From: an uncultured Gemmatimonadaceae bacterium
GTDB taxonomy: Bacteria; Gemmatimonadota; Gemmatimonadetes; Gemmatimonadales; GWC2-71-9
DNA: 64,000 nucleotides
Assembly (NCBI GenBank): GCA_964596925.1
Contig: CAZQWQ010000072.1
Span: forward strand, 576,305 to 640,304
Direction of reading: 5' to 3'
Positions 1 through 64,000 of the stretch are shown here, one piece after another (positions within the stretch are counted from its first letter, which is position 1; each line of letters opens with the position of its first letter). The translations under genes and the position numbers were made by a program. The notes under the pieces are model-generated. The model was given only the letters and a program-made list of their open reading frames with translations. It was not told the origin of the DNA and searched no databases.

Positions 1-339
1 CCCCGCTCCAACCGCGCCCACGCCCACGGGGTGGCCCCCATGGGCGCGCTGCGTGAGGCGGGCGTGCCGTTGGGGATCGGCACCGACTCGGTGGTGAGCG
101 TTACGGATCTCGACCTGTGGGCCGAGACGCGGGCCGCGTGGCTTGGCGCCGAAGAGGCCCTACGCATGCTGACGTTGGAAGGCGCGCGCGCTCTCGGCTG
201 GGAGCGCACTATCGGCTCGCTCGAGGTGGGCAAGGCCGGTGACCTCGCGGTGTTCCGCTTCACGCCGCCGCAGCACCTGCCGCCACCCCCCTCTGCCTTG
301 CTGACGGTGATCGCTGGCCGCATCGTGCACCGGGCATGA
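1..339 (+). CDS. amidohydrolase-family protein, C-terminal fragment (5' end lies outside the window)
   Basis: Frame 1 is open from base 1. The tail '...[10 protein letters not shown]...LEGARALGW...[14 protein letters not shown]' resembles the C-terminus of metal-dependent amidohydrolases. Its stop overlaps the next start (ATGA). Confidence 0.7.
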
Positions 340-806
340 GCCTCAAGGCCCGGCGCCAGACCGCCATCCTGAGAATCGTCCGGCGCGACGCAGTGGAAAG
401 CCAGGAACGTCTCCGGGAGCGGCTCCGCGATGCGGGGTTCGTGGTCACGCAGGCGACCCTGTCACGCGATCTGCGCGAGATCGGTCTCAGCAAGGTCGCC
501 ACTCCCGACGGCGGGGCCCGCTACGCGGCGCCCCCGGGCGGGAACGCGGCGGTGCGGTCGTCGCTCGAGCACGTGGTTCCGGCGCTGCTTGTGTCGGCGG
601 ACGGAGCGGGGCCGCTGCTCGTCCTGCGCACCACCGCGGGGGGCGCCGCGGCGGTCGCCGCCGCCATCGACGCCGCGGCGTGGCCTGAGGTGCTGGGCAC
701 GGTGGCCGGGTCGGACACGGCACTCGTGGTGGTGCGGAGCGAGCAGGCACGCCGTGCGGTGCAGGTGCGCATCGGCGCCCTAACCCCCCGTCTTGCCGAA
801 CGTTAG
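336..806 (+). CDS. argR: arginine repressor ArgR
   Basis: 156 aa. The N-terminus has a winged-helix '[30 protein letters not shown]'. The C-terminus has the '[12 protein letters not shown]' oligomerisation/arginine-binding motif typical of ArgR. Confidence 0.85.
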
Positions 807-883
807 AAGTCGGAGTAGGATACGTGGCTGCCCCGTTCACGGTGAGCGAGGCGGTCGTTTTTTGATCCGGGAGAGGGGAAACT

Positions 884-1435
884 GTGCGCTGTCTCGCGCT
901 CAACGCGTCGTTCGAGCCCCTGACCATGGTGCCCGTGCGCCGCGCCCTGCGCCTCGTGATCGACGGCAAGGCCGAGATCGTCGAGGCGGACCAGGGCGAG
1001 GTGATGCGCAGCGCGCGCCTTGAGCTCCCGCGCCCCGCGGTGATTCGGCTGGTCAAGTTCGTGCACGTGCCCCGTCGCTTCCGTCGCCAGGTCACCAACA
1101 CCTTCCTGTTTGCCCGCGACGAGTACCGCTGCCAGTTCTGCGGCCGGCACCAGAGCTATCTGCGACACCGCGAATGCCTCACGCGCGACCACCTCATCCC
1201 GCTGTCGCGCGGCGGCACCAACGCGTGGAACAACGTCCTCACGGCCTGCTCCAGCTGCAACACTCGCAAGGGGAACCTGCTGCCCGAGGAAGTGGGGATG
1301 CACCCGTTGCGGCAACCGTTCGAGCCGCATTTCGTGCACCTCGCCTGGGCGGTGCGGCGTCTGACGGCGATCCAAACCCGCTACATCCGGCTGTTCTACG
1401 GGGCGGCCGTCCTGAGGACCCTCGAAGGGATGTAA
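884..1435 (+). CDS. HNH endonuclease (stand-alone, McrA-like)
   Basis: GTG start preceded by 'GGGAGAGGGG'. Motifs 'CQFCG', 'DHLIPLSRGG' and 'NNVLTACSSCNTRK' make an HNH/CCHH zinc-finger core. Confidence 0.8.
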   Translation: MRCLALNASFEPLTMVPVRRALRLVIDGKAEIVEADQGEVMRSARLELPRPAVIRLVKFVHVPRRFRRQVTNTFLFARDEYRCQFCGRHQSYLRHRECLTRDHLIPLSRGGTNAWNNVLTACSSCNTRKGNLLPEEVGMHPLRQPFEPHFVHLAWAVRRLTAIQTRYIRLFYGAAVLRTLEGM

Positions 1436-1453
1436 GCGGGCGGCGCTCGTCGC

Positions 1454-2077
1454 TCAGCGGTTACCAACATCTCCCGGGAACGTCCCCGTGCGCCCCTCAA
1501 GGGTCACGGTGGGCAGGCCGGCGATCCGTACCAGCGCGCGTTGCGCGCCGTGGGCCAGTGCCTGGCCGAAGTTTTCCTGTCCCGACACCGCCGGCGTGAC
1601 GTCTCCTTTCAACCAGCGCGCCAACTCCTCGAGATCGGTGTCGTTCAGCGTCGTCACGTCGAGGTGGGCCATCAGGTAAAAGCGTCCATTGCCCCTGGCC
1701 TCCAGGGCGACGCGATAGGGGAGGGCGAGCGCGGCGGCGAGATCCTCGGTGGTGGTGTACCGGGTCATGCCGCCGCCGGTGCGGATCAAAATGAACTCTT
1801 CGGCCAGCGGATCGTGCCGGGCGACCGCGTCCCATTCTACTCCGGTGAGATAGCGATCGAACCACCCCGAGCGCTCGCGCCACAGCTCCAGCCGAAAATG
1901 CAACCGCAGCGGGAAACCCGAGCGCATCAGGTCCGCAAACCGGCCGTCGTCGAGCAATCCGGTGGTTTGGACGCGGGCCACACGCTGGTCGCGGGTGACC
2001 GACAGCGCCGGGGCCTGCGACAAGAGACCAGGCGCCGCCGCTGCGACGAGACCGAGCACTACGAAGAGCAGACGCAC
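1454..2077 (-). CDS. DUF4390-like periplasmic protein
   Basis: A GTG start lies 2 nt after the upstream stop; the longer track ORF to 2257 overlaps the upstream gene. Signal-like 'VRLLFVVLGLVAAAAPG'. The pattern 'GFPLRLHFRLELWRERSGWFDRYL...YRVAL' fits DUF4390, a family normally adjacent to NtrY/NtrX-type two-component genes. Confidence 0.65.
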   Translation of the reverse strand: MRLLFVVLGLVAAAAPGLLSQAPALSVTRDQRVARVQTTGLLDDGRFADLMRSGFPLRLHFRLELWRERSGWFDRYLTGVEWDAVARHDPLAEEFILIRTGGGMTRYTTTEDLAAALALPYRVALEARGNGRFYLMAHLDVTTLNDTDLEELARWLKGDVTPAVSGQENFGQALAHGAQRALVRIAGLPTVTLEGRTGTFPGDVGNR

Positions 2078-2079
2078 CG

Positions 2080-3828
2080 CTAAAAGCGGTGCTCCAGCCG
2101 TGCGGTGACTTGCAGTGCCTGGCCGGCCGTCACCGCCTTGGCCACGTACACGCCGAACCCGCCCCAATCCACACCCAGGCCGAGGTCGGCGATCCAGCTG
2201 TCGATGTTCGGGAGCTGTCCGCTGGGCACCCGGCCGGGACCGCGGCCGACCAGCCATCCCTGGCCCGCGTCGGCGAACACCACGAAGTCCGGGCCTCGCA
2301 GGAAGCGCGTCATGTACCCCAACCCTTCACCCTCGCCCGTCTCGGGGTTGTAGCGGGTGCGGAGCGACAGGTGGCCGCGGAACTCGGCCTGCAGGGCGAT
2401 CACGCGGTCGCACGCCGCCGCGTTGGCGCCGGCGAACTCGGGGGCGGCGGACAGGGCCTGATTGCACGCACTCTGGCGGAACACATACCCGGGGAGCGGC
2501 TCGGGCCCGCCAATCGACAGCCGCCGCTGCAGCGGCAGCGGGTCGCCGCCCGCCCACCCGCCGAGGACAAGACGGAAATTTAGGCGATTCGCTCCGCCGA
2601 TCCGGTTGTAGCGGCGCAGGTCGAGGAACGCGCGCCCAAATTCGTAGGCGCCGACGAGCGCGACCGTGTCTCGCAGCGCGGCCGGGACGCCGGTCGCGCC
2701 GCGGGCGTCATTGCTGCGGCTGATGTCCAGCCACCCACGCAGGAACCACCCGGACGTGAGGTTGTCCCGATCGTTGCGCGAGTCCAGCGTGATGCTGGGG
2801 GTGAACGTGGTGTAGTGGCCGTTGTCGATCGGCGGGTTGGGGCGCCAGGGTCGTCCGGTGCGGGACAAGGTCCATGGATCGCGCGCCCGCAGGGTGCCCT
2901 GGCGCTCGCGCCGCACATCGAATCCGAGCGCGATCGGCGCCTCCACCTGCCAGCTGAGCCGCGCGGCCACACCGCTGTTGCGATAGTAGTCGCGGTAGTC
3001 GCGGCGTACGAGGAACGCTTCCCACCCCACCTCGTTCGCGTGCAGTCCCCAGTCCTCGACCGGGGCCACGAGGTCGAACGCCCGCAGTGCGAGCGCGATG
3101 GGGCGCCGGTCCCCGACACGCAGCTCGACGCGCGCGTTGTAGCCGAGGTCGCAGCACTCGCCGCTGATCGAACGGGCGGTGCGCAGCACACCCACCACCC
3201 CGGCGCGCAACCGGACGCCGCCTCCCTTGCCGAGCGCAATGTCCACGGACGGTCCGGCGATGATCGGCAGGCCTTCAACCCGGTTGTAGGTGCCGCCCGT
3301 TGCGAGCACCAGGCTGGAGCGCGAGTCGCCGCGCGTGAAGGTGTAGCGCGCGGACAGGCTCAGGCGTCGCCACAGGTCCGGAGCGTGGACCAGGGTATCG
3401 CCGACAACCCGGTAGGGGAGCGGCTCCTCGAACACGCGCACCGTACCTGCTACGACCTCGCGCGGGCCCGTGACTCGGCCGCCGATCACCAGCAGATCGC
3501 CCACGATCTCGGCCGTTGAATCGAGGACGGCGTTGCCGTTGAGCACGAGCAGCGACCCGTCGACGCGCCCGCTCACGAGCGCCGGTCCGTTGCGGACCGC
3601 CACGTTGCCGCGCCACGCGTTGCCGGCCGGGAGGTAGACGCGGCCCACCAGTCGCGTCGTCGTGGCGGCGTTGTAGAAGCGCACGGCATCGTCCGTCACG
3701 CTGCGCGGCAGCTCGGGCGGGGTGAAGTGCAGGCCGGCGCTCTCGGGGTGGATCACGATGGCCGTGTCCTGGGCGGCGAGCGGTCGCAGGATGGCGAGCG
3801 CCGCGCAGAGCAGCGAAAAGGCGCGCAT
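2080..3828 (-). CDS. outer-membrane protein: N-terminal bactofilin-like beta-helical repeats plus a C-terminal Omp85/surface-antigen-type beta-barrel
   Basis: The ATG at 3828 gives the signal peptide 'MRAFSLLCAALAILRPLAAQ'; the track start at 3840 is a TTG. The 'GRVDGSLLVLNGNAVLDSTAEIVGDLLVIGGRVTG' repeats look bactofilin-like. The C-terminus alternates in beta-barrel fashion and ends 'RLEHRF'. Confidence 0.65.
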   Translation of the reverse strand: MRAFSLLCAALAILRPLAAQDTAIVIHPESAGLHFTPPELPRSVTDDAVRFYNAATTTRLVGRVYLPAGNAWRGNVAVRNGPALVSGRVDGSLLVLNGNAVLDSTAEIVGDLLVIGGRVTGPREVVAGTVRVFEEPLPYRVVGDTLVHAPDLWRRLSLSARYTFTRGDSRSSLVLATGGTYNRVEGLPIIAGPSVDIALGKGGGVRLRAGVVGVLRTARSISGECCDLGYNARVELRVGDRRPIALALRAFDLVAPVEDWGLHANEVGWEAFLVRRDYRDYYRNSGVAARLSWQVEAPIALGFDVRRERQGTLRARDPWTLSRTGRPWRPNPPIDNGHYTTFTPSITLDSRNDRDNLTSGWFLRGWLDISRSNDARGATGVPAALRDTVALVGAYEFGRAFLDLRRYNRIGGANRLNFRLVLGGWAGGDPLPLQRRLSIGGPEPLPGYVFRQSACNQALSAAPEFAGANAAACDRVIALQAEFRGHLSLRTRYNPETGEGEGLGYMTRFLRGPDFVVFADAGQGWLVGRGPGRVPSGQLPNIDSWIADLGLGVDWGGFGVYVAKAVTAGQALQVTARLEHRF

Positions 3829-3836
3829 GGTGGAAC

Positions 3837-5216
3837 TCAATCCGAAAGGTGGCGCGGCGGCTCGAGGCCGAGGCGCCGCATCCGGCGATAGAGGTTGGCG
3901 CGGTCGGTGGAGAGGCGCCGGGCCGCATCGGCGACGTTGCCCTTGGCGGCGCTGAGCGCGCCGGCGATCAGCTGCCGCTCGTAACGGTCGAGCGTCTCGG
4001 CGAGCGGTGCCTCCGGCCCGGTGGCGGCGTCGATCGGGCGCGGCCCGACGCTGTCGAGCGGCAACACCCGCGTGACGTCGGTCGCCGTGATGGTGTCGGC
4101 CGCGGCGAGAATCGTGAGCCGCTCGACCAGGTTCGCGAGCTCGCGCACGTTGCCCGGCCAGGCGTAGGCCACCAGCAGCTGCAGGGCGCCGGTGTCGACC
4201 GCCAGCGTGCGCCCGAGCCGCCCCGACTGCCGGGCCAGGAAGTGGCGTACCAGCGGGGGCACGTCGTCCGCCCGCTCGCGCAACGGCAGGATGTGCACCG
4301 GCAGCACGTCGAGGCGGAACAGGAGGTCTTCGCGGAATTTCCCCTCCCGGGTGGCGCGGCCGAGATCCTTGTTCGTCGCGGCGAGCACGCGCACGTTCAC
4401 CGAGATGGGCTTGTCCCCGCCGAGACGCTCGATCACCCCCGTCTCGAGTACGCGGAGCAGCTTGGCCTGGGCTTCGAGCCCCAGATCCCCGACTTCGTCG
4501 AGGAACAGCGTGCCCCCATCGGCGAGCTCGAATCGTCCGAGCCGGCGGTCGGCGGCGCCCGTGAAGGAGCCTTTCTCGTGCCCGAACATCTCCGATTCGA
4601 CCAGGTCCCGGGGGATCGCCGCGCTGTTCACGGTGACGAACGGCCGGTCGGCGCGCAGGCTCTGGCGGTGGATCGCCGACGCGACGAGCTCCTTGCCCGT
4701 GCCGGACTCGCCGGTGATCAGCACGCGGGCATCGGTGGGGGCGATGCGGGCGATCAGCGCGCGCAGCTCGTCCATCGCGGTGCTCCCGCCGACCAGCGGA
4801 TCGGCGTGGCCCAACGCCTCGTGCAGCCGGCGGTTCTCGGCGCGGGTCCGCGACAGCTCCACCGCGCTGCGCACTGCCACCAGGAGCCCCTCCGGCGTGA
4901 GCGGCTTCTCGAGAAACTGAAACGCCCCGAGCTTGGTGGCGCGCACGGCGTCAGCGAGGGTCGCCTTGCCGCTCATCATCACGACTGGGACGTCGGGCAG
5001 CAGCAGTTTCAGCTGCTCCAGCGTCTGGAGGCCGTCAGGCCCGCCGGGCATCATCAGGTCGAGCATGATCGCGTCGGGTGGGGTGTCGCGTGCGGCGCTC
5101 ACCGCCGCGGTGCCGTTCGCCGCCTCGGCCGTCTCGAATCCCTCGGTTTGCAGCAGCGCGGCCACCATCCGGCGGATGTTGGGCTCGTCGTCGACCAACA
5201 GGACGCGCGGGCTCAT
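3837..5216 (-). CDS. sigma-54-dependent response regulator (NtrC/NtrX family)
   Basis: Receiver 'VLLVDDEPNIRRM...DLMMPG'. AAA+ Walker A 'GESGTGKELVA'. 'GHEKGSFTGA' (GAFTGA loop). C-terminal Fis-type HTH 'NVADAARRLSTDRANLYRRMRRLGL'. ATGA overlap with the kinase stop. Confidence 0.9.
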   Translation of the reverse strand: MSPRVLLVDDEPNIRRMVAALLQTEGFETAEAANGTAAVSAARDTPPDAIMLDLMMPGGPDGLQTLEQLKLLLPDVPVVMMSGKATLADAVRATKLGAFQFLEKPLTPEGLLVAVRSAVELSRTRAENRRLHEALGHADPLVGGSTAMDELRALIARIAPTDARVLITGESGTGKELVASAIHRQSLRADRPFVTVNSAAIPRDLVESEMFGHEKGSFTGAADRRLGRFELADGGTLFLDEVGDLGLEAQAKLLRVLETGVIERLGGDKPISVNVRVLAATNKDLGRATREGKFREDLLFRLDVLPVHILPLRERADDVPPLVRHFLARQSGRLGRTLAVDTGALQLLVAYAWPGNVRELANLVERLTILAAADTITATDVTRVLPLDSVGPRPIDAATGPEAPLAETLDRYERQLIAGALSAAKGNVADAARRLSTDRANLYRRMRRLGLEPPRHLSD

Positions 5217-6433
5217 GCGGGGAAGACGAGCGTGAACGTGGCGCCGCCCCCCGGCGTTTCCGACACGGCGATCGTTCCCTGGTGTGCGGCGATCGTCTGG
5301 CGCACCAGCGCCAGGCCCAGGCCGGTGCCATCGGGCTTGGTGGTCACGTAGGGCTCGAACACATGAGAACGGAGCTCGGGCGGGATGCCGGCGCCGTGAT
5401 CTGAGACGGTCACCACCATGCCGCGGCCCTCGCCGGCCACCGCGACGTCGATCGTGCCCCGGCCGCCCATCGCCTCCGCCGCATTGCGAAACAGATTGCT
5501 GAACGCGCGTCGCAGCGGCTCGTAGTGACCCTGAATTGTGCGGCGTCCCCCGTTCGTGGTCAGCCGGACGTCGACACCTTCGGGTACCGCGCTGTGACCC
5601 AGCTCGAGCAGCAACTCCACCACATCCACCTCGCTCGTCGGTCCTTCCGGGAGCCGGCCGAAGTCGGCAAAGTCGCGGGCGAGCCGTTCCAGGCGATCGG
5701 TTTCGGCGCTCAGGACTTCGATCGCCATCGCGGTCCGTCCCGGCGCCGGCGACTCGGTCCGCTGCAGCTGGTCCACAGCAATGCGCATCGAGGTCAACGG
5801 ATTCTTAATTTCGTGCGCGACCCGCCGCGCGACTTCCCGGAACGCGCGCAGCCGCTCGGCTTCCAGCTCCTGGGCGCGGGCCGTGTCGAGGGTCCCGGCC
5901 ATATCGCGCAATGCCAGCCGCAACGAGGCGAATTCCGGCGCGCCACGCAGCTCGCCCTCCGGCAGCGGCTCGTGTTGGCGGATCAGGCGTGTCCAGCCGA
6001 CCAATTCGTCGATCGGCCGCGACAGCTGCCGTGAGAGATGCCCCGCCACCCGGACCGCCGCGAACAGGACCAGGGCGCCGAGGACGATCACCACGATCGC
6101 CAATCCGGCCGTGTAGTAGCGCATGTAGCGATCGGCGCGGCGGGCGAAGCTCACCCCGCGGGAGACGGCGTCCAGGTGTTCGCGCACCGCCACGCGGGCG
6201 ATGGGGGAAAGCTGTGTCGTGTCGACTTGATCGAGCATCCCGCGCGCCGATGTCGCCACTTCCTCGAGCGACGCGCGGGCGCCCGCCGTCGGCCCAAAAG
6301 TCCGCACCGTCAGCACCCACCCGACCACCGCGAGTCCCGTGGGGACCGCGGCCATCAGGACGAGGACGACGAAAATCCGGCGACGAAAGGGAAGGGCCAT
6401 ATCTTGGTGCAATCTAGGGGCTTCGAGGGCCAT
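5213..6433 (-). CDS. sensor histidine kinase (NtrY/NtrB-like: two TM segments, HAMP, HisKA, HATPase)
   Basis: H-box '[10 protein letters not shown]', N-box '[10 protein letters not shown]', G1 'DHGAGIP', G2 'GTGLGLALV', and two hydrophobic helices at the N-terminus. An alternative ATG start is at 6400. Confidence 0.85.
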
Positions 6434-6435
6434 CC

Positions 6436-6855
6436 ATGAAGAGCCATACGCACTACTTGTGGTTCAACACAAAGAACCGGCAAGAGATCATCGACATCAC
6501 CGATACGGTGGTCGAGCAGGTGCGAGCCAGCGCGGTGCAGGAGGGGATGGTGCTCGTCTCGGCGATGCATATCTCCGCTTCGGTGTTCGTGAACGATCAC
6601 GAATCCGGCCTGTGGCAGGACATACTCAAATGGCTCGAGCAGACCATCGCACCGTGGGATCCTGGACGCTACCGGCACAACGAGACCGGGGAAGACAACG
6701 CGGCGGCCCATCTGCGCAGTCTCACCGTGGGCCACGAGGTGATCGTGCCGATTACCAAGGGCGCGCTCGATTTCGGTCCCTGGCAGCGGGTGTTTTACGG
6801 GGAGTGGGATGGGCAGCGCAAGAAGCGGGTGATCATCAAGGTGCTGGGGGAATAG
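6436..6855 (+). CDS. yjbQ: YjbQ/UPF0047 family protein (secondary thiamine-phosphate synthase type)
   Basis: 139 aa. '[18 protein letters not shown]', 'NAAAHLRS' and '[16 protein letters not shown]' match the conserved YjbQ pattern. SD-like 'GAGGG' lies upstream. Confidence 0.85.
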
Positions 6856-7280
6856 TCTCAAGACCTTCCCTTTTTGTTGCAAGTCGTTTAGAATCAAGGG
6901 TTCCCGATGGAGTCCGGGAATCGGTCCCGGCGGGTCCCCTGTTGGCCCCGGCGTCGACAAGCGGAATTCGTTCCGCGTGCTTCGAGCCGGTCAGCTGATT
7001 GCGCGCACCCCCGGTCCCCCCCGGACTCACCTTACCACCGTCCCGGGTCGACGTGGTCCGTCATCCCCCAAGGAAGCGGGGAGCGGCCATGCCACCGCGA
7101 ATCGGTTGGCGGGGCGCAGCAACCGGACGACGCACTTACCCGCGCTTGGCGCGATCGCGTCGCCGATCACATCTCGAGACTCCGCCGAATGCGCGAGGCC
7201 CCCGTCCGTCGATCGGGATCGGAACCGAGGGGCCCTGGAAACGCGCACGGAGCGAGAGTCAGGAGTCAAAACACAGTCAC

Positions 7281-9113
7281 ATGACTACTCAACCGCCGGC
7301 GCATCTTGCCCGGCCAGCGTACAAAGAACCTCCCACCCACGCCCCCAACGCAGCGCTGCTCATCGACTTCGACAACGTCACAATGGGGATCCGTTCGGAT
7401 CTTCAGACGGAGCTGAAGCGTTTGCTGTCGTCGGACCTGATCAAAGGAAAGGTCGCGGTGCAGCGCGCCTACGCCGACTGGCGACGCTATCCGCAGTACG
7501 TCGCGCCGCTTACCGCATCGTCCATCGACATGATCTGGGCGCCCGCCTACGGCGCCACCAAGAAGAACGCGACGGACATCCGCCTCGCGGTGGATGCGCT
7601 CGAGCTGGTCTTCACGCGACCGGAGATCGGCACCTTCATCCTGCTCTCGGGAGACTCGGATTTCTCCTCCCTCGTCATCAAGCTGAAGGAATACGGGAAG
7701 TACGTCATCGGGGTGGGCATTCGGGAGTCGTCATCCGACCTCCTGATCCAGAACTGCGATGAGTACTTCTCCTACAACGAGCTCGCGGGGCTCACCAAGG
7801 AGAGCGACGTCGAGCACGTGCGGCACGATCCGTGGGAGCTGGTGGTCGAGGCCGTCAAGCAGATGACCGCCCACAACGACGTGATGCGCTCCGATCGCCT
7901 CAAGCAGGTCATGCAGGAGATCGACCAGACGTTCGAAGAGAAGGACTCGGGGTTCTCCCGCTTCAGCAAGTTCGTGCAGGAGGCGGCGCACCGCGGTCTG
8001 CTCAGCACGGTGCTGCTCGACAACGGGCAGTACGAGGTCGCGCTCGGGCCACGGGCCGAAGGGGCCCCGGCGACACCCGCCACGGGTCGCCGCGAAGTGG
8101 CCTCTACCCCATCGGCTCCCAAAGTCGAGGCGGCAGCCCCCGCGCCGCGCGCTCGCAAGAGCTCCCTCATGGGCGACGCGTTTGGCCTCCTCAAGCAGGC
8201 CCTCGGTCGAATGGGTGGGGAACAGCCGGTGAGCGCCGAAGTGGTCCGTTCGGCGATGAATGAGCTCGCGCCCGAGGGCGCCAAACGGGTCGAGCCGCGC
8301 AGCATGCCGAAACTGCTGCGGCAGGCGCACGACGCGGAGCTGATCGACCTGACGCGCGACGAGGAGGGCACGTATGCCGTCCGCGTCCGTCAGGAGGAAG
8401 GCAGCGCGGCGCCGTCTCCGTTGCCGCCCCCCCTTCGCGAGCCGGTCGCGCGGACGAGCGAGCCGGAGGAGGAGGAGCCGCCGATGCCGACATCTTCGGC
8501 ACCGCCGCCCCCCTATTCCCAACCCTCGAGTTCCGGGGGTCTGCCGGTGCGCAGCGCGCGCTTTCGCCGCGGTTCGAGGGGTGGGCGCCCCGCCGCTCCC
8601 GGTGTGACCAAGGTGGGGGTCGTCGAGGTAGATCCCAACTTCCGTTCTCGAGTCGAGCAGCCGCCACCGCGGAATACCCCGCCGATGGTGACCGAGCCGC
8701 CGGCACAGGGGGCTGGACGCGATGACGAGCGGCCGCGACGCGAACGAGGAGAGCGCGGCGGTCGCGGTCGCGGCGGCCGCGGTGGCCGGGGCGGACGCGG
8801 CCGTGCAGGTGGCGAGGGCCGTGAGGGACACGAAAATCCACGCGGAGCGGGTGGGGGAGGGGGAGCGGGGGGCGCCGACATGGGCGACCGTCCGTCCCGC
8901 GGTCATCGCGGCGGTCGGGGCCGCGGAGGCAGAGGCCGCGGGGAGCGCAACGGCGAGGAGCGGGGCGAGCCGATGGTGTCCCGGCCGGTGTCTCCCCCGT
9001 TGGCGCCTAGCCCCTCGCCCACGCCTCCGCCCAGGCCATCTGCGCCGGCGCCCAAGGAGGAAGGTGGCTCCTTCTGGACGAAGGTCAAACGCGGCCTGAT
9101 CGGCGGGGAGTGA
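7281..9113 (+). CDS. NYN (LabA-like) nuclease-domain protein with two OST-HTH/LOTUS-like domains and a ~240-aa Pro- and RGG-rich tail
   Basis: The internal ATG (residue 95 of track ORF 6999..9113) precedes 'ALLIDFDNV...GDSDFSSLVIKLKEYGKYVIGVG' (NYN). Two LOTUS-like segments follow. The tail carries 'GRGRGGRGGRGGRGR' and 'RGGRGRGGRGRGE' tracts. Confidence 0.8.
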   Translation: MTTQPPAHLARPAYKEPPTHAPNAALLIDFDNVTMGIRSDLQTELKRLLSSDLIKGKVAVQRAYADWRRYPQYVAPLTASSIDMIWAPAYGATKKNATDIRLAVDALELVFTRPEIGTFILLSGDSDFSSLVIKLKEYGKYVIGVGIRESSSDLLIQNCDEYFSYNELAGLTKESDVEHVRHDPWELVVEAVKQMTAHNDVMRSDRLKQVMQEIDQTFEEKDSGFSRFSKFVQEAAHRGLLSTVLLDNGQYEVALGPRAEGAPATPATGRREVASTPSAPKVEAAAPAPRARKSSLMGDAFGLLKQALGRMGGEQPVSAEVVRSAMNELAPEGAKRVEPRSMPKLLRQAHDAELIDLTRDEEGTYAVRVRQEEGSAAPSPLPPPLREPVARTSEPEEEEPPMPTSSAPPPPYSQPSSSGGLPVRSARFRRGSRGGRPAAPGVTKVGVVEVDPNFRSRVEQPPPRNTPPMVTEPPAQGAGRDDERPRRERGERGGRGRGGRGGRGGRGRAGGEGREGHENPRGAGGGGGAGGADMGDRPSRGHRGGRGRGGRGRGERNGEERGEPMVSRPVSPPLAPSPSPTPPPRPSAPAPKEEGGSFWTKVKRGLIGGE

Positions 9114-9697
9114 GGCTCACCTCCCCGCCGCTCGCCGCCGTTTTCTACGCGCGACCCACTGCCGAGGTCGCGCGTCGGCTTTTGGGGCATTTCCTCGTGA
9201 GTGAAGTCGGCGGGCGGCGCACCGTGGGCCGCATCGTAGAAACGGAGGCCTACGTTGGCCCGCACGACGCGGCCTGCCATGCCTTCGGGCGGCGGCGCAC
9301 CCCGCGCACCGAAACGTTGTATGGCCCGCCCGGCACGGCCTACGTGTACTTCACCTACGGCATGCACTGGTGTCTCAACGCGGTCACCGAGCGCCGGGAC
9401 TACCCGGCCGCGGTGCTGATTCGCGCGCTCGAGCCGCTCGAGGGGCTCGCGGTGATGCGCCTGCGTCGCGGCAAAGTGGCGGAGCGCGCGCTCTGCGCCG
9501 GCCCGGCCCGTCTGTGCGAAGCGCTCGGCATCACGGGGGACCAGAACGGCACGTCGCTCGTGCGCGGGGCAGTGCGGATCCTGCGCGACCGCGGGAGACG
9601 CCCGCCCGTCGCCGTCACGTCACGTGTGGGGATCACACGCGCTGTGGACTGGCCGTTGCGCTTCGTGATTCAGGGCTCGCCCTGGGCCTCGCGATAG
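9110..9697 (+). CDS. mpg: DNA-3-methyladenine glycosylase (Mpg/AAG family)
   Basis: GTG start in a GTGA overlap with the upstream stop. 'VGRIVETEAYVGPHDAACHAFGRRRTPRTETLYGPPGTAYVYFTYGMHWCLN' is the AAG-family core. Confidence 0.85.
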   Translation: MRLTSPPLAAVFYARPTAEVARRLLGHFLVSEVGGRRTVGRIVETEAYVGPHDAACHAFGRRRTPRTETLYGPPGTAYVYFTYGMHWCLNAVTERRDYPAAVLIRALEPLEGLAVMRLRRGKVAERALCAGPARLCEALGITGDQNGTSLVRGAVRILRDRGRRPPVAVTSRVGITRAVDWPLRFVIQGSPWASR

Positions 9698-9698
9698 G

Positions 9699-9731
9699 GA
9701 AAACAAACGGGGGCACGAATGCCGTGCCCCC
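9699..9731. terminator. bidirectional intrinsic terminator between convergent mpg and the OM-barrel gene
   Basis: Perfect 9-bp stem GGGGGCACG / CGTGCCCCC (9709-9717 / 9723-9731) with a 5-nt loop. On the minus strand it is followed by 'GTTTGTTTTC'. Confidence 0.6.
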
Positions 9732-9760
9732 GCTTGCGAGTCGAGTCTCGAACCCAGCCG

Positions 9761-10444
9761 TCAGTGTGCCGTGTTGACGTCTTCCTTGGAGGTTCCCAGG
9801 GAATACCGGATGCCGCCCTGAATCGTATGCGTCGATCCCGAGATCAAGAATCCCTGGGCGGCCGAGGTGAGCATATAGTGGCCGTACACCGCCAGCTTCC
9901 CGACGTTGATTTGCACCCCGCCCATGATCCAGGCGAATCCCTTGCTGCCCGCGTCATCGACGGCGCCTTGCGCGATCGCTTGGTCGTTCGCGTTGGCGCA
10001 CTGGGAATTGGGGGAGGTGCCGCTGCAGTCCACGAGGGCGTCCTGCACCGTCATGATCGCGAAGCCCCCGCCGACGAACGGCTCGATGCGCTTTTGTAGG
10101 GGGAAGGCGAGGACACCCGCGAACAGGCGACGCACCTGGCCAAAGGTCGCGTCGCGCAGGCCGCTGCCCGAATTCGGATCGGACACCGTCGCCCGGCTGT
10201 CGGACAGGAAAAACGCCTGCTCGCCGCCGATGTAGAGCGCCGTGCGCTTGCCGGTAATGAGCCAGTGCGCCCCGAAGATCGGGTCGAAGACGTATCCCTG
10301 CGCATTGGTTTGGTACAGGAAACCGCCCGCCTGGGCGCCCCAATACCACCGGTTGGTTCGGTCGCTGGTCTGCTGCGCGGCCGCGGGTCGGGCGACCAGG
10401 GCCACAAGTAGCGCGCTCAGCGCAAGACGGGACAACGGCTTCAT
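9761..10444 (-). CDS. small outer-membrane beta-barrel protein (OmpA-barrel/OmpW-like)
   Basis: The ATG at 10444 is preceded by GGAGG. Signal peptide 'MKPLSRLALSALLVALVARPAAAQ'. Alternating aromatic/Gly beta-strand pattern. Confidence 0.75.
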   Translation of the reverse strand: MKPLSRLALSALLVALVARPAAAQQTSDRTNRWYWGAQAGGFLYQTNAQGYVFDPIFGAHWLITGKRTALYIGGEQAFFLSDSRATVSDPNSGSGLRDATFGQVRRLFAGVLAFPLQKRIEPFVGGGFAIMTVQDALVDCSGTSPNSQCANANDQAIAQGAVDDAGSKGFAWIMGGVQINVGKLAVYGHYMLTSAAQGFLISGSTHTIQGGIRYSLGTSKEDVNTAH

Positions 10445-10649
10445 TGCAATCCTCCACGGTTTGCAGGGTGGCCCAGGGGTCACCCGTGGACCCACAAAAT
10501 AGGGACCGGGCCTGTGGGGTCAAGGCTAGGCCTTTGCCGCAGTTTCGTTTAAGGGGTTGAAGCGTGAAACTACTTGAAGTCCGGCAACAAAACCGAAGAT
10601 ATGCCGAATCTTACTGTCGTTAATGTTTGAATAATGTTTCGATAGTGTG

Positions 10650-11843
10650 CTAGATCAACTGAAGTCGTTTGCCAACCGTCTTGAAGGCCCGCAGCGCGAA
10701 GTCGAGGTCGTCGCGGGTGTGGGTGGCCGACAACTGGCAGCGCACCCGGGCGTGTCCTTGAGGCACCACAGGGTACCCGAAGCCGGTGACGAACACCCCT
10801 TCCGCCAGCAGCAATTCGCTCATCTGAATCGCTTTCGCGGTCTCGCCGAGGATCACCGGAACGATTGGTGTTTCGCCCGGGAGCGGCTTGAACCCGAGCG
10901 CCAGGAGTTGCTCCCGGAAATAGCGGGCGTTTTGGTGCAGGTGGTGCACGCGCTCAGGGTGCGCCTCGAGGAAGCGCACGGCGCCGAGCGCGCTGGCCGC
11001 GACGGTCGGGGGCAGGGCGTTGCTGAAGAGCTGTGGCCGAGACCGCTGGGTGAGGTAGTCGGTCAGCGCGTGGGGGCCGGCCGTGAACCCGCCGGCGGCG
11101 CCGCCCAGGGCTTTCCCCAGGGTCGACGTGATGATGTCCACCCGGCCGGTGACCCCAAAGTGTTCGGCCGTCCCGCGGCCGGTCTTTCCCAGCACACCGG
11201 TGGCGTGCGAGTCGTCCACCGCCACGATGGCGTCGTTGGTCCGGGAGAGATCCAGGATGTCCGGGAGCTTCGCGATGTCGCCCTCCATCGAGAAGATGCC
11301 GTCGGTAAAAATCAGCCGGCGCCGGGCCCCGCTGGCCGCCTTCAACTTCTGCTCCAAATCGGCCATGTCCGAGTGTCGGTACACGGCCGTTTGGCACTTG
11401 GTGATCGTCTTGGCGAGGCGGATGGCGTCGATGATGGAGGCGTGGTTCAGCTGGTCGGAAATGACGATGTCCTGCTCGGTCAGGATGGTGGGACAGAGAC
11501 CCTCGTTGGCATTCCAGCAGCTCACGTATGTGAGTGAGGACTCACAACCTACCAGCCGCGCCAGCGCCGCCTCGAGCTCGCGATGGATCGTGAACGTGCC
11601 GCAGATAAAGCGGACTGAGCCGGTACCCGCGCCGAAGTCATCCAGTGCCGCTTTCCCGGCCGCCACGACCTCGGGCTCGTTGCACAGGCCGAGGTAGTTG
11701 TTGGATGACAGGATGACCACCTCGCCACGGCCTTCCATCCGGGCGCGCGCCCCCTGCGGGGAGTCGAGGTAGTTGAGCCGCTTGTAGACGCCGTCCGCCT
11801 TGAACTGGTCCAGCTCGGCCTGCAGACTGGCTGCGAAGCTCAT
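10650..11843 (-). CDS. kbl: 2-amino-3-ketobutyrate CoA ligase (glycine C-acetyltransferase)
   Basis: The internal ATG (residue 251 of the track ORF) is in an ATGA overlap with the tdh stop. 'NYLGL', 'DDSHATG' and PLP-lysine 'STLGKALGG' are present. Confidence 0.92.
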   Translation of the reverse strand: MSFAASLQAELDQFKADGVYKRLNYLDSPQGARARMEGRGEVVILSSNNYLGLCNEPEVVAAGKAALDDFGAGTGSVRFICGTFTIHRELEAALARLVGCESSLTYVSCWNANEGLCPTILTEQDIVISDQLNHASIIDAIRLAKTITKCQTAVYRHSDMADLEQKLKAASGARRRLIFTDGIFSMEGDIAKLPDILDLSRTNDAIVAVDDSHATGVLGKTGRGTAEHFGVTGRVDIITSTLGKALGGAAGGFTAGPHALTDYLTQRSRPQLFSNALPPTVAASALGAVRFLEAHPERVHHLHQNARYFREQLLALGFKPLPGETPIVPVILGETAKAIQMSELLLAEGVFVTGFGYPVVPQGHARVRCQLSATHTRDDLDFALRAFKTVGKRLQLI

Positions 11844-12868
11844 GCGATCTCCAGAATGACCTTCCCCGCATCGCCCGAACGGATCGCGGCGAGCGCCTCG
11901 TCGATCCGGGCGAGCGGAAAGCGGTGGGTGATGACGGGACGGGGATCGAACACCCCGGCGGTGAGGAAGCGGCGCATCTGGTGCCAGGTCTCGTACATCT
12001 TGCGCCCGATCACCCCGTACACCGTGATCCCCTTGAAGATGATCTCGTTGGCGAAATCGACGGGGACGTCTCCCTTGGGGATGCCGAGCAGCTGCACGCG
12101 ACCCCCCAGACGAACGGCGCGAAACGCCTGGTGCAAGGCCGAGGCGACGCCTGACATCTCGCACACCACGTCGGCCCCCTCGCCTCCGGTTTCCGCGCCC
12201 ACGGCCTGCACGACGTCGTCTGTGGCGGCGTTGATGGTGACATGCGCTCCCATTTGGCTGGCGAGCTCGAGCCGCTTCGGGTTGACGTCGGAAGCGATCA
12301 CGCGCGCCGCGCCCGCCGCGCGCGCGATCCCCACCGCGAAGCAACCGATCGGCCCGCACCCCACCACTAGCACAGTGGTGCCGGGGATGTCGGCGCTCAG
12401 TACGGTGTGGAAGGCGTTCCCCATTGGATCCATAATGGCGCCGATTTCGGTGGGGATCCCCTGCAGCGGCAGCACGTTGGTCGTGGGCATGGCGATGAAC
12501 TCGCCGAACGCCCCGTCCCGGTCGACCCCGATGATCCGGGTGTTCTTGCAGATGTGCCCGTTGCCGGTGCGACACTGCAGACAGTGACCGCACACGATGT
12601 GGCCCTCAGCGGTGACGAGCTGTCCCACTGTGAGCCCTGTGACCGCCTCGCCGATGGCGACGATCTCGCCGGCGAACTCGTGCCCGATCACAATGGGCGG
12701 CTTGATCCGCCCTTGCGCCCAGGCATCCCAGTCCGCGATGTGGAGGTCGGTGCCGCACACGCCGGCGTGGCGAACCGCGATCAACACTTCGCCCGGCCCC
12801 GCGCTGGGCTTCGGGACGCTCGTGACTGTGAGGCCGGGGGCGCGTTTGTCCTTGACGATCGCTTGCAT
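11840..12868 (-). CDS. tdh: L-threonine 3-dehydrogenase
   Basis: Zn-ADH motifs 'GHEFAGEIV' and 'CGHCLQCRTG', Rossmann 'VVGCGPIG', and the classic tdh-kbl pairing. Confidence 0.92.
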   Translation of the reverse strand: MQAIVKDKRAPGLTVTSVPKPSAGPGEVLIAVRHAGVCGTDLHIADWDAWAQGRIKPPIVIGHEFAGEIVAIGEAVTGLTVGQLVTAEGHIVCGHCLQCRTGNGHICKNTRIIGVDRDGAFGEFIAMPTTNVLPLQGIPTEIGAIMDPMGNAFHTVLSADIPGTTVLVVGCGPIGCFAVGIARAAGAARVIASDVNPKRLELASQMGAHVTINAATDDVVQAVGAETGGEGADVVCEMSGVASALHQAFRAVRLGGRVQLLGIPKGDVPVDFANEIIFKGITVYGVIGRKMYETWHQMRRFLTAGVFDPRPVITHRFPLARIDEALAAIRSGDAGKVILEIA

Positions 12869-12908
12869 CGCCCTGGTTGGGGAACGGGACGTGAGTCTGG
12901 GAAAACGC

Positions 12909-15863
12909 CTAGGGAATGGGCGCCGCGACCCGCACCGGCTCGATCCGCACCGCGCAGATCTTCAATTCCGCCATCTTCGCGTAGGGATCGAGAATCGGGT
13001 TGGTCAACAGATTGGCCGCGGCCTCGCGGAAATGGAACGGGACGAACACCTGACCGGGTGCCACGCGGTCCGATACGCGGACCGCGGTGACCATGTTGTT
13101 GCGGCGCGACGTGAGCCGCACGAGGTCGCCCTCGGTGACGTCGAGCCGCGCCGCATCGTCGGGATGGATCTCGACGATCGCGGTAGGCTCGCGAGCGTCC
13201 AGCCCACTCGAGCGCCGGGTCATGGTGCCGGTGTGCCAGTGGTACAGCTGGCGGCCGGTGTTCATCACGAACGGAAACTCGTCGTCGGGCAGCTCCACCG
13301 GGTCGGTGTATTCGACAGGAATGAACCGTGCTTTGCCGTCCGCGGTGGGGAACCCCTCGTCGAACAGGAACGCCGTTCCCGGGTGCTCGGTGGTCGGGAT
13401 AGGATATTGGAGCCCGGCGCCTTCGAGCCGTGGGTAGGTCACCCCGGCCCACGACGGAGTGACCTGCGCGATCTCGGCCATGACCTCGGCCGCCGCCTCG
13501 AACGGCGTGGGCAGGCCGAGCCGGCTGGAGAGGTCGATCAGGATTTCGAGGTCGCCCCGCGCCTGACCCGGCGGGTCGGTGGCGCGGTGGGAGAGCTGGA
13601 TGCGCCGCTCGGTGTTCACGAAGGTGCCCGTCTTTTCCGCGAAGCTCGCGCCCGGAAACACTACGTCGGCGTAGCGGGCGGTCTCGGTCAGGAACAGGTC
13701 CTGGACCACCAGAAACTCGAGGTTCTGGAACCACAGCTCGGCGTGGGCGATGTCCGGATCGGAAATGATCGGGTTCTCGCCCATGATGTACATGGCGCGC
13801 ACGCCGCTCTCCGGCTTCACGACCTCGGTCACCATCAACCCCTTGTCCAGCGACAGCGCTTCCGGCGGGAGGCCCCAGACGCTCGCGAACCGCTCGCGCA
13901 CCGCGAGGTCTCCCACGGGCTGGTAGTCGGTGTACACGAACGGGATCGCGCCGACATCGGAAGCGCCCTGCACGTTGTTCTGGCCGCGCACCGGCATCAT
14001 GGCGGCGCCCCAGCGCCCGATCATCCCGCAGGCCAGCATCAAATTGAGCAGCGACGCCACGAGGTCGGTCCCGTTGGCGTGCTGCGTCAGCCCCATCGCC
14101 CAGAGCGTGCTGGTGTTCGGGCCCCGGGCGTACATCTCGGCGGCGCGCCGAATCTTGTCGGCGGAGACGCCAGTGATCTTGGCGGCCTTCTCCGGGGTGT
14201 AGGGGCGGACGGCATCGCGCACCTTCTCGAATTCGTGGGTGCGCTCGGCGATGAACTGTTTGTTCTCGAGTCCCTGGGCCAGGATGTGGCCCAACATGGC
14301 CGAAAACAGGGCGACGTCCGTGCCGGGCAGCATCTGCAAGTGGATGTCCGCACGGTCGGCGAGCTCGATCCTCCGGGGGTCCGCCACGATCAGCGTCGCC
14401 CCGCGCTCGTGGGCGCGCTTCAGCGCCGCGCCGAACACCGGGTGCGTTTCCGTCGTGTTCGCGCCCGCGATGAAGATGACGTCGCACGCCATCTCCACCT
14501 CCCGCATGGAACCGGACGCCGCAGAGGTATTGAGCGCGCGCTGCATCGCCGCCACCGAGGTCGAATGACACAGCCGGGTGCAGTGGTCGACGTTGTTGGT
14601 GCCGATCGCTCCGCGAAACAGCCGCATCAACAGATAGTTCTCTTCGTTGGAGCACTTGGCCGACGAGAAGCACGCGAGGGCGTTGGGACCGTGGGTCTGC
14701 TTGATCCGCAGCATCTCCTGCGTCGTGAGCTCGAGCACCTCATCCCAGGTCGCTTCGCGGAACGGCTCGTACCACGAGGCCGGTGTCGCCACGCGATCGC
14801 GGATGTCCATGTCGATCCGCTCGAGCAGCGGCAGCTCGCGCACCGACTTGCCGCTCATGCGGGGCGGCGTGCCGGGCTTGGATTGCTGGCCCTCGTCCTC
14901 GATGGTGCGCCACGGGCCGCTGCGCCGGTCGGCGTCGACGGGGCCCGTCCACGCCCAGCGGCCGTCCCGCTTGACCCAACCCCTGCGGATGAGCGGGACC
15001 GTGAGCCGGTCGCGATGCTGGGGGAAATCGTAGCCGAACCGGCCCTTCACACAGGTGCTGCCCTGGTTCGGGGTATCGAGCTCGATGTCGGGGGAGGTCA
15101 CGCGGACGATGCTGTTGTCGGCGACGTGGAGGTCCACCTGGCAGCCGACGCCGCAATAGGGACAGGTAGACCGCACCACGCGCTCGGGCCGGCGGATCTG
15201 TTCCGGTCGGAAGCGCTGCTGTGGCATCACCTCGAAGATGGCGCCGGTGGGGCAGACGCGAACGCACTCGCCGCACCAGGTGCAGCCCGCCTTGTCGGGG
15301 TCGCCGTCCGCGCCGACGATGATCTGCGTGTGCTCGCCGCGCTGTCCCACGTCCAACACGCCGACCACCTGGATGTCCTCGCAGGCGCGCACACAGCGGG
15401 TGCACAGGATGCAGGTGGTCATGTCGTGCCGGATCATCGGATCGCCGGGGCGCTCGTCCCCGCCGCGTAACGACAGGTCGCGATCGGCGACGGTGGTCGG
15501 ATCGACGCCGTAGCGCGCGACATACTGCTCGAACTCGTTGCGCGGGTCCGCCCGGCCACCGTTGGCGAGGTGATCGGCCGGATAGCGCTCGAGCAGCAGA
15601 CGCAGCACGCCTTTGCGGTTCTCCACGGCGGCGTGCGACTCGGTCGTGACCGTCATGCCGTCGGCGACTTTGGCGGCGCAGGCGGGGAAGAGCTTGGGCT
15701 GACCCTCGACCGAGACGAGGCAAATGCGGCAATTGCCGACAATCGACAGTTTCGGGTACCAGCACAGCGTCGGAATGTCGATTCCCGCGGCCCGGGCGGC
15801 CTCGAGAATCGTCTGGTCCGCCGCGGCGGTGAGCGAGCGGCCGTTGATGGTGAGGGTCGGCAT
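12909..15863 (-). CDS. formate dehydrogenase alpha subunit, Cys-type, with a fused 2Fe-2S/4Fe-4S N-terminal module (YjgC/FdhF-like)
   Basis: The ATG at 15863 gives 'MPTLTINGRSL...CRICLVSVEG' (2Fe-2S). 'CILCTRCVRACE' and 'CTWCGECVRVCPTGA' are ferredoxin-type clusters. 'STCPYCGVGC' is the MopB cluster. The active site 'CTRLCHSTSVA' carries Cys, not Sec. A molybdopterin-binding C-terminus is present. Confidence 0.9.
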   Translation of the reverse strand: MPTLTINGRSLTAAADQTILEAARAAGIDIPTLCWYPKLSIVGNCRICLVSVEGQPKLFPACAAKVADGMTVTTESHAAVENRKGVLRLLLERYPADHLANGGRADPRNEFEQYVARYGVDPTTVADRDLSLRGGDERPGDPMIRHDMTTCILCTRCVRACEDIQVVGVLDVGQRGEHTQIIVGADGDPDKAGCTWCGECVRVCPTGAIFEVMPQQRFRPEQIRRPERVVRSTCPYCGVGCQVDLHVADNSIVRVTSPDIELDTPNQGSTCVKGRFGYDFPQHRDRLTVPLIRRGWVKRDGRWAWTGPVDADRRSGPWRTIEDEGQQSKPGTPPRMSGKSVRELPLLERIDMDIRDRVATPASWYEPFREATWDEVLELTTQEMLRIKQTHGPNALACFSSAKCSNEENYLLMRLFRGAIGTNNVDHCTRLCHSTSVAAMQRALNTSAASGSMREVEMACDVIFIAGANTTETHPVFGAALKRAHERGATLIVADPRRIELADRADIHLQMLPGTDVALFSAMLGHILAQGLENKQFIAERTHEFEKVRDAVRPYTPEKAAKITGVSADKIRRAAEMYARGPNTSTLWAMGLTQHANGTDLVASLLNLMLACGMIGRWGAAMMPVRGQNNVQGASDVGAIPFVYTDYQPVGDLAVRERFASVWGLPPEALSLDKGLMVTEVVKPESGVRAMYIMGENPIISDPDIAHAELWFQNLEFLVVQDLFLTETARYADVVFPGASFAEKTGTFVNTERRIQLSHRATDPPGQARGDLEILIDLSSRLGLPTPFEAAAEVMAEIAQVTPSWAGVTYPRLEGAGLQYPIPTTEHPGTAFLFDEGFPTADGKARFIPVEYTDPVELPDDEFPFVMNTGRQLYHWHTGTMTRRSSGLDAREPTAIVEIHPDDAARLDVTEGDLVRLTSRRNNMVTAVRVSDRVAPGQVFVPFHFREAAANLLTNPILDPYAKMAELKICAVRIEPVRVAAPIP

Positions 15864-15894
15864 GGAGTTACCGGAAAGAGTAGACGGCGCCGCA

Positions 15895-15934
15895 CCGAAA
15901 CGCAAAGCGGGGCCGGCGAACTCGCCGGCCCCGC
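15895..15934 (-). terminator. intrinsic terminator-like hairpin 30-70 nt upstream of fdhA
   Basis: GCGGGGCCGGCGA..TCGCCGGCCCCGC inverted repeat (15907-15934). On the minus strand it is followed by 'TTTGCGTTTCGG'. Confidence 0.5.
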
Positions 15935-15957
15935 TCTGCGCTCCCCCAACTGCCGGG

Positions 15958-16134
15958 TTACATGCCGGCCGGGTGCGGATCTACCGGCAAATGCCGGTGC
16001 ACATGATCCCCAGACTCCGCGACGTCGTCACACCAGCAATAGGCCCAGATCCTCGCCGGCCGCAATGCGCGTTGGCCTGCGCGGAGAATGATGCCCAAGG
16101 GTTCGTCGTCGAGAATTAATGGCAGACTGGTCAT
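15958..16134 (-). CDS. possible 58-aa small protein or gene remnant (below the ORF-track length cutoff)
   Basis: Hand translation gives 'MTSLPLILDDEPLGIILRAGQRALRPARIWAYCWCDDVAESGDHVHRHLPVDPHPAGM*'. It lies in a locally lower-GC island and is followed by the hairpin above. GC3 is only about 70%, lower than neighbouring genes, so coding status is uncertain. Confidence 0.3.
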   Translation of the reverse strand: MTSLPLILDDEPLGIILRAGQRALRPARIWAYCWCDDVAESGDHVHRHLPVDPHPAGM

Positions 16135-16228
16135 ACCACTCGATAGGGCAAGACCGTTGCCACAGCGACCAATCGCGTAATCTAGAGTCGGATAAGAAGT
16201 TACGTATTGCCGTCAGACAGGGGAGTGG

Positions 16229-17089
16229 TCACTCAGACACGTTCGCCTGCGTGTCGGACTGACGCGGCGGCTTCGTAGCGGCAAACCCGCCGCGGCGGCT
16301 GCGCGGTCGCCGCTCGATCTGCCATCCCGCATACAGCGGCAGCAGCGTATCGCTGCCGATCGGGATGACCTCCGGGGGCGCCGCTTCGCCTCGCGACGGC
16401 ACGAACAGGTGAACCCCCCCGGGGGGTGTGCGCCCTTGGAGATCGGTGATCAGCGCCTCGCGGGCATCGGCGCCGAGGGCGGCGAGCGCGGTGGGGTGGA
16501 GCACGGCGACGGTCACCGGCACGTCGGGCATCCAGTTTCCGAACTGCACCACCAGAGCGTGGAAGCGGGCGGCGAGCTGCTCGGTGACCGCTCGACCTTC
16601 CGCTGCCTCTACGGCGGCCAGGTCCTGATCCAGCAACAGGACTTCGACGTCGTGGGCCGCAATGAACAGGGCGGCGGGCAACGCGGCCGCCCCGATGACG
16701 ATGGCGGCGTCACCGGCTTCGAGGCGCTTGGCGCAGGCGACCAACGGGCCGTCGACGTCCAGCTCCCAGTGGGTCGGTTCCCGCTGGGCCGCCCGCAGTG
16801 CGCGGTGTCGGCGCGACCATCGCTGGAAGGCGGGCAGTCGCAGCCGTCGGCCGATGATCCGATCCACGTGCTCGAGCAGCAGCACTTCGGTGAGCAGGTA
16901 CTGGTCGGCGGCCGCGACCTCGAGCTCGCGCACCGCCTCATCCCCGATTTCGAGTAGCTCGGCGCGTGACAGGGAATTCTTGTACTCCTCGATGCGCTGG
17001 AACAGGAACTCCTCGTACTCCTGGCGCAGCGAGCGGGCGGGCCGGCGGGCGCGACCGGTGCGGGCGCCTTGGTCGACGGTGTTCAGCAC
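16229..17089 (-). CDS. hypothetical protein (Rossmann-like core without a clear SAM-binding glycine motif)
   Basis: The GTG at 17089 overlaps the CDF stop by 7 nt (GTGCTGA). The part of the track ORF upstream of that is Arg/Gly nonsense overlapping the CDF gene. The composition downstream is protein-like ('EYEEFLFQRIEEYKNSLSRAELLEIGDEAVREL'). Confidence 0.55.
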   Translation of the reverse strand: MLNTVDQGARTGRARRPARSLRQEYEEFLFQRIEEYKNSLSRAELLEIGDEAVRELEVAAADQYLLTEVLLLEHVDRIIGRRLRLPAFQRWSRRHRALRAAQREPTHWELDVDGPLVACAKRLEAGDAAIVIGAAALPAALFIAAHDVEVLLLDQDLAAVEAAEGRAVTEQLAARFHALVVQFGNWMPDVPVTVAVLHPTALAALGADAREALITDLQGRTPPGGVHLFVPSRGEAAPPEVIPIGSDTLLPLYAGWQIERRPRSRRGGFAATKPPRQSDTQANVSE

Positions 17090-17961
17090 GGCTCGATGTG
17101 CACGGTGACCTCGTGCAGTCGGAGGTCGCGCTTGAGTCGGTCTTCCACTTCGTCCGCGATGGCGTGCGCCGCGGCCACGTTGGCATTGCGGTCCACGGCG
17201 ATCGTCACTTCGGCGTAGCGCGTGCGGGCCGCGTCGCGCGAGCGGATGCCGTAGGCGCGTTTCACCCCCCCGATGGTTTCCGCCAGCGCCTGGATGGTGG
17301 TGTCGGGGATCGCGCGCGCGTCGACCAGGACCGGCACCGCGCGCAGGAAAATGCGATAAGCGATGCGCACGATGAAGAGGGCGATCCCCAACGCGAGCAC
17401 GGGGTCCGCCCACCACAGCCCGCGCCGGGCGAGCAGCAGGCCGATCAGCACCCCGACCGTGATGAACACGTCGGCCCGCGTGTGGGCCGCGTCGGCCAGC
17501 AAAATGTCGCTCTCCAGCTCACGGCCGCGCCGCGTTTCGTATGTGGCGACCAGCACGTTCACGCCGAGGGTCCCCACCAGCACCGCCAGTTGCGTGTCGG
17601 AGAGCTGGGGTGGCGCTTGTCCCGCGCCCAGCCGGGCGATGGCGTCACGCACCAGCTCGAAGCAGGTGATGGACATGAACCCGACGATCGCCAGCGCCCC
17701 CAGGGTTTCGAACTTCCCATGGCCGTAGGGGTGATCCGCGTCGGGCGCTTTGGAGGCGACCCGGATGACCACGAAGCCGAGGACGTTGTTCAGTGCATCC
17801 ACGATGGAGTGCAGGGCATCGCCCAACACGGCGAGGGAGCCTGTGGCGATTCCCACCGTGAGTTTTCCGACGACGACGGCCAGATTGGCGAAGAAGAGAC
17901 CGACGAGCACTCGTCGGACGAGGGCGGTCCGATCGAGCGCCTCGGGCCGGGCGAAAGGCAT
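17083..17961 (-). CDS. cation diffusion facilitator (CDF) family metal efflux transporter
   Basis: 'HSIVDALNN' and 'DADHPYGHGKFE' are CDF signature motifs, and six hydrophobic helices are present. The ATG at 17961 was chosen; a GTG at 18009 is an alternative. Confidence 0.85.
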   Translation of the reverse strand: MPFARPEALDRTALVRRVLVGLFFANLAVVVGKLTVGIATGSLAVLGDALHSIVDALNNVLGFVVIRVASKAPDADHPYGHGKFETLGALAIVGFMSITCFELVRDAIARLGAGQAPPQLSDTQLAVLVGTLGVNVLVATYETRRGRELESDILLADAAHTRADVFITVGVLIGLLLARRGLWWADPVLALGIALFIVRIAYRIFLRAVPVLVDARAIPDTTIQALAETIGGVKRAYGIRSRDAARTRYAEVTIAVDRNANVAAAHAIADEVEDRLKRDLRLHEVTVHIEPC

Positions 17962-18016
17962 GGGTGCAAGGTTGTGACTCGGGCGTCCGGAGTCAACTCC
18001 TTGGTACACATCCGGT

Positions 18017-19189
18017 TCAGTCGACAGCGCGCAGCAGGGCCCCCTTCAAGTACCCCGTCTCAGGGATGTTCAGGATCTCGGGATGATCGCTGCTCGCGCC
18101 AGTGACGCGCATCAGCTCGAGGCGGCGGCCGCTGTCGCGGCTCGCGTCCCCCAGCATCTCCAGGAAATCGGCGCGATGGACGTGGTAGGAGCAGGAGCAG
18201 GTAAACAGCACGCCGCCGGGCTCGAGCAACCGCATCGCCCGCAGGTTGATCTCCTTGTACCCGGCCAGGGCGCGGGCCACGCTGGCGCGTGTTTTGGCGA
18301 AGGCCGGCGGGTCGAGGACGATCGTGTCAAAGCGTTCCCGCTGCCGCTCGAGCCCGCGCAACAACTCGAACGCGTTGGCCTCTCGCCAGGTGATGTTGGC
18401 GAGCCCGTTCAGGGCGGCGTTGCGAGCGCCGCGCGCCAGGGCGTCGGCGCTCTGGTCGACTGCGACGACCGAAGCGGCGCGCCGCGCGAGGTGCAGCGCG
18501 AACGACCCATGGTAGGTGAAGACGTCGAGCGCGCGCCCACCGGAACGTGTCTGCGCCTCGATCAGGACGCGATTCTCGCGCTGGTCGAGAAACGCCCCGG
18601 TCTTCTGCCCGTGGTGCGGCGCGGCGAGGTAGCGGACCCCGTGCTCGATCACCTCGATCTCCTCGGGGACAGCGCCAACCACGGCAACGACCTCGAGCGG
18701 CAGGCCCTCGTGGCGGCGCACCGCCGCGTCGTTGCGCAGCAGGATCGCGTCGGGGGCGAGCGCCGCCCGGATGCCGGCCACCACGTCGTTGCGGACGGAC
18801 TCGAGTCCAGCCGAGAGGAGCTGGGCGACCACGTATGGGCCGTACCGGTCCACGACGAGCGACGGCAGGCTGTCGGCGTCGGCATGCACGACGCGCCAGG
18901 CAGTGGCGGGAATCCCGTCGCGCCGCGCGGCCGCGTCGGCGACGCGCACGCGCCACCAGTCGCGATCGATCGCCGCCTCGGACGCTGCGAGCAACCGCAA
19001 CCGGATCTCGCTGCGGGGAGAAAACAGCGCCTGGCCGAGGAACACCCCCCGCCGGTCGGTGACCCGGACGATGCCAGGATCGCCGCGCGGCGCCTGCACC
19101 ACGTCGGTGCGGTAGATCCAGGGATGGCCGGCCGCCCAGCGCGCGGCGCCTTTCGCGGAAATGACGGCGGTACCTTTGTCAGTGCCCAT
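18017..19189 (-). CDS. rlmI: class I SAM-dependent rRNA (cytosine-C5) methyltransferase, RlmI-like (PUA + MTase)
   Basis: N-terminus 'AKGAARWAAGHPWIYRTDV' parallels the RlmI N-terminus. The MTase core is 'ALDVFTYHGSFALH...VVAVDQS...DTIVLDPPAF'. Confidence 0.8.
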   Translation of the reverse strand: MGTDKGTAVISAKGAARWAAGHPWIYRTDVVQAPRGDPGIVRVTDRRGVFLGQALFSPRSEIRLRLLAASEAAIDRDWWRVRVADAAARRDGIPATAWRVVHADADSLPSLVVDRYGPYVVAQLLSAGLESVRNDVVAGIRAALAPDAILLRNDAAVRRHEGLPLEVVAVVGAVPEEIEVIEHGVRYLAAPHHGQKTGAFLDQRENRVLIEAQTRSGGRALDVFTYHGSFALHLARRAASVVAVDQSADALARGARNAALNGLANITWREANAFELLRGLERQRERFDTIVLDPPAFAKTRASVARALAGYKEINLRAMRLLEPGGVLFTCSCSYHVHRADFLEMLGDASRDSGRRLELMRVTGASSDHPEILNIPETGYLKGALLRAVD

Positions 19190-19847
19190 GCGCCTCGCGG
19201 ATCAGCTGCGCCTCATGGTGATCACGGATCCCGTCCTGCTCCAGGTGGGGGGGCGGGATCCCGTACACGTCTGTCGCGCCGCCGTGCGGGGCGGTGCCAC
19301 GATGGTGCAAGTCCGGTGGAAGGACGCCCACCCGAGCGACATGTTGGCCCTGGCCCGCGCGCTCGTGGCCGCGCTGCCCGTGCCCGTGCTGGTCAATGAC
19401 CGCGTGGACGTGGCGCTCGCCGCCGGCGCCGCCGGCGCCCACCTGGGTCAGGACGATGTGCCGCTCGACGCGCTGCGCCTGCACGTCCCGCCGGGTTTCG
19501 TTCTGGGCGCCTCCGTCGGCTCGCCCGCCGAAGCGGAGCGGGCGCGCGGATGGCGTGCCGACTATTGGAGCGTCGGCCCTTCGTTCGCCACCGCCAACAA
19601 ACCGGACGCAGGGGTCCCACTCGGAGCTGCGGGCTTCGCGGCGCTCTCCCGACTCGCGCCGGGCGGGGTGCCGGTCATCGCGGTCGGCGGGATCACCGCC
19701 GGGAATGCCGCATCCCTGGCGAGCGCGGGGGCCGCGGGCCTCGCGGTCATCGGCGCGATCCTCGCCGCGCCGGACCCGGAGTCAGCCACGCGGGCGATCC
19801 GGAACAGTTTCGACGCCGCTCGTGTGGGGGGCGTTCCGCCCCGCTGA
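19188..19847 (+). CDS. thiE: thiamine-phosphate synthase
   Basis: 'LMVITD', 'GGATMVQVRWKD', 'VNDRVDVALAAGAAGAHLGQDD' and 'IAVGGI' are present. An ATG at 19161 is an alternative start. Confidence 0.85.
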   Translation: MRLADQLRLMVITDPVLLQVGGRDPVHVCRAAVRGGATMVQVRWKDAHPSDMLALARALVAALPVPVLVNDRVDVALAAGAAGAHLGQDDVPLDALRLHVPPGFVLGASVGSPAEAERARGWRADYWSVGPSFATANKPDAGVPLGAAGFAALSRLAPGGVPVIAVGGITAGNAASLASAGAAGLAVIGAILAAPDPESATRAIRNSFDAARVGGVPPR

Positions 19848-19857
19848 CCGGACACCG

Positions 19858-20874
19858 CTACCTCCCGCTCCGCGGGGCGCGCGCCGCGGTACGCATGTCC
19901 TGCACCCGCCGGATCGCCTCGAGGTGCTCGGCGTAGCTGACCGAGAAGATGTGCTTGCCGTCGGGTTGGGCGACGAAAAACAGAAACGGCGCCGTGGCGG
20001 GATACAACGCGGCGTCGATCGAGGCGCTGTCCGGTTGGCTGATGGGGCCGGGTGGAAGACCGGGGTGCAGATACGTGTTGTACGGCGAAGGGGTCAGCAG
20101 GGTTTTTTCGTACACCCGTCGGGGGCGCCGACCGAGCGCATACACGACCGTCGGGTCCGCCTGCAGCAGCATCCCTCGCCTGAGCCGGTTGTGATACACC
20201 GCCGACACATAGTGCAGGTCGGGTGTGTAGCGCACCTCCGCCTCGATGATCGACGCGAGCGTCACGATCTGATGGCGCGACATGCGGAGCGCTTCGGCGC
20301 GCACCTGCCAAACGTGGGACCAGTGCGTGTTGAACTCGTCGGCCATGAGCCGCACCAGCTCGCGGGCGCCGGGGCGCGGCCGCACGGTATAGGTGGTGGG
20401 GTAGAGATAGCCCTCGGCGGTCTTGGCCACGGCATACACCCCCAGGTCGCGCAGCAGCAGCGGATCCTGGGCCGCGGCGCGAAACGAGTCACGCGGCACC
20501 CCCAGTTGTCGGGCCGCCTGGTCGGCGACTTCGAACAGCATCAACCCCTCGCGCACGGTGAAACGCACCAGCGTGCCGCGCCCGCGTTTCAAGGCGTCGA
20601 CGATTTCCCGCCAGTGGGCAGTGCGGTGGAAGGCGTAACTGCCGCTCTTGAGAGAGCTCCCCAGCCCGCGCAGCCGCGCGTAGACGATGAACCCACCACG
20701 ACGGTTCACGAGGTGGTGGGCGGCGAGCGAGTCGGTGGCCGTCCTCAGGGTGGCGCCGCGCGGGATGGTGACCGCGACGCAATCGGTCTCGCCGGCTTGG
20801 CAGGAGGGCGATGGGGCGCCCCCGCATGCGGCGAGCCCGGCCCACAAGAGGCCTGCGGCCATGATTCGTCTCAC
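19858..20874 (-). CDS. mltG: endolytic murein transglycosylase MltG (YceG family), lipoprotein-like N-terminus
   Basis: GTG start in a GTGA overlap with the ruvX stop; an ATG at 20862 is the alternative. '[17 protein letters not shown]' resembles a lipobox. The YceG core is 'LASIIEAEV...YHNRLRRGMLLQADPTVVY...YNTYLHPGLPPGPISQP'. Confidence 0.85.
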   Translation of the reverse strand: MRRIMAAGLLWAGLAACGGAPSPSCQAGETDCVAVTIPRGATLRTATDSLAAHHLVNRRGGFIVYARLRGLGSSLKSGSYAFHRTAHWREIVDALKRGRGTLVRFTVREGLMLFEVADQAARQLGVPRDSFRAAAQDPLLLRDLGVYAVAKTAEGYLYPTTYTVRPRPGARELVRLMADEFNTHWSHVWQVRAEALRMSRHQIVTLASIIEAEVRYTPDLHYVSAVYHNRLRRGMLLQADPTVVYALGRRPRRVYEKTLLTPSPYNTYLHPGLPPGPISQPDSASIDAALYPATAPFLFFVAQPDGKHIFSVSYAEHLEAIRRVQDMRTAARAPRSGR

Positions 20875-21314
20875 ACAGCGCTCCCCCGACGGCTGTCCAG
20901 GAAGTGCTGCAGCAGCAGCGTAGCCGCGAGCGCGTCGACATCCCCTTCGCGTCCCCGTGTTTTTCCGCCCATCTCGTGCACCGCCTGCCGCACCCGCGCC
21001 GTGGTGAACCGCTCGTCCCACAGGTCTACGGGCCGACTCGAGCGGCGTTGGATCGCCTCGGCCAGGTCGCGCGCAGCCCGCGCGGAGGGGCCTTCCGCGC
21101 CCGACGCGTCCAGCGGCAGCCCTACGACGATGCCGACGACCTTGTGGGCTTCAATGTGCGCGAGCAGGGGGGTCATCGGGAAGCGCTTGCCACTGCGGCG
21201 GGTGAGGGTGGCGAGCGGCTGGGCGATGGTCTGTGTCTCATCGGAGAGGGCGAGACCGATCCGGCGCTCGCCCCAGTCCACCCCGAGGAGCCGTCCGGGC
21301 GCTTCGGCCGTCAC
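20871..21314 (-). CDS. ruvX: Holliday-junction resolvase-like nuclease RuvX (YqgF)
   Basis: '[17 protein letters not shown]', 'IVVGLPL' and 'DERFTT' are present. GTGA overlap with the rho stop. Confidence 0.9.
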
Positions 21315-22564
21315 CCCTGGGACATGGTGGAGAAGAACTCCGTGTTCGACTTCGTGCGCTTCATCCGCTCGAGCAGGAACTCGATCGCTTCGACCGGCGG
21401 CATGTCAGCGAGGAAGTTGCGCAGCAGATAGACCTTGTTGAGCTCTTCCTTGGCGAGCAGCAGCTCTTCCTTGCGGGTGGAGGTGCGCTGCACGTCGATG
21501 GCGGGATAGACGCGCCGGTCGGCGATACGCCGGTCCAGCACCACCTCCATGTTGCCCGTGCCCTTAAACTCCTCGAAAATCACTTCGTCCATCCGCGAGC
21601 CGGTATCGATCAGGGCCGTGGCCACGATCGTGAGCGAGCCGCCGCCCTCGATGTTGCGGGCGGCGCCGAAGAACCGCTTCGGCTTCTGGAGCGCGTTCGC
21701 GTCCACGCCGCCGGAGAGGATCTTGCCGGAGTGGGGCACCACCACGTTGTGGGCGCGCCCCAGGCGCGTGATCGAGTCGAGCAGGATCACGACGTCCTTC
21801 CCGTGCTCCACCAGCCGTTTCGCCTTCTCGATCACCATATCGGCCACCTGCACGTGCCGGTCGGCCGGCTCGTCGAACGTGGAGGAGATCACTTCCGCCC
21901 CCTTCACGTTTTCCTCCATGTCCGTCACTTCTTCGGGCCGCTCGTCGATCAGCAGCACGATGAGATAGATGTCGGGGTGGTTTTCGGTGATGGAGTTGGC
22001 GAGCTTCTGCATCAGGATGGTCTTGCCCGCTTTGGGCGGCGACACGATCAGACCGCGTTGTCCCATGCCGATGGGGCAGAGAATGTCCATCACCCGCATC
22101 GACAGGTCGCCGTCCTTACGCTCCAGCTGGATGCGCTTCTCCGGGTAGCGCGGCCGGAGATTGTCGAACGCGACGCGATGCTTGGCCTTTTCTGGCTCTT
22201 CGCCGTTGACCGTTTCGACCTTGAGCAGCGCGAGGTAGCGCTCGCCCTCTTTGGGCGGGCGCACTTGCCCCAGCACCGTATCGCCGGTCCGCAGGTCGAA
22301 GCGCTTGATCTGGCTTGGGGAGACGTAGATGTCGTCGGGGCCGTAGAGATAGTTCCAGTCGGGGCTGCGCAGGAATCCATAGCCCTCTGGAAGGATCTCC
22401 AGGACTCCCTCTCCGCGCAGCACCGTATCGGTGTCGAGCAGCGACTGCTCGATACGGAAAATGAGATCTTGCTTGCGGAGCCCCGAGTAGTTTTGAATGT
22501 TGAGGGTCTCGGCCATCGCATGCAGTTCGGCGACGGATTTTTTCTTCAGCTCAGCGATATCCAC
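21311..22564 (-). CDS. rho: transcription termination factor Rho
   Basis: N-terminus '[31 protein letters not shown]'. Walker A 'PPKAGKT'. '[10 protein letters not shown]', '[13 protein letters not shown]' and '[25 protein letters not shown]' are present. Confidence 0.95.
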
Positions 22565-22685
22565 GTGTGTAGAGACTCCATTGGGCTACGGCGGGCGGCA
22601 AACCCTGTGGCAGGGGGCGTGAACGCGTTGATCGATGGAAGCTTAGGGATCGTACCGGTGTGCAGCGGCTATCATACGGGTTCTC

Positions 22686-23819
22686 GTGCCTTCTAGTCAA
22701 GATCGTACCATCCCGGTCGATTTGACCCCCTACGTGATCGCGTGGCGGACGACGGTCCTGCACGATCGGGAAGTCGTTGATGCGCTTATACATCCAGCAC
22801 ATGCCGGGCCCTCCACGTCCCTCGCGCAGGTGTTGCAGCGGTGGGAAGGGACGTACTACTGGTCCGACGAGCCTGGCGGCCGCTGGCTGGTTTTGACCCG
22901 CCGGCGCGCGGTGGCTGCGGAGCGTTGGTGGCTCCACGCCCTCTTGTTCGCGCTCACGCTCGCTACCACCACTCTGGGCGGCGCGGTGCTCAATGGAAAC
23001 GTCATCGTGGACGGCAGCTTTGGGCTGCTCACGGGGCGGGTCACGGTCGTCGGAGGGGTGGTGCCCGCGATCACGGCGGGGCTGCCCTTCGCGGTGCCGT
23101 TGCTCGCCATCCTGTTGGCGCACGAGATGGGGCACTATTTCACCGCGCGCCGCTACCAGCTCGACGTCTCGCCGCCCTACTTCATCCCAGTGCCGCTGTT
23201 CCCATCGTTCATCGGCACGATGGGCGCGTTTATCCGTCTGCGTACGGTGCTCTCCGATCGACGGCAGTTGTTCGACGTCGGTCTAGCCGGGCCAATCGCC
23301 GGGTTCGTCGTGGCCGTGCCGGTGCTGCTCTTCGGCCTGGTCCTGTCGGAGCCGCTTTCGGCGCATGAGGGCGTGCGGGGAATGGTGCTGTCGGTCCAGG
23401 GCGAGGGCTTTCTTCTCGGGGACTCCCTGGTCACGCTCGCGCTCCGCTGGCTGGTGCACGGGGGCGCCGCCGTGTCGCTCCATCCGGTCGCCTTCGCCGG
23501 CACGCTCGGGATGTTCGTGACGATGATCAACCTGATGCCGATGGCCCAGCTCGACGGCGGGCACATCCTGTACGCGGCCCGGCCGCGGCTGCACCGCCGC
23601 GCCGCGCTCGCCTTCTGGCTGGTTGTCCTGGGGCTGGGGCACTGGTGGATCGGCTGGTACCTGTGGGCGGGTCTGGTCCTCGTGCTGTCGCGCGGGCGGC
23701 TCGATCACCCACCGCTGTTGGACGCCTACCGTCCGTTCCCAGCCTCCCGCCGTTGGTTGCTCTGGGTAGCGGCCGTGCTGTTCCTGCTGACCTTTGCGCC
23801 GGCGCCGTTTGAAACGTGA
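22686..23819 (+). CDS. site-2 protease family (peptidase M50) membrane metalloprotease
   Basis: 'HEMGHY' (HExxH) and 'NLMPMAQLDGGH' (NxxPxxxLDG) are present, with multiple TM helices. Confidence 0.85.
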   Translation: MPSSQDRTIPVDLTPYVIAWRTTVLHDREVVDALIHPAHAGPSTSLAQVLQRWEGTYYWSDEPGGRWLVLTRRRAVAAERWWLHALLFALTLATTTLGGAVLNGNVIVDGSFGLLTGRVTVVGGVVPAITAGLPFAVPLLAILLAHEMGHYFTARRYQLDVSPPYFIPVPLFPSFIGTMGAFIRLRTVLSDRRQLFDVGLAGPIAGFVVAVPVLLFGLVLSEPLSAHEGVRGMVLSVQGEGFLLGDSLVTLALRWLVHGGAAVSLHPVAFAGTLGMFVTMINLMPMAQLDGGHILYAARPRLHRRAALAFWLVVLGLGHWWIGWYLWAGLVLVLSRGRLDHPPLLDAYRPFPASRRWLLWVAAVLFLLTFAPAPFET

Positions 23820-23882
23820 GGGTAGTATTGCGTAAGTCGCCGAAATCCATATCTTTGCGCAAACCAGCCCGATCGGCTAGGC

Positions 23883-24167
23883 ATGACAGCCCAAACGGCA
23901 CGAACCCTAGTACCGGCCGTACGCGAATCCGTCGTCCACGATCTTCCCCCCATACGGTTTGAAGGACAAAGTGTCGTCGTTCGCCTCACGGTACGACGCG
24001 CCGAGGATGGTGTGTGGCGCGGCCGGATCCTGTTTGGGGCGGAGGAGACCGAACACGAGCGGACCACGGCCGAGATCTTCTGCGCCGTCTCGGAACAGGA
24101 CCTGTGGTTGTCGGTCCGGGACCTGCGGGACCATCACCTCCGCGATCTGTACCGCTCGCTGCTCTAG
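23883..24167 (+). CDS. hypothetical 94-aa protein
   Basis: ATG start and balanced, non-shadow-like composition ('RFEGQSVVVRLTVRRAEDGVWRGRILFGAEETEHERTTAEIFCAVSEQDLW'). I recognise no family. Confidence 0.5.
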   Translation: MTAQTARTLVPAVRESVVHDLPPIRFEGQSVVVRLTVRRAEDGVWRGRILFGAEETEHERTTAEIFCAVSEQDLWLSVRDLRDHHLRDLYRSLL

Positions 24168-24258
24168 TATGCCCGAGGTCTCCGACCGGCTGTGAGCCGG
24201 CGGCACCGCTTGCGGTTTTGCCATCCATCACGGTGGTGGTTGCGCCTCCGGCGGACGA

Positions 24259-26070
24259 TTACGATCGAGCCGTGGTGTTGGCCGCGGCGTGCCCACTAAG
24301 CAGATAGAGCACCAGCAGCACCGCCGAGGCGCCGCTGACGGCAAATTTCAGGACCGCCGGGGCATCACTCGTGGAGAGCAGCCCTTCGATCGCCCCGGCA
24401 ATGGCCAGCAGGAACACCACGGCGCCGACCATGCGCATCGCAATGCGACCGTCCACGACGAGAGCGTCCAGGCGAGTGCGGTCGCCAGGGGCGATCAGGG
24501 CGTGCGCGAGCCGAAACCCCGCGCCCCCGGAGATGAAAATGGCCGTCAGCTCCAGCACGCCATGCGCGGCCACGAACGTGGCGAGGTAGCCAGCCGCGTG
24601 ATAGTTGGCGAACACGCCGAACCCAGTCCCGATGGCCAGGCCGTTGAACACCAGGGCCCACACCGTCAACACTCCCGCTAGCATACCGCCCGCGAACGCC
24701 ATGATGCACACGCGAATGTTGTTCGAGATGATCACCGCGGCGATCACGGGCCGCTCCCCGCTTTCCACCCGAGCGTAGCCCACCCCCTCCGCCTGTCGTT
24801 CCGCCGCCTGTTCCGCCCGGCTGACCATCACGGGCGACACGATCTCCTCAGCGAGCTGCGGCCGTTCCCGCAACATCACGTAGCCGATCACGGCCGGAAC
24901 CATGAACAGCAGGAACGACGCCAGCACGTAGCGCCACGATTCGACGACCGCCGCCGGGAAGTCGTGCAACAGATGGTGGGAGAACGGTGCGCGGCGTGTC
25001 GCACGCGCCTGGTACAGCGCGTTGTGCCCCGCCCCCACGAGGCGCTCGAGGTACGCCACCACCTGCGGGTCGACGCCGTAGGTGCGCGCCCGGGCGAGGT
25101 CCGCCGCGACTTCGCGGTAGCGTGCGGCGAACCCGGGGATCTCGGCGGCGGGAAGCCGGGCGAGCCCGCCTTTCTCGAGCTGCTGCGCGGCGGCGCGGAA
25201 CGCTTCCCAGGCGTCCCGTTTGCGGGCCAGGAACCGCTCACCGGTGACAGTCGTGCGCCCGGCAGAGCCCGTGGCCCGGGTCGCAAAGCGGCCGCGACGC
25301 TTTTGCTGCTCGTCGGCGAACACTGTGGTGAGGTACGCATCGGCGTCCGCGTCTCGTCTGGGGATGCGCGGCTCGAATCGGTGTGACAGCTCGGTGGTGA
25401 GCCGGTTGCGCACCGCCGGGGCGAGCTCGTGGGCCCGCGCGAGGAAACGGTCGAGCAGCTGGAACTCCTGGTCGGTGAGTTCGGGAGGGCCAAGCTCGAG
25501 CGCCTCGGTCGGCATCGGGGGCGGTGCGGGTGCCAAGCTCCAGGCGGCGACCCGATCGCGTACGACAATCGTCCCGGCCGCGAGATCACCGAGCCGCTTG
25601 TTGGCGGGGTGCAGGAACACCAACAGGCTCCCGGGGAGCGGTCCCAACGGCACTAGGAAATCGATGATGCGGATGAGATTCCGCACGGTCGCCGCGTTCG
25701 CCGTGACGGACCGTCCCGTGTCGAGCACCACGCGGATCCCGAGCGCGCGCTTCCCCGGCGTCCGGCCGTCCCCCAGCGCCTCGAACAGCGCGTAGTAAAG
25801 GAAGAAACCCAGCCCCAGGACGAGGACGACGATGGCCGTGCCCCAGCTGCCCAGGGCGGACGACCATGCTGCCCCGACACGAGCCACGGCGAAGAACAGC
25901 GCCATTCCCGTGTAGACGCAGAACAAGATCAGGAGATCGATCGCCGCGGCCGCGGCGCGCGTGCCGAGTCCGGCGAGCTCGAACGACAGCACTACGTGCT
26001 CGGGAGTCTCGACACCGTGCTGCTGGCGCAGGTCGAAGGCGTGGCGTGGGACTCGCGCGGGGGCGCTCAC
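24259..26070 (-). CDS. fusion membrane protein: N-terminal RDD domain plus C-terminal SpoIIM/DUF95-like domain
   Basis: RDD motifs 'RAAAAAIDLLILF' and 'GRTPGKRALGIRVV'. The C-terminal 'IISNNIRVCIMAFAGGMLAGVLTVWALVFNGLAIG' is typical of the stage II sporulation protein M family. Confidence 0.8.
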   Translation of the reverse strand: MSAPARVPRHAFDLRQQHGVETPEHVVLSFELAGLGTRAAAAAIDLLILFCVYTGMALFFAVARVGAAWSSALGSWGTAIVVLVLGLGFFLYYALFEALGDGRTPGKRALGIRVVLDTGRSVTANAATVRNLIRIIDFLVPLGPLPGSLLVFLHPANKRLGDLAAGTIVVRDRVAAWSLAPAPPPMPTEALELGPPELTDQEFQLLDRFLARAHELAPAVRNRLTTELSHRFEPRIPRRDADADAYLTTVFADEQQKRRGRFATRATGSAGRTTVTGERFLARKRDAWEAFRAAAQQLEKGGLARLPAAEIPGFAARYREVAADLARARTYGVDPQVVAYLERLVGAGHNALYQARATRRAPFSHHLLHDFPAAVVESWRYVLASFLLFMVPAVIGYVMLRERPQLAEEIVSPVMVSRAEQAAERQAEGVGYARVESGERPVIAAVIISNNIRVCIMAFAGGMLAGVLTVWALVFNGLAIGTGFGVFANYHAAGYLATFVAAHGVLELTAIFISGGAGFRLAHALIAPGDRTRLDALVVDGRIAMRMVGAVVFLLAIAGAIEGLLSTSDAPAVLKFAVSGASAVLLVLYLLSGHAAANTTARS

Positions 26071-26111
26071 GTCCTCATCTTATCGCCACCCCCCGCTCAT
26101 GAGCGAGGCCT

Positions 26112-26999
26112 ATGGCGGATTTGCGGCCGATGGAATTCGGGGAAATCCTGGACGGCGCGTTGTCGCTGTTCCGGCGCCACTTCCGGCTGTTTCTCAAGCT
26201 GAGCCTGACGGTGATGTGGCTCCCGATCGCCATCTTGCTCTACTGGCGCATTCGATTCATCGGCCTGCAGGGCACCCCCGAACAGGCGGCCGCCCTGCTC
26301 ATGGCGGATATCGTCCCGTTCGTGCTGTGGATCTTGATGTTTGCCGTCGTCTACGGGTTTGGGGTGTTGCTGCTCACCGCCGGATCGATCCGCATCATCT
26401 CCGATTCCTACCTCGGTCGCGAACCCAAGTTCGCGGACGCCCTCGCGTTCGGTTTCAGCAAGATCGTCCCCCTGTTTCTCGTAGGCGTCGGGAAATCGCT
26501 GCTCCTGATGCTGGTGCTCATCCTGGGTGCGGTGGTGATTGGCGTCAGTGCGGCCTTGGGCAAGGTCCTGGGTGTCGGCATCGCGATCCTCATCACCCTG
26601 GCGGCGTTTGCCGGCACTTGCTGGCTCGTGCTGTTCGTCGCGAGCGGCTACATGGTGACGACGCCGGTCGTCGTGCTCGAATCGCTGCCGTCCGCGTTCG
26701 ACTCGTTCGCCCGGTCCTGGGAGCTCACCCGCGCGGCCAAGCGCAAAGTGTTCGGCCTCGTGTTCGTCGGCTACCTGCTCGCCAGCCTGCTGCCGTCGAT
26801 CGTCCTGTCGGTCGTGGGCGAGCTGGTGAAGGAAGTCGTTCCCGCCGGCCTGCTGCCTTGGACGGTCGTCTCGGCGGCGGTGCCGATCCTGCTGGCGCCC
26901 ATGATCCCTTGCATCCTCACCCTCGCCTATTACGACCTCCGGGTACGGAGAGAGGGCTTCGACCTCCAACTGCTGGGCGAGCAGCTGGGGATCTCGTGA
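26112..26999 (+). CDS. polytopic membrane protein (about 6 TM; resembles GDPD-membrane-domain/DUF975-like proteins)
   Basis: ATG start. Long hydrophobic helices ('LSLTVMWLPIAILLYW', 'IVPFVLWILMFAVVYGFGVLLL' and others). The antisense 552-aa ORF is Arg/His/Pro nonsense. Confidence 0.7.
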   Translation: MADLRPMEFGEILDGALSLFRRHFRLFLKLSLTVMWLPIAILLYWRIRFIGLQGTPEQAAALLMADIVPFVLWILMFAVVYGFGVLLLTAGSIRIISDSYLGREPKFADALAFGFSKIVPLFLVGVGKSLLLMLVLILGAVVIGVSAALGKVLGVGIAILITLAAFAGTCWLVLFVASGYMVTTPVVVLESLPSAFDSFARSWELTRAAKRKVFGLVFVGYLLASLLPSIVLSVVGELVKEVVPAGLLPWTVVSAAVPILLAPMIPCILTLAYYDLRVRREGFDLQLLGEQLGIS

Positions 27000-27053
27000 G
27001 CGCGGTGCCCGAGCCGCTCCGGGCGTGATGGTTGCCTGCCGGAGTGGTGCAGC

Positions 27054-27683
27054 GTGATTTCCGTGCTGCTGCAGCAGGCCGTGCCATCCGATTCGTTGCG
27101 TCGCGCCGTCGAGGAGGTGTTCGCCCGGCCTGAGTACGGCTGGGCGCCAGGCGGCCAGCCGCTGCACCTCCTGCGCGACCTCTGGTCCCGGTTGGTGGAG
27201 TGGCTGAATCGGTTCGGCGCGGAGCATCCCCTCGGCTTCCGGTTGCTGTTTTGGGGGGCGGTCCTGCTGCTCGTGGCGTTGCTCGTGCACCTCGGGTGGC
27301 TCGGGTGGCGCATCTACCGATCCACCGTCGAGCGTCCGCCCGTGTCGGCACCGGGCGCTCCGTTGCTGGTCGATGCGCGGGGCCACCTGCAGCATGCCGA
27401 GGCGCTGGCCCGCGCCGGACGGTACACCGAGGCATTGGCGCATCGCTTCCTGGCGTTGCTGCTCGAGCTGGATCGCGCCGACGCCGTGACTTTCCATCCG
27501 TCGAAGACGCCCGCCGAATACGTGAACGAAGCGCGTCTCGGTGCAACCGGCCGCGACTCGCTCGCCGGGCTCGTGGCGCGACTGTACCACCACGTCTTCG
27601 GGGCAGAGCCGTGCGACGAGCGGTGCTACCGCGACTTCGGCGCGACGGCCGGGACTGTGCTGCAGCATGTCGCACCGCACTGA
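27054..27683 (+). CDS. DUF4129-like protein
   Basis: N-terminal TM 'FRLLFWGAVLLLVALLVHLGWL'. The C-terminal 'AEALARAGRYTEALAHRFLALLLELDR...FHPSKTPAEY' pattern is typical of DUF4129, which co-occurs with MoxR/DUF58. Confidence 0.7.
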   Translation: MISVLLQQAVPSDSLRRAVEEVFARPEYGWAPGGQPLHLLRDLWSRLVEWLNRFGAEHPLGFRLLFWGAVLLLVALLVHLGWLGWRIYRSTVERPPVSAPGAPLLVDARGHLQHAEALARAGRYTEALAHRFLALLLELDRADAVTFHPSKTPAEYVNEARLGATGRDSLAGLVARLYHHVFGAEPCDERCYRDFGATAGTVLQHVAPH

Positions 27684-28944
27684 GCTGGGCCTCGCGCTAT
27701 TGCTTGCCCTCGCGCTCACGGTGGCGCTGCTCGCGGGCCGGCGCCACCAGCGCACAGCCGAGGCGGAGGAGCCGGTTTCGACGTACTACAGCGGTCCGAC
27801 GGGCGGTCGCGGTCCCTACGACGTGCTGGCCCGCCTCGGCGTGCCGGTGGAGCGGCGTCGCACGACCCTGTTCGACCTGGGGCGGCAAGTTCGACGACAG
27901 CCCGCCGTACTGGTGGTCGTTGCTCCGTCGCGCTGGTTGGCCCCAGCCGAGCGCGAGGCCGTGGCCCAGTACATCGCTGGGGGAGGCGCCCTCGTGGCCG
28001 TGGGCGATGCAGGCGGAATGACCCAATGCCTGGGGTGGGACACGGCCACGCCGGACTCGGCCGATCTCGCTCGGCAGGACAGCGTGGCCGTGACGGCACC
28101 GGCGGGACTCGCCCGGCTGCCAGGGGTCAGCTGGGTACTGCAGTCCATTGAGCAGGACACCCTGGAAGGGGTCACCAAGCGCGCCGCGGAGCTGCGCAAG
28201 CTGGGGCGTGCCGGCGGCCTGATACGCGAGGACGGCGAGTGCGAATCAACGGTCCACGTGGCGACCGATACGCTGCTCGCGACGGTGCAGGGTGAGCCGG
28301 TGGTGGTCCGGTTGCGATACCGGGGCGGCGGTCGCGCGTTGTTGGTTTCCGAGGACGACTATTTCCGCAACCGCGCCTGGCGGGACACCGATGTACCCGG
28401 GCTGCTGGTGCCACTCATCGTGCCGGAGACGCGCGGCCGGGTGAGCTGGGACGAGTATCACCATGGCCATGGCGCGGAGGGTTCGCTCACGCGTGCGGCG
28501 CTGGCGTGGATGGCGCGCTCGCCCGTCGGGTGGGTGCTATGGCAGCTCGTGGCGGTCGCGCTCGTCTGGCTCGTGGTGACGGCGGTACGCTTCGGCCCGC
28601 CGCGACCGGTGATCGACCGCCGGCGCCGCTCGCCGCTCGAGCATCTCGAAGCCCTGGCCGCGGGACTCGAAGGCGCAGCGGGGGTGGAGACCGCCGTCGC
28701 GCTCACGGTGTCCGGCCTGCGGCGCCGCCTGTCGCGCACCGGCCAGCTGCCGCGTGGCGACGCCCGGCAATGGCTTGGCGCGCTCGAGCTGGCCCTACCC
28801 GGCGCGCGCGGCCGTCGCGCCGCGCGCCGCTTGCAGGATATGCTGACCAAACCCGGCGGGTCCGAGCGCGTGCTCGGGGTCGCCCAAGCCGTGGAGGACG
28901 TGTGGGAGGAATTGCGTCCGCGGGCGAAGCCCGCCGCATCGTAG
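27667..28944 (+). CDS. DUF4350-like protein
   Basis: The internal ATG (residue 43 of the track ORF) gives the signal/TM 'MSHRTELGLALLLALALTVALLAG'. 'YYSGPTGGRGPYDVLARLGVPVE' and a C-terminal TM are present. It overlaps the DUF4129 stop by 17 nt. Confidence 0.7.
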   Translation: MSHRTELGLALLLALALTVALLAGRRHQRTAEAEEPVSTYYSGPTGGRGPYDVLARLGVPVERRRTTLFDLGRQVRRQPAVLVVVAPSRWLAPAEREAVAQYIAGGGALVAVGDAGGMTQCLGWDTATPDSADLARQDSVAVTAPAGLARLPGVSWVLQSIEQDTLEGVTKRAAELRKLGRAGGLIREDGECESTVHVATDTLLATVQGEPVVVRLRYRGGGRALLVSEDDYFRNRAWRDTDVPGLLVPLIVPETRGRVSWDEYHHGHGAEGSLTRAALAWMARSPVGWVLWQLVAVALVWLVVTAVRFGPPRPVIDRRRRSPLEHLEALAAGLEGAAGVETAVALTVSGLRRRLSRTGQLPRGDARQWLGALELALPGARGRRAARRLQDMLTKPGGSERVLGVAQAVEDVWEELRPRAKPAAS

Positions 28945-29858
28945 ACGCCCTGAACCGGGTGGTGCTTGGCCAGGAGGCCGCGACTCGGGAGGTGCTCGTC
29001 GCCCTGCTGGCCCGCGGCCACGTCCTGCTCGAGGGCGTGCCGGGGACCGCCAAGACCCTGCTCGTCCGCACACTGGCGCTGGCGCTCGACGTCCGGTTCC
29101 AGCGCATCCAGTTCACCCCCGACCTCATGCCCGCGGACATCACCGGCGTCTCGATGCTCGCTGCGTCGCACGACTTCACCTTCCGGCCCGGGCCGATCTT
29201 CGCGGACCTGGTGCTGGCAGACGAGATCAACCGGGCCCCCGCCAAGACGCAAGCCGCGCTGCTCGAGGCGATGCAGGAGCGCACGGTCACGGTGGACGGC
29301 GTGAGTCATCCCCTGTCCGACGTGTTCACGGTCTTCGCGACCCAGAACCCGATCGAGTTCGAGGGCACCTACCCCCTGCCCGAGGCGGAGCTGGACCGCT
29401 TCATGATGAAGGTGCTGTTCGGCTACCCCGCCGCCGCACTGGAGCAAGGGATCCTGACTCGGTACGTCGAGGGCTTCGAAGCGGACCGGCCGGCCACCTA
29501 CGGGGTGTCCAAGGTGACGGACGGAGCGGGACTCTCTGCCCTCCGGGGGGCGGTGGAGGGCGTGCGAGTCGAGACGCAGATCACCGCCTACATCACGGCC
29601 ATCGTGCGCGCCACGCGCGATGCCGCCTCCCTCACCCTCGGCGCCAGCCCGCGGGCCGGCGTGTCGCTGCTCAAGGCGGCGCGGGCCTCGGCGCTACTCG
29701 ATGGACGCGACTACGTCATTCCCGATGATGTCAAAGCCCTCGCCCCGGCGGTGCTGCGCCACCGCGTGAACGTCGCCCCCGAGCTCGAGCTCGAAGGCGT
29801 CAGCGCCGACGTGGCCTTGAAGGCGATCCTCGACAAGACCGAGGTGCCCACCGCGTGA
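28902..29858 (+). CDS. MoxR-family AAA+ ATPase
   Basis: GTG at residue 133 of the track ORF. 'VVLGQEAATREVLVALLARGHVLLEGVPGTAKT' (Walker A), 'LADEINRAPAKTQAALLEAMQE' (Walker B/sensor) and 'FTVFATQNPIEFEGTYPLPEAELDRF' are present. Confidence 0.9.
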   Translation: MGGIASAGEARRIVDALNRVVLGQEAATREVLVALLARGHVLLEGVPGTAKTLLVRTLALALDVRFQRIQFTPDLMPADITGVSMLAASHDFTFRPGPIFADLVLADEINRAPAKTQAALLEAMQERTVTVDGVSHPLSDVFTVFATQNPIEFEGTYPLPEAELDRFMMKVLFGYPAAALEQGILTRYVEGFEADRPATYGVSKVTDGAGLSALRGAVEGVRVETQITAYITAIVRATRDAASLTLGASPRAGVSLLKAARASALLDGRDYVIPDDVKALAPAVLRHRVNVAPELELEGVSADVALKAILDKTEVPTA

Positions 29859-31177
29859 TCCTCCCGACGCGGCGCTTCCTGTGGATCGCGGCCGCGCTGG
29901 CGGGTCTCGGCCTCCTCGGCGTCTGGGTCGAGTGGGCGCTCGACGTGATGCTGCTGGCGGATGCGGGGCTCCTGGCCCTGGTCCTGGCGGACGCGGTGCG
30001 CGCACCGGCGGTCGGCGCCGCCGCCGCGGTGCAGCCGGAGCGCGACGCGCCGCCCGCGTTTTCGATGGGCCACGCCGTCGAGGTCACCTACATCTGGCGA
30101 AACTCGTCGCGCCACGCGGCGCGCCTGCGGGTGCGGGAGGTGCGCCCCGAGCTATTGGGTGGTCTCCAGCGTCCTCGCGCGCTCGTCGTACCCCCGGGCG
30201 GCGAATGGCGCGAGCGGCTGGCCGTGGGACCGGTGCGGCGCGGCTACGAAACCGGCGGTGCGCTGACGGTGGACACCATCGGGCCGCTCGGGTTGGGGTT
30301 GCGCCGGTCGACGCATGCCTTGCCGTGGGAGGTGCGCGTGTATCCCGCACTCACCACGCTGCGGCGTCGCGCCGCGGTGGCCCAGGCGCTGCGACGCCGC
30401 GAACAGGGACGCCAACCGCTGCGCCGACTCGGCGAGGGACGGCTGTTCGAGTCGCTGCGCGACTTCGTGCCAGGCGACGATCCGCGCCACATCGATTGGA
30501 AGGCGACGGCGCGGCGCCGCAAGGTGATCACGCGGCAGTTCGAGGCCGAACGGCGCCAGCACGTGTTGCTGGTTCTCGATGCCGGGCGCCTGCTCACCGC
30601 CGACGTCGCGGGCACGGCGCGGATGGACTACGTGGTGCAGGCGGCGCTGGAGCTCGCCTACGCGGCCGCACAGCACGATGACAACGTCGGCGTGATGGTG
30701 TTTGCCGACGGCGTGCGGCATTTCGTGGCGCCGCAGCGCGGGCGTCGCGGTCTGAAGCAGGTGCTCGACGTGCTGTCGGAGGTGACCCCGACCCTCGTCG
30801 AGCCCGATTACCCCGGTGCGTTTCGCTATCTCGCGGCGCGCAACCGCAAGCGCGCGCTCACGGTGGTGTTCACCGATGTGATTGACCGGTTTGCGTCGGA
30901 GGCGCTGGTCGCGAACCTCGTCACGCTACGGCCGCGGCACCTCCCGCTCGCCGTGACGCTGCGCAACCCGGAGCTCGACGCGATCGCTACGCAGCGGCCC
31001 GCCGAGGTGCGGGACGCGTGGCGCAAAGCGGCGGCGGAAGAGCTGCTGCGGGCGCGCGAGGAGGCGCTGTCGCACATGCGCCGCGCGGGCGTGCTGGTGC
31101 TGGACGTGCCGCCGGCCCGTGCGGCCGAGGCCGTCGTGGATACGTACGTGGAACTCAAACGGCGTGGGCGATTGTGA
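29855..31177 (+). CDS. DUF58 protein (vWA-like partner of MoxR)
   Basis: GTGA overlap with the MoxR stop. Two N-terminal TM helices. 'LRDFVPGDDPRHIDWKATARRRKVITRQFE' is the DUF58 signature. A vWA-like 'VLLVLDAGRLL' is present. Confidence 0.85.
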   Translation: MILPTRRFLWIAAALAGLGLLGVWVEWALDVMLLADAGLLALVLADAVRAPAVGAAAAVQPERDAPPAFSMGHAVEVTYIWRNSSRHAARLRVREVRPELLGGLQRPRALVVPPGGEWRERLAVGPVRRGYETGGALTVDTIGPLGLGLRRSTHALPWEVRVYPALTTLRRRAAVAQALRRREQGRQPLRRLGEGRLFESLRDFVPGDDPRHIDWKATARRRKVITRQFEAERRQHVLLVLDAGRLLTADVAGTARMDYVVQAALELAYAAAQHDDNVGVMVFADGVRHFVAPQRGRRGLKQVLDVLSEVTPTLVEPDYPGAFRYLAARNRKRALTVVFTDVIDRFASEALVANLVTLRPRHLPLAVTLRNPELDAIATQRPAEVRDAWRKAAAEELLRAREEALSHMRRAGVLVLDVPPARAAEAVVDTYVELKRRGRL

Positions 31178-31241
31178 TCTAAGCTGGCGAGGAAACCCGT
31201 TGGCTTCTATGTTGCTAGACCACCTGCTGACGGGAATGGTC

Positions 31242-32996
31242 ATGCGTTTCTACGCCCGATGGATCACCGCCGGCGCCGTTCTGGCGGCGGCCGTCGTCGC
31301 CTGTTCCGTGCCCACCGACAAGACCCAGGACATCCAGGTCGTCGTCCGGCTCTCGGATTCTCTGCAATCGCGAGGGATCCTGGGGCAGGGACTGCGCGAC
31401 TCGGTGCATGCGTTTGCCTTCCGGCTCGGCGCGTCAGGGGAAACACTCGCGGTGACCAACAGCGGGTTTCAGTGGACGTCGAGCGATCCGACGATCGCGA
31501 CCGTGGAGGGCCTGCCGACCGGTTGGGCGATCGTGACCGGGCTGGCGCCGGGGTCGGTCGCCTTTACAGCGCGACCGATCGCCTACGAGGACGCGCCGAG
31601 TGGTGCGCTGAGCGTCCGGGTGGCGACCCGGTTCGTGATCGACAGCGTACGACCCAGTCTCGTCCACTACGGCGACAAGGTGACGGTGTATGGCGTCGGG
31701 GTGAACCAGCTGTTCTCCCTCACGCTGGGCGCTGACCTGTTCCCCGATTTCTTCTCGTTCCAGGGCAACCCGGACGGTCTCAGCTCGGAGCAGTGGTGGG
31801 TGCCCTATCCGACGTCGAGCGGGTTGCCGTTCTTCATCGGCCCCGGTGTATTTGGCTTCGACACTGTCCCGGTCGCAGTGGTGGACAGCGATCTGTTCGA
31901 GCCCGACTCGGCCGCGCCGGCGCCGGTGATCGCCACCGGGGCAGGGGGGCCGCGCACGTTCGCCGGTCTCCCGGCGCTGTATTTCAACCCGGCGCTGTAT
32001 TTCGAGCCGGTGGATTTCACCCTGCCGCGCATCAACCTGCCGGTTGACTGGCTCCGCTTCGCCATCTCGGACTCGACGCAGCCGATTTCGTTCGTGGTGA
32101 CGTCCACCGTCTTCAGTGATACCGTCGCGGCGTTCACCTATATCGGGGACTCCGTCGAATACAACACGTGCCCCGGCCTCTACTGCGTCGGCCCGACGTC
32201 GAAGATCATCTTTCCGGGCACGCAGTGGATCTGCAACGGGAATTTCTTCGGCTCGAACGGCATTCGGCTGCCGCAGGTAACGGTGGCCTTCAAGAACTCG
32301 ATCTCCTTGAATCCGCAATTCATTTCGTTCTACTCGACTCCGGGCCGCTACGAGGTGGCCGTCGTGCGCGGGTACCTATCCCGCCTGCCACCCGATCGCT
32401 TTGAGGAGAACGACTTGTGGTGCGTCGATGTGGACAGCGCCTTCACTCAGTCGCCGGATTCCAACCCGAACTCACGCACCGCGAAACACATCGTGATCGG
32501 CCGCTCGGCGTTCGGCCAGAACGGCTTCTGGTTCGACTCGACGTTGACCATCGACAACCCAGGGGACGCGGACTTCATCCGCTTCCGTGTGCAACCGCCG
32601 GCGTTCGTGGGCGATACGTTCGTCACGATCCAAATCAAGGCGCGCCCGTTCGGGGTAATCGATCCGTCCGACATCGATCTCTACGTGATGCGGGTGAGCG
32701 ATTTCGCGTTCATGACCGCTTCGGTGAATGTGGGCTCGGACGATTCCGTGACGCTGAACCTGCCGCCGGATGACTATTATCTCGCCGTCGTGGATTTTGC
32801 GCAGCAACAGACCCGGTATGCGGTCTGCATCGTCAAGGGCTTCGGGTGTATCCCCCCCGGCGCGCCGCCGCGCCTGACGCGCGCTCCAGCGGTGAACCGG
32901 CTCCCACGCCGGGACCCCCACCGGGATCCACGCGTGCCGCCTGCGAACCTGCCGTTCCATATGCCGTTGGGGAGGGCTCCATCGCCGCCCCGGTGA
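31242..32996 (+). CDS. lipoprotein with a Big_2 Ig-like domain and a pre-peptidase C-terminal (PPC)-like domain
   Basis: 'MRFYARWITAGAVLAAAVVAC' is a lipobox. 'FQWTSSDPTIATVEGLPTGWAIVTGLAPGSVAFTARP' is Big_2. 'GDADFIRFRV...DIDLYVM...DDYYLAVVDF' is PPC-like. Alternative ATG starts are at 31209 and 31236. Confidence 0.7.
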   Translation: MRFYARWITAGAVLAAAVVACSVPTDKTQDIQVVVRLSDSLQSRGILGQGLRDSVHAFAFRLGASGETLAVTNSGFQWTSSDPTIATVEGLPTGWAIVTGLAPGSVAFTARPIAYEDAPSGALSVRVATRFVIDSVRPSLVHYGDKVTVYGVGVNQLFSLTLGADLFPDFFSFQGNPDGLSSEQWWVPYPTSSGLPFFIGPGVFGFDTVPVAVVDSDLFEPDSAAPAPVIATGAGGPRTFAGLPALYFNPALYFEPVDFTLPRINLPVDWLRFAISDSTQPISFVVTSTVFSDTVAAFTYIGDSVEYNTCPGLYCVGPTSKIIFPGTQWICNGNFFGSNGIRLPQVTVAFKNSISLNPQFISFYSTPGRYEVAVVRGYLSRLPPDRFEENDLWCVDVDSAFTQSPDSNPNSRTAKHIVIGRSAFGQNGFWFDSTLTIDNPGDADFIRFRVQPPAFVGDTFVTIQIKARPFGVIDPSDIDLYVMRVSDFAFMTASVNVGSDDSVTLNLPPDDYYLAVVDFAQQQTRYAVCIVKGFGCIPPGAPPRLTRAPAVNRLPRRDPHRDPRVPPANLPFHMPLGRAPSPPR

Positions 32997-34696
32997 CGCA
33001 GTGCGTCAAATGTCAGGCATCGTTGCCCGATAACAGCCGGTTCTGCTTCGCCTGCGGAGCCGACCAGACGGGTGGCGGGGGCGAGGCCGGCTCCGCGAGC
33101 GTGATCGAGAACCTCCAGAACCGGCTGCAGCGCCTCGTGCAAGGCAAGTACCAGATCAAGCGGCTGCTCGGCAAGGGCGGCATGGGCGCGGTGTTCCTGG
33201 CCGACGACCTCACGCTCGATCGGGAGGTGGCGATCAAGGTCCTGCCGCCCGACTTCTCGAGCGACCCCCAGGTGATCAAACGGTTTCAGCAGGAAGCGAA
33301 GACGGCGGCCAAGCTCGACCACGTGAATATCATCCCGATCTACCGGGTCGAGAGCGATGAAGGCCTCAACTACTTCGTCATGAAGTTCATCTCCGGCACG
33401 TCGCTCGAGGACTTACTGGATTCGAAACAGGAAATCTCCTACGACTACGCCCAGCGGATCCTGTGGGAGGCCGCCTGCGCGCTGGGTCACGCGCATTCGC
33501 GCGGGGTGGTGCATCGCGACGTGAAGCCGGCCAACATCATGTTCGACCACGACGGCAAGGTGATGCTCACCGACTTCGGCATCGGCAAGCTGCTCCAGTC
33601 GGCGACCGGGCTCACCGGCACGGGGATGATTATCGGTACGCCGCACTACATGGCTCCGGAGCAGGCCAAAGGCCAGCCGGTGGACGGACGCGCCGACCAG
33701 TATTCCCTGGGCGTCGTGGGCTATCGCCTGCTCTCGGGCTCGCTGCCGTTCAGCGGCGACTCGGTGCACACCATCCTCTACAAACACATCTTCGAGGAGG
33801 CCCCGCGGCTCTCGGGGCTACGGCAGAACGCGCCCAAATTCCTGACCGATCCGATCCAGCGCGCGTTGTCCAAGGAGCCTGCGCAGCGCTTCCCTACCAT
33901 GGAAGACTTCGCGTCGGCGCTCTGGCCGGAGCAACCGGTGTCGGCCACGGGGAAGGCGACGCCGAAACCCGCCCGCCAGGCTCCCGGCGCGCGCGGCCCG
34001 GTCACCGCCGACACACCGACCGAGCACGTCCGCGACGCCTCCGGCGCCTCCGCGCCTACCACGCCGTTGCCGTCGGCGGTGCGGCCACGCACCGCTCCGC
34101 ACCACGAGACGCGTCCCGCGAAGAAGTCCTCGTCCAAGGTGGGAGTGTTCGCCCTGGTCGCCGTCGCGGCCGTCGGTGCGGGGGGGTACGTCGTCATGCG
34201 TGGCGGTGGTGGCGGAGGGTCGCCGCAGAACGCCGCCGCGATCGAACCATCGCCGGTGCCCGCGCCGCCCGCCGGCCAGCAGAGCGTGGCCGTCACGCCG
34301 GAATCGACCGCGACGCCGCCTGCCGTGACGCCGTCCGTCACGCCAACTCCAGCGCCGATCGAACCCGCGGCTCCGCCCCGACAGACGACCCGGCCACCAC
34401 AGCAGCGGCCGACGCCCTCGCGGCCGCGGCAGCAACAGCCGGTGGAACAACCACCGCCCGTGCAGCAGCCGGCGGTGGAGGAATGGGGATACCTGTCGAT
34501 CAACGCCAACCCGTTCGGTACCGTCTTCATCGACGGCGTGAATGTGGGCGACACCCCAATCGACCGGCACCGCGTGAGGCCCGGCCCGCACACGATTCGC
34601 ATCGAGAACCCAGGCTACAAGACGCTCACCGAACGCGTGCAGATCGATCCCGGCAACACGATCCGTAAGACCTACCCACTGGTTCCGGAGGGATGA
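32993..34696 (+). CDS. Hanks-type Ser/Thr protein kinase with an N-terminal zinc ribbon, one TM helix and a C-terminal PEGA domain
   Basis: GTG in a GTGA overlap with the upstream stop. 'CVKC...FCFACG' is a zinc ribbon. Kinase motifs 'GKGGMGAV', 'VAIKVL', 'HRDVKPANIM', 'DFGI' and 'GTPHYMAPE' are present. TM 'VGVFALVAVAAVGAGGYVVM'. The PEGA region is 'GYLSINANPFGTVFIDGVNVGDTP...HTIRIENPGYKT'. Confidence 0.85.
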   Translation: MTQCVKCQASLPDNSRFCFACGADQTGGGGEAGSASVIENLQNRLQRLVQGKYQIKRLLGKGGMGAVFLADDLTLDREVAIKVLPPDFSSDPQVIKRFQQEAKTAAKLDHVNIIPIYRVESDEGLNYFVMKFISGTSLEDLLDSKQEISYDYAQRILWEAACALGHAHSRGVVHRDVKPANIMFDHDGKVMLTDFGIGKLLQSATGLTGTGMIIGTPHYMAPEQAKGQPVDGRADQYSLGVVGYRLLSGSLPFSGDSVHTILYKHIFEEAPRLSGLRQNAPKFLTDPIQRALSKEPAQRFPTMEDFASALWPEQPVSATGKATPKPARQAPGARGPVTADTPTEHVRDASGASAPTTPLPSAVRPRTAPHHETRPAKKSSSKVGVFALVAVAAVGAGGYVVMRGGGGGGSPQNAAAIEPSPVPAPPAGQQSVAVTPESTATPPAVTPSVTPTPAPIEPAAPPRQTTRPPQQRPTPSRPRQQQPVEQPPPVQQPAVEEWGYLSINANPFGTVFIDGVNVGDTPIDRHRVRPGPHTIRIENPGYKTLTERVQIDPGNTIRKTYPLVPEG

Positions 34697-35745
34697 GGCC
34701 GATGCGCCGCATACAATTCGCGCTGGTCGCGCTGGTCGTGTCGTTCGGGCCCGTGGCGCTCTCCGCGCAGCAGGCCGTCCAGAGCGCCATGCTGCAGCGG
34801 GCGATTCGAGCGTACGAGGTGCCGGATTTCCAACAGGTGATCATCCTGGCGCGGACGGCGCTCCGAGAGCGACTGTCCGCCGCCGAGCGTGCGCGGGCCT
34901 ACGAGCTGCTGGGGTTCGCGTTCAGCGCGACCAGCCAGCCCGATTCCGCGATTTCGGCCTTCCGCGATGCGATTCAGCTCGACCCCGACCGCCAGCTCGA
35001 TCCGCGTCGTACGTCGCCCCGCATCGCCGGGTACTTCAACGCGGCGCTCGGTCAGGTGCTGGTCGTACGGCAGCTCAAGGTGGACACCACGCGATTCGTC
35101 ACCGGCACCCAGGGCGGCGGGGTCCCGATCCGTTTCACCGTCACCGTTCCAGCGCGCGTACGCACCCGGGCGGTAAGCGGCCAACACACCCTGCTGATCG
35201 ACTCGAGCATCGTGGCCGGGACGCTCAACCTCCGCTGGACTGGCCTCCTCGCGAACGGGGATCCGGTCCCGCCCGGAAGGTGGACGATCCTCGTCGAGGC
35301 CACTGGGGCCGGGCAGAATACCCACTCGGCCTCGCAAGAGGTGCAGGTCACCGTGGGCGCGGTGGACACCTTGCCGCACTTGAGCGCGCTGCCCGGCTAC
35401 ACCACGCTCCCCGAGACCGAGATCCCACCCCAGAGCGGCCGGCCGCTGGGGATCGCGCTGCTTTACACCGGTATCGCCGGCGCCGGCGCCCTGGCGCTCA
35501 ACAACGGCGACCTTGGCACTGCCACTGGGCGCGAGATAGGCGTCGTCGCGGCCGCCGCGCTGATCACGGGATTCGTCATGACGTTGAAGAAGCCGGCGCC
35601 GCGTCCGGCGTTGGGCAACATCCAGTACAACCGCCTGCTGCAGGAGCAGCTGGCCCGGCGCAACACCGACATCGCGCAACAGAACGCCCAGCTGCGCCGC
35701 CAGGTGCAGATCACCGTCGTGCCGGTTGCCAGGGGGACCCGATGA
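34693..35745 (+). CDS. secreted/membrane protein with an N-terminal TPR-like region, an Ig-like (FlgD-Ig-type) middle and two C-terminal TM helices
   Basis: ATGA overlap with the kinase stop. Signal 'FALVALVVSFGPVALSAQ'. 'AYELLGFAFSATSQPDSAISAFRDAIQLDP' is TPR-like. TM segments are 'LGIALLYTGIAGAGALAL' and 'GVVAAAALITGFVM'. Confidence 0.65.
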   Translation: MRPMRRIQFALVALVVSFGPVALSAQQAVQSAMLQRAIRAYEVPDFQQVIILARTALRERLSAAERARAYELLGFAFSATSQPDSAISAFRDAIQLDPDRQLDPRRTSPRIAGYFNAALGQVLVVRQLKVDTTRFVTGTQGGGVPIRFTVTVPARVRTRAVSGQHTLLIDSSIVAGTLNLRWTGLLANGDPVPPGRWTILVEATGAGQNTHSASQEVQVTVGAVDTLPHLSALPGYTTLPETEIPPQSGRPLGIALLYTGIAGAGALALNNGDLGTATGREIGVVAAAALITGFVMTLKKPAPRPALGNIQYNRLLQEQLARRNTDIAQQNAQLRRQVQITVVPVARGTR

Positions 35746-36374
35746 GACGCACCATCATGCTCAGCGGACTGCTGCTCGTCGGCGGCGTCACCGCCCGCGC
35801 CCAGACGGTGAGCCTGGGCGTCCACGGCGCCCTCGGTGACTACCGCGAGGTGTCGTCGAATCTTCACTACCGTGGCGCAGGCGGAGGGCTGTCGCTGTGG
35901 CTGCGGGTCTACCGGTTCAGCGCGGAAGCCACCGCGACGCGGGTCAGCTACGACCCGCGGGACGACAACAGCGGGCTGACGAGCTTCGAGGCCACGCAGA
36001 TCGACGCCCGCGTCGGGTTCGATGTCGCGGCCGGCTTCACGGCCGAAATCGGTCTGCTGCGCCGCACCATCAGCCCCGAGCTCGCCGCGCAGGAAATGGG
36101 CGCGGCGCGCATCGGCGTGCGCTACTCCAAATTGATCGGCCCCGGCACCACGGTGGCGCTGCGTGGCAATTACCTGGCCGGCGCTGAATTCACCGGCAAG
36201 GGATCGGCGGGGTTGGCGTTCGAGCTCGGACTGCTCGTCTCGACCGGACCGGTCAACGGCCGGTACCGTTTGACGGGGGACTACGGCTTCCAACGGATCG
36301 ACCGCAAAGTCGGCGGCCAGCCAGTGCCGATCCAGCAATCGCTGGTGCGGGTGGGGGTGGCGGTGGGGTTCTAA
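35742..36374 (+). CDS. small outer-membrane beta-barrel protein
   Basis: ATGA overlap with the upstream stop. Signal 'MRRTIMLSGLLLVGGVTARAQ'. Alternating beta-strand pattern with a terminal '...VGVAVGF'. Confidence 0.7.
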   Translation: MRRTIMLSGLLLVGGVTARAQTVSLGVHGALGDYREVSSNLHYRGAGGGLSLWLRVYRFSAEATATRVSYDPRDDNSGLTSFEATQIDARVGFDVAAGFTAEIGLLRRTISPELAAQEMGAARIGVRYSKLIGPGTTVALRGNYLAGAEFTGKGSAGLAFELGLLVSTGPVNGRYRLTGDYGFQRIDRKVGGQPVPIQQSLVRVGVAVGF

Positions 36375-36382
36375 GAAGCTGT

Positions 36383-36413
36383 CAGCCGTCAACCATCAGA
36401 TAGCTGACGGCTG
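36383..36413 (+). terminator. hairpin downstream of the OM-barrel gene (possible terminator; also a copy of a short repeat)
   Basis: CAGCCGTCA / TGACGGCTG is a 9-bp perfect stem with a 13-nt loop, 9 nt after the stop. The downstream T-tract is weak. Confidence 0.35.
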
Positions 36414-36437
36414 CCTCTGCAGTAGATTTGTCCTTCC

Positions 36438-37787
36438 ATGCATGCCTATCCTCAAGGCCACGTCTTTTACCGTCGGCTGACGAAGTCCTTTCCGCGCATC
36501 GTGCGCGGCGAAGGCTGTTGGCTCGAAGACGCCGACGGCAAGCGGTACCTCGACGCGGTGGGGGGCGCCTTCGTCGCGTCGCTCGGGCACGGAAACCACG
36601 AGATCGCCGACGCGCTGGCCGACCAGGCGCGGCAGGTGGCCTACGTGAACGGCACCGCGTTCACGACCGAGCCAGCTGAAGCGCTGGCGGCGGAGTTAGC
36701 CCCGACGCTCCCCGGCGACTTGAGCCACCTGTATTTCCTCTCGAGCGGCTCTGAAGCGGTAGAAGCGGCGCTGAAGCTCGCACGTCAATACTGGGTCGAA
36801 CGGGGCGCTCCGCGGAAGCACAAGATCATCGCGTTGTCTCCGGCGTATCACGGCAACACGCTGCTGGCGCTCTCGGCGTCGGCACGCGAGCACTACCAGG
36901 CCGTTTTCCAAAGCTGGCTCGTGGACGTGGTGCGCGTGCCCGTTCCCTGCTATCGCTGCTCGTGCGGCGGGGATGATGCGAGCTGCCTTACCTGTACCGG
37001 TGCGGCGCTCGAGGAAGCCATCGTCCAGGCCGGAGCCGACACCGTCGCCGCGTTCATCGCCGAGCCCGTGGGCGGATCCTCTACCGGGGCGGCGGTGCCG
37101 CGACCCGACTACTTCCGGGTCGTCCGCGAAGTGTGCGATCGCCACGAGGTGCTGTTCATCGCGGACGAGGTGCTGTGCGGCGCAGGACGGACCGGGACGT
37201 GGTGGGCGATCGAGCGGTTCGGCGTGGCGCCCGACCTCATGACCATCGGCAAAGGCATCGCGGGTGGCTACGCTCCCCTCTCCGGGGTGGCGGCCCCGCG
37301 GCGCATCGTCGATGTGCTGGCTGAAGGATCGGGAGCGCTGCTCCATGCCCAGACTTTCTCCTTCCATCCGGTCGCGTGCGCTGCCGGGCTCGCCACGGTG
37401 CGGGCGCTGAAAGCGCGCAAGCTGGCGCAGCGATGCGCCGAGCTGGGCGATCTGCTGCACGCGAAGCTCGCAGGGCTCGTGGGTCTCCCGCACGTGGGTG
37501 CGGTGCGCGGCCGCGGGCTGTTGGCGGGCGTCGAGTTCGTGAACGACACGAAGACCGGCGCACCGCTGCCGCGGGCCCTGCGCTTTGCCGAGACCTTTGC
37601 CGAGCAGGCGCTCGCCTCTGGTCTCGTCGTCTGGCCCAACGTCGGGCACGTCGACGGCCGCAACGGGGACCTCGCGATGCTGGCGCCGCCCTTCATCGTG
37701 ACCGAGGAGGAGCTGGACGAGCTCGTCGCACGCTTTGCCGCGGCCCTGGACCGCACGCTCTCGACGCTCGCCGCCGGGGTGGCATGA
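36438..37787 (+). CDS. class-III (omega) aminotransferase
   Basis: 'GEGCWLEDADGKRYLDAVGGAFVASLGHGN', 'FIAEPVGGS' and 'IADEVLCGAGRTGTWWA' are PLP fold-type I class III motifs. Confidence 0.9.
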   Translation: MHAYPQGHVFYRRLTKSFPRIVRGEGCWLEDADGKRYLDAVGGAFVASLGHGNHEIADALADQARQVAYVNGTAFTTEPAEALAAELAPTLPGDLSHLYFLSSGSEAVEAALKLARQYWVERGAPRKHKIIALSPAYHGNTLLALSASAREHYQAVFQSWLVDVVRVPVPCYRCSCGGDDASCLTCTGAALEEAIVQAGADTVAAFIAEPVGGSSTGAAVPRPDYFRVVREVCDRHEVLFIADEVLCGAGRTGTWWAIERFGVAPDLMTIGKGIAGGYAPLSGVAAPRRIVDVLAEGSGALLHAQTFSFHPVACAAGLATVRALKARKLAQRCAELGDLLHAKLAGLVGLPHVGAVRGRGLLAGVEFVNDTKTGAPLPRALRFAETFAEQALASGLVVWPNVGHVDGRNGDLAMLAPPFIVTEEELDELVARFAAALDRTLSTLAAGVA

Positions 37788-39343
37788 CCAAGGTCACCTA
37801 CACCTCCGCCAACGTGGATCTGGAGGTGTTCCACCGCGACTTCGACGCCGCCTTGGCCGGCGTGCGCGCGGCCGCGGGCGGCGAGCATCCCAACATCATC
37901 GGAGGCGAGCCGGTAAGGGCGCCGGGCGCTCCGTTGGTGGACGTCACCCCCATCGACACGAGCGTGGTGCTGGGCCGCTTTGCCGCGGCGCGGCCGGCGG
38001 AGGTGGATCGCGCGGTGACCAAGGCGCGGGCGGCGCAGCCGGACTGGGCCCGCACGCCCTGGCGCCAGCGCGTGGACATCCTGCGAAAGGCAGCGGCGCT
38101 GATCCGCGAGCGCAAGTTCGCGCTCGCGGCTCTGATGAGCCTCGAGGTCGGCAAGAACCGGCTCGAGGCGATGGGTGACGCCGAGGAGTCGGCCGACCTG
38201 ATCGACTACTACTGCCAACAGGTCGAAGACGCGAACGGGTTCGTACGCGAGATGGCGCAGCTGACCTCCGTCGAGCACAACGTCGATGTGCTGCGTCCCT
38301 ATGGCGTGTTCGCCTGCATCGCCCCGTTCAATTTTCCGCTCGCGCTGTCGACCGGAATGTCCGCGGCGGCCCTGCTCGCCGGCAACGCGGTGGTGTACAA
38401 GCCGTCCGAGGACGCTCCCTGGACCGGCCTGAGGCTCTACGAGATCTACCGCGACGCGGGGCTGCCGCCGGGGATATTTCACTTTGTCGTCGGCCGGCGC
38501 GAGGAGATCGGCGATGCGATGTGGCAGCATCCCGGGGTGGACGGCGTGGTGTTCACCGGCTCGAAGGCGGTGGGGCTCCGCATCCACCACGGAATCTCCA
38601 CGGGGTGGATCAAGCCGGGTCTCATGGAACTGGGCGGCAAGAACGCCTGCCTCGTGATGGAATCGGCGGATCTCGACGCCGCCGCGGAGGGGGTCATGCG
38701 CTCGGCGTTCGGGTTGCAGAATCAGAAGTGCAGCGCCACGTCGCGCGTGTACGTGCACCGCGCCGTCGCCGCGCCGTTCGTCGAACGGCTGCTGGAGAAG
38801 ACCGCGGCCATGGCGATCGGCGATCCCACCGCGCGCGACGTGTACTTCGGCCCGGTGATCAACGAGCGTGCCGTCGCTCGCTACGAGCAGGCGGTAGCGC
38901 AGGCCACGACGGAAGGCAGCATCCTCACGGGTGGGCGCCGGCTCACCGAGGGGGCGCTCGCGCGGGGCCACTACGTGGCACCCACGGTCGCGCGGCTCTC
39001 GCTCGAGAGCACGCTGTTTCAGAACGAGCTGTTCGTGCCACTGCTCGCGGTCGGCGAAATCACGAGCCTCGACGCCGCGATCGCGGAGGCCAACCGGGCC
39101 GAGTACGGGCTCACGGCGGGCATTTTCACGAGCAAGCAAGGCGAGATCGACCGGTTCTTCGATGAGGTCCAGGCGGGGGTGTGCTATGTCAACAAGCGCA
39201 GCGGCGCTACCACCGGCGCCTGGCCCGGCGCGCAGGCGTTCTGTGGCTGGAAAGGCTCCGGCGCGACCGGGAAGGGTGGGTGCGGTCCCTATTACGTCGC
39301 GCAGTTCATGCGCGAGCAGAGCCGGACGGTGATTTCGACATGA
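37784..39343 (+). CDS. aldehyde dehydrogenase, L-glutamate gamma-semialdehyde (P5C) dehydrogenase-like (RocA/PruA type)
   Basis: ATGA overlap. 'EVGKNRLEAMGDAEESADLIDYY' parallels the P5CDH-specific segment. 'MELGGKNA' and catalytic 'NQKCSATSRVYV' are present. Confidence 0.85.
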   Translation: MTKVTYTSANVDLEVFHRDFDAALAGVRAAAGGEHPNIIGGEPVRAPGAPLVDVTPIDTSVVLGRFAAARPAEVDRAVTKARAAQPDWARTPWRQRVDILRKAAALIRERKFALAALMSLEVGKNRLEAMGDAEESADLIDYYCQQVEDANGFVREMAQLTSVEHNVDVLRPYGVFACIAPFNFPLALSTGMSAAALLAGNAVVYKPSEDAPWTGLRLYEIYRDAGLPPGIFHFVVGRREEIGDAMWQHPGVDGVVFTGSKAVGLRIHHGISTGWIKPGLMELGGKNACLVMESADLDAAAEGVMRSAFGLQNQKCSATSRVYVHRAVAAPFVERLLEKTAAMAIGDPTARDVYFGPVINERAVARYEQAVAQATTEGSILTGGRRLTEGALARGHYVAPTVARLSLESTLFQNELFVPLLAVGEITSLDAAIAEANRAEYGLTAGIFTSKQGEIDRFFDEVQAGVCYVNKRSGATTGAWPGAQAFCGWKGSGATGKGGCGPYYVAQFMREQSRTVIST

Positions 39344-40680
39344 CCGCTTCCCGCGACTATCCCCGCATCGTCGTCCCGCCGCCCGGTCCGAAGGCGAAGG
39401 CCGTGGTGGCGCAGCACGACCAATGGGCGTCTACCTCGTATCCGAAGGAGTATCCGCTCGTGATCGCGGGCGGCGACCGGGCCATGGTCGAGGACGTGGA
39501 CGGCAATCGCTTTCTCGATTTCATGGCCGGGATCGCCGTGACATCCACCGGTTACAACCACCCCAAGGTGGTCGCGGCGGTGCGCGAGGCGGCCGGGAAG
39601 TTCCTGCACATCTGCGGCGCCGATTTCTACTTCGAAGGGTTCGCCCGCCTGTGCGAGCGGCTGGCGAAGCTCGCGCCAGGGCGGAGCAAGAAACGCGTGT
39701 TTCTCTCGAATTCCGGAGCCGAAGCCGTGGAGGGAGCGATGAAGCTCGCCCGGCATTCGACCGGTCGGGCGGCGTTCGTCGCGTTCAGCGGGTCGTTTCA
39801 CGGCCGCACCTACGGCGCGTTGTCGCTCACGGCGAGCAAGGCCGTTCAGCGATCGGGGTTCGGACCGTTCCTCCCCGAGGTGTACCACGTCCCGTACGCC
39901 TACCCGTACCGTTGCGATTTCTGCCGCGGCGAGGATGCGTGCACCCAGGCGTGCGTGACCAACATCGAAGCGGACCTGTTCGCCCGACGCCTCGACCCCA
40001 AGAACGTCGCGGCCATCGTGGTGGAGCCGGTGCAGGGGGAAGGCGGCTATGTCGTTCCGCCCAAAGGGTTCCTGCCCGACCTGCGCGCGCTGTGCGACCG
40101 CCACGGCATTCTATTGATCTGTGACGAAGTGCAGTCGGGGGTGGGTCGCACCGGGAAGATGTTCGCGTGCGAGCACGAGGGCGTCGAGCCCGACATCATC
40201 ACCGTCGCGAAGGGGCTCGGGTCCGGGATGCCGATCGGCGCGCTCATCGCCAAGGAATCGGTGATGAAGTGGGGGCCCGGGGCGCACGGCTCGACGTTCG
40301 GAGGCAATCCAGTATGTTGCGCCGCCGCGCTTGCGACGCTCGATCTCGTCGAAGGGGAGTTCATGGCCAACGCCCGAACCATGGGCGCGCGCCTACTCGC
40401 CGGCGCGCAGCGCCTCGGCGAGAAGCATCGCACGATCGGCCAAGTCCGCGGCCTCGGCCTGATGATCGGGATCGAATTCGTGAAGGACCGGACGACGCGC
40501 GAGCCGTATCCCGAGCTCGTCGCGAAGCTCGAACGGCTAGCGTTCGCCAAAGGACTGCTCCTGCTCGGTGCCGGGAAGAGCTCGCTGCGCCTGGCCCCGC
40601 CTTTGGTGGTAGACGAGTACGATGTCGATACGGCGCTCGCCATCATCGACCAGTGTCTCGTTGAATTGGCTGATGGCTGA
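39340..40680 (+). CDS. class-III aminotransferase (4-aminobutyrate/acetylornithine/ornithine aminotransferase-like)
   Basis: ATGA overlap. 'DVDGNRFLDFMAGIAVTSTGYNHP', 'VEPVQGEGG' and 'ICDEVQSGVGRTGKMFA' are present. Confidence 0.88.
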   Translation: MTASRDYPRIVVPPPGPKAKAVVAQHDQWASTSYPKEYPLVIAGGDRAMVEDVDGNRFLDFMAGIAVTSTGYNHPKVVAAVREAAGKFLHICGADFYFEGFARLCERLAKLAPGRSKKRVFLSNSGAEAVEGAMKLARHSTGRAAFVAFSGSFHGRTYGALSLTASKAVQRSGFGPFLPEVYHVPYAYPYRCDFCRGEDACTQACVTNIEADLFARRLDPKNVAAIVVEPVQGEGGYVVPPKGFLPDLRALCDRHGILLICDEVQSGVGRTGKMFACEHEGVEPDIITVAKGLGSGMPIGALIAKESVMKWGPGAHGSTFGGNPVCCAAALATLDLVEGEFMANARTMGARLLAGAQRLGEKHRTIGQVRGLGLMIGIEFVKDRTTREPYPELVAKLERLAFAKGLLLLGAGKSSLRLAPPLVVDEYDVDTALAIIDQCLVELADG

Positions 40681-40686
40681 CGGCTG

Positions 40687-41601
40687 ATGGCTGAAAGCGT
40701 CTCGAAGGTCCTCTCGATGCACGACGCGATCGCGCGCTACGTCCGAGACGGCGACGCCGTCGTCATCGAAGGATTCACTCACCTCATCTGCTTCGCGGCC
40801 GGGCACGAAATCATCCGCCAGCGCCGTCGCGACCTGACGCTGTGTCGCCTCACGCCCGACCTGATCTATGACCAGATGATCGCCGCCGGGTGCGCCAGGA
40901 AGCTCGTCTTCTCCTGGGCGGGCAATCCCGGTGTTGGGTCGCTGCACGCGTTCCGGCGCGCCGTGGAAGGCTCGGGTAGCCCGCTCGAGCTCGAGGAGTA
41001 CTCGCACTTCGGCATGGTGGCCCGATTCTCGGCGGGTGCCGCGCGCCTGCCGTTCTGGCCGCTGCGCGACTACGCCGGCACCGACCTGCCCAAGGCAAAC
41101 CCGCTCATCCGCACCGTCACGTGTCCCTATACAGGCGTCCGGCTCGCCACCGTCCCCGCTCTGAACCCCGATGTCACCATCGTCCATGCCCAGCGGGCTG
41201 ACGCGGAGGGCAACACGCAGATCTGGGGACTGCTCGGCGTCCAGAAGGAAGCGGCGTTCGCCTCCAAACGGGTCATCGTCGTGGTGGAGGAGCTGGTGGA
41301 CACCGCGGTCATCCGCGCGGACCCGAACCGCACGCTGATTCCCGGCATCGCCGTGTCCGCGGTCGTGGTGGAGCCCTGGGGCGCGCATCCGTCATACGCA
41401 CACGGCTACTACGATCGCGACAACGACTTCTACGTCGCCTGGGAAGCGATCTCGCGCGACTCAGCGCGACTGGCCGATTACCTCGCAGAGTACGTGTATG
41501 GCGTGCCGGATCGGGCGGCCTACATGGCGAAACATCCCGGCCTCACCGATCGCCTCACGGCGCGCAGCCAGGTATGCGCGGGGGTGAACTACGGGTTCTA
41601 G
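40687..41601 (+). CDS. CoA-transferase subunit A (glutaconate/3-oxoacid CoA-transferase family)
   Basis: 'MHDAIARYVRDGDAVVIEGF' and 'GNPGVGSLHAFRRAVE' match class I CoA-transferase alpha features. It is paired with the subunit B gene. Confidence 0.8.
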   Translation: MAESVSKVLSMHDAIARYVRDGDAVVIEGFTHLICFAAGHEIIRQRRRDLTLCRLTPDLIYDQMIAAGCARKLVFSWAGNPGVGSLHAFRRAVEGSGSPLELEEYSHFGMVARFSAGAARLPFWPLRDYAGTDLPKANPLIRTVTCPYTGVRLATVPALNPDVTIVHAQRADAEGNTQIWGLLGVQKEAAFASKRVIVVVEELVDTAVIRADPNRTLIPGIAVSAVVVEPWGAHPSYAHGYYDRDNDFYVAWEAISRDSARLADYLAEYVYGVPDRAAYMAKHPGLTDRLTARSQVCAGVNYGF

Positions 41602-41620
41602 CACCTACACCCCCGACGAG

Positions 41621-42364
41621 ATGATGGCAGCCGTGGCCGCCCGCGAGCTTGCCGACGGCGAGGTCGTGTTCGTCGGCATCGGGCTCCCCAATCTCGCCTG
41701 CAACCTCGCGCGCGCGACGCACGCCCCGAACCTGGTCCTGATTTACGAATCCGGCGCCGTCGGCGCGTCGCCATCGCGGCTCCCCGTCTCGATCGGCGAC
41801 CCGGCGCTCGTCACCGGATCGCTGATGGTGTGCGGCATGGCCGACGTGTTTCAGCTGTTCTTGCAGAACGGTCGCATCGAAGTCGGGTTTCTGGGCGGCG
41901 CGCAGGTGGACCGCTGGGGGAACATCAACACCACGGTAATCGGGGATTACGCGCGGCCGAAAGTCCGGCTTCCCGGATCGGGCGGCGCCTCGGAGATCGC
42001 GGCACACGCTCATCGCACACTGGTGATGGCGAAGCTCGACCCGCGTACCTTTCCCGAGCACGTGGATTTTCTCACGAGTCCCGGGCACCGCTGCCGCGGG
42101 ATCCCGCGTCGCGAGCTGGGTCTCCCCGGCGCCGGACCGGTGAAGGTGATCACCGACAAGGCCGTCCTCGAGGCGGACCCCAAGAAGGGTGAGCTCGTGC
42201 TTGCGGCGCTCTACCCCGGCGTGCGTCCCGAGGAGGTCCGCGCCGGTGTGGGCTGGGAGCTGCGGACGCGCACGACCCTGCTCGAGCTGCCGCCACCCAC
42301 CGCGCGCGACCTGCAGCTGCTGCGCGAGGTGTTGGATCCGCGCAAACTCTATCTGAAGGGTTGA
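41621..42364 (+). CDS. CoA-transferase subunit B
   Basis: 'VVFVGIGLPNLACNLA' and 'LIYESGAVG' (the ESG catalytic-Glu motif of glutaconate-type transferases) are present. Confidence 0.8.
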   Translation: MMAAVAARELADGEVVFVGIGLPNLACNLARATHAPNLVLIYESGAVGASPSRLPVSIGDPALVTGSLMVCGMADVFQLFLQNGRIEVGFLGGAQVDRWGNINTTVIGDYARPKVRLPGSGGASEIAAHAHRTLVMAKLDPRTFPEHVDFLTSPGHRCRGIPRRELGLPGAGPVKVITDKAVLEADPKKGELVLAALYPGVRPEEVRAGVGWELRTRTTLLELPPPTARDLQLLREVLDPRKLYLKG

Positions 42365-42370
42365 GCGCGC

Positions 42371-42835
42371 GTGGCGGAGTCGGCCAGGACTCGGTGGACC
42401 CGCTGGAGATTCAACTATCTGTTCCCGGCGTTTCGGCGCACCGGCGGCCGGATCACCTACATCGCCGATGACTGGCGCGAGGTGCGGGTCGAGCTGCCGC
42501 TGAACTGGGCGACCAGGAACTACGTCGGCACGATATTCGGCGGCAGTCTCTATGTCGCGGCGGACGGGCACCTCATGGTCATGTTGATCAACCTGCTCGG
42601 GCCGGGCTACGTGGTCTGGGACAAGGCAGCCACCATCCGCTTCAGGAAGCCTGGCCGGACTACCCTCTACGCGCGCTTCGCGATCGACGAGCGTGAAACA
42701 ACCGCGATCCGGGAGCTGCTGGGGCTTCAGCCAAAGATCGATCGACTCTATCAGGTCGATTGGACTGACCGTGTGGGTCTGGTCCACGCGTCCATGGAAA
42801 AGACGATCCATATCCGACGCAAGGAGGCACCGTGA
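42371..42835 (+). CDS. hotdog-fold protein (DUF4442/YiiD_C-like putative thioesterase)
   Basis: GTG start. 'NYVGTIFGGSLYVAADGHLMVML' and 'IRFRKPGRTTLYARF' fit the DUF4442 pattern. Confidence 0.65.
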   Translation: MAESARTRWTRWRFNYLFPAFRRTGGRITYIADDWREVRVELPLNWATRNYVGTIFGGSLYVAADGHLMVMLINLLGPGYVVWDKAATIRFRKPGRTTLYARFAIDERETTAIRELLGLQPKIDRLYQVDWTDRVGLVHASMEKTIHIRRKEAP

Positions 42836-44052
42836 TCCGGCCCATTGGCATCGTGACGCTGCTCGTGGTAGCGACCTCGTTCGGGTCGGCCTACGGGCAA
42901 GCCAAGCCGCGCGCCCGCGACCTGGGCGTGCCGTTCGACGGCACGCCCGGCCCGCTGAACGGGATCACCGACGTCCCCGGCGTCGAAGTCGGCCACGCGA
43001 CGATCATCTTGGGAAGCGGGCCGCTGGTCTTGGGGAAGGGGCCGGTGCGGACCGGGGTCACCGCAATTCTGCCGCGGGGCAGGACCTCAGGCGATCCAGT
43101 GATGGCCGGATGGTTCACCTTGAACGGCAACGGCGAGATGACCGGCACCACCTGGATCGAGGAGTCCGGGTTCCTCGGCGGCCCGGTGATGATCACCAAC
43201 ACGCACTCGGTGGGCGTGGTGCACGACGCGGTGATCGAGTGGCTGGTGCGGCACGGCTTCGATTTCGACTGGTCGCTGCCGGTCGTCGCCGAGACGTGGG
43301 ACGGCAGTCTCAACGACATCAACGGATTTCATGTCACCAAGCAACACACGTTTGCGGCGCTGGACAGCGCGCGCGGTGGGCCCGTGGCAGAAGGGAACGT
43401 GGGCGGCGGGACAGGCATGGTGTGTCACCAGTTCAAGGGCGGCATCGGCACGGCGTCGCGCCGGTTTTCGATCGAGGACAAGAGCTACATGCTCGGCGTC
43501 CTGGTGCAATGCAATTACGGCTCGCGCCGCCTGCTCCGGATCGCCGGCGTTCCTGTCGGCGCCGAGATCCCCGATCAAACCCCGTGCCTCGACACGACTG
43601 GCCCCGCCACCGAGCGAGAGCGACCCGCCCGCTGCGCTACTGGACCGGGCCCGAGCGGCATGGAGCCCGAAGAGACCGGCTCGATCATCGTCGTCGTGGC
43701 GACCGACGCCCCGCTCCTGCCACACCAGCTCAAACGAGTGGCCAAGCGGGTCACGCTGGGTATCGGGAAGATGGGTGGGTTAGGGGGGAACAGCTCGGGT
43801 GACATCTTCGTGGCGTTTTCCACCGCGAACCCCAACGCCGCCTCGCCGACTGGCCACCCGAACGTCACCTTCATTCCGAACGAGGGGATCAATGCCGTGT
43901 TCGAGGCGACGGTCCAGGCGACCGAGGAGTCGATCGTCAACGCACTGGTCGCCGCCGAGACGATGAAAGGCGCCAACGACCTCCGGGTGACAGCGTTGCC
44001 CCACGACCGGCTGCGCGACGTGTTGCGGCGCTACAACCGTCTGACCCGTTGA
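42832..44052 (+). CDS. P1/S58 family peptidase (DmpA-type L-aminopeptidase/D-esterase), secreted
   Basis: GTGA overlap. Signal 'IVTLLVVATSFGSAYGQ'. 'GITDVPGVEVGH', 'NGNGEMTG' and 'NVGGGTGMVCHQFKGGIGTASR' are present. Confidence 0.85.
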   Translation: MIRPIGIVTLLVVATSFGSAYGQAKPRARDLGVPFDGTPGPLNGITDVPGVEVGHATIILGSGPLVLGKGPVRTGVTAILPRGRTSGDPVMAGWFTLNGNGEMTGTTWIEESGFLGGPVMITNTHSVGVVHDAVIEWLVRHGFDFDWSLPVVAETWDGSLNDINGFHVTKQHTFAALDSARGGPVAEGNVGGGTGMVCHQFKGGIGTASRRFSIEDKSYMLGVLVQCNYGSRRLLRIAGVPVGAEIPDQTPCLDTTGPATERERPARCATGPGPSGMEPEETGSIIVVVATDAPLLPHQLKRVAKRVTLGIGKMGGLGGNSSGDIFVAFSTANPNAASPTGHPNVTFIPNEGINAVFEATVQATEESIVNALVAAETMKGANDLRVTALPHDRLRDVLRRYNRLTR

Positions 44053-46595
44053 TGCGACGCGTCCGGGCGCTGGCCGTACTCGCCCTCGCGGCCGGTGCGC
44101 CGCTCGCCGCGCAGCGTGACACCGTGCTGCGCCAGGTGAGGCTGCCGCACACCTACTATTGGCTCGAGATGTACGTGCCGCAAGTCACGAGCGGGCCGAG
44201 TGGGGCGTCGTGGTCGCCCGACGGGCGGGAGCTCGTCTATTCGATGCAGGGGTCGTTGTGGCGCCAGACAGTGGGCGACACCGTCGCGGTGCAGCTCACC
44301 GATGGACCAGGGTACGACCTGCAGCCCGACTGGTCTCCCGACGGCCGCCGGATCGTCTTCGCCCGCTGGGTGGGCGACACGATCGAGCTGCAGCTCCTGG
44401 ATCTCGTGAGTGGCGTGATCGCGCCGCTGACCGCGAACGGCGCCGTGAACCTCGACCCGCGCTGGTCGCCGGACGGCGGGCGCATCGCGTTCGTTTCGAG
44501 CGCCGATTTCGGCCGCTGGCACGTGTATGTCGCCACGCTGCGGGGCGGTGGGGACACCATCGCGCGGCTCACCGAGGATCACGACAGCGGTCTACCGCGC
44601 CGCTACTACAGCCGCTACGACCATTACCTCTCTCCCACGTGGTCTCGAGACGGGCGTGAGTTGATCTTCGTCTCGAATCGCGGCCACATTCACGGCTCCG
44701 GTGGGTTCTGGCGGATGAACGCCGAGATCGGAAGCCCGCCGCGCGAGCTGCGCTACGAGGAGACGACGTGGAAGGCGCGCCCCGACTGGTCGCCTGACGG
44801 GAAGCGCGTGGTCTACAGCTCCTACCTCGGCCGCCAGTGGCATCAGCTCTGGCTGATGACTCCCGACGGGGGTGATCCGGTCCAGCTCACCTACGGCGAA
44901 TTTGACGCGACCGCGCCCCGCTGGTCGCCCGACGGCACGCGCATCGCCTACGTGTCGAACGAGGGGGGCAACACGTCGCTGTGGACGGTCGACCTCCCCG
45001 GCGGCAAGCGCACGGCCGTGGTGGCGCCGCTGCGTCGCTATCGGCGCCCCGTTGCCCGGCTGCGCCTCGTCGTCACCGGGGCCGCGAGCGGGCGCCGCGA
45101 GCCGCTGGCGGCGCGCGTCACCGTCACCGGTGCAGACGGCCGCGGCTACGCTCCCGACGACGCTTGGCGCCATGCCGACCTCGCTTTTGATCGCTCGGTG
45201 CGGGCCACGACGTACCAGTATTTCGACGTCGATGGCTCCGCCGAGCTCGTCGTGCCGGCGGGGCGGGTGGTGGTGACGGTGACGCGCGGACCCGAGTACC
45301 GGCCGGTGCGGCGCGAGCTGGACCTCGATGCAGGGACGACCGACACGGTGCCGGTGACGTTGGATCGGCTCGCCGATCTCGCCGCCCTCGGCTGGTGGAG
45401 CGGCGACCTGCATGTCCACATGAACTACGGCGGGTCCTACCGCAACACGCCGGCGCACCTTGTCTTCCAGGCGCGCGCCGAGGATCTCCATGTGGTGGAG
45501 AATCTCATCGTCAACAAGGAGCAGCGGATTCCCGACATCGCGTACTTTCGCCCAGGGGGGGGTCCAGACCCGGCCTCGACGCCGGGGTACCAGCTGTTCC
45601 ACGCGCAGGAGTTTCACACTGGATTCTGGGATCATACCGGAGTGCTGAACCTCCGGGAGCACTTCCTGCTCCCCGACTACGCCGGCTCCGCCAACACGCC
45701 GCTGGCCAGCATCTATCCACCCAACGCCGTCGTCGCGGATCTCGCGCACGCGCAAGGCGGGCTGCTCGGCTACGTCCACCCCTTTGACAGCCGGCCCAAT
45801 CCGTCCGATACGACGGCCGGATTGTCTTCCGAGCTCCCGGTGGATGTGGCGCTCGGGAAGGTGGACTACCTCGAGGTGCTGGGGTTTTCGAATCACCTCA
45901 TCACGTCTGAGGTGTGGTATCGCTTGCTGAACTGCGGTTTCCGCGTTCCGGCGGGAGCGGGGAGCGACGCGTTCCCGAACTTCGCGATGCTGCGCGGCCC
46001 GGTGGGGCTGGCGCGCGTGTACGTCAAGAGCGGACCGTCGCTTGACCACGATCGTTTCCTGACCGGACTGCGGGAGGGCCGCACGTTCGTCACCAACGGC
46101 CCGTTGCTGACGTTCACGGTCGGCGGGCAGGAACCTGGCGAGGAGGTCCGGCTGGCGGCGGCGGGGCGCGTGGCCGCACGGCTCACGCTGCGCTCCAACG
46201 TGCCGGTGGATCACCTGGAGATCATCGGGAATGGGCAGGTCGTGGCATCGATTCCTTTGCGCGGCGACCGCACCGCGGCGGACACCACCGTGCACGTCCC
46301 GGTGCCGCGCAGCGGTTGGCTGGTGCTGCGCGCCTACGGCGACGGCCCGCGCGAGCCGGTGCTCGATCTGTACCCGTTCGCCTCGACGAGCCCGGTCTAC
46401 GTCACCGTGGCTGGAGCGCCGGTCCGGTCTCGTGCCGACGCGGAGTTTTTCGTGCGCTGGATCGATCGGGTGACCGCCGCGACCCAGGCGCACGCGGGAT
46501 GGAATACCACGAGAGAAAAGGACCGCGTGCTGGCCCTGCTCGAGGAAGCGCGGGCCGTCTACGTGGCACGGGCGAAGGAGGGTGGGGACCGATGA
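44052..46595 (+). CDS. secreted PD40 (TolB-like) beta-propeller fused to a CehA/McbA-family (PHP-like) metallohydrolase
   Basis: The ATG overlaps the upstream TGA by 1 nt; the track start at 44049 is a TTG. Six 'WSPDG' blades are present ('WSPDGRELVYS', 'WSPDGRRIVFA', 'WSPDGGRIAFVS', 'WSRDGRELIFVS', 'WSPDGKRVVYSS', 'WSPDGTRIAYVS'). 'WWSGDLHVHMNYGG' is also present. Confidence 0.8.
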   Translation: MRRVRALAVLALAAGAPLAAQRDTVLRQVRLPHTYYWLEMYVPQVTSGPSGASWSPDGRELVYSMQGSLWRQTVGDTVAVQLTDGPGYDLQPDWSPDGRRIVFARWVGDTIELQLLDLVSGVIAPLTANGAVNLDPRWSPDGGRIAFVSSADFGRWHVYVATLRGGGDTIARLTEDHDSGLPRRYYSRYDHYLSPTWSRDGRELIFVSNRGHIHGSGGFWRMNAEIGSPPRELRYEETTWKARPDWSPDGKRVVYSSYLGRQWHQLWLMTPDGGDPVQLTYGEFDATAPRWSPDGTRIAYVSNEGGNTSLWTVDLPGGKRTAVVAPLRRYRRPVARLRLVVTGAASGRREPLAARVTVTGADGRGYAPDDAWRHADLAFDRSVRATTYQYFDVDGSAELVVPAGRVVVTVTRGPEYRPVRRELDLDAGTTDTVPVTLDRLADLAALGWWSGDLHVHMNYGGSYRNTPAHLVFQARAEDLHVVENLIVNKEQRIPDIAYFRPGGGPDPASTPGYQLFHAQEFHTGFWDHTGVLNLREHFLLPDYAGSANTPLASIYPPNAVVADLAHAQGGLLGYVHPFDSRPNPSDTTAGLSSELPVDVALGKVDYLEVLGFSNHLITSEVWYRLLNCGFRVPAGAGSDAFPNFAMLRGPVGLARVYVKSGPSLDHDRFLTGLREGRTFVTNGPLLTFTVGGQEPGEEVRLAAAGRVAARLTLRSNVPVDHLEIIGNGQVVASIPLRGDRTAADTTVHVPVPRSGWLVLRAYGDGPREPVLDLYPFASTSPVYVTVAGAPVRSRADAEFFVRWIDRVTAATQAHAGWNTTREKDRVLALLEEARAVYVARAKEGGDR

Positions 46596-47164
46596 ACCCG
46601 TCGTCCCCCGACTACGGGACCCCCAACCGCAACGCACCCCGCGAGCTGTCGCAGTTCGCTTTCCTCATCGGTACGTGGCGGTGCGAATCGAGCGTCAAGG
46701 GACCGGACGGCGAGTTCCACACCTATCCGGCCACATGGGTCGCGCGCTACATCCTCGATGGCTACGTGATCGCGGACGAATTCCGCCAGCTCGGGCCGGC
46801 CGGCGAGGTGGCGCAGCTCGGCCAAAACTACCGCTGCTTCAACGCTGACAGGAAAGCCTGGATCATCCAATGGCTCGATGCCCTGGACGGCACCTGGCTC
46901 GAGCTCGGGCCGGAAGACCTGGGTGGGGTAGTGGTGCGCGGGGGGACCATCACGTACAAACATCGCCGGCCGCGCGGGCGCGTCGGCAGGCTATACCCGC
47001 TGAACAGCCTGTTTCGCCTCACCTACGAGGGAATCTCCGAAAACCATTTCACCTGGCGGGCCGAGCTGTCGACCGACGGCGGGGAGTCGTGGGCGGAGGT
47101 GCAAGTGATCGAAGCGCATCGCGTCACGCACCGGCCGCCGGGACCACCGCCAGCACCATGCTGA
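46592..47164 (+). CDS. hypothetical protein (DUF1579/lipocalin-like pattern)
   Basis: ATGA overlap with the upstream stop. 'FAFLIGTWRCESSVKGPDGEFHTYPATWVARYILDGYVIADEF' is present. Confidence 0.6.
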   Translation: MNPSSPDYGTPNRNAPRELSQFAFLIGTWRCESSVKGPDGEFHTYPATWVARYILDGYVIADEFRQLGPAGEVAQLGQNYRCFNADRKAWIIQWLDALDGTWLELGPEDLGGVVVRGGTITYKHRRPRGRVGRLYPLNSLFRLTYEGISENHFTWRAELSTDGGESWAEVQVIEAHRVTHRPPGPPPAPC

Positions 47165-47567
47165 CGCTGGCGACGACCTGGCGCTGAGTCCGGACGGTGA
47201 CGTCCGCGAAATTCAAGTGACGCTTGCGCCGGACAACCGCGTCGAGCACGATCTGCGGGTCCTCGATCTCTACCGGCGCACGGAACTCCGCCGACGTTTT
47301 CACGAGGCGTGGTCGGCCACGCTGTCCATCGGCCCAGGCCCACAGGGCGACGAGCTGACCTGCCGCTTCGATGATGAGCGTGCCAGGGAAGATTGGGTCT
47401 CCCGGGAAGTGCTGGGCGTACACCCAATGTTCCGATCCGAGATCGACCTCTCCGGTGATCGTGGCCCCTTCGAGGGCGGTGACCCGGGCGATCTGCCGCA
47501 TCTGCTGCACGGGGAGATACGTGGCGTCGATGTCGATCAGGCTGGACTGTCCGGCCGGTGCCGCCAT
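47124..47567 (-). CDS. FabA/FabZ-family beta-hydroxyacyl-ACP dehydratase-like hotdog protein
   Basis: 'HFPGDPIFPGTLIIEAAGQL' is the dehydratase active-site motif. The ATG at 47567 is preceded by AAGGA; the track start at 47600 is a TTG. The 3' end overlaps the convergent gene by 41 nt. Confidence 0.75.
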   Translation of the reverse strand: MAAPAGQSSLIDIDATYLPVQQMRQIARVTALEGATITGEVDLGSEHWVYAQHFPGDPIFPGTLIIEAAGQLVALWAWADGQRGRPRLVKTSAEFRAPVEIEDPQIVLDAVVRRKRHLNFADVTVRTQRQVVASVSMVLAVVPAAGA

Positions 47568-47683
47568 GGTCACGTCCTTTCGCGCGGTTCGTTCATTCAA
47601 CGCTCGCGGAAACTAACACCCGAGATACGCCCCGCTACTGCAGTACGCCGCGGCGTGTCCAGCGGTTTGACAACGCCTGCCTG

Positions 47684-47721
47684 AAAACGCGAGCAACCCG
47701 GCCGATTCGACCGGGCTGCTC
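47684..47721 (-). terminator. intrinsic terminator of the 2178-aa repeat-protein gene
   Basis: GAGCAACCCGG / CCGGGCTGCTC stem (1 mismatch) with loop CCGATTCGA. On the minus strand it is followed by 'GCGTTTTCAG'. It is homologous to the hairpin at 54539-54568. Confidence 0.6.
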
Positions 47722-47761
47722 GATGCTGCCTTGCCCAATGCGCGCGAAACGATCTCGCGCC

Positions 47762-50700
47762 CTATGGCGTGATATTGAACGCGTTGCTGATCACGCCTGT
47801 CAGCACCGGGCCGGTCGAGCTGGCCGAGAGCGTAAAGCCGTTCCCCGGGTTGTTGATGCTCAGGCCGGCCAACGTCGCCACGCCGTTCGTGAACGCCGCA
47901 GGTCCGCCACCGGTCAAGATGGTGCCTGGGCCACCGGCATTCGTGCCGATGATGAGCGTCACGCCGCCGCCGTTGATCGTCGTCACCGTGTTGCCGAACG
48001 CGTCCTGCGCGGCGACCTGCACGGCCGGGGTGATGGTCGCGTTCGCCGTCGTATTCGACGGCTGCACGACGAAGCCGAGCTGTATCGCCGCAGCCGGCGT
48101 GATGGTGAACGTGGCGCTCGTGGTACCGGTCACGGTGGACGTGGCCGACAAGGTGTACCCGGTCGCCGATTTGTTGATGCTCAGATCGGCGAATGTGGCC
48201 ACCCCGCTGGCCGCCGCTTGGGTCAGCGTCCCGGAGAGTACCGCAGTCGGGTTGCCGGTTCCCGAAGTGATCAAGACCGTCACGTTCCCCGCGAAGCCGG
48301 TCGCGACGTTCCCCAGCGCGTCAAACGCTGTGACTCTCACGGCCGGCGTAATCGTGAGCCCGGCCACCCGATCGCTCGGCGCCACGGTGAAGACCAGGTG
48401 ATCCGCCGTTCCACCGTTGATGCTGAATGCCTGGCTGATGTCCGTAGCCAGTGCGCCGGAGGAGGCGGTGAGCCGGTACCCAGTGCCGGATTTGTCGATG
48501 CTCAGGGTGCTGAACGTGGCTGCACCAGCGATGGCGGCCACCGTCGCCGTCCCCGACAGCGTCCCGCCGCTCGGATTCGTCGAGATGACCAGGGCCACGT
48601 TCCCCGTGAACGTGTTGTCGATGTTCCCGAAGTTGTCACGCGCCTGCACCACCACCGCGGGCGTGATTTGTGCGCCCGCCGCCGTGGTCACGGGATCGGT
48701 GCTGAAGTCGAGCCGCGTCGCGGCGCCGCCGTTGATGTTGAACGTGCCGCTCGTCGCGCCCGCAAGGCCGGTCGCCGTGGCGGACAGCCGGTATGACAGG
48801 CCTTTCTTGTCGATGCTCAGGTTCGAGAAGGTCGCCACGCCGCTGACCGCTGCCACCGTGACCGTGCCGGAAAGCGTGGCTCCATTGGTCCCCGTGCCTG
48901 CGGTAATCGATACCGTCACGTTGCCGGTGAAGCCGGTCAGCGTGGTCCCCACGGCGTCCTGCGCGGTCAGCACGACCGCGGGACTGATCGACACTCCGGC
49001 CGTGGCCGTGGTCGGCTGCGTAGTGAAGACGAGCCGGCTCGCAGCCGAAGCGGTGATGTCGAACGTACTGCTCGCTACGACAGCAGCGGCAGGTAGAGAG
49101 GCAAACGCCTCGAGCTGGTACCCGGTCCCCGGTTGATCGATACTGAGATTCGAGAACGTTGCGACCCCGTTGACGGCGAACGGATTCGTGGTTCCCGAGA
49201 GGGCACCGGTGTTGCCGTTCAGAATAATCTGCATGAACACCTGGTCCGTGAAGCTCGTGACGGTGTTACCGAGCAGATCCTTTACGGCCACCTCGACTTG
49301 CGGGGTGATCGCCGCCAGGGCCGTCGCGTTGGACGGTTGCACCTTGAACTCGAGGTGGTCTGCCGCGCCCGGAGTGATGCTGAAGAACCCGCTGCTCGCG
49401 TCCGGCAGCCCGGCGCTCGACGCCGTGAGCTTGTAGTTCGTCCCGGTGACGTCGATGTGCACGCCGGGGAACGAGGCGGTCCCCCCGCCGGCGGCCACCG
49501 TCGTCGTCCCGATGAGCGCCGCGCCCGGCGCTCCGGTGCCGGACTTGACGGCCAGCGTGATGTTGCCACCGAAGCCCGCCACCACGTTGCCCGACGCGTC
49601 GCGCGCCTGTACCTGGATGTCGGGCGCGATTGCGGCGCCCGCCACCGCGGTGCTCGGTTGCACGAAGAAGAACAGCGACACGGCCGTCGGGTCACTCACC
49701 AGGAATGCGCTGCTGGCGGGACTCGTGAGGCCGCCCGCGGCGGATGCCGAGAGGGTGTACGAGCCGGCCAGGGCCAGTTTGATGTTCGGGAAGTTCGCGA
49801 CACCCGAGAGCGCGGCCTGCGTCAGGTCGCTCCCCGTGAAGCCGCCCGGCCCGCTGGCCTTGGCGATCGTGACGTTGGCGGCAAACCCGGTCGCGACGTT
49901 GTCGTTGGCGTCGAGCGCGGTGACCCGCACCGCCGGGTTGATCGCCGCCGCCGTGACCACGGCCGTCGGCTCCTGCGTGAACACCAGGTGCGTCGCGAGG
50001 CCCGGCGTGATGTTGAACGCGCTGCTCGTGGCCGACGCGGCCGCGCCGCCGCTCGCCGCCGCGCGAATGGTGTAGCCCGTGCCCACCTTGTTCACGCTGA
50101 GCGTGGGGAACGTGGCCACTCCGATGATCGCCGTCGCGGTAGCGTTGGACAGGACACCCGCCACGGGGTTCCCAGCGTTGTTCACGAATTCCAACGTCAC
50201 GAGACTCACGAAGGTCGGGTCCACGTTGGCGTGGTCGTCTCGCGCCTCGACCGTCACGGTCGGGAAGATCGACGCCCCGGCCACGGCGTTACTGGGCTGC
50301 TGACTGATCACGAAATTGGTCGCGGCGCCGGCGTTGATCGTGAACGCCGTGCTCGTGGCACCCGTCACGCCACCGGCCGTCGTGGAAGCGGCCAGTGTGT
50401 AGCCCGGGCCCTTCTTGTCGATGCTGAGATTTGCGAACGTGGCGACGCCGGCGGTCGCGTTCGGCACCGTCGTCGTCCCGGACAGCGTGCCGGGTGTCGG
50501 GCTTCCGCCATTCGTCCCGATAGCGATCGTCACGTTGCCCGTGAAGGTCGGATCGGTATTGAACAGCGCGTCCTGGGCGCTCACCACGGTGGTCGGGATG
50601 GTAGCCGGCGGTCCGGCCGTCGCCGCGCTCGGCTGCGTCGTGAAGACGAGCTGGGTCGCGGCCCCGGCCGTGATGTTGAACGCCGCGCTCACGAACGCGC

Positions 50701-53700
50701 CAGCGATCACCGGCGACGTGGCCGACAGGGTATAACCGGGCCCGCTCTTGTTGATGCTGAGGTTGGAGAAGGTCGCCAGCCCGGCCGACGCCGTGATGGT
50801 CGTCGTGCCCAAGAGCGTGCCGGGTGTGGGCGTGCCTCCATTCGTCCCGATCGCGACCGAGATGTCATTGGCGAAGGTCGCGACGGTGTTGCCCAGCCCG
50901 TCTTGCGCCGCCACGATGATCGCGGCGATCGAAGTCCCAGCCGTGGTGCTCCCCGGTTGCACCGTGAACGTCAGCATGGACGCCGCGCCAGCCGTGATGT
51001 CGAACGCCGCGCTCGCGAACGCGCCCGCGAGACCGGCGGTCGTCGCCGATAGTGTATAGCCGCTCCCGGCCTTGTTGATGCTCAGGTTGTTGAAGGACGC
51101 GACCCCACCGACCGCCGTCTGCGTGGTGGAGCCGGACAGGACGCCGCCCGGCCCGGCGTCGTTCCCGATCGCCATGTCCACGTTGGCGGCGAAAGTGGTG
51201 ACCGTATTGCCGAACTGATCCTGGCCCGACACCGCGACGGCGGGGGAGATGAATACCCCGGCGACCGTGTTGACCGGCTGCGCGGTGAACACCAGCTGGT
51301 TGAGCGCGGCGTGGGTGATGGTGAAGGCCGCCGAGTTCGCAACGGTCAGCGTACCCGACGTCGCGAGCAACGTATAGCCTACGGCGCTCCGGTTGATGCT
51401 CAACGTCGAGAACGTCGCCACGCCGTTGACCGCGGGGACCGAAGCCGTGCCGGAGAGAATACCGGTTCCGGGGGGCGGGTTCGTCCCGATCGACACCGCG
51501 ATGTTGGTCGTGTAGGCCGTATCGACGTTGTCGAACGCGTCGAGCGCCGACACGGTGACGGACGGCGCGATCGCCGCGCCCGCGACCGCGCTGTTCGGCT
51601 GGGCGCTGAAGGCGAGATGCGTGGCCGCCGCCGGCGTAATGTTGAACGCGGCGCTCGTGATGCCGGTGAGGCCCCCGGCGTTCGCGTCCAGTGTGTACCC
51701 GTCGCCCGAATTGTCGATGCTGAGGTTGGAGAACGTCGCGACGCCCGCGATCGCGGTGACCGTCGTCGTGCCCGAGAGAACCGCCGCGGGTCCCGTGCTC
51801 GGGTCATTCGAGATGGACACCGTGATCCCACCCGTGAAGACCGGGACGACGTTGTTCGAGGCATCGAGCGCGCTCACCACGACCGCCGGCGCGATGAACA
51901 CGCCCGCTACTTCATTCGTGGGTTGCACCGTGAATACCAGGTGCGTCGCCGTGTTCGCGAAGATGTTGAACGTCGCGCTCGTGGCGCCCGAGAGACCGGT
52001 GGCGTTGGCGGTGAGCGTGTAGCCGTTCCCCACCCGGTCGAGGGTCAGATCGCTAAACAAGGCGACCCCGGCCGCCGCCGGCTTGGCAAGGGTGCCGCCC
52101 AGGGTGCCGGGCGTAGGCGTCCCGGCATTGGTCCCGATCGCCACCGTGATTGTGCCGCTGAAGGTGAGGTCGGTGTTGTTCAAGGCGTCCTGCGCGCTGA
52201 CCTGTACGGCCGGCGTGATCGAGGCCGGCGCGGCGGCGGTGTTCACCGGCTGCACCGTGAAGGCGACCTTGGTCGCCGTCCCGGCGATGATGTTGAACGC
52301 CGCGCTCGTTGCCCCCGTCAAGCCGGTAGCCGAGGCCGTCAGCGTGTACCCGATGCCGCTCTTGTTGATGCTGAGGGTCGAGAACGTGGCCACCCCGGCC
52401 ACTGCGTTGACCGATTGCGTGCCGGACAGGATACCGCCCGGTCCGGCGTTGTTGCCGATCGCGACGGTCACGGAGCCCGTGAATCCGGCGGCCGTGTTTC
52501 CTTTGAAGTCCCGCGCCGTCACCACGACGGCCGGCGCGATCGCCACGCCCGCCGTCCGGTTGGAGGGCTGCGCAGTGAAGACCAGCTGGGTCGCCACGTT
52601 GGGCGTGATGTTGAACGACGCACTCGCGAAGGCCCCGACCAGACCGGTGGCCGTGGCGGACAGCGTGTACCCGGTGCCGACACTATCGATGCTCAGGTCG
52701 CTGAACGACACCACACCGGCGACGGCTGGTTTCGTCAGCGTGCCGGAGAGGGTGGCTCCCGCCTTGCCCGTGCCGCCTGTGATTGCCACCGTGACGGCGT
52801 TGGCGAAGCTGGCCGCGTTGTTGTTGAACGCGTCCCGCGCGGTGACCACGACGGCGGGCGTGACACTCGCCCCGGCCGCGGTGGCGACCGGCTGCACCGT
52901 GAAGACGAGCTGCGTCGCCGTCCCGGCGATGATACTGAAAGTTCCGCTCGCGCGGTTCACGGCGTTGGCGGTGGCCGTCAGGGTATAGCCCGCGCTGGCC
53001 TTGTCGATGCTCAGGTTCGAGAACGTCGCCACGCCGGCGATGGCCGCGACCGTCAGGGTCCCCGACAGTGTGCCGCTCGCGGGGTTCGTCCCGATCGACA
53101 TGTCCACGTTGCCCGTGAAGCCGGTGACCGTGTTGCTCCCCGCATCCAGCGCCGTCACCACGACGGCGGGCGCGATCGCCACCCCGGCGGTGGCGTTGGT
53201 CGGCTGCTGGGTGAACACGAGCTGCGCCAGCGGCCCAATGGCCACGTTGAAGGTCGCGCTCGTGGCCGGTGTCAGCACCCCGGACGTCGCCGAGAGCGTG
53301 TAGCCCGTTCCCGGCTTGTTGATGCTCAGGGCCGGGAAGGTCGCGACGCCGGCCACCGCGTTGATTGGCCCGCCGCCGGTCAGTACGCCGCCTCCGGGAT
53401 TCGCACCGATGGCAATTGTGACGGGGCCGACGAAGGCCGGTGTCGGATTGCTCTGGGCATCCTGCGCGCTTACAACGACGGCAGGCGAGATCGGCGAACC
53501 GGCCGAGCCATTACTGGGCTGAACGGTGAATACGAGCTTGGTGGTAGCGCCGGGGTTGATGTTGAAAAGGCTGGTAGTGGCTGGGACTAGGCTGGGGGCG
53601 GTTGCCGTCAGCGTGTAGCCCGTACCCGTCCGATTGATTGAGAGCGTGGAGAAGCTGGCCGTGCCGGAGGCCCCCGCCACCGCCGTCGTGCCCGACAGCG

Positions 53701-54298
53701 TGGCGCCCGCGGCGCCCGTGCCGGGAGTGATCGCGACCGTCACATTGTTCCCGATCCCTGCCGTGTTGCCGAACTGGTCGAGCACGGTGACGACGACGTT
53801 GGAAATAGTGGCTCCGGCCGTCGCGTTGGTCGGCTGGGTGGTGACGGACAACGCGGTCGCTGCGGCAGGGGCCGTGGTGAACCCCGCGCTCGACCCCCCG
53901 GTGAGGCCGGTCGCGGCCGCTGCCAGGGTGTATCCGCCGCTTCTTGTGATGGTGAGGCTGTTGAAGCTGGCGACGCCGGAGACAGCGGCGACGGTTGTCG
54001 TTCCTACGATGGAACCGCCTGTGGGCCCAGTCCCGACGGACAGCGTGACGTTGTCAGTGAAGCAGCTTTGCACATTACCGGAAGCGTCTTGCACCTGCAC
54101 CGTGACGGAGAACGGCACCCCGGCCGTGAGGCTACTCGGCTGCGCCGTGAAGACGAGCGTGCCCACGCACGGGCCGCCGCTGTCCGAATGGCATGTGGCC
54201 ACGAATAGCGTGAGCGCCATCGCGGCGCTTGCCCGCAGCAGCCGGACGGCGAACGGCGCCCGAAGGGCGCGAAGAGAAACCGACAATTCAGTGCGCAT
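47762..54298 (-). CDS. giant repeat protein (2178 aa): lipoprotein-like signal plus about 20 tandem Ig-like modules
   Basis: ATG start. The N-terminus 'LRALRAPFAVRLLRASAAMALTLFVATC' is followed by a recurring ~100-107-aa unit 'L.FT.QP...AG..I.PAV.V.A.DA.GN....F.G.VT.AI.....LSGT.T..AV.GVATFS.LSI.K.G.GYTL.A'. Thr/Ala/Gly/Val-rich. Confidence 0.9.
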   Translation of the reverse strand: MRTELSVSLRALRAPFAVRLLRASAAMALTLFVATCHSDSGGPCVGTLVFTAQPSSLTAGVPFSVTVQVQDASGNVQSCFTDNVTLSVGTGPTGGSIVGTTTVAAVSGVASFNSLTITRSGGYTLAAAATGLTGGSSAGFTTAPAAATALSVTTQPTNATAGATISNVVVTVLDQFGNTAGIGNNVTVAITPGTGAAGATLSGTTAVAGASGTASFSTLSINRTGTGYTLTATAPSLVPATTSLFNINPGATTKLVFTVQPSNGSAGSPISPAVVVSAQDAQSNPTPAFVGPVTIAIGANPGGGVLTGGGPINAVAGVATFPALSINKPGTGYTLSATSGVLTPATSATFNVAIGPLAQLVFTQQPTNATAGVAIAPAVVVTALDAGSNTVTGFTGNVDMSIGTNPASGTLSGTLTVAAIAGVATFSNLSIDKASAGYTLTATANAVNRASGTFSIIAGTATQLVFTVQPVATAAGASVTPAVVVTARDAFNNNAASFANAVTVAITGGTGKAGATLSGTLTKPAVAGVVSFSDLSIDSVGTGYTLSATATGLVGAFASASFNITPNVATQLVFTAQPSNRTAGVAIAPAVVVTARDFKGNTAAGFTGSVTVAIGNNAGPGGILSGTQSVNAVAGVATFSTLSINKSGIGYTLTASATGLTGATSAAFNIIAGTATKVAFTVQPVNTAAAPASITPAVQVSAQDALNNTDLTFSGTITVAIGTNAGTPTPGTLGGTLAKPAAAGVALFSDLTLDRVGNGYTLTANATGLSGATSATFNIFANTATHLVFTVQPTNEVAGVFIAPAVVVSALDASNNVVPVFTGGITVSISNDPSTGPAAVLSGTTTVTAIAGVATFSNLSIDNSGDGYTLDANAGGLTGITSAAFNITPAAATHLAFSAQPNSAVAGAAIAPSVTVSALDAFDNVDTAYTTNIAVSIGTNPPPGTGILSGTASVPAVNGVATFSTLSINRSAVGYTLLATSGTLTVANSAAFTITHAALNQLVFTAQPVNTVAGVFISPAVAVSGQDQFGNTVTTFAANVDMAIGNDAGPGGVLSGSTTQTAVGGVASFNNLSINKAGSGYTLSATTAGLAGAFASAAFDITAGAASMLTFTVQPGSTTAGTSIAAIIVAAQDGLGNTVATFANDISVAIGTNGGTPTPGTLLGTTTITASAGLATFSNLSINKSGPGYTLSATSPVIAGAFVSAAFNITAGAATQLVFTTQPSAATAGPPATIPTTVVSAQDALFNTDPTFTGNVTIAIGTNGGSPTPGTLSGTTTVPNATAGVATFANLSIDKKGPGYTLAASTTAGGVTGATSTAFTINAGAATNFVISQQPSNAVAGASIFPTVTVEARDDHANVDPTFVSLVTLEFVNNAGNPVAGVLSNATATAIIGVATFPTLSVNKVGTGYTIRAAASGGAAASATSSAFNITPGLATHLVFTQEPTAVVTAAAINPAVRVTALDANDNVATGFAANVTIAKASGPGGFTGSDLTQAALSGVANFPNIKLALAGSYTLSASAAGGLTSPASSAFLVSDPTAVSLFFFVQPSTAVAGAAIAPDIQVQARDASGNVVAGFGGNITLAVKSGTGAPGAALIGTTTVAAGGGTASFPGVHIDVTGTNYKLTASSAGLPDASSGFFSITPGAADHLEFKVQPSNATALAAITPQVEVAVKDLLGNTVTSFTDQVFMQIILNGNTGALSGTTNPFAVNGVATFSNLSIDQPGTGYQLEAFASLPAAAVVASSTFDITASAASRLVFTTQPTTATAGVSISPAVVLTAQDAVGTTLTGFTGNVTVSITAGTGTNGATLSGTVTVAAVSGVATFSNLSIDKKGLSYRLSATATGLAGATSGTFNINGGAATRLDFSTDPVTTAAGAQITPAVVVQARDNFGNIDNTFTGNVALVISTNPSGGTLSGTATVAAIAGAATFSTLSIDKSGTGYRLTASSGALATDISQAFSINGGTADHLVFTVAPSDRVAGLTITPAVRVTAFDALGNVATGFAGNVTVLITSGTGNPTAVLSGTLTQAAASGVATFADLSINKSATGYTLSATSTVTGTTSATFTITPAAAIQLGFVVQPSNTTANATITPAVQVAAQDAFGNTVTTINGGGVTLIIGTNAGGPGTILTGGGPAAFTNGVATLAGLSINNPGNGFTLSASSTGPVLTGVISNAFNITP
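47765..54163 (-). repeat. about 20 tandem coding repeats, unit about 300-320 nt
   Basis: Counted from recurrences of 'L(V/A)FT.QP' in the translation. The plus-strand track also shows a ladder of ~100-aa shadow ORFs, each starting 'M(S/L)MLR..NVATP', at the same period. Confidence 0.85.
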
Positions 54299-54532
54299 AC
54301 CGCTCCCCTGGACGTTGGCCTGACAGTGCCGCGCTGCTGCACAAACTACGCCCCACGGGGTCGCTGTCTAGAGTACGGGGCGGAAGTGTGCGCAAACGCT
54401 GCGAAAGCTGGAGAATCCTGCCCGGGAGTGTTGCTCGATAGCCACGTATGCCCCGGGGTCTGACCGACGAAGGACCTACCATCCGTCGCCATTGTCGCCG
54501 GCTGGCAACAGAGACGCTGCAGTCCGACCTCT

Positions 54533-54568
54533 GAAACGCGACAGCCCGACCGATTGGCCGGGCTGTCG
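54533..54568 (-). terminator. hairpin terminator of the 1641-aa repeat-protein gene
   Basis: CGACAGCCCG / CGGGCTGTCG is a perfect 10-bp stem with loop ACCGATTGGC, 27 nt after the stop. The trailing tract 'CGTTTCAG' is weak. Confidence 0.5.
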
Positions 54569-54594
54569 CTGTCTCGAGCAGGTTCCGCGGTGCG

Positions 54595-57500
54595 TCAGTT
54601 GATGTTGAACAGCGCGCTGGTCGCCGCCGTGACGCTGGCGGCCGAGGCGGTCAAGCGGTAGCCGACCCCAGCGTTGTTGATGCTCAGCGGCGTGAACGTG
54701 GCCACGCCGTTCGCGGCCGCAATCGCGGTCGTTCCCGCGAGCGTGCCTCCACTGGGGTTCGTCCCGATCGCCAGCGTCACGATTCCTGTGAAACCGGTCG
54801 CGACGTTGCCAAGCGCATCGAGCGCGGTGACCCGTATCGGTGGAGCGATCGTCGCGTTCGCCGCCGTGTTGCTCGGCTGCACGGTAAAGAGCAGCTGGGT
54901 CGCGGCACCCCCTGTGATGCTGATGGCGTCGCTCGTGTCCGAGGCGAGGCCGGCTGACGCGACGTCCAGCCGATACCCATTGCCGGACCGATCGATGCTC
55001 AGGTTGTTGAACGTCGCGATCCCGGCGACCGCGGCCACCGTGGTGGTGCCGGAGAGCACGCCGCCGGACGGATTCGTCAGCAGCGCCACGGATACGTTAC
55101 CCGTGAACGTCTTCACCGGGTTGCCCAGCACGTCGCGCACCGTCGCCTGGACGGTGGAGGCCGACACGCCGGGGATCAGCGCCCCCGCCGTCGTCGAAGC
55201 CGGTTGCACGGAGAAGGTGACGCGGGTGGGCGCTCCCGCATTGATGGTAAAGGGAGCGCTCACGGCGCCCGACAAGCCGCTGGCCGTGGCCGACAACCGG
55301 AAGCCGCTGCCGCTGTTGTCGATGTGGAGGCTCGCGAAGTTGGCGACGCCGGCCACCGCGGCGACCGTGGTCGTTCCGGAGAGCGTGGACCCGGCCGTGC
55401 CGGTCCCCGCGGTGATCGTCAACGTCACGTTCCCCGTGAAGCTGGTTTCCGTTTGGCCTGAGGAGTTCCGCGCCGTGACCCGCACCGACGGCGCGATGAT
55501 CGCGCCCGCCGTCGCACTGCTCGGTTGCCGTGTGAAAACGAGCTGAGTGACGAGCGACGCGCTGACGTCGAAGGCCGCACTCGTTGCACCCGTCGGACCG
55601 ACGGCCGTGGCCGTCAGCGTGTACCCGACGCCTGGCTGGTCGATGCTCAGGGTCGAGAAGGATGCGATGCCGGCAACCGCGGGCACCGTGGCCGTACCCG
55701 ACAGGATCCCCCCCGACGGATTGGTTGCGATCGCCACCGTTACGCCGCCCGTGAAGCCCGAGGCGGTATTGCCCTGCGCATCCCGCGCTGTCACTTCGAC
55801 GCGCGGCGCGATCACGATCCCCGCCGTCGCGGCGCTCGGTTGCAGCGTGAACGACAACTGCGTCGCCGTGCCGGCGTGGATCGTAAAGAACGCGCTGGTC
55901 GCTCCGGTGAGCCCGGCTGCCGTCGCGGTCAATTTGTAGCCCACCGCGCTCTTGTCGATGCTCAGATTCGCGAAGGTGGCGACCCCACTCACCGCGTTCA
56001 GGGTGGCCGTGCCGCCCAACACTGCCCCCGGCGCGCCTGTCCCGCCCGTGATCGCGACCGTCACCGGCCCGTTGAAGCTGCTCGCCGTTTGGCCCGATGC
56101 GTCTCGGGCCGTCACGACGACTGCGGGCGACAGGGCCGCGCCCGATGTCCCGTTCTGCGGCTGGCCGGTGAAGAACAGCACCGTCCCGACCGACGTGATG
56201 ACATTGAAGGTCGTACTGGTGGCCCCGGTGAGCCCCGCGGCCGTCGCCGTCAGGGTGTAGCCCGTCCCGACGTTGTTGAGGCTCAGGGCTTGGTACGAGG
56301 CGGTCCCGTTCACCGCGGCCAAGGTACGCGTGCCCGACAGGGTGCTGCCGCCGGGGTTGGAGCCGAGGTTCACGGTGATGTTGCCGTTGAAGGCGATGGC
56401 GTTGTTCCCCAGCGCGTCGCGCGCCGTGACCTTCACCGCGGGTGCGATGTTGGCGTTCGTCGTCACGGTGGCCGGTTGCACGCTGAACACGAGTGTCGTG
56501 GCCACGCCCGGAACGATGTCGAACGATGTGCTGCTCGCGCCCAGCAGGCCTGTGGCTGTGGCGGAGAGCGTGTAGCCGATCCCCGACTTATCGATGGTGA
56601 GGGTCGAGAACGTGGCGACTCCAAGCACCGCGGCGACCGTTTTGGTGCCGCCGAGCGTGCCGGCCGCGGGGTTTGTGGCGATCGCGACCGTCACGTTGCC
56701 GATGAAGCCCTTCGCCGTGTTGCCCAGCGCGTCGCGCGCCGTCAGCTGGATCGCCGGCGCGATCGTCACACCCGCCGCCGCCGTACTCGGCTGTACGGTG
56801 TACACGAGCTGGGTCGCGAGGCCGGCGGTGATGTCGAAGGCGGCGCTCGTGGCGCCGGTCAGGACGCCGGACGCGGCGATCAGTGTGTAGCCCGTGCCGC
56901 TCTTGTCGATGGACAAGTCCGAGAACGTGGCCACCCCCAAAACCGCCGTCACCGAGGTGGTGCCTGAGAGGGTGCCGGTTCCGGGATTCGTCCCGATCGT
57001 GACGGCGATGTTCCCGGTGAAGGTCGGCACGGTGTTCCCCTGCGCGTCCTGTGCCGTCACCTGGATCGCCGGCGCGATCGCCGTCCCCGCCACTTCGCTC
57101 GTCGGTTGGATGGTGAATGCGAGCTGGGTCACCGCTCCGGCGGTGATGTTGAAGCTCGCGCTCGTGGCGCCAGCCACACCGGTGCCCGTCGCCGACAGCT
57201 GGTAGGCGGTGCCGCTCAGGTCGATGCTGAGGGTGGAGAACGTCGCTACGCCAAGCGTGGCCGCGACGGTTTTCGTCCCGGACAACGCGGCCCCGGCCGT
57301 ACCGCTCCCCGCGGTGATCGTCAGCGTCACGTTTGCTGTGAAGGCCGTCACCGTGTTGCCGAGCGCATCGCGCGCCGTCACCTGGATGGCCGGGGCGATG
57401 GTCGCCCCCGCGATGGCGGACGTCGGCTGCACAGTGAACACGAGCCGGTCCGCCTGCGCGGCGGTGATGTCGAAAGCGGAGCTCACGGCGCCGGTCGGAC

Positions 57501-59520
57501 CGGTCGCCGCGGCCGTCAGGGTGTATCCGGCCCCCGCCGTGTTGATACTGAGATTGGTGAAGGCGGCGACACCGGCGACCGCGGCCACCGTCGTCGTGCC
57601 GGACAGGACCCCGCCGGCCGGATTGGTGCCGATCGCGACGAGCACATTGCCCGTGAAGCCGACGGCCGTGTTGCCCTGCGCGTCTCGCGCGGTCACTTCG
57701 ACCTGGGGCGTGATCGCCGCCCCCGCTGTCGCCGTGCTGGGTGGCACCGTGAAGACGAGTACGTTCGCCGCGCCCGCGTTGATCGCGAACGACGCGCTGG
57801 TGTCCGCCGTCAGCCCCCCCGCCGTGGCGGTGAACGTGTAGTCGGTCCCGCTCTTGTCGATGTTCAGGGTCGCGAACGTGGCGACCCCGCCCACGGCGGC
57901 GACGGTCGTCGTGCCGGAGAGGATGGCGCCGCTGGTGCCGGACCCGGCGGTGATCGCGATCGTCACCGCGCCCACAAAGCTGGGGGCGGAGTTGCCTGAA
58001 GCGTCCAGTGCAGCCACCTGGACGGCGGCCATCGTCGCGCCCGCCGTCGCAATCGTCGGCTGCGACGAGAAGACCAGTTGAGTGGCCGTGGAGGGGATGA
58101 TGTTGAATCCCGTGCTCGCCGTCGCCGGCAGGCCGGCTGCTGTGGCCGAGAGTGTGTAGCCGCTCCCCGCGGCATTGATGCTGAGGGTGGAGAACGTGGC
58201 GATGCCCGCTTCCGCGGCGACCGTGGCCGCGCCGGACAACACGCCGCCCGCGGGATTGGTCCCGATCGCCATGATCACATTGCCGTTGAACCCCGTCGCG
58301 ACGTTCCCCAACGCGTCACGTGCTTCCACCTTCACCGCCGGCGCAATCTCCGCCCCTGCCGTGGTCGTCACTGGCTGCACGATGAACACGAGGTCGGTAG
58401 CGATGCTGGGGGCGATGTCGAAGGAGGCGCTCGTGGCGCCCGTGAGGCCTGAGGCCGAGGCCGCCAGCGTGTAGCCGCTCCCCACCTTGTCGATGCTGAG
58501 ATCCGCGAAGGTGGCGACGCCCGCGACCGCGGCCTCCGTCGTCGTTCCGGACAGGACGCCGCCCGCGGGGTTCGCGCCGATCGCGAGCGTGACGTTGCCG
58601 GTGAAGCTCGTGACCGTGTTGCCCACGGCATCCCGCACCGTCACGTCCACCAAGGGAGTGATGGTGCCCCCGGCGGAAGTGGTGGTCGGCTGCACTGTGA
58701 AGGCCAATAGCGCCGCGGCTCCGGTGGTGATGTCGAAGGGGTCGCTGATTGCCGCCGTGAGCGCGCCGGACGAAGCCGTCAGCGTGTATCCCGTGCCGCT
58801 GATCGCGACGCCGCTCCTGTCGATGCTCAGATCGGAGAAGGTCGCGGCACCGGCGACTGCCGTGATCGTCGTGGTGCCCGACAGCGCGGCTCCGCTCGTC
58901 CCGGTTCCGGCGGTGATCACGACCGTCACGTCTCCCGTGAAGCCCGGGACGGGGTTGCCGAGGGCATCCTGCGCCGTGACACGCACGGCCGGGGTGATGG
59001 CGGCCCCGGCCGTTTCTGTCGTGGGCTGAGCGGTGAAGGCCAGTTGCGCCGGGGGTCCGGCATTGACGGTAAAGGACGCGCTGGTGCCCGCCGCGAGCCC
59101 GTTGGTGGTGGCCGTCAACCTGAATCCGGTGCCGCTCTTGTCGATACTCAGGTCATCGAACGTGGCGACCCCGTCCGTCAACGCCAGCGTGGTCGTCCCC
59201 GACAAGGTGGCCCCGCTCGTGCCCGTTCCGGTCGTGATCTCGAGCGTCACGCTCCCGGCAAAGTCGGTGAACGGGTCCCCGTCCTGATCCTGCACCTCGA
59301 CCTCAATCGCGGCGATGGTCGCGCCTGCCTCCGTGGTTCCGGGCGAGACCGAGAACCCCAACTGGGTCGCCTCCGGCGGGCCGATGACCTGGTCGCCACT
59401 ACAGGTGGACAACAGGAAGCACAGCACCGCGAGCCCCCCGGCGCGAGCCAGGCGGGCGGCGGCGGGTGCGCGGAAGACACGCAGGATCGCCGAGGAGTCA
59501 GTGTGCATGGGGTGGCTCAC
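54595..59520 (-). CDS. giant repeat protein (1641 aa): lipoprotein-like signal plus about 15 tandem Ig-like modules (paralog of the downstream gene)
   Basis: GTG start 4 nt after GAAGG. The N-terminus 'LRVFRAPAAARLARAGGLAVLCFLLSTC' is followed by the same repeat unit as 47762..54298. Confidence 0.9.
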   Translation of the reverse strand: MSHPMHTDSSAILRVFRAPAAARLARAGGLAVLCFLLSTCSGDQVIGPPEATQLGFSVSPGTTEAGATIAAIEVEVQDQDGDPFTDFAGSVTLEITTGTGTSGATLSGTTTLALTDGVATFDDLSIDKSGTGFRLTATTNGLAAGTSASFTVNAGPPAQLAFTAQPTTETAGAAITPAVRVTAQDALGNPVPGFTGDVTVVITAGTGTSGAALSGTTTITAVAGAATFSDLSIDRSGVAISGTGYTLTASSGALTAAISDPFDITTGAAALLAFTVQPTTTSAGGTITPLVDVTVRDAVGNTVTSFTGNVTLAIGANPAGGVLSGTTTEAAVAGVATFADLSIDKVGSGYTLAASASGLTGATSASFDIAPSIATDLVFIVQPVTTTAGAEIAPAVKVEARDALGNVATGFNGNVIMAIGTNPAGGVLSGAATVAAEAGIATFSTLSINAAGSGYTLSATAAGLPATASTGFNIIPSTATQLVFSSQPTIATAGATMAAVQVAALDASGNSAPSFVGAVTIAITAGSGTSGAILSGTTTVAAVGGVATFATLNIDKSGTDYTFTATAGGLTADTSASFAINAGAANVLVFTVPPSTATAGAAITPQVEVTARDAQGNTAVGFTGNVLVAIGTNPAGGVLSGTTTVAAVAGVAAFTNLSINTAGAGYTLTAAATGPTGAVSSAFDITAAQADRLVFTVQPTSAIAGATIAPAIQVTARDALGNTVTAFTANVTLTITAGSGTAGAALSGTKTVAATLGVATFSTLSIDLSGTAYQLSATGTGVAGATSASFNITAGAVTQLAFTIQPTSEVAGTAIAPAIQVTAQDAQGNTVPTFTGNIAVTIGTNPGTGTLSGTTSVTAVLGVATFSDLSIDKSGTGYTLIAASGVLTGATSAAFDITAGLATQLVYTVQPSTAAAGVTIAPAIQLTARDALGNTAKGFIGNVTVAIATNPAAGTLGGTKTVAAVLGVATFSTLTIDKSGIGYTLSATATGLLGASSTSFDIVPGVATTLVFSVQPATVTTNANIAPAVKVTARDALGNNAIAFNGNITVNLGSNPGGSTLSGTRTLAAVNGTASYQALSLNNVGTGYTLTATAAGLTGATSTTFNVITSVGTVLFFTGQPQNGTSGAALSPAVVVTARDASGQTASSFNGPVTVAITGGTGAPGAVLGGTATLNAVSGVATFANLSIDKSAVGYKLTATAAGLTGATSAFFTIHAGTATQLSFTLQPSAATAGIVIAPRVEVTARDAQGNTASGFTGGVTVAIATNPSGGILSGTATVPAVAGIASFSTLSIDQPGVGYTLTATAVGPTGATSAAFDVSASLVTQLVFTRQPSSATAGAIIAPSVRVTARNSSGQTETSFTGNVTLTITAGTGTAGSTLSGTTTVAAVAGVANFASLHIDNSGSGFRLSATASGLSGAVSAPFTINAGAPTRVTFSVQPASTTAGALIPGVSASTVQATVRDVLGNPVKTFTGNVSVALLTNPSGGVLSGTTTVAAVAGIATFNNLSIDRSGNGYRLDVASAGLASDTSDAISITGGAATQLLFTVQPSNTAANATIAPPIRVTALDALGNVATGFTGIVTLAIGTNPSGGTLAGTTAIAAANGVATFTPLSINNAGVGYRLTASAASVTAATSALFNIN
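54598..59370 (-). repeat. about 15 tandem coding repeats, unit about 300-320 nt
   Basis: Recurrences of 'L.F(T/S).QP...AG' and 'GVATF..LSI(D/N)' in the translation. A plus-strand shadow-ORF ladder is visible (55547, 55952, 56273, 56594, 56894, 57209 and onward). Confidence 0.85.
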
Positions 59521-59571
59521 GGCACCTTCTGTGCCAGGGGTTGGTGGTCAGGTGCAACGCAATAGAGGAGG

Positions 59572-59601
59572 ATTCTACCGCGAACTGTGGCGTAATGGCA
59601 A
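59572..59601 (-). promoter_or_regulatory. candidate sigma-70-type promoter for the repeat-protein genes
   Basis: Minus strand reads TTGCCA-N18-TAGAAT, about 50 nt upstream of the GTG start. Sequence match only. Confidence 0.35.
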
Positions 59602-59678
59602 CAGCTCGCCGCCTTAACCGACTCCATCGCATTACGGGCAGCTTATGTCAAACTGCGGCACGAATTGGGAATGTGGAA

Positions 59679-59752
59679 TGCGCCAGACGGGATTCGAACC
59701 CATGACCTTCGGCTCCGGAGGCCGACGCTCTATCCAGCTGAGCTACTGGCGC
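59679..59752 (-). tRNA. tRNA-Arg (anticodon CCG)
   Basis: Hand-folded cloverleaf: GCGCCAG/CTGGCGC acceptor, GCTC/GAGC D-stem, TCGGC-CTCCGGA-GCCGA anticodon arm, TTCGAAT T-loop. No encoded CCA. Confidence 0.9.
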
Positions 59753-59813
59753 AGGAAAGCAGTGAAACGAAGGTAACGGCGAACGACCTCACACTCCAGT
59801 CGCCGCACTGGTG

Positions 59814-61169
59814 CTACCCCAACCGCAGACGCGTGAACACTTGCAACGCCTTCGGAGCGGAGCCGTAGGCCGGTCGGAGCTCGGCCGGCAGGAAGTGCAC
59901 GCTCACTGCCATCCCGGCGCCCACGGTTCCCAGGCCCGCAACCCGGAGGTCGAGCGCGAGCCCGATTTCGAGTTTGCCGACGCCGAACAGCGTGCTATGG
60001 CGCAAATCGGTTGGGTCGAACAGCTCGTCCTTCACGACCCGCTCGACGCGGGCAAACACCGTGGATGATCCAACCGTGAGCGTGGACTCGAGCAACAGGG
60101 CGGGCTGCACCCGACTCGGAAACAGGAGCAGCAGCGAATCCACGGGGATGCCGGTTGTGTCGATGAGCGAGAGGTAGTGGTTCAGCACGGCTGGAGGAAA
60201 CGTTCGGATCGCCTCCCGCATGGGAATGACCGTACGCTGTCGTTTTCTCCGGGCCCAGACCGCGGTCGTTTGCCAGTTGCTCGTGCGCCAGCGTCGGTTG
60301 TACGTCACGGATGCCGATAGCATTCCATAGGGAATACGTGGGTGCAGGCGCTCCGGCTGAGCAAGGCCGGCGACGCCGGTTTGCAACACGAGATTTTCAT
60401 TCGCCGCAACGGAGACGCGCACCGCATGGGAATCGAGCCGCGGCTGCTCCACGTTCCAGCGCCGCGAATCCGGTTCGAGACCGTTGAAGCCCGACACCTC
60501 CAACTTCACCTGGCCGCTGGTCAGGCCGACGGTCATGACCCCATAGGTGATGTGGGTCGCGTCCTCGAAGTGGTGCCCGATAGGCGGGGACGGGAAGTCG
60601 CGGCCCGAGGCGCGGTGCAGAAACGGCGTCGGCCCAATGGCCGGGGAGCCGACGGGAGCGAGGTAGACGAACAGTTCGACGTCCGGGTCGATCGCCCGGC
60701 GGTAGGCGACGGCCACCTCCATGAGCACGTCGTGTGGGTGTTGTCGATCGCGCAGCGGAATCAGCCCGTCGGCGCTTTCACCGGTCTGCAGCAGCAGCGG
60801 GTATCCGTGGGGCCCCATCAAGGGTTCGGCGCTGGCCATGACCCGGGCTTCGAACACGCCGCGCCCCAGGCGGCGGGCCGCCGCCGCACCCAGCAGGTCG
60901 GTGACGTAGGTCTGGCGGTCCCCGCGAGGTTCGGGGCTGTTCGCGTAGTTGATCGACACCTGTCCATGCACCATTACCGACCAAGCCCCCATCCGGACGT
61001 GGATGCCCGCGGGGGGCGTGGAGGCAGGCTGCCAACTGGTGCCGGAGGCCGCCCGGGGATCCCAGACGTCTTCGGCGCGGTGGTCGTGCGGCCCGCTGGG
61101 GGTCTGGGCCGTGCCGGTGCGACCCCCCAGGGCGAGGCTGCAGATAATGAATAGACGTGGGGTAATCAC
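59814..61169 (-). CDS. secreted hypothetical protein, probable outer-membrane beta-barrel, with conserved-looking His/Asp motifs
   Basis: GTG start. Signal 'MITPRLFIICSLALGGRTGTAQ'. Motifs 'PHDHRAED', 'RDRQHPHDVLMEV' and 'PIGHHFEDATHITYG' are present, and the C-terminal half has an alternating beta pattern. Confidence 0.7.
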   Translation of the reverse strand: MITPRLFIICSLALGGRTGTAQTPSGPHDHRAEDVWDPRAASGTSWQPASTPPAGIHVRMGAWSVMVHGQVSINYANSPEPRGDRQTYVTDLLGAAAARRLGRGVFEARVMASAEPLMGPHGYPLLLQTGESADGLIPLRDRQHPHDVLMEVAVAYRRAIDPDVELFVYLAPVGSPAIGPTPFLHRASGRDFPSPPIGHHFEDATHITYGVMTVGLTSGQVKLEVSGFNGLEPDSRRWNVEQPRLDSHAVRVSVAANENLVLQTGVAGLAQPERLHPRIPYGMLSASVTYNRRWRTSNWQTTAVWARRKRQRTVIPMREAIRTFPPAVLNHYLSLIDTTGIPVDSLLLLFPSRVQPALLLESTLTVGSSTVFARVERVVKDELFDPTDLRHSTLFGVGKLEIGLALDLRVAGLGTVGAGMAVSVHFLPAELRPAYGSAPKALQVFTRLRLG

Positions 61170-61190
61170 GTGAACGTCCTGAGACTTCGT

Positions 61191-61267
<77 letters not shown>

Positions 61268-61272
61268 AGAGG

Positions 61273-61356
61273 CTAGACGCCCAGACGCCAAGACGTCCAG
61301 TCGCCTAGGTACTACAGGCTGCTCACTCCTAGGCGTCTCGGCGTCTGCACGTCTAG
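61273..61356. repeat. AGACGC-unit palindromic element, copy A (tRNA spacer)
   Basis: CTAGACGC-C-CAGACGC-CA-AGACGTC...CGCCTAGG [loop] CCTAGGCG...GCGTCTG-CAC-GTCTAG. The arms are imperfect reverse complements. Confidence 0.6.
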
Positions 61357-61370
61357 GCGTCCAGCAGTGA

Positions 61371-61444
<74 letters not shown>

Positions 61445-61446
61445 GA

Positions 61447-61523
<77 letters not shown>

Positions 61524-61529
61524 AAACCG

Positions 61530-61622
61530 CTAGACGCACAGACGCGATAGACGCAACAGACGCACAGCGTGCTCCTCAGGAACCCCTGCGCGTCTGGGCG
61601 TCTGCTGCGTCTGTGCGTCTAG
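61530..61622. repeat. AGACGC-unit palindromic element, copy B (tRNA spacer; best-preserved copy)
   Basis: Left arm CTAGACGC-A-CAGACGC-GA-TAGACGC-AA-CAGACGC. Right arm GCGTCTG-G-GCGTCTG-CT-GCGTCTG-T-GCGTCTAG. The outer 16 nt are perfectly complementary. Confidence 0.7.
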
Positions 61623-61628
61623 TAGTAG

Positions 61629-61702
61629 TAGCGGGGGTGGGATTTGAACCCACGACCTCCGGGTTATGAGCCCGGCGAGCTACCAGACTGCTCCACCCCG
61701 CG
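61629..61702 (-). tRNA. initiator tRNA-fMet (anticodon CAT)
   Basis: 5' CGCGGGG with an unpaired 1:72 position (C1 opposite U72). Three G-C pairs (GGG/CCC) close the CTCATAA anticodon loop. TTCAAAT T-loop. Confidence 0.85.
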
Positions 61703-61729
61703 TCGTTGGTGTGCTGCGGTTCCGGTCAG

Positions 61730-61802
61730 AGCGGGAAACGGGACTCGAACCCGCGACCCCAACCTTGGCAAGGTTGTGCTCTACCAACTGAGCTATTCCC
61801 GC
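61730..61802 (-). tRNA. tRNA-Gly (anticodon GCC)
   Basis: GCGGGAA/TTCCCGC acceptor, CAACC-TTGCCAA-GGTTG anticodon arm, discriminator U. Confidence 0.9.
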
Positions 61803-61864
61803 GCGCTGCAAATCTAACCGCCCAGTGGCGTGACTTCTACCGCAGCCCGTCCGTCATCACGAAA

Positions 61865-61937
61865 TGGAGGCGAGGGGGATCGAACCCCTGACCTCGTGAA
61901 TGCCATTCACGCGCTCTCCCAACTGAGCTACGCCCCC
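61865..61937 (-). tRNA. tRNA-Ala (anticodon GGC)
   Basis: GGGGGCG/CGCCTCC acceptor with the G3:U70 identity pair, and a CGTGA-ATGGCAT-TCACG anticodon arm. Confidence 0.9.
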
Positions 61938-61980
61938 GCTATATTAGCCGCCCCCGTAAGACCCCCGACGGGAACACGGC

Positions 61981-62009
61981 ATCTTATCGGGGCGTTCTAA
62001 CGGTGTCAA
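61981..62009 (-). promoter_or_regulatory. candidate sigma-70-type promoter of the tRNA operon
   Basis: Minus strand reads TTGACA-N17-TAAGAT. The -10 element ends about 43 nt upstream of tRNA-Ala. Confidence 0.5.
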
Positions 62010-62070
62010 GCGAAATTGTGAACTTTTCGCGCCGTGTTTGGTATCACGGGGCGATCAAATCGAGTGTCAC

Positions 62071-63108
62071 ATGCCCAAGTCTAGGCGCCGCACCAAAACC
62101 GCTTCCGCCAAGGCCAACCCCAAGGCCAAGGCCAGTGCCAAGCGGCCCGGTCGCGTGGTGCCCGCCAAGCCGGTGAAGCCCGCCCCGGTCAAGGCGGCAC
62201 CGCCCGCCGCGGCGGCCAAGGCGAAGCCCGGGCGCAAGCGCGGCCGGCGGCGCGGGCTCATGTCCGGGCTGGGGCACGAGCACGAGCGCGATATCCTCGA
62301 TCAGTACCTGCACGAGGTGAGCAAGACCCCGTTGCTCACTCAGAAGGAAGAGATCGCCCTGGCCCGGAAGGTGCGCGCCGGAGACCAGGAATCGATGCAG
62401 GAACTCGTCAAGCGCAACCTGCGCTTCGTGATCTCTGTCGCCAAGAAGTACCAGAACCGCGGGTTGCCGCTCACCGATCTGATCGGGGAGGGGAACGTCG
62501 GGCTGCTCACGGCCGCCCGGAAGTTCGACCCTGACCAGGGCGTGAAGTTCATCTCCTATGCGGTGTGGTGGATCCGCCAGGCGATTCTCGCCGCCCTGGC
62601 GCGCCAGGGCCGCACGGTCCGCGTGCCGCTGAACCGGACCGCCGACCTGTCGCGCATCGTGCGGACGGCGGAGTATCTGCGGCAGACGCTGCGGCGCGAG
62701 CCCACGCCCGAAGAGATCGCCGACGCGACCAAGTTGTCGCTCGAGGTGGTCCAGTCGCTCGCGGCGCTCAACACCGGCGACGTGCGGCTCGATGCGCCGC
62801 TCGATCCCGACGGGGACCGCTCGTTGATCGAGCGCTTCATCGCCGAGGACTTGCCCGACACGGAAGATCAGGCGATGGACCGCTTCCTGTCGGACGAGAT
62901 CGAGACGGCTCTGAACACGCTGCAGCGCCGTGACGCCAAGGTCCTGCGGCTGTATTTCGGGCTCGACGGCGGGCGGGAGCACACCCTCGAGGAAATCGGC
63001 GGCATGCTCGGGGTGACGCGTGAGCGGGTGCGTCAGCTGCGCGACCGCGCCCTGAAACGGTTGCGGGAAGGGGACGTGGGGAAGGCGCTCGCGAGCTTCG
63101 CCGCGTGA
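62071..63108 (+). CDS. rpoD: RNA polymerase sigma-70 factor, RpoD/SigA family (Bacteroidetes-like short primary-sigma type) with a basic Lys/Ala/Pro-rich N-terminal tail
   Basis: The ATG at 62071 is residue 12 of the track ORF. Regions present: 1.2 'ILDQYLHEVSKTPLLT', 2 'LVKRNLRFVISVAKKYQNRGLPLTDLIGEGNVGLLTAARKFD...FISYAVWWIRQAI', and 4.2 'LEEIGGMLGVTRERVRQLRDRALKRLR'. Confidence 0.85.
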   Translation: MPKSRRRTKTASAKANPKAKASAKRPGRVVPAKPVKPAPVKAAPPAAAAKAKPGRKRGRRRGLMSGLGHEHERDILDQYLHEVSKTPLLTQKEEIALARKVRAGDQESMQELVKRNLRFVISVAKKYQNRGLPLTDLIGEGNVGLLTAARKFDPDQGVKFISYAVWWIRQAILAALARQGRTVRVPLNRTADLSRIVRTAEYLRQTLRREPTPEEIADATKLSLEVVQSLAALNTGDVRLDAPLDPDGDRSLIERFIAEDLPDTEDQAMDRFLSDEIETALNTLQRRDAKVLRLYFGLDGGREHTLEEIGGMLGVTRERVRQLRDRALKRLREGDVGKALASFAA

Positions 63109-63112
63109 AATA

Positions 63113-63213
63113 CTAGACGCACTGACGCAGCAGACGGACAGCGGGTGACAGGTATCGGTGGCCAGGGGTTCCCTGGCCACTCTTGCTGTTCACCTCTGTG
63201 CGCCTGTGCGTCT
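63113..63213. repeat. AGACGC-unit palindromic element, copy C (degenerate; downstream of rpoD)
   Basis: It starts with CTAGACGC-A-CTGACGC-AG-CAGACGG, 5 nt after the rpoD stop, and ends with ...GTGCGC-CTGT-GCGTCT. The centre holds a perfect 10-bp hairpin. Confidence 0.5.
63158..63190 (+). terminator. rpoD terminator hairpin
   Basis: GTGGCCAGGG-gtt-CCCTGGCCAC is a perfect 10-bp stem, followed by 'TCTTGCTGTT'. Confidence 0.55.
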
Positions 63214-63249
63214 TTGCTCCGCTTTCTCCTCAGTACTAGCTTTCAGCCC

Positions 63250-64000
63250 GTGATCGAACGGATCGGCCGTCGAGCCGCCGCCGCCGTCCGGGCAGCGGGA
63301 CGTTTCGGTCATTTTCTCGGAGACCTGGCACGCGCCGTCCCTGACGTCGCGACCTGGGGCCGCCCCACCATCGTACAGATGCGACGCATCGGCGTGGACT
63401 CGCTCCCCGTCGCGTTATTCATCGCCGCGTTCACCGGCATCGTCCTCGCCCTCCAGGCCTCCTACACCTTCACCGGCACTGTCCCGCTCTACATCGTCGG
63501 CACGGTCGTCGGCAAGACGATGATGCTCGAGCTTGGCCCGGTGCTCACGGGCCTCGCCCTCTCGGGCCGGGTGGGCGCGAGTCTCGCCGCCGAGCTCGGA
63601 ACGATGAAGGTCACCGAGCAGGTGGACGCGCTCGAGACCCTCGCCTACGACCCGCATGCCTACCTCGTCCTGCCGCGGGTGTTCGCCGGGACCGTCATGG
63701 TGCCGCTGGTGGTGGCGCTGGGCATCGGGACCGGCATCGTCACCGGCTGGCTCACGAGTCTCGGATTGCTCGACCTCTCGACCGCCGAGTTCGTGAAGGG
63801 GCTGAAACTGCTGTACCGGTTCAAGGACACCTGGTTCGGGCTCGCCAAGAGCGCGAGCTTCGGGTTCATCATTACCCTGGTGGGCTGCCGGCTGGGACTG
63901 GGGACGCGCGGTGGCGCAGAAGGCGTGGGCCGCAGCACCACACGCGCCGTGGTCTACTCGGCGATGCTGATCCTGGTGCTGGATGCGTTCTGGGCGGTGG
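63250..64000 (+). CDS. mlaE: MlaE-family ABC transporter permease (3' end outside the window; absent from the ORF track because no stop is reached)
   Basis: Hand translation from the GTG at 63250 gives 'VIERIGRRAAAAVRAAGRFGHFL...QMRRIGVDSLPVALFIAAFTGIVLALQ...LGPVLTGLALSGRVGASLAAELGTMKVTEQVDALETLA...'. This parallels E. coli MlaE ('LRELGPVV...[21 protein letters not shown]'). Confidence 0.85.
   Translation, partial: MIERIGRRAAAAVRAAGRFGHFLGDLARAVPDVATWGRPTIVQMRRIGVDSLPVALFIAAFTGIVLALQASYTFTGTVPLYIVGTVVGKTMMLELGPVLTGLALSGRVGASLAAELGTMKVTEQVDALETLAYDPHAYLVLPRVFAGTVMVPLVVALGIGTGIVTGWLTSLGLLDLSTAEFVKGLKLLYRFKDTWFGLAKSASFGFIITLVGCRLGLGTRGGAEGVGRSTTRAVVYSAMLILVLDAFWAV

Follow-up and report, generated by a model that had tools for sequence, protein, structure and literature searches.

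We analysed an open reading frame (ORF) on the + strand of the 64-kb window (the whole stretch of DNA under study), which runs from an ATG at 7281 to a TGA at 9111-9113 and encodes a product of 610 amino acids. From the N- to the C-terminus, this protein comprises an NYN domain, two winged-helix domains, a disordered tail of ~240 residues rich in Gly, Pro and Arg, and a terminal helix. All elements named in the original prediction were found at the predicted positions, including the quoted strings; PSPSPTPPPRPSAPAP, for example, lies in the tail. The features of the locus are as follows.

6856..7280, no strand: non-coding gap of 425 nt upstream of the NYN gene, the site of a FadD-like gene in relatives
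7281..9113, + strand: whole gene (P0001) for the protein with NYN, two LOTUS domains and disordered tail; from the ORF, its translation and homologs
7350..7772, + strand: NYN domain (LabA-like/LK-nuclease, PIN-like), residues 24-164; from PF01936
7818..8054, + strand: LOTUS/OST-HTH domain 1 (winged helix), residues ~180-258; from AlphaFold (AF2), Foldseek and orthologs
8055..8162, + strand: variable Pro/Ala/Arg linker, residues 259-294; column identity 0.44, many indels
8163..8390, + strand: LOTUS/OST-HTH domain 2 (winged helix), residues ~295-370; from AF2, hhalign and orthologs
8391..9110, + strand: disordered C-terminal tail, residues 371-610; from AF2, composition and homologs
8460..8525, + strand: acidic/Pro island EPEEEEPPMPTSSAPPPPYSQP, residues 394-415; column identity 0.66, net charge -4
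8550..8642, + strand: conserved island RSARFRRGSRGGRPAAPGVTKVGVVEVDPNF, residues 424-454, candidate docking motif; column identity 0.86
8745..8828, + strand: RGG box 1, RGERGGRGRGGRGGRGGRGRAGGEGREG, residues 489-516; four RGG in 17 residues
8849..8872, + strand: G-quadruplex motif GGGTGGGGGAGGGGGAGCGGGGGG on the sense strand, which codes for the Gly run that separates the RGG boxes; G4Hunter 2.88
8898..8966, + strand: RGG box 2, RGHRGGRGRGGRGRGERNGEERG, residues 540-562; R543, G544 and G545 invariant
9069..9098, + strand: terminal amphipathic peptide SFWTKVKRGL, residues 597-606; from conservation, AF2 and hydrophobic moment
9110..9697, + strand: 3-methyladenine (MPG/AAG-family) DNA glycosylase gene; from PF02245 and NF002003

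Alternative frames are open across 7731-9099 of the NYN-LOTUS gene, as would be expected if the tail were a frame or sequencing artefact and the true protein ended after LOTUS domain 2. However, more than 100 independent homologs (56-87% identity) in assemblies from NCBI, JGI, ENA and Logan show these tail features and the terminal peptide when translated in the given frame, and the stop/start junction between the NYN and MPG genes is also conserved. A frame error, which had been named as an event that would undo the prediction, was therefore rejected, and the probability of an artefact is practically negligible. The same homologs keep the character of the tail, a point on which the prediction had also been made to depend. 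The homolog alignment starts at residue 1, and the N-terminus reads MTTQPPAHLARP... Judged by this conservation, the ORF is a genuine gene, highly conserved in Gemmatimonadetes, whose product is predicted to cut RNA. Matches to it were found in 180 of 201 sampled genomes, with nearly all of families f1-f8 represented, and it belongs to the core genes of one Gemmatimonadota class, mostly as a single copy. Other classes of the phylum have a short, tail-less form of ~260 aa, which is confined to outside the class. A defence-system nuclease was considered and rejected; PADLOC gave no match, and the core-gene status of the NYN gene speaks against it.

The NYN domain matched PF01936 with 89.4 bits (cut-off 24.2 bits; E 4e-25) over profile positions 2-143 of 145, and it also matched PDB entry 2qip (E 3e-5). 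Its motifs align with those of the MARF1 NYN domain (6fdl), KNATD with KNAAD and SGD with STD, although this similarity is at the motif level only (E 0.39). The MARF1 pattern of D178/N181, D215, D246 and S270/D272 is matched by D29-x-x-N32, D66, D99 (in KNATD) and S123-G-D125, with D66 corresponding to D215 by position only. The alignment of the catalytic Asp residues, proposed earlier as a check, came out in favour of the prediction: D29, N32, D66, D99, S123, D125 and D127 were invariant in sets of 41 and 62 homologs. The mean column identity of the domain was 0.95. AlphaFold gave a pLDDT below 50 for this domain in two runs, with a shallow input alignment whose rows were 82-99% identical over NYN. 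The order of secondary structure elements in this low-confidence model is compatible with an alpha/beta/alpha PIN-like fold, but the model was unusable for fold search. The host also encodes RNase Y and a short RNase G-type enzyme, the latter in its own gene (the RNase E/G homolog), whose open frame spans ~589 aa; we therefore rejected the NYN protein as a substitute for an absent main RNase. With these two enzymes already in the genome, a major decay role for the NYN protein is not required.

Two LOTUS-like segments had been predicted to follow the NYN domain. This was supported by the orthologs and by the fold, whereas the window copy itself stays under the Pfam threshold. AlphaFold modelled both segments (residues 180-258 and 295-370) with a pLDDT of 80-90 and an H-H-H-E-E pattern, and the two are mutually homologous (hhalign probability 94%, E 1e-7, 72 columns). 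In the window copy, Pfam OST-HTH (PF12872) scored 15.3 bits (E 0.019) on LOTUS 1, below the cut-off of 23.8, and gave no match on LOTUS 2. Among six orthologs from other families, five scored 31-51 bits against OST-HTH and the sixth 23.3, just under 23.8; in four of the six, the matches fell in two stretches. An ortholog from family f7 aligns to residues 21-369 with 54% identity, and LOTUS 2 of the window copy corresponds in the alignment to ortholog segments above the OST-HTH cut-off. Foldseek with the LOTUS segments returned winged-helix matches such as Fur, MarR, the H1 globular domain, RPC34, SelB and MukE, with no solved LOTUS structure among the 50 matches listed and all E-values above 1e-3. 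A profile comparison of the middle domains with solved LOTUS structures gave nothing significant, and the link to LOTUS was made via the orthologs and Pfam. The column identity was 0.86 for LOTUS 1 and 0.71 for LOTUS 2, and the linker between them holds an RG/RGG tract in other lineages. LOTUS domains, one bacterial domain included, bind G-rich or G-quadruplex (G4) RNA and show no preference for DNA G4 (PMC7498356).

The tail (residues 373-610) contains 20.6% Gly, 17.6% Pro, 15.5% Arg and 9.7% Glu and shows charge blocks. AlphaFold gave a pLDDT below 50 almost throughout, in agreement with the proposed disorder. The tail had been described as low complexity; it is indeed Pro/RGG-rich and disordered, but it is not uniform, since conserved islands (column identity 0.66-0.86) lie between variable, indel-rich Pro/Gly spacers (0.29-0.46). 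The island at residues 424-454 (RFRRGSRG...VGVVEVDPNF), Arg-rich and beta-prone, is as conserved as LOTUS 1 and is kept in more than 100 homologs, with F428, R429, G431, S432, G434, P440, G446, V448 and D451 invariant. Its pattern, [FY]RRG[ST]R..P.[VI]G[VI]VE, is recognisable in other families and present in 20 of 78 representatives. As an RGG/RG box we counted at least two to three RGG triplets with a spacing of 0-4 residues in a disordered Gly-rich segment. Two RGG boxes recur in the more than 100 homologs, and both boxes of the window protein are of this kind, with a pLDDT below 50 around each: the segment RGGRGRGGRGGRGGRGR of box 1 has four RGG, and the segment RGGRGRGGRGRG of box 2 has two RGG plus RG repeats. 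The column identities were 0.72 for residues 484-510 (box 1) and 0.73 for residues 538-556 (box 2). With 12 RG per 60 aa, the NYN-LOTUS protein has the densest RG tract among all ORFs of at least 100 aa in the genome, and this RG density exceeds chance.

In a set of 78 full-length representatives (50% identity), all keep a long basic tail and 52 have at least 10 RG dipeptides. Depending on the lineage, the tails carry RGG boxes, histone-H1-like Lys/Ala repeats (AKP/KKAA) or an HhH-like module, the HhH_5-like module occurring in 38 of the 78. The tail is RGG/Pro-rich as described, but to call it eukaryote-like goes too far; Arg-rich disordered tails are general in the orthologous group, and Arg-rich scaffold tails are also known in bacterial RNase E.

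Assemblies often break within the tail-coding region. The sense G4 motif in this region has the top + strand G4Hunter score in the window and is one of three G3+ motifs on that strand. It was present in 13 of 45 orthologs and absent from a same-genus relative, and antisense motifs were nearly as common. Owing to this poor conservation, a conserved mRNA G-quadruplex or autoregulation was rejected, and the motif was taken as a by-product.

The host genome is 4.1 Mb in size with ~70% GC, which makes Arg, Gly and Pro codons cheap, and the RGG/Pro-rich tail might lack any specific function: slippage during replication of GC-rich DNA would have produced neutral low-complexity sequence, which is tolerated because it merely spaces the protein or keeps it soluble as a bristle. 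The fast-evolving spacers, the wide variation of tail chemistry among lineages and the frequent assembly breaks would fit this explanation. However, column identity in the RGG boxes (0.72-0.73), in the island (0.86) and in the terminal peptide (0.85) equals or exceeds that of LOTUS 2 (0.71), a long basic tail is found in every full-length representative, and the tail-less form is restricted to outside the class. Neutral origin is thus very improbable. The pattern of conservation indicates that the tail is real and under selection.

The protein ends with GGSFWTKVKRGLIGGE. More than 100 homologs share the near-invariant ending ESFWxxVKRGLxGG (the column identity of 0.85 refers to residues 595-610), in which W599, V602, K603, R604, G605, L606 and G608 are invariant. 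The terminal amphipathic helix of the original prediction was recovered by AF2 at residues 598-606 with a pLDDT of about 60. For the terminal 9-mer, the hydrophobic moment is 0.72 and the net charge +3; the moment of the terminal 11-mer (0.59) lies in the top 6.5% of the host genome's C-termini. The predicted arrangement is a terminal basic amphipathic helix behind a flexible linker. FtsA, MinD and E. coli RNase E have membrane-targeting helices that lie on the inner face of the cytoplasmic membrane. Like those of FtsA and MinD, the NYN-LOTUS peptide is short and basic, has a Trp/Phe hydrophobic face and occupies the extreme C-terminus behind a flexible acidic/Gly linker. Its sequence, however, varies far less than is usual in lipid-binding helices, contains an invariant Gly and is only ~10 residues long. 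The pattern is similar to that of the E. coli MinD ending, ...KGFLKRLFGG, and the host's own FtsA, which ends ...VERMLGPLKRWLQDFF, has a membrane-targeting helix with a hydrophobic moment of 0.87. In sister genera, a longer amphipathic helix, e.g. SLLKRMTAALQKVVMG, stands in place of the terminal peptide. Although the sequence differs between these genera, both helix types are C-terminal, amphipathic and basic, and they have the register hydrophobic-hydrophobic-x-R-hydrophobic-xxx-L in common. A tag common to several proteins was rejected, as the peptide has no second occurrence in the host genome.

Since polar residues and a Gly are invariant, docking to a partner is an equally possible role for the terminal peptide; near-invariance at such positions is seen more often in protein-docking motifs than in generic lipid-binding helices. 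ESFWxxVKRGLxGG, possibly together with the RFRRGSRG...VGVVEVDPNF island, may thus be a partner-docking motif and not a membrane anchor, in a soluble degradosome-like hub with PNPase, a DEAD-box helicase, the ribosome or MPG as candidate partners. The invariance of a polar face and a helix-unfavourable Gly in proteins differing by up to 44%, as well as the uniqueness of the peptide in the genome, would fit such a motif. There is a precedent in Caulobacter, where the Arg-rich tail of RNase E ends in an aromatic and basic C-terminal peptide, TAPPEKPRRGWWRR, which binds PNPase (PMC3376730). In addition, LOTUS domains are able to regulate DEAD-box helicases, as cited in PMC6217404. However, the replacement by a different, longer amphipathic helix in sister genera fits a physicochemical target better than a fixed pocket, and the amphipathicity and charge resemble those of the host FtsA membrane helix. 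We regard a soluble, partner-docked protein as possible but somewhat unlikely.

The downstream gene matched PF02245 with 219.9 bits (cut-off 27; E 2e-65), NF002003 with 205 bits (cut-off 182) and TIGR00567 with 196 bits (cut-off 116). PF02245 and NF002003 thereby establish the predicted glycosylase identity, and the predicted overlap of the NYN stop with the GTG start of the MPG gene (GTGA at 9110-9113) was confirmed. Of 45 comparable loci from families f1-f8, 44 have MPG as the next gene downstream of NYN and in the same orientation, often with a 4-nt overlap. The two genes show transcription-unit-like packing that is conserved across the class. Rfam and terminator searches found nothing convincing as an RNA element or terminator at the NYN-MPG junction; in or near the NYN gene there were only two weak Rfam matches, far below gathering scores. 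MPG was found in families f1-f9 but not in f10-f12, and the long NYN form was likewise not found in f10-f12. Family f9 keeps MPG and lacks NYN, and ~11 sampled genomes keep NYN without an MPG match.

In relatives, the gene of a 500-600-aa AMP-dependent synthetase (FadD-like acyl-CoA synthetase), ending ...RRELAQVVGLELSxx*, overlaps the NYN start. No FadD-like remnant was detectable in the 425-nt gap of the window, which also had no Rfam match, and no ortholog was found elsewhere in the host genome; a gene remnant in the gap was thus rejected. The coupling to the glycosylase, which the original prediction left unexplained, is real and conserved across the class, but it is less meaningful than it appeared. 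The synthetase overlap in relatives and the ~11 NYN-only genomes make it weak evidence of shared function. Because an unrelated acyl-CoA synthetase is coupled to NYN by overlap in the same way, shared function does not follow from an overlap in these compact genomes. This weakens the 4-nt overlap as evidence that NYN and MPG are functionally linked, and so does the fact that the two genes are separable.

Considering the MPG neighbour, the NYN-LOTUS protein might act on DNA together with MPG, as a nucleoid-associated PIN-like nuclease whose basic tail binds DNA. It would then process base-excision intermediates (abasic sites or flaps) or target damaged nucleic acid after alkylation. This would be consistent with the same-strand adjacency in 44 of 45 loci, with the shared phyletic range of the two genes and with the DNA-binder-type modules (H1-like AKP/KKAA repeats, HhH_5-like module) in tails elsewhere. 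Furthermore, 5' flap nucleases belong to the PIN-like superfamily (PMC2848206). Taken together, the H1-like and HhH-like tails of other lineages and the conserved MPG neighbour would point to DNA as much as to RNA. However, the NYN enzymes of this type that have been characterised are RNases (PMC6217404), and LOTUS domains prefer RNA G4 over DNA G4 (PMC7498356). NYN without MPG in ~11 genomes, MPG without NYN in f9 and the like overlap of the unrelated synthetase gene also argue against it. Action on DNA is thus distinctly unlikely. RNA surveillance and alkylation damage may be connected, and the conserved NYN-MPG pairing offers a way to test this.

Proteins with NYN and LOTUS domains occur widely among bacteria, and animal MARF1 presumably descends from them. 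Bacterial LK-nucleases with single or duplicated OST-HTH have been predicted to be stand-alone RNA-degrading enzymes (Anantharaman, Zhang & Aravind 2010, PMC2848206), and the window protein resembles these LK-nuclease (DUF88/NYN, PF01936) proteins in its N-terminal NYN domain followed by two OST-HTH/LOTUS domains. However, their standard form is ~260 aa long and tail-less, whereas the window protein adds the ~240-aa tail with its RGG boxes, islands and terminal helix. The 2010 survey also reported no conserved neighbourhoods tying such genes to known RNA-processing systems (PMC2848206), in contrast to the class-wide MPG neighbour observed here. The core design of NYN and two LOTUS domains is already known; the tail and the fixed MPG pairing are not described in the literature searched, where we also found no biochemical characterisation of a bacterial NYN+LOTUS member. 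The only experimental hint for such bacterial proteins comes from Synechocystis, in which the LabA/NYN proteins Slr1870 (with OST-HTH) and Slr0650 co-purify with an RRM protein and ribosomes (PMC12232666). They are bacterial NYN proteins of the same general type, but they come from a different phylum, and an RGG tail or terminal helix is not described for them. MARF1 is a single-strand RNase that requires four Asp residues and its LOTUS repeats, the LOTUS domains being needed for RNA binding (PMC6217404). The window protein shares the NYN motifs KNAxD and S-x-D and minimal LOTUS domains with animal MARF1 (limkain b1; NYN, RRM and LOTUS repeats). Unlike MARF1, it has no RRM, two LOTUS domains instead of eight, and the RGG/Pro tail with the terminal helix instead.

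The C-terminal half of E. coli RNase E has a membrane-targeting helix and Arg-rich segments. As in RNase E, a (here predicted) endonuclease is joined to a long disordered tail of lineage-variable content, in which variable spacers alternate with short conserved stretches. The column identities of islands and spacers show such microdomain-like conservation. The Arg-rich segments, which bind RNA in RNase E, and the amphipathic or aromatic-basic terminal element are further similarities. The comparison also draws on the Caulobacter GWW PNPase-docking peptide (PMC3376730) and on BR-bodies (PMC10412687). However, the catalytic folds (PIN-like NYN and RNase E/G) are unrelated and without homology, and the window protein matched NYN and not the RNase E/G catalytic domain. 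The comparison is one of mechanism, not of membership.

With slightly better than even confidence, we propose that the class has elaborated the bacterial MARF1-like LK-nuclease/NYN + OST-HTH enzyme into a form of its own, in which a multivalent tail similar to that of RNase E has been added. By analogy with MARF1, the NYN domain would be a Mg2+-dependent endoribonuclease on single-stranded RNA, and the LOTUS pair would recruit G-rich or structured RNA. Through the RGG boxes, the protein would gain multivalent RNA binding of low specificity, which would concentrate its substrate locally and possibly favour clustering. Both the conserved island and the terminal helix would act as short docking elements, holding the enzyme at a particular place in the cell. 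For the helix, this would most likely be the inner face of the cytoplasmic membrane, as for FtsA, MinD and E. coli RNase E, the alternative being a partner protein. On a nuclease of unrelated fold, the tail would thus take the part that the non-catalytic scaffold half plays in RNase E, and the NYN-MPG linkage would reflect co-expression. If the tail sets localisation or clustering, the RNase E solution, in which a catalytic domain is combined with a scaffold tail, would have a second, independent example in this protein, and RGG-box biology would extend to bacteria.

A more far-reaching interpretation, which we consider unlikely, is that the Gemmatimonadetes NYN-LOTUS protein is an RNase-E-like RNA-decay centre, concentrated on G-rich RNA by its RGG boxes and placed by its tail. 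The site would be the membrane where the tail has an amphipathic helix and the nucleoid where it has H1-like or HhH modules, and co-expression with MPG would provide a coordinated response to RNA and DNA alkylation damage. Such a decay centre would correspond, in bacteria, to the RNA granule proteins of MARF1 type and would have a fold unrelated to RNase E. As a class-wide core gene, NYN-LOTUS also offers a natural experiment, in which one conserved nuclease core is combined with interchangeable disordered tails.

Two genes are central to this analysis, both on the forward strand:

7281 (ATG) to 9111-9113 (TGA), + strand: NYN-LOTUS open reading frame, 610 residues
9110-9697, + strand: MPG/AAG-family 3-methyladenine DNA glycosylase, hereafter MPG (PF02245, 219.9 bits; NF002003, 205 bits vs 182)

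The NYN domain (residues 24-164) gave a full-length Pfam match (89.4 bits, cut-off 24.2). Residues D29-x-x-N32, D66, D99, S123-G-D125 and D127 were invariant in sets of 41 and 62 homologs, and the putative catalytic aspartates on which the originally predicted nuclease would depend (D29, D66, D99 and D125) are among them. In the alignment with the NYN domain of human MARF1 (6fdl), KNATD pairs with KNAAD and SGD with STD, and the MARF1 counterparts of these motifs are essential there (PMC6217404). The domain was modeled at low confidence in both of two AlphaFold runs, probably because the permitted homologs were 82-99% identical in this domain, and the NYN fold is therefore a predicted one.

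The two LOTUS-like segments proposed to follow the NYN domain were indeed found to be such, by orthology and not by direct match. The Pfam OST-HTH model scored segment 1 below threshold (E 0.019) and did not match segment 2, and PDB profile searches with the middle segments gave nothing significant. Orthologs from other families align to residues 21-369 with ~54% identity; five of six tested scored 31 to 51 bits with OST-HTH (cut-off 23.8), four of the six in two stretches, and the LOTUS assignment follows from these above-threshold matches. Furthermore, the two segments were mutually homologous (hhalign probability 94%, E 1e-7, 72 columns). Both were modeled as helix-helix-helix-strand-strand winged helices (AlphaFold pLDDT 80-90) and matched winged-helix proteins in Foldseek; the 50 matches listed include no solved LOTUS entry.

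The ending GGSFWTKVKRGLIGGE, the Pro-rich stretch and both RGG blocks match the first quotation exactly. No other ORF of 100 aa or more in the 4.1-Mb genome has an RG tract as dense as that of this protein. Alternative reading frames are open over the gene, as expected at a GC content of ~70%, and the original prediction had named a frame error as a possible source of the tail. The frame is settled as correct, since the same features recur in >100 homologs of 570-650 aa (56-87% identity) from a search of 5.8 billion proteins; the named matches were all labelled Gemmatimonadales. Nearly all full-length homologs contain 4-10 RGG and 14-26 RG, have a Pro content of 12-20% over the final 260 residues, and terminate in [ED]SFW[ST][KR]VKRGL[IT]GG, showing that the character of the tail is kept. 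In the tail (residues 373-610), Gly makes up 20.6%, Pro 17.6% and Arg 15.5% of the residues; one charge block, at 381-400, is acidic and three, at 411-440, 481-510 and 531-560, are basic. AlphaFold agreed with the disorder expected there, giving pLDDT <50 over almost the whole tail and a short predicted helix at residues 598-606. The 41-sequence alignment resolved the tail into conserved islands and fast-evolving, indel-rich spacers.

Segment conservation, as mean column identity in the 41-sequence alignment
Acidic/Pro island EPEEEEPPMPxSSAPPPPYSQ: 0.66
Island RSARFRRGSRGxRP..PKVGVVEVDPNF: 0.86
RGG box 1: 0.72
RGG box 2: 0.73
Terminal peptide: 0.85
Tail spacers: 0.29-0.46
LOTUS1, for comparison: 0.87
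LOTUS2, for comparison: 0.71

Two kinds of terminal element were observed within the window's family. Type A (ESFWxxVKRGLxGG) ends the RGG-rich tails, and type B, a longer classical amphipathic helix such as SLLKRMTAALQKVVMG or GFLRRVTAALQKAVLG, ends the RGG-poor ones; both share the register hydrophobic-hydrophobic-x-R-hydrophobic-xxx-L. The element may be a membrane anchor, as amphipathicity is retained in the swap between types and the peptide resembles the C-terminal amphipathic helix of FtsA from the same genome (C73:185494-186618): the hydrophobic moment is 0.72 for the type A 9-mer (charge +3) and 0.87 for the FtsA membrane helix. No MinD scored above the family cut-off in this genome, and the terminal peptide had no second occurrence there. 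Equally, the element may be a candidate partner-docking motif, since the polar residues and Gly of the peptide are invariant and the ...RRGWWRR end of Caulobacter RNase E, which engages PNPase, provides a precedent (PMC3376730). The conserved terminal GG may in part reflect the ribosome-binding site of the downstream MPG gene, because the last NYN codons, ATC GGC GGG GAG (I-G-G-E, 9099-9112), form a G-rich Shine-Dalgarno-like stretch before the MPG GTG; GGNGGN likewise lies just 5' of the overlap in relatives.

Across families, the tail was always long and basic, with varying modules. In a survey of 78 full-length representatives at 50% identity, 52 had at least 10 RG dipeptides, 19 had at least four RGG, and 38 had a helix-hairpin-helix (HhH)-like motif. 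The RG/RGG tracts of other families often sit in the LOTUS1-LOTUS2 linker, and the island pattern [FY]RRG[ST]R..P.[VI]G[VI]VE was recognizable across several families. Histone-H1-like AKP/KKAA repeats occurred in tails of families f2 and f7 of our phylum sample; in f2 and some f7 members, the C-terminal ends were AKAPAK or KKAATSKKAV repeats. An extra folded module, Y.GVG.KTAE.L.E.FG..VF.VL...P.R......RA..V.E.W, was present in the C-terminal part of f4, f6, f7 and f8 orthologs (loci L036-L045) and matched Pfam HHH_5 below threshold.

The best-supported reading is that the protein would act as a MARF1-like endoribonuclease. MARF1, which depends on its LOTUS repeats, cleaves single-stranded RNA (PMC6217404). 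G-rich/G4 RNA is preferred over DNA G4 by LOTUS domains, one of the examples being bacterial (PMC7498356), and an RRM protein and ribosomes co-purify with cyanobacterial LabA/NYN proteins, one of which has OST-HTH (PMC12232666). In both appearance and evolution the tail resembles the scaffold half of RNase E: short conserved microdomains and Arg-rich segments alternate with variable spacers, and a terminal element follows. Since the genome also encodes a full-length RNase Y (C28:235540-237027) and an RNase G-type enzyme that is short and lacks a scaffold tail (C28:107289-108101), the protein adds to the RNase set and does not stand in for a missing enzyme.

As a side test, we considered whether the protein might regulate itself by way of its G-rich mRNA (compare PMC11789052), based on one feature:

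8849-8872, + (mRNA) strand: G4 motif GGGTGGGGGAGGGGGAGCGGGGGG between the two RGG boxes, the top + strand G-quadruplex score in the window (G4Hunter 2.88)

Of 45 orthologs, only 13 had a sense-strand G4 motif, and such motifs were not strand-specific, so the idea was dropped and the motif regarded as a by-product.

Matches were found in 180 of the 201 sampled phylum genomes, mostly at a single locus each. Nearly every genome of families f1-f8, which form one class, had a match, and none was found in f10 (0/13) or f9 (0/2). The f11 and f12 families gave weak matches only, to standard short proteins of ~260 aa, through the NYN and first LOTUS domains in f11 and the NYN domain in f12. Because these copies are short and tail-less, with unrelated neighbors at the one f11 locus inspected, the duplicated LOTUS, long tail and MPG neighbor are innovations of the f1-f8 class. 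PADLOC gave no defense-system match for the NYN protein. The core NYN plus LOTUS architecture has been known since 2010; the literature searched held no account of the tail, islands, terminal helix or class-wide MPG pairing.

The overlap behind the predicted translational coupling was confirmed at the junction, where GTGA is common to the NYN stop and the MPG start. At every f1 locus with sufficient flank and at 18 of 20 distant loci (f1-f8), MPG lay 3' of NYN on the same strand. The 4-nt overlap (GTGA, ATGA or TTGA) recurred in members of f1, f2, f3, f4 and f8, and other loci with a placeable start codon mostly had a 2-44 nt gap. At L031 (G067:C1, a single contig of 4,636,964 bp), MPG lies ~130 nt downstream of an ortholog whose tail is AKP-rich. 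MPG was found in f1-f9 and not in f10-f12, a distribution that parallels that of the long NYN form. A DNA-directed role together with MPG is conceivable, and the H1-like and HhH modules of other lineages are in its favor. What the linkage implies is limited by ~11 sampled genomes with NYN and no MPG match, by f9 with MPG and no NYN, and by a 2010 family survey, which reported no conserved neighborhood connecting the family with known RNA-processing systems (PMC2848206).

Several metagenome-assembled genomes broke in or beside the tail-coding region (L003, L005, L009, L016 and L019, where contigs end inside the NYN gene), with MPG near the edge of another contig. Assemblies seem to fragment at this G-rich, repetitive coding sequence, and a missing tail or MPG adjacency in draft genomes should therefore be read with care.

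Third-position wobble in the supposed NYN 5' UTR revealed a further gene. In many genera, a FadD-like, AMP-dependent acyl-CoA synthetase of 500-600 aa (C-terminus ...RRELAQVVGLELSxx*) lies between yjbQ and the NYN gene, directly upstream, its stop overlapping the NYN start (ATGA or GTGA), as at L003, L024-L027, L029, L035 and L049. Since this gene is evidently unrelated to NYN, the overlap limits what can be inferred from the MPG coupling. The genus of the window has lost the FadD-like gene, whose site is the 425-nt gap at 6856-7280; no remnant was detectable in the gap and no ortholog elsewhere in the genome. At L010 (239 aa) and L023 (89 aa), the FadD-like frame was open over its C-terminal part only, which suggests ongoing decay or assembly frameshifts.

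Follow-up and report, generated by a model that had tools for sequence, protein, structure and literature searches.

A MoxR membrane gene cluster of Gemmatimonadales in which two of the membrane proteins are fused

Pairs of MoxR ATPases and vWA proteins are known as remodelling modules, and a membrane system combining DUF4350, MoxR and vWA proteins has been predicted (PMC5898192). Seven families (DUF7847-like, DUF4129, DUF4350, MoxR, DUF58, SpoIIM-like, and RDD) make up the mycobacterial Rv3689-Rv3695 set, in which MoxR2 is Rv3692, and its equivalents in Mycobacterium chelonae, M. abscessus, and Nocardia. In a published M. chelonae table, the membrane protein, DUF4350, MoxR, DUF58, SpoIIM, and RDD genes are all co-regulated (PMC8191103); pull-down of the divisome-associated Rv0954 recovered both Rv3694c and Rv3695, in a coimmunoprecipitation list that includes numerous membrane proteins and is possibly unspecific (PMC8093794). 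A second type links MoxR and DUF58 to a membrane protein ending in DUF4129, as in the yeaC-yeaD-yebA genes of Bacillus subtilis and the co-transcribed PA2875-PA2874-tgpA genes of Pseudomonas aeruginosa (PMC3507681; see also PMC3495828). The archaeal neighborhood of arCOG01314 (DUF4350), with MoxR and vWA genes, was predicted by Makarova et al. in 2015 to be a secretion or membrane-remodelling system (PMC5898192), and the PFNA operon of Bifidobacterium has the order pkb2-fn3-MoxR-DUF58-tgm (PMC12067865). SpoIIM itself, a part of the B. subtilis SpoIID-SpoIIM-SpoIIP engulfment complex, is a membrane scaffold for envelope enzymes (summarized in PMC5898192). The initial annotation of the present locus held that no substrate or phenotype is established for such a module; our literature searches likewise found none, nor any experiment assigning a function to an orthologue.

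The locus described here lies in a 64,000-nucleotide stretch of DNA from an uncultured Gemmatimonadaceae bacterium (the window) and is an ordinary Gemmatimonadales version of a six-gene MoxR membrane cluster, comprising one ATP-driven MoxR motor and five membrane proteins, two original membrane proteins having been fused (Table 1). Its layout had been described from the sequence as a minus-strand RDD-SpoIIM gene separated by a 41-nt divergent gap from a packed plus-strand run of membrane protein, DUF4129, DUF4350, MoxR, and DUF58 genes, with every product except MoxR anchored in the membrane. This description stands: Pfam assigns both RDD and SpoIIM to the minus-strand gene, domain searches return the families named for the run, hydropathy finds membrane segments in all products but MoxR, and the gap and the overlaps of 17 nt (27667-27683), 43 nt (28902-28944), and GTGA (29855-29858) were verified in the sequence. 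The overlaps result from start codons that homologues also keep, the GTG start of MoxR in 38/65; across 60 related loci, the median spacings are likewise -17 and -43 nt. A search of the spacer for a sigma-70-like consensus found none.

Table 1. Features of the MoxR membrane cluster, with positions counted from the first nucleotide of the window
Feature	Position	Strand	Basis
RDD-DUF8413-SpoIIM fusion protein, 603 aa	24259..26070	-	Pfam RDD and SpoIIM; AF2; full-length single-frame relatives
SpoIIM/DUF95 domain, residues 385-566	24373..24918	-	Pfam E 4e-32; AF2
DUF8413-like cytoplasmic helical domain, about residues 277-377	24940..25242	-	AF2 helices; homologue starts
RDD domain, residues 32-166	25573..25977	-	Pfam E 9e-19; AF2 secondary structure
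Divergent intergenic spacer, 41 nt	26071..26111		Sequence
Polytopic membrane protein, 295 aa, DUF7847 (PF25231)	26112..26999	+	PF25231 of orthologues; weak homologue matches
Single-pass membrane protein with C-terminal DUF4129 domain, 209 aa	27054..27683	+	Pfam E 3e-6; hydropathy
DUF4350 protein, 425 aa	27667..28944	+	Pfam E 3e-9; AF2; Foldseek
MoxR AAA+ ATPase, 318 aa	28902..29858	+	AAA_3 E 3e-61, plus AAA_lid_2
DUF58 protein, 440 aa	29855..31177	+	Pfam DUF58 E 6e-33, plus VWA_2; hydropathy

In the AF2 model of the fusion protein (pLDDT 80, pTM 0.73), the RDD domain consists of two TM helices, a re-entrant helical hairpin (residues 124-153), and a four-stranded cytoplasmic sheet, with R38, D45, K107, R130, G161-D162, and G166-T167 kept across phyla. 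Between RDD and SpoIIM, the newer precomputed Pfam set places DUF8413 (PF28475); in unfused SpoIIM-like proteins, this region, with a commonest-residue frequency of 0.79, is ordinarily the N-terminal domain, and unfused homologues of ~330 aa start at it. The SpoIIM domain sits in a six-helix bundle spanning residues 379-602, where the polar residues N451, N476, H503, E507, and E562 are kept in Gemmatimonadota, Actinomycetota, Pseudomonadota, and Bacteroidota. Both membrane domains are modelled as N-in/C-in, and the RDD sheet and residues 200-377 lie on one side of the membrane. Of 301 genomes sampled from the phylum, 174 encode a full-length relative of the fusion in a single frame, the most divergent at 36% identity. 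Hence the fusion, at first taken as special to this locus, is the normal state in the class Gemmatimonadetes and is already annotated in hundreds of its genomes. The accompanying suggestion that RDD and SpoIIM act together is strengthened by this class-wide conservation, by the adjacent or overlapping unfused genes of other phyla, by a topology in which both domains begin and end in the cytoplasm, and by the recovery of Rv3694c and Rv3695 in the same pull-down (PMC8093794).

The remaining membrane proteins were assigned with varying ease. Pfam and NCBIfam profile searches of the 295-aa polytopic protein itself gave no match. Among its homologues, 15/28 match PF10110 weakly and 8 match DUF975, the orthologues in L116 and L117 carry PF25231, and a homologue occupies the equivalent position in Nocardia; by these sequence matches, it is a DUF7847 protein distantly related to GPDPase_memb/DUF975/UPF0259. 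The DUF4129 protein has one TM segment at about residues 62-85 by hydropathy, and its DUF4129 domain is probably cytoplasmic because the C-terminal flank of that segment is richer in K+R (2.6 versus 1.4 on the other flank in 71 homologues), a weak positive-inside signal. The DUF4350 protein is predicted to consist of a signal-anchor, a periplasmic GIFT-like alpha/beta domain, a TM segment, and a conserved Arg-rich cytoplasmic helical tail. Foldseek matches of its AF2 model (pLDDT 81) include GH42/GH164 trimerisation domains, the N-terminal domain of IFT52, ThuA-like proteins, and an OST subunit, and as modelled the outer domain is a GIFT-like, noncatalytic scaffold fold. The tail (residues 317-360) is the best-conserved part of this protein; across the module, conservation is highest in cytoplasmic segments and lowest in the periplasmic DUF4350 domain.

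An AAA_3 core with AAA_lid_2 and an adjoining, overlapping DUF58 gene place the ATPase in the MRP subfamily of MoxR. Its Walker A (GVPGTAKT), Walker B (LADE), and sensor-1 (ATQNP) motifs are intact, the Arg finger expected of the subfamily is present (LDRF), and the nearest solved structure is 2R44 (E 4e-72). The DUF58 protein is predicted to have an N-terminal TM hairpin followed by a cytoplasmic DUF58/vWA domain (Pfam, hydropathy). It lacks the canonical MIDAS (DxSxS...T...D), reading D242-A-G-R-L in place of DxSxS and keeping the final Asp (FTD). The form D-x-G-[RKH] recurs in 22/22 module DUF58 sequences from Gemmatimonadota, Actinomycetota, and Pseudomonadota, the present copy included, and three DUF58 paralogues of the same genome retain the metal-binding DxSxS; as judged from these sequences, the motif is specific to this module and spans phyla.

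All genes of the set are present at 60 of 80 related loci, which is more than chance, and 19 of the remaining 20 loci are truncated at the end of a contig. The set is complete in 60/61 informative close loci and 17/20 distant ones, and the gene order is kept beyond the source genome, the collinear run with adjoining RDD/SpoIIM being found at 77 related Gemmatimonadetes loci. The fusion gene shifts from head-to-head to tail-to-tail, with adjacency preserved. The three distant exceptions have an orthologous-looking DUF58 gene elsewhere in the genome, with 41-42% identity over the full length in two and split in the third. Identity drops stepwise with taxonomic distance across the whole class, a pattern resembling vertical inheritance, and the synteny of the module beside housekeeping genes is conserved. 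In about 42% of the genomes sampled from the phylum there is no match, and the function of the module is therefore dispensable. At the 3' side of DUF58, after 31 nt, stand a Big_2 lipoprotein gene and then a Pkinase-PEGA gene, a linkage seen at 44/46 close loci and 0/20 distant loci; the Ig-like lipoprotein gene directly 3' of DUF58 in close relatives is variable.

Beyond the phylum, the module families cluster, unfused, in Nocardia, Rhizobium, Paracoccus, and Catenovulum. The proposed recurrence in several phyla is thereby borne out for Actinomycetota (Nocardia) and for Alpha- and Gammaproteobacteria, in addition to the published table for M. chelonae and M. tuberculosis Rv3689-Rv3695. All seven Rv3689-Rv3695-type families are present here, in the collinear order and with adjoining RDD and SpoIIM-like genes, and the module is the Gemmatimonadetes version of this widespread MoxR2-type membrane module, the RDD and SpoIIM-like subunits being joined in one protein. 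The mycobacterial type has RDD and SpoIIM as separate genes and differs in their position and strand relative to the operon. Nocardia shares the order DUF7847 homologue, DUF4129, MoxR, DUF58, with RDD and SpoIIM-like genes adjoining; DUF4350 was not detected at that locus.

Other systems resemble the module in part. It has MoxR, DUF58, and DUF4129 in common with the TgpA/YebA operons, but DUF4350, DUF7847, RDD, and SpoIIM are extra, DUF58 is without DxSxS, and Pfam and domain searches find no Transglut_core in any of the six products; the only such gene of the genome lies ~135 kb past the end of the window on the same contig. Like the archaeal operon, it combines a vWA protein and a COG0714 MoxR with a DUF4350 protein that has a flavodoxin-like/GldG-like outer domain and a C-terminal TM segment. 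The archaeal sets, however, lack RDD, SpoIIM, DUF4129, and DUF7847 as fixed partners. They include membrane proteins with S-layer-like Ig domains (arCOG02884 and relatives); the conserved core here has none, a Big_2 lipoprotein occurring only in close relatives. The membrane domain is homologous to B. subtilis SpoIIM, which is without the DUF8413 and RDD parts. SpoIIP was not found in this 91.6%-complete genome, its single SpoIID-like gene is on another contig, unlinked to the module, and the source organism is not known to form spores. The lipoprotein and kinase genes recall the Ser/Thr kinase and Ig/FN3-like surface protein beside MoxR-DUF58 in the PFNA operon, yet here the linkage is lineage-specific, the gene order is different, and there is no transglutaminase. 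In Bat (Bacteroides aerotolerance)-type MoxR-DUF58-BatA-E operons, an MRP-type MoxR is followed by DUF58 and several membrane proteins, as here; Pfam finds no BatA/BatB vWA-TM or TPR BatC-like genes in the module. In circular-bacteriocin DUF95 maturation/immunity clusters, the DUF95 gene has genes for a small precursor peptide and an ABC transporter next to it, and none of these is among the ORFs or Pfam assignments of 21233-35745.

With moderate confidence, we propose that the six products form one inner-membrane complex that is switched from the cytoplasm by MoxR-DUF58 and is most likely related to the cell envelope. We favor a complex because the gene set stays together even though the fusion gene changes orientation, orthologous-looking DUF58 genes lie elsewhere in the three exceptional distant genomes, and the same families, whose Pfam assignments hold, cluster in Nocardia, Rhizobium, Paracoccus, and Catenovulum. 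The co-regulation in M. chelonae (PMC8191103) and the joint pull-down of Rv3694c and Rv3695 (PMC8093794) point the same way, as do the membrane segments of all products but MoxR, the modelled position of residues 200-377 on the same side as the RDD sheet, the high conservation of cytoplasmic parts, the DUF58 motif, the GIFT-like outer domain of DUF4350, the intact Walker motifs of a MoxR close to 2R44, and the precedents of MoxR-vWA remodelling pairs and of the predicted DUF4350-MoxR-vWA membrane system (PMC5898192). The RDD-DUF8413-SpoIIM, DUF7847, DUF4129, and DUF4350 proteins would constitute the membrane core. DUF58, tethered by its TM hairpin and with a basic residue in its vWA domain replacing the metal site, would dock a MoxR hexamer onto conserved cytoplasmic handles, namely the DUF4350 tail, DUF4129, and DUF8413 with the RDD sheet. 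ATP hydrolysis would then bring about assembly or a conformational switch of the core. The output, in the membrane or periplasm, would come through the N-N-H-E-E site buried in the SpoIIM bundle and through the scaffold domain of DUF4350 with its GIFT-like fold. The envelope target would most likely be the positioning or gating of an envelope-modifying or exporting activity; against the proposal, the core set encodes no envelope enzyme (hydrolase, transglutaminase, or transporter ATPase), about 42% of the genomes sampled are without the module, the signal behind the DUF4129 topology is weak, and the coimmunoprecipitation may be unspecific.

That the DUF4350, MoxR, vWA, and other membrane proteins instead constitute a novel secretion system exporting surface proteins seems unlikely, though the idea has a pedigree in the prediction made for DUF4350-MoxR-vWA operons of the archaeal arCOG01314 neighborhood by Makarova, Galperin and Koonin (PMC5898192). 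The likeness of the DUF4350 outer domain to GldG/GIFT domains and the variable lipoprotein gene of close relatives would suit export; however, the conserved core has no channel-forming or outer-membrane component, the archaeal S-layer-like Ig proteins are not in it, the lipoprotein/kinase operon is missing at 20/20 distant loci, and the vWA domain, behind its hairpin, is predicted to lie in the cytoplasm rather than to be secreted. For the machine of membrane-protein insertion, maturation, or quality control suggested in the initial annotation, the computed results speak neither for nor against. Zhang and Aravind proposed for the MoxR-vWA-YebA/TgpA operons, with which the module shares three families, a degradation model (PMC3495828) whose equivalent here, near to the quality-control idea of the initial annotation, would have DUF58 recruit, MoxR unfold, and a membrane component cleave. 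The conserved His/Glu/Glu/Asn/Asn cluster of the SpoIIM bundle could be catalytic. Nevertheless, domain searches find no transglutaminase, other peptidase, or insertase domain in the six products, and the one Transglut_core gene is far outside the window. Moreover, threading of substrates is not known from MoxR ATPases, and membrane-proximal degradation or quality control is in our judgment improbable.

Ion or small-solute transport is a poor prospect. On this account, the RDD and SpoIIM-like bundles would be the pathway, and MoxR-DUF58 would be no more than its chaperone in assembly or maturation, a role that NorQ/NorD or CbbQ/CbbO have for their clients. Charged and polar residues are indeed conserved in both membrane domains, and Na+(Li+,K+)/H+ antiport has been reported for an RDD protein of Halobacillus andaensis, but that lone report is based on heterologous complementation (PMC5996927). 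Further, the best-conserved RDD residues are in the cytoplasmic sheet rather than the TM helices, DUF4350, DUF4129, and DUF7847 get no role, and DUF58 lacks the MIDAS required in the metal-insertion precedents. Conflict systems built on MoxR and vWA proteins do exist (PMC7159879), and the ATPase has a secondary match to bpMoxR (PF20030, E 7.5e-9). Even so, an anti-phage or conflict role of the MoxR-vWA ternary type is very improbable: PADLOC yields only a generic AAA match (E 1e-4) and no defense system, the module has no effector domain, and the apparent vertical inheritance across the class and the synteny beside housekeeping genes argue against it.

A bolder reading, which we regard as quite unlikely, is an AAA+-driven envelope machine of a new kind. 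In it, the cross-phylum N-N-H-E-E cluster of the SpoIIM-like bundle would be an intramembrane catalytic or translocation site gated by RDD and powered by MoxR via a DUF58 adaptor, in which the fixed basic side chain of D-x-G-R would replace the MIDAS metal and clamp an acidic motif of the conserved cytoplasmic tails. If true, such a machine would parallel FtsEX-type mechanotransmission with a wholly different set of components.

The assigned identity of the module, in which an RDD-SpoIIM fusion gene diverges from a run encoding a membrane protein, DUF4129, DUF4350, MoxR, and DUF58, can be regarded as practically certain. ORF listing and Pfam scans of the window recovered every gene that the initial annotation had read from the sequence alone, and hydropathy bore out its statement that all products but MoxR carry membrane segments. 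The 17-nt, 43-nt, and GTGA overlaps that it described rest on start codons common to the homologues and are borne out too, the median junctions across 60 related loci being -17 and -43 nt. A newer precomputed Pfam set additionally places DUF8413 (PF28475) between the RDD and SpoIIM domains of the fusion protein; a specific NCBIfam model is absent for five of the six module proteins. The host genome is a MAG of an uncultured member of the Gemmatimonadales, 4.1 Mb in 92 contigs and 91.6% complete; judging by one above-threshold DUF4350 match and one DUF4129 match, it has a single copy of the module. Scans of the module found neither an inter-gene terminator nor a sigma-70-like site. The absence of the latter leaves the 41-nt spacer between the divergent start codons unexplained, and the promoters at this point must lie within coding sequence or belong to another type.

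Features of the RDD-SpoIIM/MoxR/DUF58 module, in window positions
Feature	Positions	Strand	Details
RDD-SpoIIM fusion	24259-26070	-	603 aa; RDD 32-166, SpoIIM 385-566 (Pfam)
Divergent spacer	26071-26111		41 nt
Polytopic membrane protein	26112-26999	+	295 aa
DUF4129 protein	27054-27683	+	
DUF4350 protein	27667-28944	+	
MoxR	28902-29858	+	AAA_3 E 3e-61
DUF58/VWA_2 protein	29855-31177	+	

When an alignment of the fusion protein was scanned against GTDB species genomes, 500 of them encoded a relative, and the best 80 are all Gemmatimonadota. Among these 80 close loci, 60 retain the full five-gene run in head-to-head orientation to the fusion gene; of the remainder, 19 hit a contig end and one has no detectable DUF4350. 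Even sampling of the phylum gave a match in 174 of 301 genomes. Among the matches listed, the protein is full-length and in a single frame, spans six families of the class Gemmatimonadetes, and ranges in identity from 75% in the same genus to 36% elsewhere in the class; in the sampled family outside this class, only weak RDD-level matches were found and no SpoIIM-like match. Identity thus drops stepwise as taxonomic distance grows, a pattern that resembles vertical inheritance accompanied by losses. All six genes also occur together in 17 of 20 more-diverged loci of the class, in most of which the fusion gene lies tail-to-tail behind DUF58 rather than head-to-head before the membrane protein. 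Comparison of the window with the distant loci L091-L108 assigns the head-to-head arrangement to the window's family and to three genomes of the neighboring family; elsewhere in the class, most families have the tail-to-tail position. The fusion gene has thus moved and still adjoins the operon, and an adjacency that has outlived rearrangement argues more strongly for linkage than frozen synteny does. The three distant loci that depart from this have an orthologous-looking DUF58 gene elsewhere in the genome, with 41 to 42% identity over its full length in two and split in the third.

The genes flanking the module show a different pattern. Thirty-one nucleotides past DUF58, with no predicted terminator between, lie genes for a Big_2 lipoprotein, a zinc-ribbon/Pkinase/PEGA kinase, and a TPR protein (31209-35745, plus strand), and a Peptidase_M50 gene of the site-2 protease family (22686-23819, plus strand) converges on the fusion gene. 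The former linkage is kept in 44 of 46 close loci and the latter in 46 of 58, versus none of the 20 distant loci in either case; both were therefore rejected as core parts and represent lineage-specific synteny. An adjacent ORF (21233-22696, plus strand; 487 aa) without a Pfam match is kept in 50 of 80 related loci.

Beyond most Gemmatimonadetes, the module occurs in mycobacteria, rhizobia, and marine Gammaproteobacteria. On Rhizobium and Paracoccus plasmids, the genes DUF805-DUF4129-DUF4350-MoxR-DUF58-SpoIIM-RDD all run the same way, and Catenovulum has the order RDD-SpoIIM-(515-aa protein)-DUF4350-MoxR-DUF58. In Nocardia, a homologue of the first membrane protein is followed by DUF4129, MoxR, and DUF58, with RDD and SpoIIM adjoining. 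In a published Mycobacterium chelonae table these genes appear, alongside their equivalents from Rv3689-Rv3695 (the corresponding M. tuberculosis locus), as jointly repressed (PMC8191103). A Bernardetia plasmid encodes, divergently from an RDD gene, a 617-aa SpoIIM-like protein (L088:8971-10824) whose additional C-terminal stretch of about 330 residues belongs to no known family; within 9 kb there is no MoxR module.

The first membrane protein had no match in the local Pfam; 15 of 28 homologues weakly match GPDPase_memb and 8 match DUF975, and a newer Pfam set identifies its orthologues as DUF7847 (PF25231). In the alphaproteobacterial copies this slot is filled by DUF805 membrane proteins (L086:3515-4586 in Rhizobium, L089:4212-4652 in Paracoccus). 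A second DUF7847 paralogue, 36 to 39% identical, lies just past the 3' end of the fusion gene in 14 of 80 related loci (e.g., L015:11837-12574 and L020:12058-12807, plus 12 further loci) and is absent from that position in the window.

The fusion protein was modeled with AF2 (pLDDT 80, pTM 0.73); a Foldseek search of the PDB with this model found no solved relative (best E 0.56, TM <0.3). In the model, the RDD part has two TM helices and a Pro/Gly-kinked re-entrant hairpin (124-153), with a four-stranded sheet assembled from segments preceding and following the helices. Helices 200-263 correspond to the tail of the RDD protein in unfused relatives, and a low-confidence linker (261-274) leads to the DUF8413 helices (277-377), which are followed by a SpoIIM bundle of six helices. 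Since both membrane domains are modeled as N-in/C-in, their fusion would be topologically simple. Across four phyla, the SpoIIM bundle retains N451, N476, H503, E507, and E562, and the RDD part retains R38, D45, K107, R130, G161-D162, and G166-T167.

The class-wide fusion is a natural marker of RDD and SpoIIM as one working unit. JGI records annotate the protein as a fusion, and it is spread over many 50%-identity clusters, with identity as low as 29%. A search with the C-terminal half for unfused relatives returned mostly fusion fragments from short contigs. On two metagenome contigs the protein is apparently split within the flexible linker, by an in-frame stop in one (L116:6209-7996) and by a frameshift in the other (L117:4858-6586; contig coverage 4.4x); the frameshift may be a sequencing error, and either split could be a true fission. 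A full-length fusion with 30% identity, from one of these clusters, bears the NCBI label "Gammaproteobacteria bacterium" (HEB57605.1) and is an unproven candidate for occurrence of the fusion beyond Gemmatimonadota.

The DUF4350 protein, as modeled by AF2 (pLDDT 81), comprises a signal-anchor, an alpha/beta outer domain, one TM helix, and a helical tail. Foldseek matches the outer domain to GH42/GH164 trimerization domains, ThuA-like proteins, an OST subunit, and the IFT52 GIFT domain (TM-score 0.55 to 0.58 on the target), in agreement with the link to GldG drawn by Makarova et al. using HHpred (PMC5898192). The idea that its cytoplasmic tail is a hidden DUF4129 domain was rejected (hhalign probability 0.1%). 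In MoxR, whose nearest solved structure is 2R44, the Walker A/B, sensor 1, and Arg-finger motifs are all intact. Given its N-terminal TM hairpin, the DUF58 protein is predicted to face MoxR in the cytoplasm with its vWA domain; phmmer found no match for it among PDB sequences. At the MIDAS position, where vWA domains normally have the metal-binding DxSxS, it has D-A-G-R-L (residues 242-246; 30578-30592). A comparison of 22 module DUF58 sequences from three phyla found the form D-x-G-[R/K/H] in every one, including those of Nocardia, Rhizobium, Paracoccus, Catenovulum, and 17 distant Gemmatimonadetes, whereas the three other DUF58 paralogues of the host genome retain DxSxS.

Conservation across the module is highest in its cytoplasmic parts and lowest in the periplasmic DUF4350 domain and RDD TM1-2: the DUF4350 tail (317-360) scores 0.82 against 0.57 for the periplasmic domain, and the RDD sheet 0.85 to 0.88 against 0.54 for TM1-2. 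The reading that we favor, put forward tentatively as falling short of probable, is that the six products form a single ATP-switched inner-membrane complex with envelope-directed output, in which MoxR and DUF58 would act from the cytoplasmic side on conserved cytoplasmic handles. Both Rv3694c and Rv3695 are present in the pull-down of the divisome-associated Rv0954 (PMC8093794).

The literature searched yielded no phenotype or substrate for the module, and several other readings compete with such a complex. Among published ideas, a cell-wall role has been proposed for the essential TgpA (PMC3507681). The module might be a secretion system, and secretion or membrane remodeling has been proposed for DUF4350-MoxR-vWA systems (PMC5898192); it might instead serve proteolysis or quality control, a membrane-proximal degradation system having been proposed for MoxR-vWA-YebA (PMC3495828). 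A transport unit with its maturation chaperone is a further alternative, and Na+/H+ antiport has been reported for one RDD protein (PMC5996927). A defense system has also been considered, but PADLOC lends this no support.

The module as initially annotated is real, correctly described, and ordinary, and the window's copy alone brings no new biology. What is new here is the divergent/convergent switch, the assignment of the first gene to DUF7847, the metal-less motif of DUF58, the polar residues conserved as a cluster within the SpoIIM bundle, and the modeled folds. The metal-less motif, the five SpoIIM polar residues, and the conserved DUF4350 tail offer residues to mutate in tractable hosts. 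The module is among the more widespread bacterial gene clusters without a known role, and a single functional solution would carry over to the annotation of thousands of genomes.

Follow-up and report, generated by a model that had tools for sequence, protein, structure and literature searches.

A conserved four-gene cluster of Gemmatimonadales pairs a hypervariable lipoprotein gene with a predicted PEGA-domain Ser/Thr kinase next to a MoxR/DUF58 block

Four genes on the plus strand, at positions 31242-36374 of the window (the whole stretch of 64,000 nucleotides analysed here), encode a predicted lipoprotein, a zinc-ribbon Hanks kinase with a PEGA domain, a TPR/Ig membrane protein (protein H) and a predicted 10-stranded outer-membrane (OM) barrel. 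They lie directly 3′ of a MoxR/DUF58 block. The four genes co-occur in 64 of the 64 loci that have enough DNA, all of them from Gemmatimonadales, and none of these loci had room for all four while missing one. Our preferred reading, held tentatively and with slightly less than even confidence, is that they encode an envelope-spanning receptor-kinase system with its own promoter-like element, to which the MoxR module would be a non-obligatory partner. As part of this best explanation, and with the same reserve, 31242-36374 is most likely a self-contained operon specific to Gemmatimonadales. The features of the region are as follows.

24259..26070, minus strand, divergent: polytopic membrane protein with RDD (E=9e-19) and SpoIIM (E=4e-32), first gene of the MoxR block
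26112..26999, plus strand: polytopic membrane protein with several hydrophobic segments; no Pfam match in the window protein, weak DUF7847 in relatives
27054..27683, plus strand: DUF4129 protein (Pfam E=3e-6) with one TM segment at 58-88
27667..28944, plus strand: DUF4350 protein (Pfam E=3e-9) with an N-terminal signal/TM and a C-terminal TM
28959..29858, plus strand: MoxR-type AAA+ ATPase (AAA_3 E=3e-61, AAA_lid_2); start at GTG 28902 or GTG 28959
29855..31177, plus strand: DUF58/vWA-like protein with N-terminal TM helices (DUF58 E=6e-33, VWA_2 E=1.5e-6); 4-nt overlap with the MoxR stop
31184..31214, plus strand: conserved promoter-like motif CTGGC-N19-TATGTTG, inside the 64-nt spacer between the DUF58 stop (31177) and ATG 31242
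31242..32996, plus strand: predicted hypervariable lipoprotein of Big_2-like, IPT-like and PPC-like beta-sandwiches (lipobox Cys21; Big_2/PPC matches in the family)
32993..34696, plus strand: zinc ribbon, Hanks Ser/Thr kinase, TM and PEGA in one protein (Pfam domains, motifs, topology)
34693..35745, plus strand: protein H, with signal peptide, TPR-like and Ig-like parts, two hydrophobic helices and a conserved C-terminal helix (AF2, Pfam)
35742..36374, plus strand: predicted OM beta-barrel, 10 strands, 210 aa (AF2 pLDDT 87.9; Foldseek; C-terminal Phe)
36377..36412, plus strand: stem-loop just 3′ of the barrel stop, candidate operon end (-21.2 kcal/mol, z=-2.69)

The genes of the operon are joined by 4-nt overlaps (GTGA 32993-32996, ATGA 34693-34696 and ATGA 35742-35745), all of which a preliminary description of this DNA had reported, and relatives keep the tight packing through 1-4-nt overlaps or short gaps. 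That description had also counted nine co-directional genes over 26112-36374 with no gap above about 65 nt. This was borne out: the widest gaps are 54 nt, between the gene at 26112..26999 and the DUF4129 gene, and 64 nt, between the DUF58 and lipoprotein genes. Its start of the block at 31209 has to be moved, as this ATG falls inside an invariant non-coding motif and homologues align from ATG 31242. The public gene call for the lipoprotein likewise begins at ATG 31209. At the 3′ end, the stem-loop has no U-tract and was not flagged by the terminator scan.

The kinase contains a Hanks domain (PF00069; Pkinase E=1e-48, 166 bits against a cut-off of 31.7) with intact catalytic motifs (VAIK79, HRD174, DFG194 and APE221) and a PEGA domain (PF08308) at residues 498-565 (E=6e-15, 55.5 bits against 20.8). 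A single hydrophobic segment (382-404) is bordered by linkers of 18% and 29% proline. The layout first described for this protein is therefore recovered, with the zinc ribbon falling just short of threshold (Zn_Ribbon_1, 24.4 bits, cut-off 25). Basic residues on the kinase side of the lone TM suggest that PEGA would sit outside.

For protein H, the AF2 model (pLDDT 74.6) comprises a signal helix, five TPR-like helices, an Ig sandwich and a C-terminal helix, and the Pfam matches are a weak TPR in the window protein and FlgD_ig in relatives. The signal, TPR-like and Ig-like parts proposed earlier are thus seen in the model, while the two hydrophobic helices appear at low confidence (pLDDT about 45-55). 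The 210-aa OM barrel, also proposed earlier, is supported by the 10 strands of its AF2 model and by Foldseek, whose best PDB matches are NspA, OpcA and Pla/OmpT (E~1e-6), every top match being an OM barrel. Phe is the C-terminal residue in at least 90% of sequences and so nearly invariant. The barrel protein matches no Pfam family.

The lipoprotein gene stands apart by its variation. Its signal peptide ends in a lipobox (MRFYARWITAGAVLAAAVVAC, followed by S), and Cys21 of this lipobox is invariant across 15 homologues with identity down to 34%. Of the Big_2/PPC lipoprotein named in the preliminary description, the lipid-attachment signal stands; in the window protein, Big_2 gives a weak match under the cut-off (E=9e-4) and PPC, present in 9 of 15 family members, is undetected. 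Between the window and locus L001, the lipoproteins share 53% amino-acid identity and the flanking genes 86-98%. Nucleotide identity drops from 90-97% to 54-70% solely across the lipoprotein gene, and the divergent segment is bounded by its start codon and a point ~35 nt before the kinase GTG. Substitution rates follow the same pattern (dS 1.27 and dN 0.39, against dS 0.18-0.31 and dN 0.01-0.05 in the flanks). The kinase, its PEGA domain, H and the barrel maintain 94-96% identity. The lipoprotein falls into 24 allele classes at >=60% identity, compared with 16 for H at >=75%. Between genomes, the lipoprotein gene is replaced as an allelic cassette.

Transcription of the operon may be directed from the spacer in front of this gene. 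The motif found there has the consensus CT(G/A)GC-N19-TAnnTT(G/C); 36 of 38 diverse loci share one spacing, and the T, A, T and T of TAnnTT are invariant. It occurs once in the 64-kb window, where 0.04 matches are expected, and all 43 matches in 1.35 Mb stand 5′ of a lipoprotein gene. Loci without DUF58 (L015, L022-24 and L089) carry it as well, in L015 after a terminator-like hairpin. Since the motif is operon-specific and is kept in loci that lack DUF58, independent transcription of the four genes is probably possible. A consensus promoter scan did not flag the motif, whose -35-like part agrees with TTGACA at 3 of 6 positions, and it could be a regulator binding site instead of a promoter. 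A search for consensus RNA structure in the motif region returned none. The preliminary description had named a promoter or terminator at this junction, combined with absent synteny in relatives, as refuting its linkage, and the outcome at the junction is divided: no terminator was found between the DUF58 and lipoprotein genes, in favour of linkage, while the conserved promoter-like motif weakens the idea of a single nine-gene unit.

The cluster is a diderm variation on a known kind of kinase-MoxR/DUF58 grouping; its function we infer. The linkage, undescribed according to the preliminary description, has precedents in the PFNA operon (PMC8430577) and the Esr pathway (bioRxiv 10.64898/2026.09.08.750141). 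The bifidobacterial PFNA operon reads pkb2-fn3-aaa-atp[MoxR]-duf58-tgm, with prpC and fha optional (PMC8430577, PMC6803598); its genes were shown experimentally to be co-transcribed and MoxR to be a substrate of Pkb2 (PMC8430577). In both cases MoxR and DUF58 are encoded together with a membrane Ser/Thr kinase that has an extracytoplasmic part and with a secreted protein of Ig-like fold, and genes differ strongly between species, although here the lipoprotein alone is hypervariable while MoxR and DUF58 are conserved. PFNA belongs to monoderm hosts and has another gene order (here MoxR-DUF58-lipoprotein-kinase). Its surface protein is FN3 rather than Big_2/PPC, and it includes a transglutaminase, where the present cluster has only a separate DUF4129 protein. 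The OM barrel, lipoprotein, PEGA, DUF4350 and RDD/SpoIIM found here are absent from PFNA. We do not assign the cluster to PFNA: the kinase, MoxR and DUF58 are present, but FN3 and transglutaminase gave no match and the order differs.

The Esr (epibiont sensing and response) pathway of Actinomycetes combines a variable surface sensor, which triggers kinase-dependent phosphorylation, with MoxR, vWA and kinase, and is effectively confined to Actinomycetes according to its authors (bioRxiv 10.64898/2026.09.08.750141). The pattern of a variable sensor and a conserved transducer recurs here. EsrA, however, consists of a beta-propeller carried by 14 Ig repeats, and Esr cannot do without a transglutaminase, a phosphatase and an FHA protein for its output; beta-propeller, TGase, PP2C and FHA domains were found neither in the cluster nor in the ~10 kb checked to each side of it, and the lack of phosphatase and FHA genes there counts against the receptor-kinase reading. 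Of the full Esr set, only MoxR, the vWA-like DUF58 and the kinase are present, and membership was rejected. In logic alone, the cluster also recalls the Rcs system. In Enterobacteria, an OM lipoprotein and a barrel (RcsF-OMP) report to IgaA, an inner-membrane protein with a periplasmic domain, which controls a kinase cascade. The analogy involves no kinship of sequence or fold, Rcs being a His-Asp phosphorelay in contrast to the Hanks kinase here, and RcsF is small and conserved, unlike the hypervariable lipoprotein. Lastly, the DUF4350 (arCOG01314)-MoxR-vWA neighbourhood, mainly of archaea, was predicted to form a secretion or membrane-remodelling complex and has associated S-layer proteins of the arCOG02884 type (Makarova et al. 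2015, PMC5898192). The window shares this grouping: one predicted operon holds DUF4350, an ATPase of COG0714 and a vWA protein, co-encoded with membrane and Ig-like-domain proteins. In the passages considered, no kinase, OM barrel or lipoprotein is named for that neighbourhood, and archaea have no outer membrane.

In the receptor-kinase reading that we prefer, the recognition subunit would be the hypervariable OM lipoprotein with its Ig-like and PPC-like beta-sandwiches. The 10-stranded barrel could be its OM anchor or its partner, and H, through a membrane hairpin, might form a periplasmic bridge. The zinc-ribbon Hanks kinase, with PEGA in the periplasm, would carry the signal to cytoplasmic substrates. 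By analogy with PFNA and Esr, the RDD/SpoIIM-DUF4129-DUF4350-MoxR-DUF58 membrane module, directly upstream in most lineages, may partner the kinase or serve as its substrate, in a linkage that is not obligatory. The localisations proposed in the preliminary description (barrel and lipoprotein at the OM, TPR/Ig protein and PEGA in the periplasm, kinase in the cytoplasm) are predicted and fit such an envelope-spanning complex. A bolder version, which we consider improbable, would make the cluster a diderm counterpart of Esr/PFNA threat sensing: the swappable lipoprotein would detect phage, epibiont, predator or kin, the barrel, TPR/Ig adaptor and PEGA kinase would relay the signal, and MoxR-DUF58 would act in the same cascade.

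The MoxR block lies directly 5′ of the lipoprotein gene in 52 of 74 classifiable loci. In these 52, the spacer after DUF58 is near-constant (about 64-70 nt) and the ten genes from RDD/SpoIIM to the barrel are contiguous across differing flanks (at least two upstream and at least four downstream contexts); the RDD/SpoIIM gene is found in every class-1 locus. Conserved synteny, on which the initial proposal was to be judged, is therefore present. Such constancy, with the terminator-free junction, favours the view that the nine co-directional genes make up a single operon and a single machine, in which the kinase regulates the MoxR/DUF58 module or is assembled by it. So do the phosphorylation of MoxR by Pkb2 in PFNA (PMC8430577) and the Esr model, in which the signal passes via MoxR and vWA to the kinase (bioRxiv 10.64898/2026.09.08.750141). 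Lipoprotein hyperdiversity, too, is confined to lineages with an adjoining MoxR block (132 of 191 pairs there, 0 of the 30 pairs without it), a correlation drawn from few clades. On the other hand, the remaining 22 loci have no MoxR block within the up to 10 kb upstream that was judged, so coupling of the kinase to MoxR may be absent or in trans. Four of these loci (L022-24 and L089) share the Rho-M50 site, where the block is cleanly missing between the M50 and lipoprotein genes. These 22 loci and the operon-specific motif, which accompanies the lipoprotein gene even in loci without DUF58, weaken the single nine-gene unit of the preliminary description, and we regard it as unlikely.

The same separability, and the possession of a motif by the four genes, would suit modules that are unrelated and neighbours by ancestry only. 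The operon would then be a structural system of the surface or envelope (e.g. for adhesion or tethering), with the lipoprotein hypervariable as a target of phages or predators and the kinase only tuning expression or assembly. PEGA, Big_2 and PPC are typical of surface and S-layer proteins, and the allelic lineages are deep, with saturated dS; lineages of this kind resemble those of surface antigens or receptors. We nevertheless find this account quite unlikely, given that contiguity with the MoxR block survives where all other synteny has decayed and that a catalytically intact receptor-type kinase is central in the operon, translationally coupled on both sides. Finally, the kinase matches PADLOC PD-T4-6 models (E=4e-104) and mad6, and MoxR faintly matches mad8, as might be expected if the kinase were part of an anti-phage system of the PD-T4-6, MADS or BREX-PglW type. 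The PD-T4-6 and mad6 models match any Hanks kinase domain, though, the other eight cluster proteins match no defence model save the faint mad8, and NCBIfam MADS6 and PglW scores lie far under their cut-offs. Furthermore, the locus is a stable, order-wide chromosomal operon by housekeeping genes and no variable island. A defence kinase was rejected on these grounds and is highly improbable.

MoxR-vWA/DUF58 pairs are very common and few have a known function; only lately has work on PFNA and Esr linked them to variable surface sensors that signal through Ser/Thr kinases. A phylum that is unrelated to Actinobacteria and has an outer membrane now shows the same grouping, built from different parts (lipoprotein, barrel and PEGA) and with an exchanged cassette as putative sensor gene. 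Were the diderm counterpart of Esr/PFNA true, a pathway so far regarded as limited to Actinomycetes would reach another phylum and envelope type. For diderms, the cluster offers a testable hypothesis on the role of MoxR-DUF58 modules. It also supplies a candidate polymorphic surface receptor from Gemmatimonadales, which are abundant in soil but little studied, and a defined cis element (31184-31214) for promoter studies in Gemmatimonadota.

Within the MoxR block, the ATPase belongs to the MRP subfamily, with AAA_3 at 205.6 bits, AAA_lid_2 at 79 bits and the DUF58 gene immediately 3′. It also scores 33.7 bits for bpMoxR (PF20030; cut-off 27), far under AAA_3, and the block holds no beta-propeller gene. 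The DUF58 protein (PF01882, 114 bits against 23.4) shows VLDAGRLL at the expected position of the MIDAS motif DxSxS.

The gene block lies in DNA of about 68% G+C. Nine plus-strand genes run from 26112 to 36374; the first five, together with a divergent gene ahead of them, form the MoxR block, and the last four (31242-36374) form the four-gene unit.

24259-26070, minus strand: RDD/SpoIIM membrane protein, divergent, preceding the nine-gene run
26112-26999, plus strand: polytopic membrane protein
27054-27683, plus strand: DUF4129 protein
27667-28944, plus strand: DUF4350 protein
ending at 29858, plus strand: MoxR AAA_3 ATPase
29855-31177, plus strand: DUF58/vWA-like protein
31208-31214: TATGTTG of the spacer motif, with CTGGC at 31184; 28 nt ahead of ATG 31242
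31242-32996, plus strand: lipoprotein, start from homologue alignment
32993-34696, plus strand: kinase
34693-35745, plus strand: protein H, 350 aa
35742-36374, plus strand: 210-aa barrel protein
36377-36412: stem-loop after the barrel-gene stop codon (z=-2.69)

The widest intergenic gaps in the run are 54 and 64 nt, and the GTGA, ATGA and ATGA overlaps joining the last four genes were found exactly where the preliminary description had placed them. Its account of gene layout and products also holds, with caveats on the Big_2 and PPC domains. No specific NCBIfam family was found for any of the ten cluster proteins. In the DUF58 protein (29855-31177), near 'VLLVLDAGRLL', the residues DAGRL occupy the position expected for the MIDAS DxSxS motif of the vWA-like fold, and the domain may lack the usual mode of metal binding.

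In public gene annotation the lipoprotein (595 aa) begins at ATG 31209, the same start as in the preliminary description. Homologues align from the methionine at 31242, and ATG 31209 sits within the invariant TAnnTT element of the non-coding spacer motif, where other genomes have no ATG. The start was therefore set at 31242, which leaves a 64-nt spacer behind DUF58; the deposited start is probably too long by 11 codons. The signal peptide terminates in VVAC, and the lipobox cysteine is invariant among homologues down to 34% identity. In the window protein Big_2 gives no more than a sub-threshold match, PPC is detected in nine of 15 family members, the window protein not being one of them, and a PDB sequence search with the family profile returned weak Big_2 (Lig protein) matches only.

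Beside this lipoprotein, the unit encodes a receptor-type kinase that is catalytically intact by its motifs (VAIK, HRD, DFG and APE), an outer-membrane barrel and conserved partner proteins. The kinase carries Pkinase (E=1e-48) and PEGA (E=6e-15) domains, a borderline Zn_Ribbon_1 match (24.4 bits, cut-off 25) and one hydrophobic segment (382-404) between linkers of 18% and 29% proline. A longer start at GTG 32846 was rejected: it would run into the hypervariable 3′ end of the lipoprotein gene, conservation in the alignment with locus L001, from a genome of about 92% nucleotide identity, restarts only ~35 nt before GTG 32993, and, counted from the latter codon, the zinc ribbon starts at residue 4. 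Compared with its L001 counterpart, the window kinase is nearly identical in the zinc ribbon (97%), kinase domain (95%) and PEGA domain (96%), and the periplasmic proline-rich linker is the sole region to drop, to 74%. In locus L089 the operon kinase (11650-13500) has an additional Big_2 domain ahead of PEGA. Extra Ser/Thr kinase genes lie immediately upstream of the operon in L052 (8325-9395) and ~1 kb downstream of it in L089 (16135-17448).

The AF2 model of H (pLDDT 74.6) comprises a signal helix, five TPR-like helices and an Ig sandwich, followed by two hydrophobic helices, both poorly resolved, and a C-terminal helix that is conserved; a Foldseek search with it gave nothing beyond generic Ig-like folds. 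The 210-aa protein is modelled with higher confidence (pLDDT 87.9) as a signal helix and a 10-stranded barrel. All its top PDB matches are outer-membrane barrels, e.g. NspA, OpcA and Pla/OmpT, and a C-terminal phenylalanine is nearly invariant among its homologues.

A scan in which each species was represented by one genome found relatives in at least 137 genomes, and the 80 loci listed from it all belong to Gemmatimonadales, Gemmatimonadaceae or Gemmatimonadota MAGs. Homologue searches gave 168 matches for the lipoprotein, 850 for H and 322 for the barrel, all named ones in Gemmatimonadota except a single "Frankiaceae" match to H, probably the result of a binning error. When the window proteins were searched by tblastn in every locus retrieved, all four genes were found together in 64 loci, and none with enough room misses one; the four genes therefore constitute an invariant unit. 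The MoxR block lies immediately upstream in 52 loci and is absent from 22, for which 1.5-10 kb of upstream DNA was available. Where it is present, the ten genes from RDD/SpoIIM to the barrel are contiguous despite differing flanks: Rho-M50 or CsgG-hypothetical-Big_1 upstream, and an aminotransferase, CO dehydrogenase, an epimerase/APH pair or an S41 peptidase downstream. Four loci (L022-L024 and L089) share the Rho-M50 flank of the window and cleanly miss the six MoxR-block genes; in other MoxR-less loci the unit comes after a histidine kinase, glutamate dehydrogenase or a second kinase.

This tightly coupled unit has its own conserved cis element. The spacer between DUF58 and the lipoprotein gene measures ~64-70 nt in most loci. 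With TAnnTT(G/C) used as the anchor, its T, A, T and T proved invariant in all 38 sequences, and CT(G/A)GC stood exactly 24 nt upstream in 36. The geometry is promoter-like (a hexamer, an 18-nt spacer and the TAnnTT element); its upstream part shares only three of six positions with TTGACA, which explains its absence from the consensus promoter scan. That scan found neither an intrinsic terminator nor a standard sigma-70 promoter between DUF58 and the lipoprotein gene. The 64-kb window holds one match to the motif against 0.04 expected, and all 43 matches in 1.35 Mb (window plus loci) lie 30-110 nt upstream of a lipoprotein gene. A general promoter consensus was rejected, as no match lies elsewhere in this 1.35 Mb. 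An RNA structure or attenuator was likewise rejected: RNAalifold on 22 anchored sequences gave no consensus pairs, and the single-sequence fold was not significant (z=-1.77). The motif is also found in loci without DUF58, and in L015 it stands immediately behind a terminator-like hairpin. We read it as a putative promoter, or promoter plus operator, that belongs to the four genes and is specific to their operon; transcription from the MoxR genes may also read through. A different conserved sequence, GGAGTCCGCCACAnGATGCCGGGATTTACCAGAG, lies ~60-70 nt ahead of the lipoprotein gene in nine MoxR-block-less loci of a Gemmatimonadaceae-type clade (L052, L055, L058, L061, L062, L063, L079, L084 and L086); an Rfam search with this element gave no match.

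The lipoprotein gene is exchanged between lineages while its partner proteins stay conserved. Between the window and L001, nine of the ten proteins are 86-98% identical and the lipoprotein only 53%. Nucleotide identity, 90-97% along the block, falls to 54-70% over the lipoprotein gene alone, beginning at its start codon and ending ~35 nt before the kinase GTG. By the Nei-Gojobori method dS is 1.27 and dN 0.39 for this gene, versus 0.18-0.31 and 0.01-0.05 for the flanking genes; L009, a locus with the window-type allele, gives flank-like values. With synonymous sites saturated, this is replacement by a deeply diverged allele and more than rapid protein evolution. In a comparison of 63 loci, lipoprotein identity ranges from 34% to 91% among pairs whose H proteins are 80-90% identical, there are 24 lipoprotein classes (at least 60% identity) versus 16 H classes (at least 75%), and in a few pairs the lipoproteins are more alike than their H proteins. 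A diversity-generating retroelement was rejected, since no template/variable repeat pair was found in 24000-38000; it is also disfavoured by divergence that covers the entire gene with saturated dS. Where two H proteins are at least 75% identical, their lipoproteins are less than 55% identical in 132 of 191 pairs when the MoxR block is adjacent in both and in 0 of 30 when both lack it, a suggestive tie drawn from few clades and confounded by phylogeny.

The observation in the preliminary description is confirmed and its interpretation partly supported; the statement that linkage of such a kinase to MoxR/DUF58 was undescribed is wrong, for two actinobacterial systems precede it. In Bifidobacterium, the PFNA operon brings together genes for Pkb2 (a Ser/Thr kinase), a surface protein with FN3, a MoxR ATPase, DUF58 and a transglutaminase. 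Co-transcription is known from B. longum, Pkb2 has MoxR as a substrate, and the genes diverge strongly among species (PMC8430577, PMC6803598). The Esr pathway of Actinomycetes, reported in a 2026 preprint, senses Saccharibacteria epibionts. It consists of EsrA, a surface protein divergent in sequence, together with MoxR, vWA, a transglutaminase, a kinase paired with a phosphatase, and an FHA protein; according to the preprint's authors, the pathway is effectively limited to Actinomycetes (bioRxiv 10.64898/2026.09.08.750141). By the prediction of Makarova et al. (PMC5898192), the DUF4350-MoxR-vWA neighbourhood with Ig-like surface proteins forms a secretion or membrane-remodelling complex. The Gemmatimonadales cluster likewise combines a variable surface protein, conserved MoxR, DUF58 and a membrane Ser/Thr kinase. 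It belongs to neither PFNA nor Esr: it contains no FN3 domain, beta-propeller or transglutaminase (DUF4129 only), and no phosphatase or FHA gene lies within ~10 kb either side. Beyond PFNA and Esr it adds the diderm-specific lipoprotein, barrel, PEGA domain and TPR/Ig protein. No published description of the four-gene unit was found. What is new here is that sensing clusters of the MoxR-vWA/Ser-Thr-kinase type have a diderm version, in which the lipoprotein gene is a hypervariable cassette and a defined motif is specific to the operon.

How the products might work together can be proposed tentatively. The lipoprotein would be located at the outer membrane or surface, given Ser at +2, its hypervariability and domains typical of surface proteins, and could be the subunit responsible for recognition. 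Its connection to the PEGA domain may run through the barrel and H, the kinase would phosphorylate cytoplasmic targets, and, if PFNA and Esr are taken as analogues, the MoxR-DUF58 module is perhaps a target or co-factor. We give this composite picture somewhat less than an even chance.

The MoxR block and the four-gene unit are separable, yet their adjacency outlasts general synteny by far. A fully integrated nine-gene machine, as proposed in the preliminary description, fits the persistent adjacency; the loci in which the unit lacks the MoxR block speak against it, and we consider it unlikely. Those same loci suit two unrelated neighbouring modules serving chiefly a structural or surface function, which the lasting adjacency speaks against and which we consider slightly less likely still. 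A defence kinase is very improbable: PADLOC and NCBIfam do return matches, but these are generic to the kinase domain, and anti-phage defence was rejected.

Elsewhere in the window, two giant minus-strand ORFs rich in Ala, Thr and Gly encode 2178 aa (47762-54298) and 1641 aa (54595-59520). The former starts with a lipobox-like LFVATC and consists of ~95-aa repeats, Ig-like in look ('LVFTxQPS...PAVVV.A.D..GN'), with no Pfam match; the many ~100-aa plus-strand ORFs over this region are probably antisense artefacts. Seven tRNA genes (Arg, Pro, Arg, Val, Met, Gly and Ala) cluster at 59678-61937 on the minus strand, and after them, at 62038-63108, comes a sigma-70 family factor that has regions 1.2 to 4.
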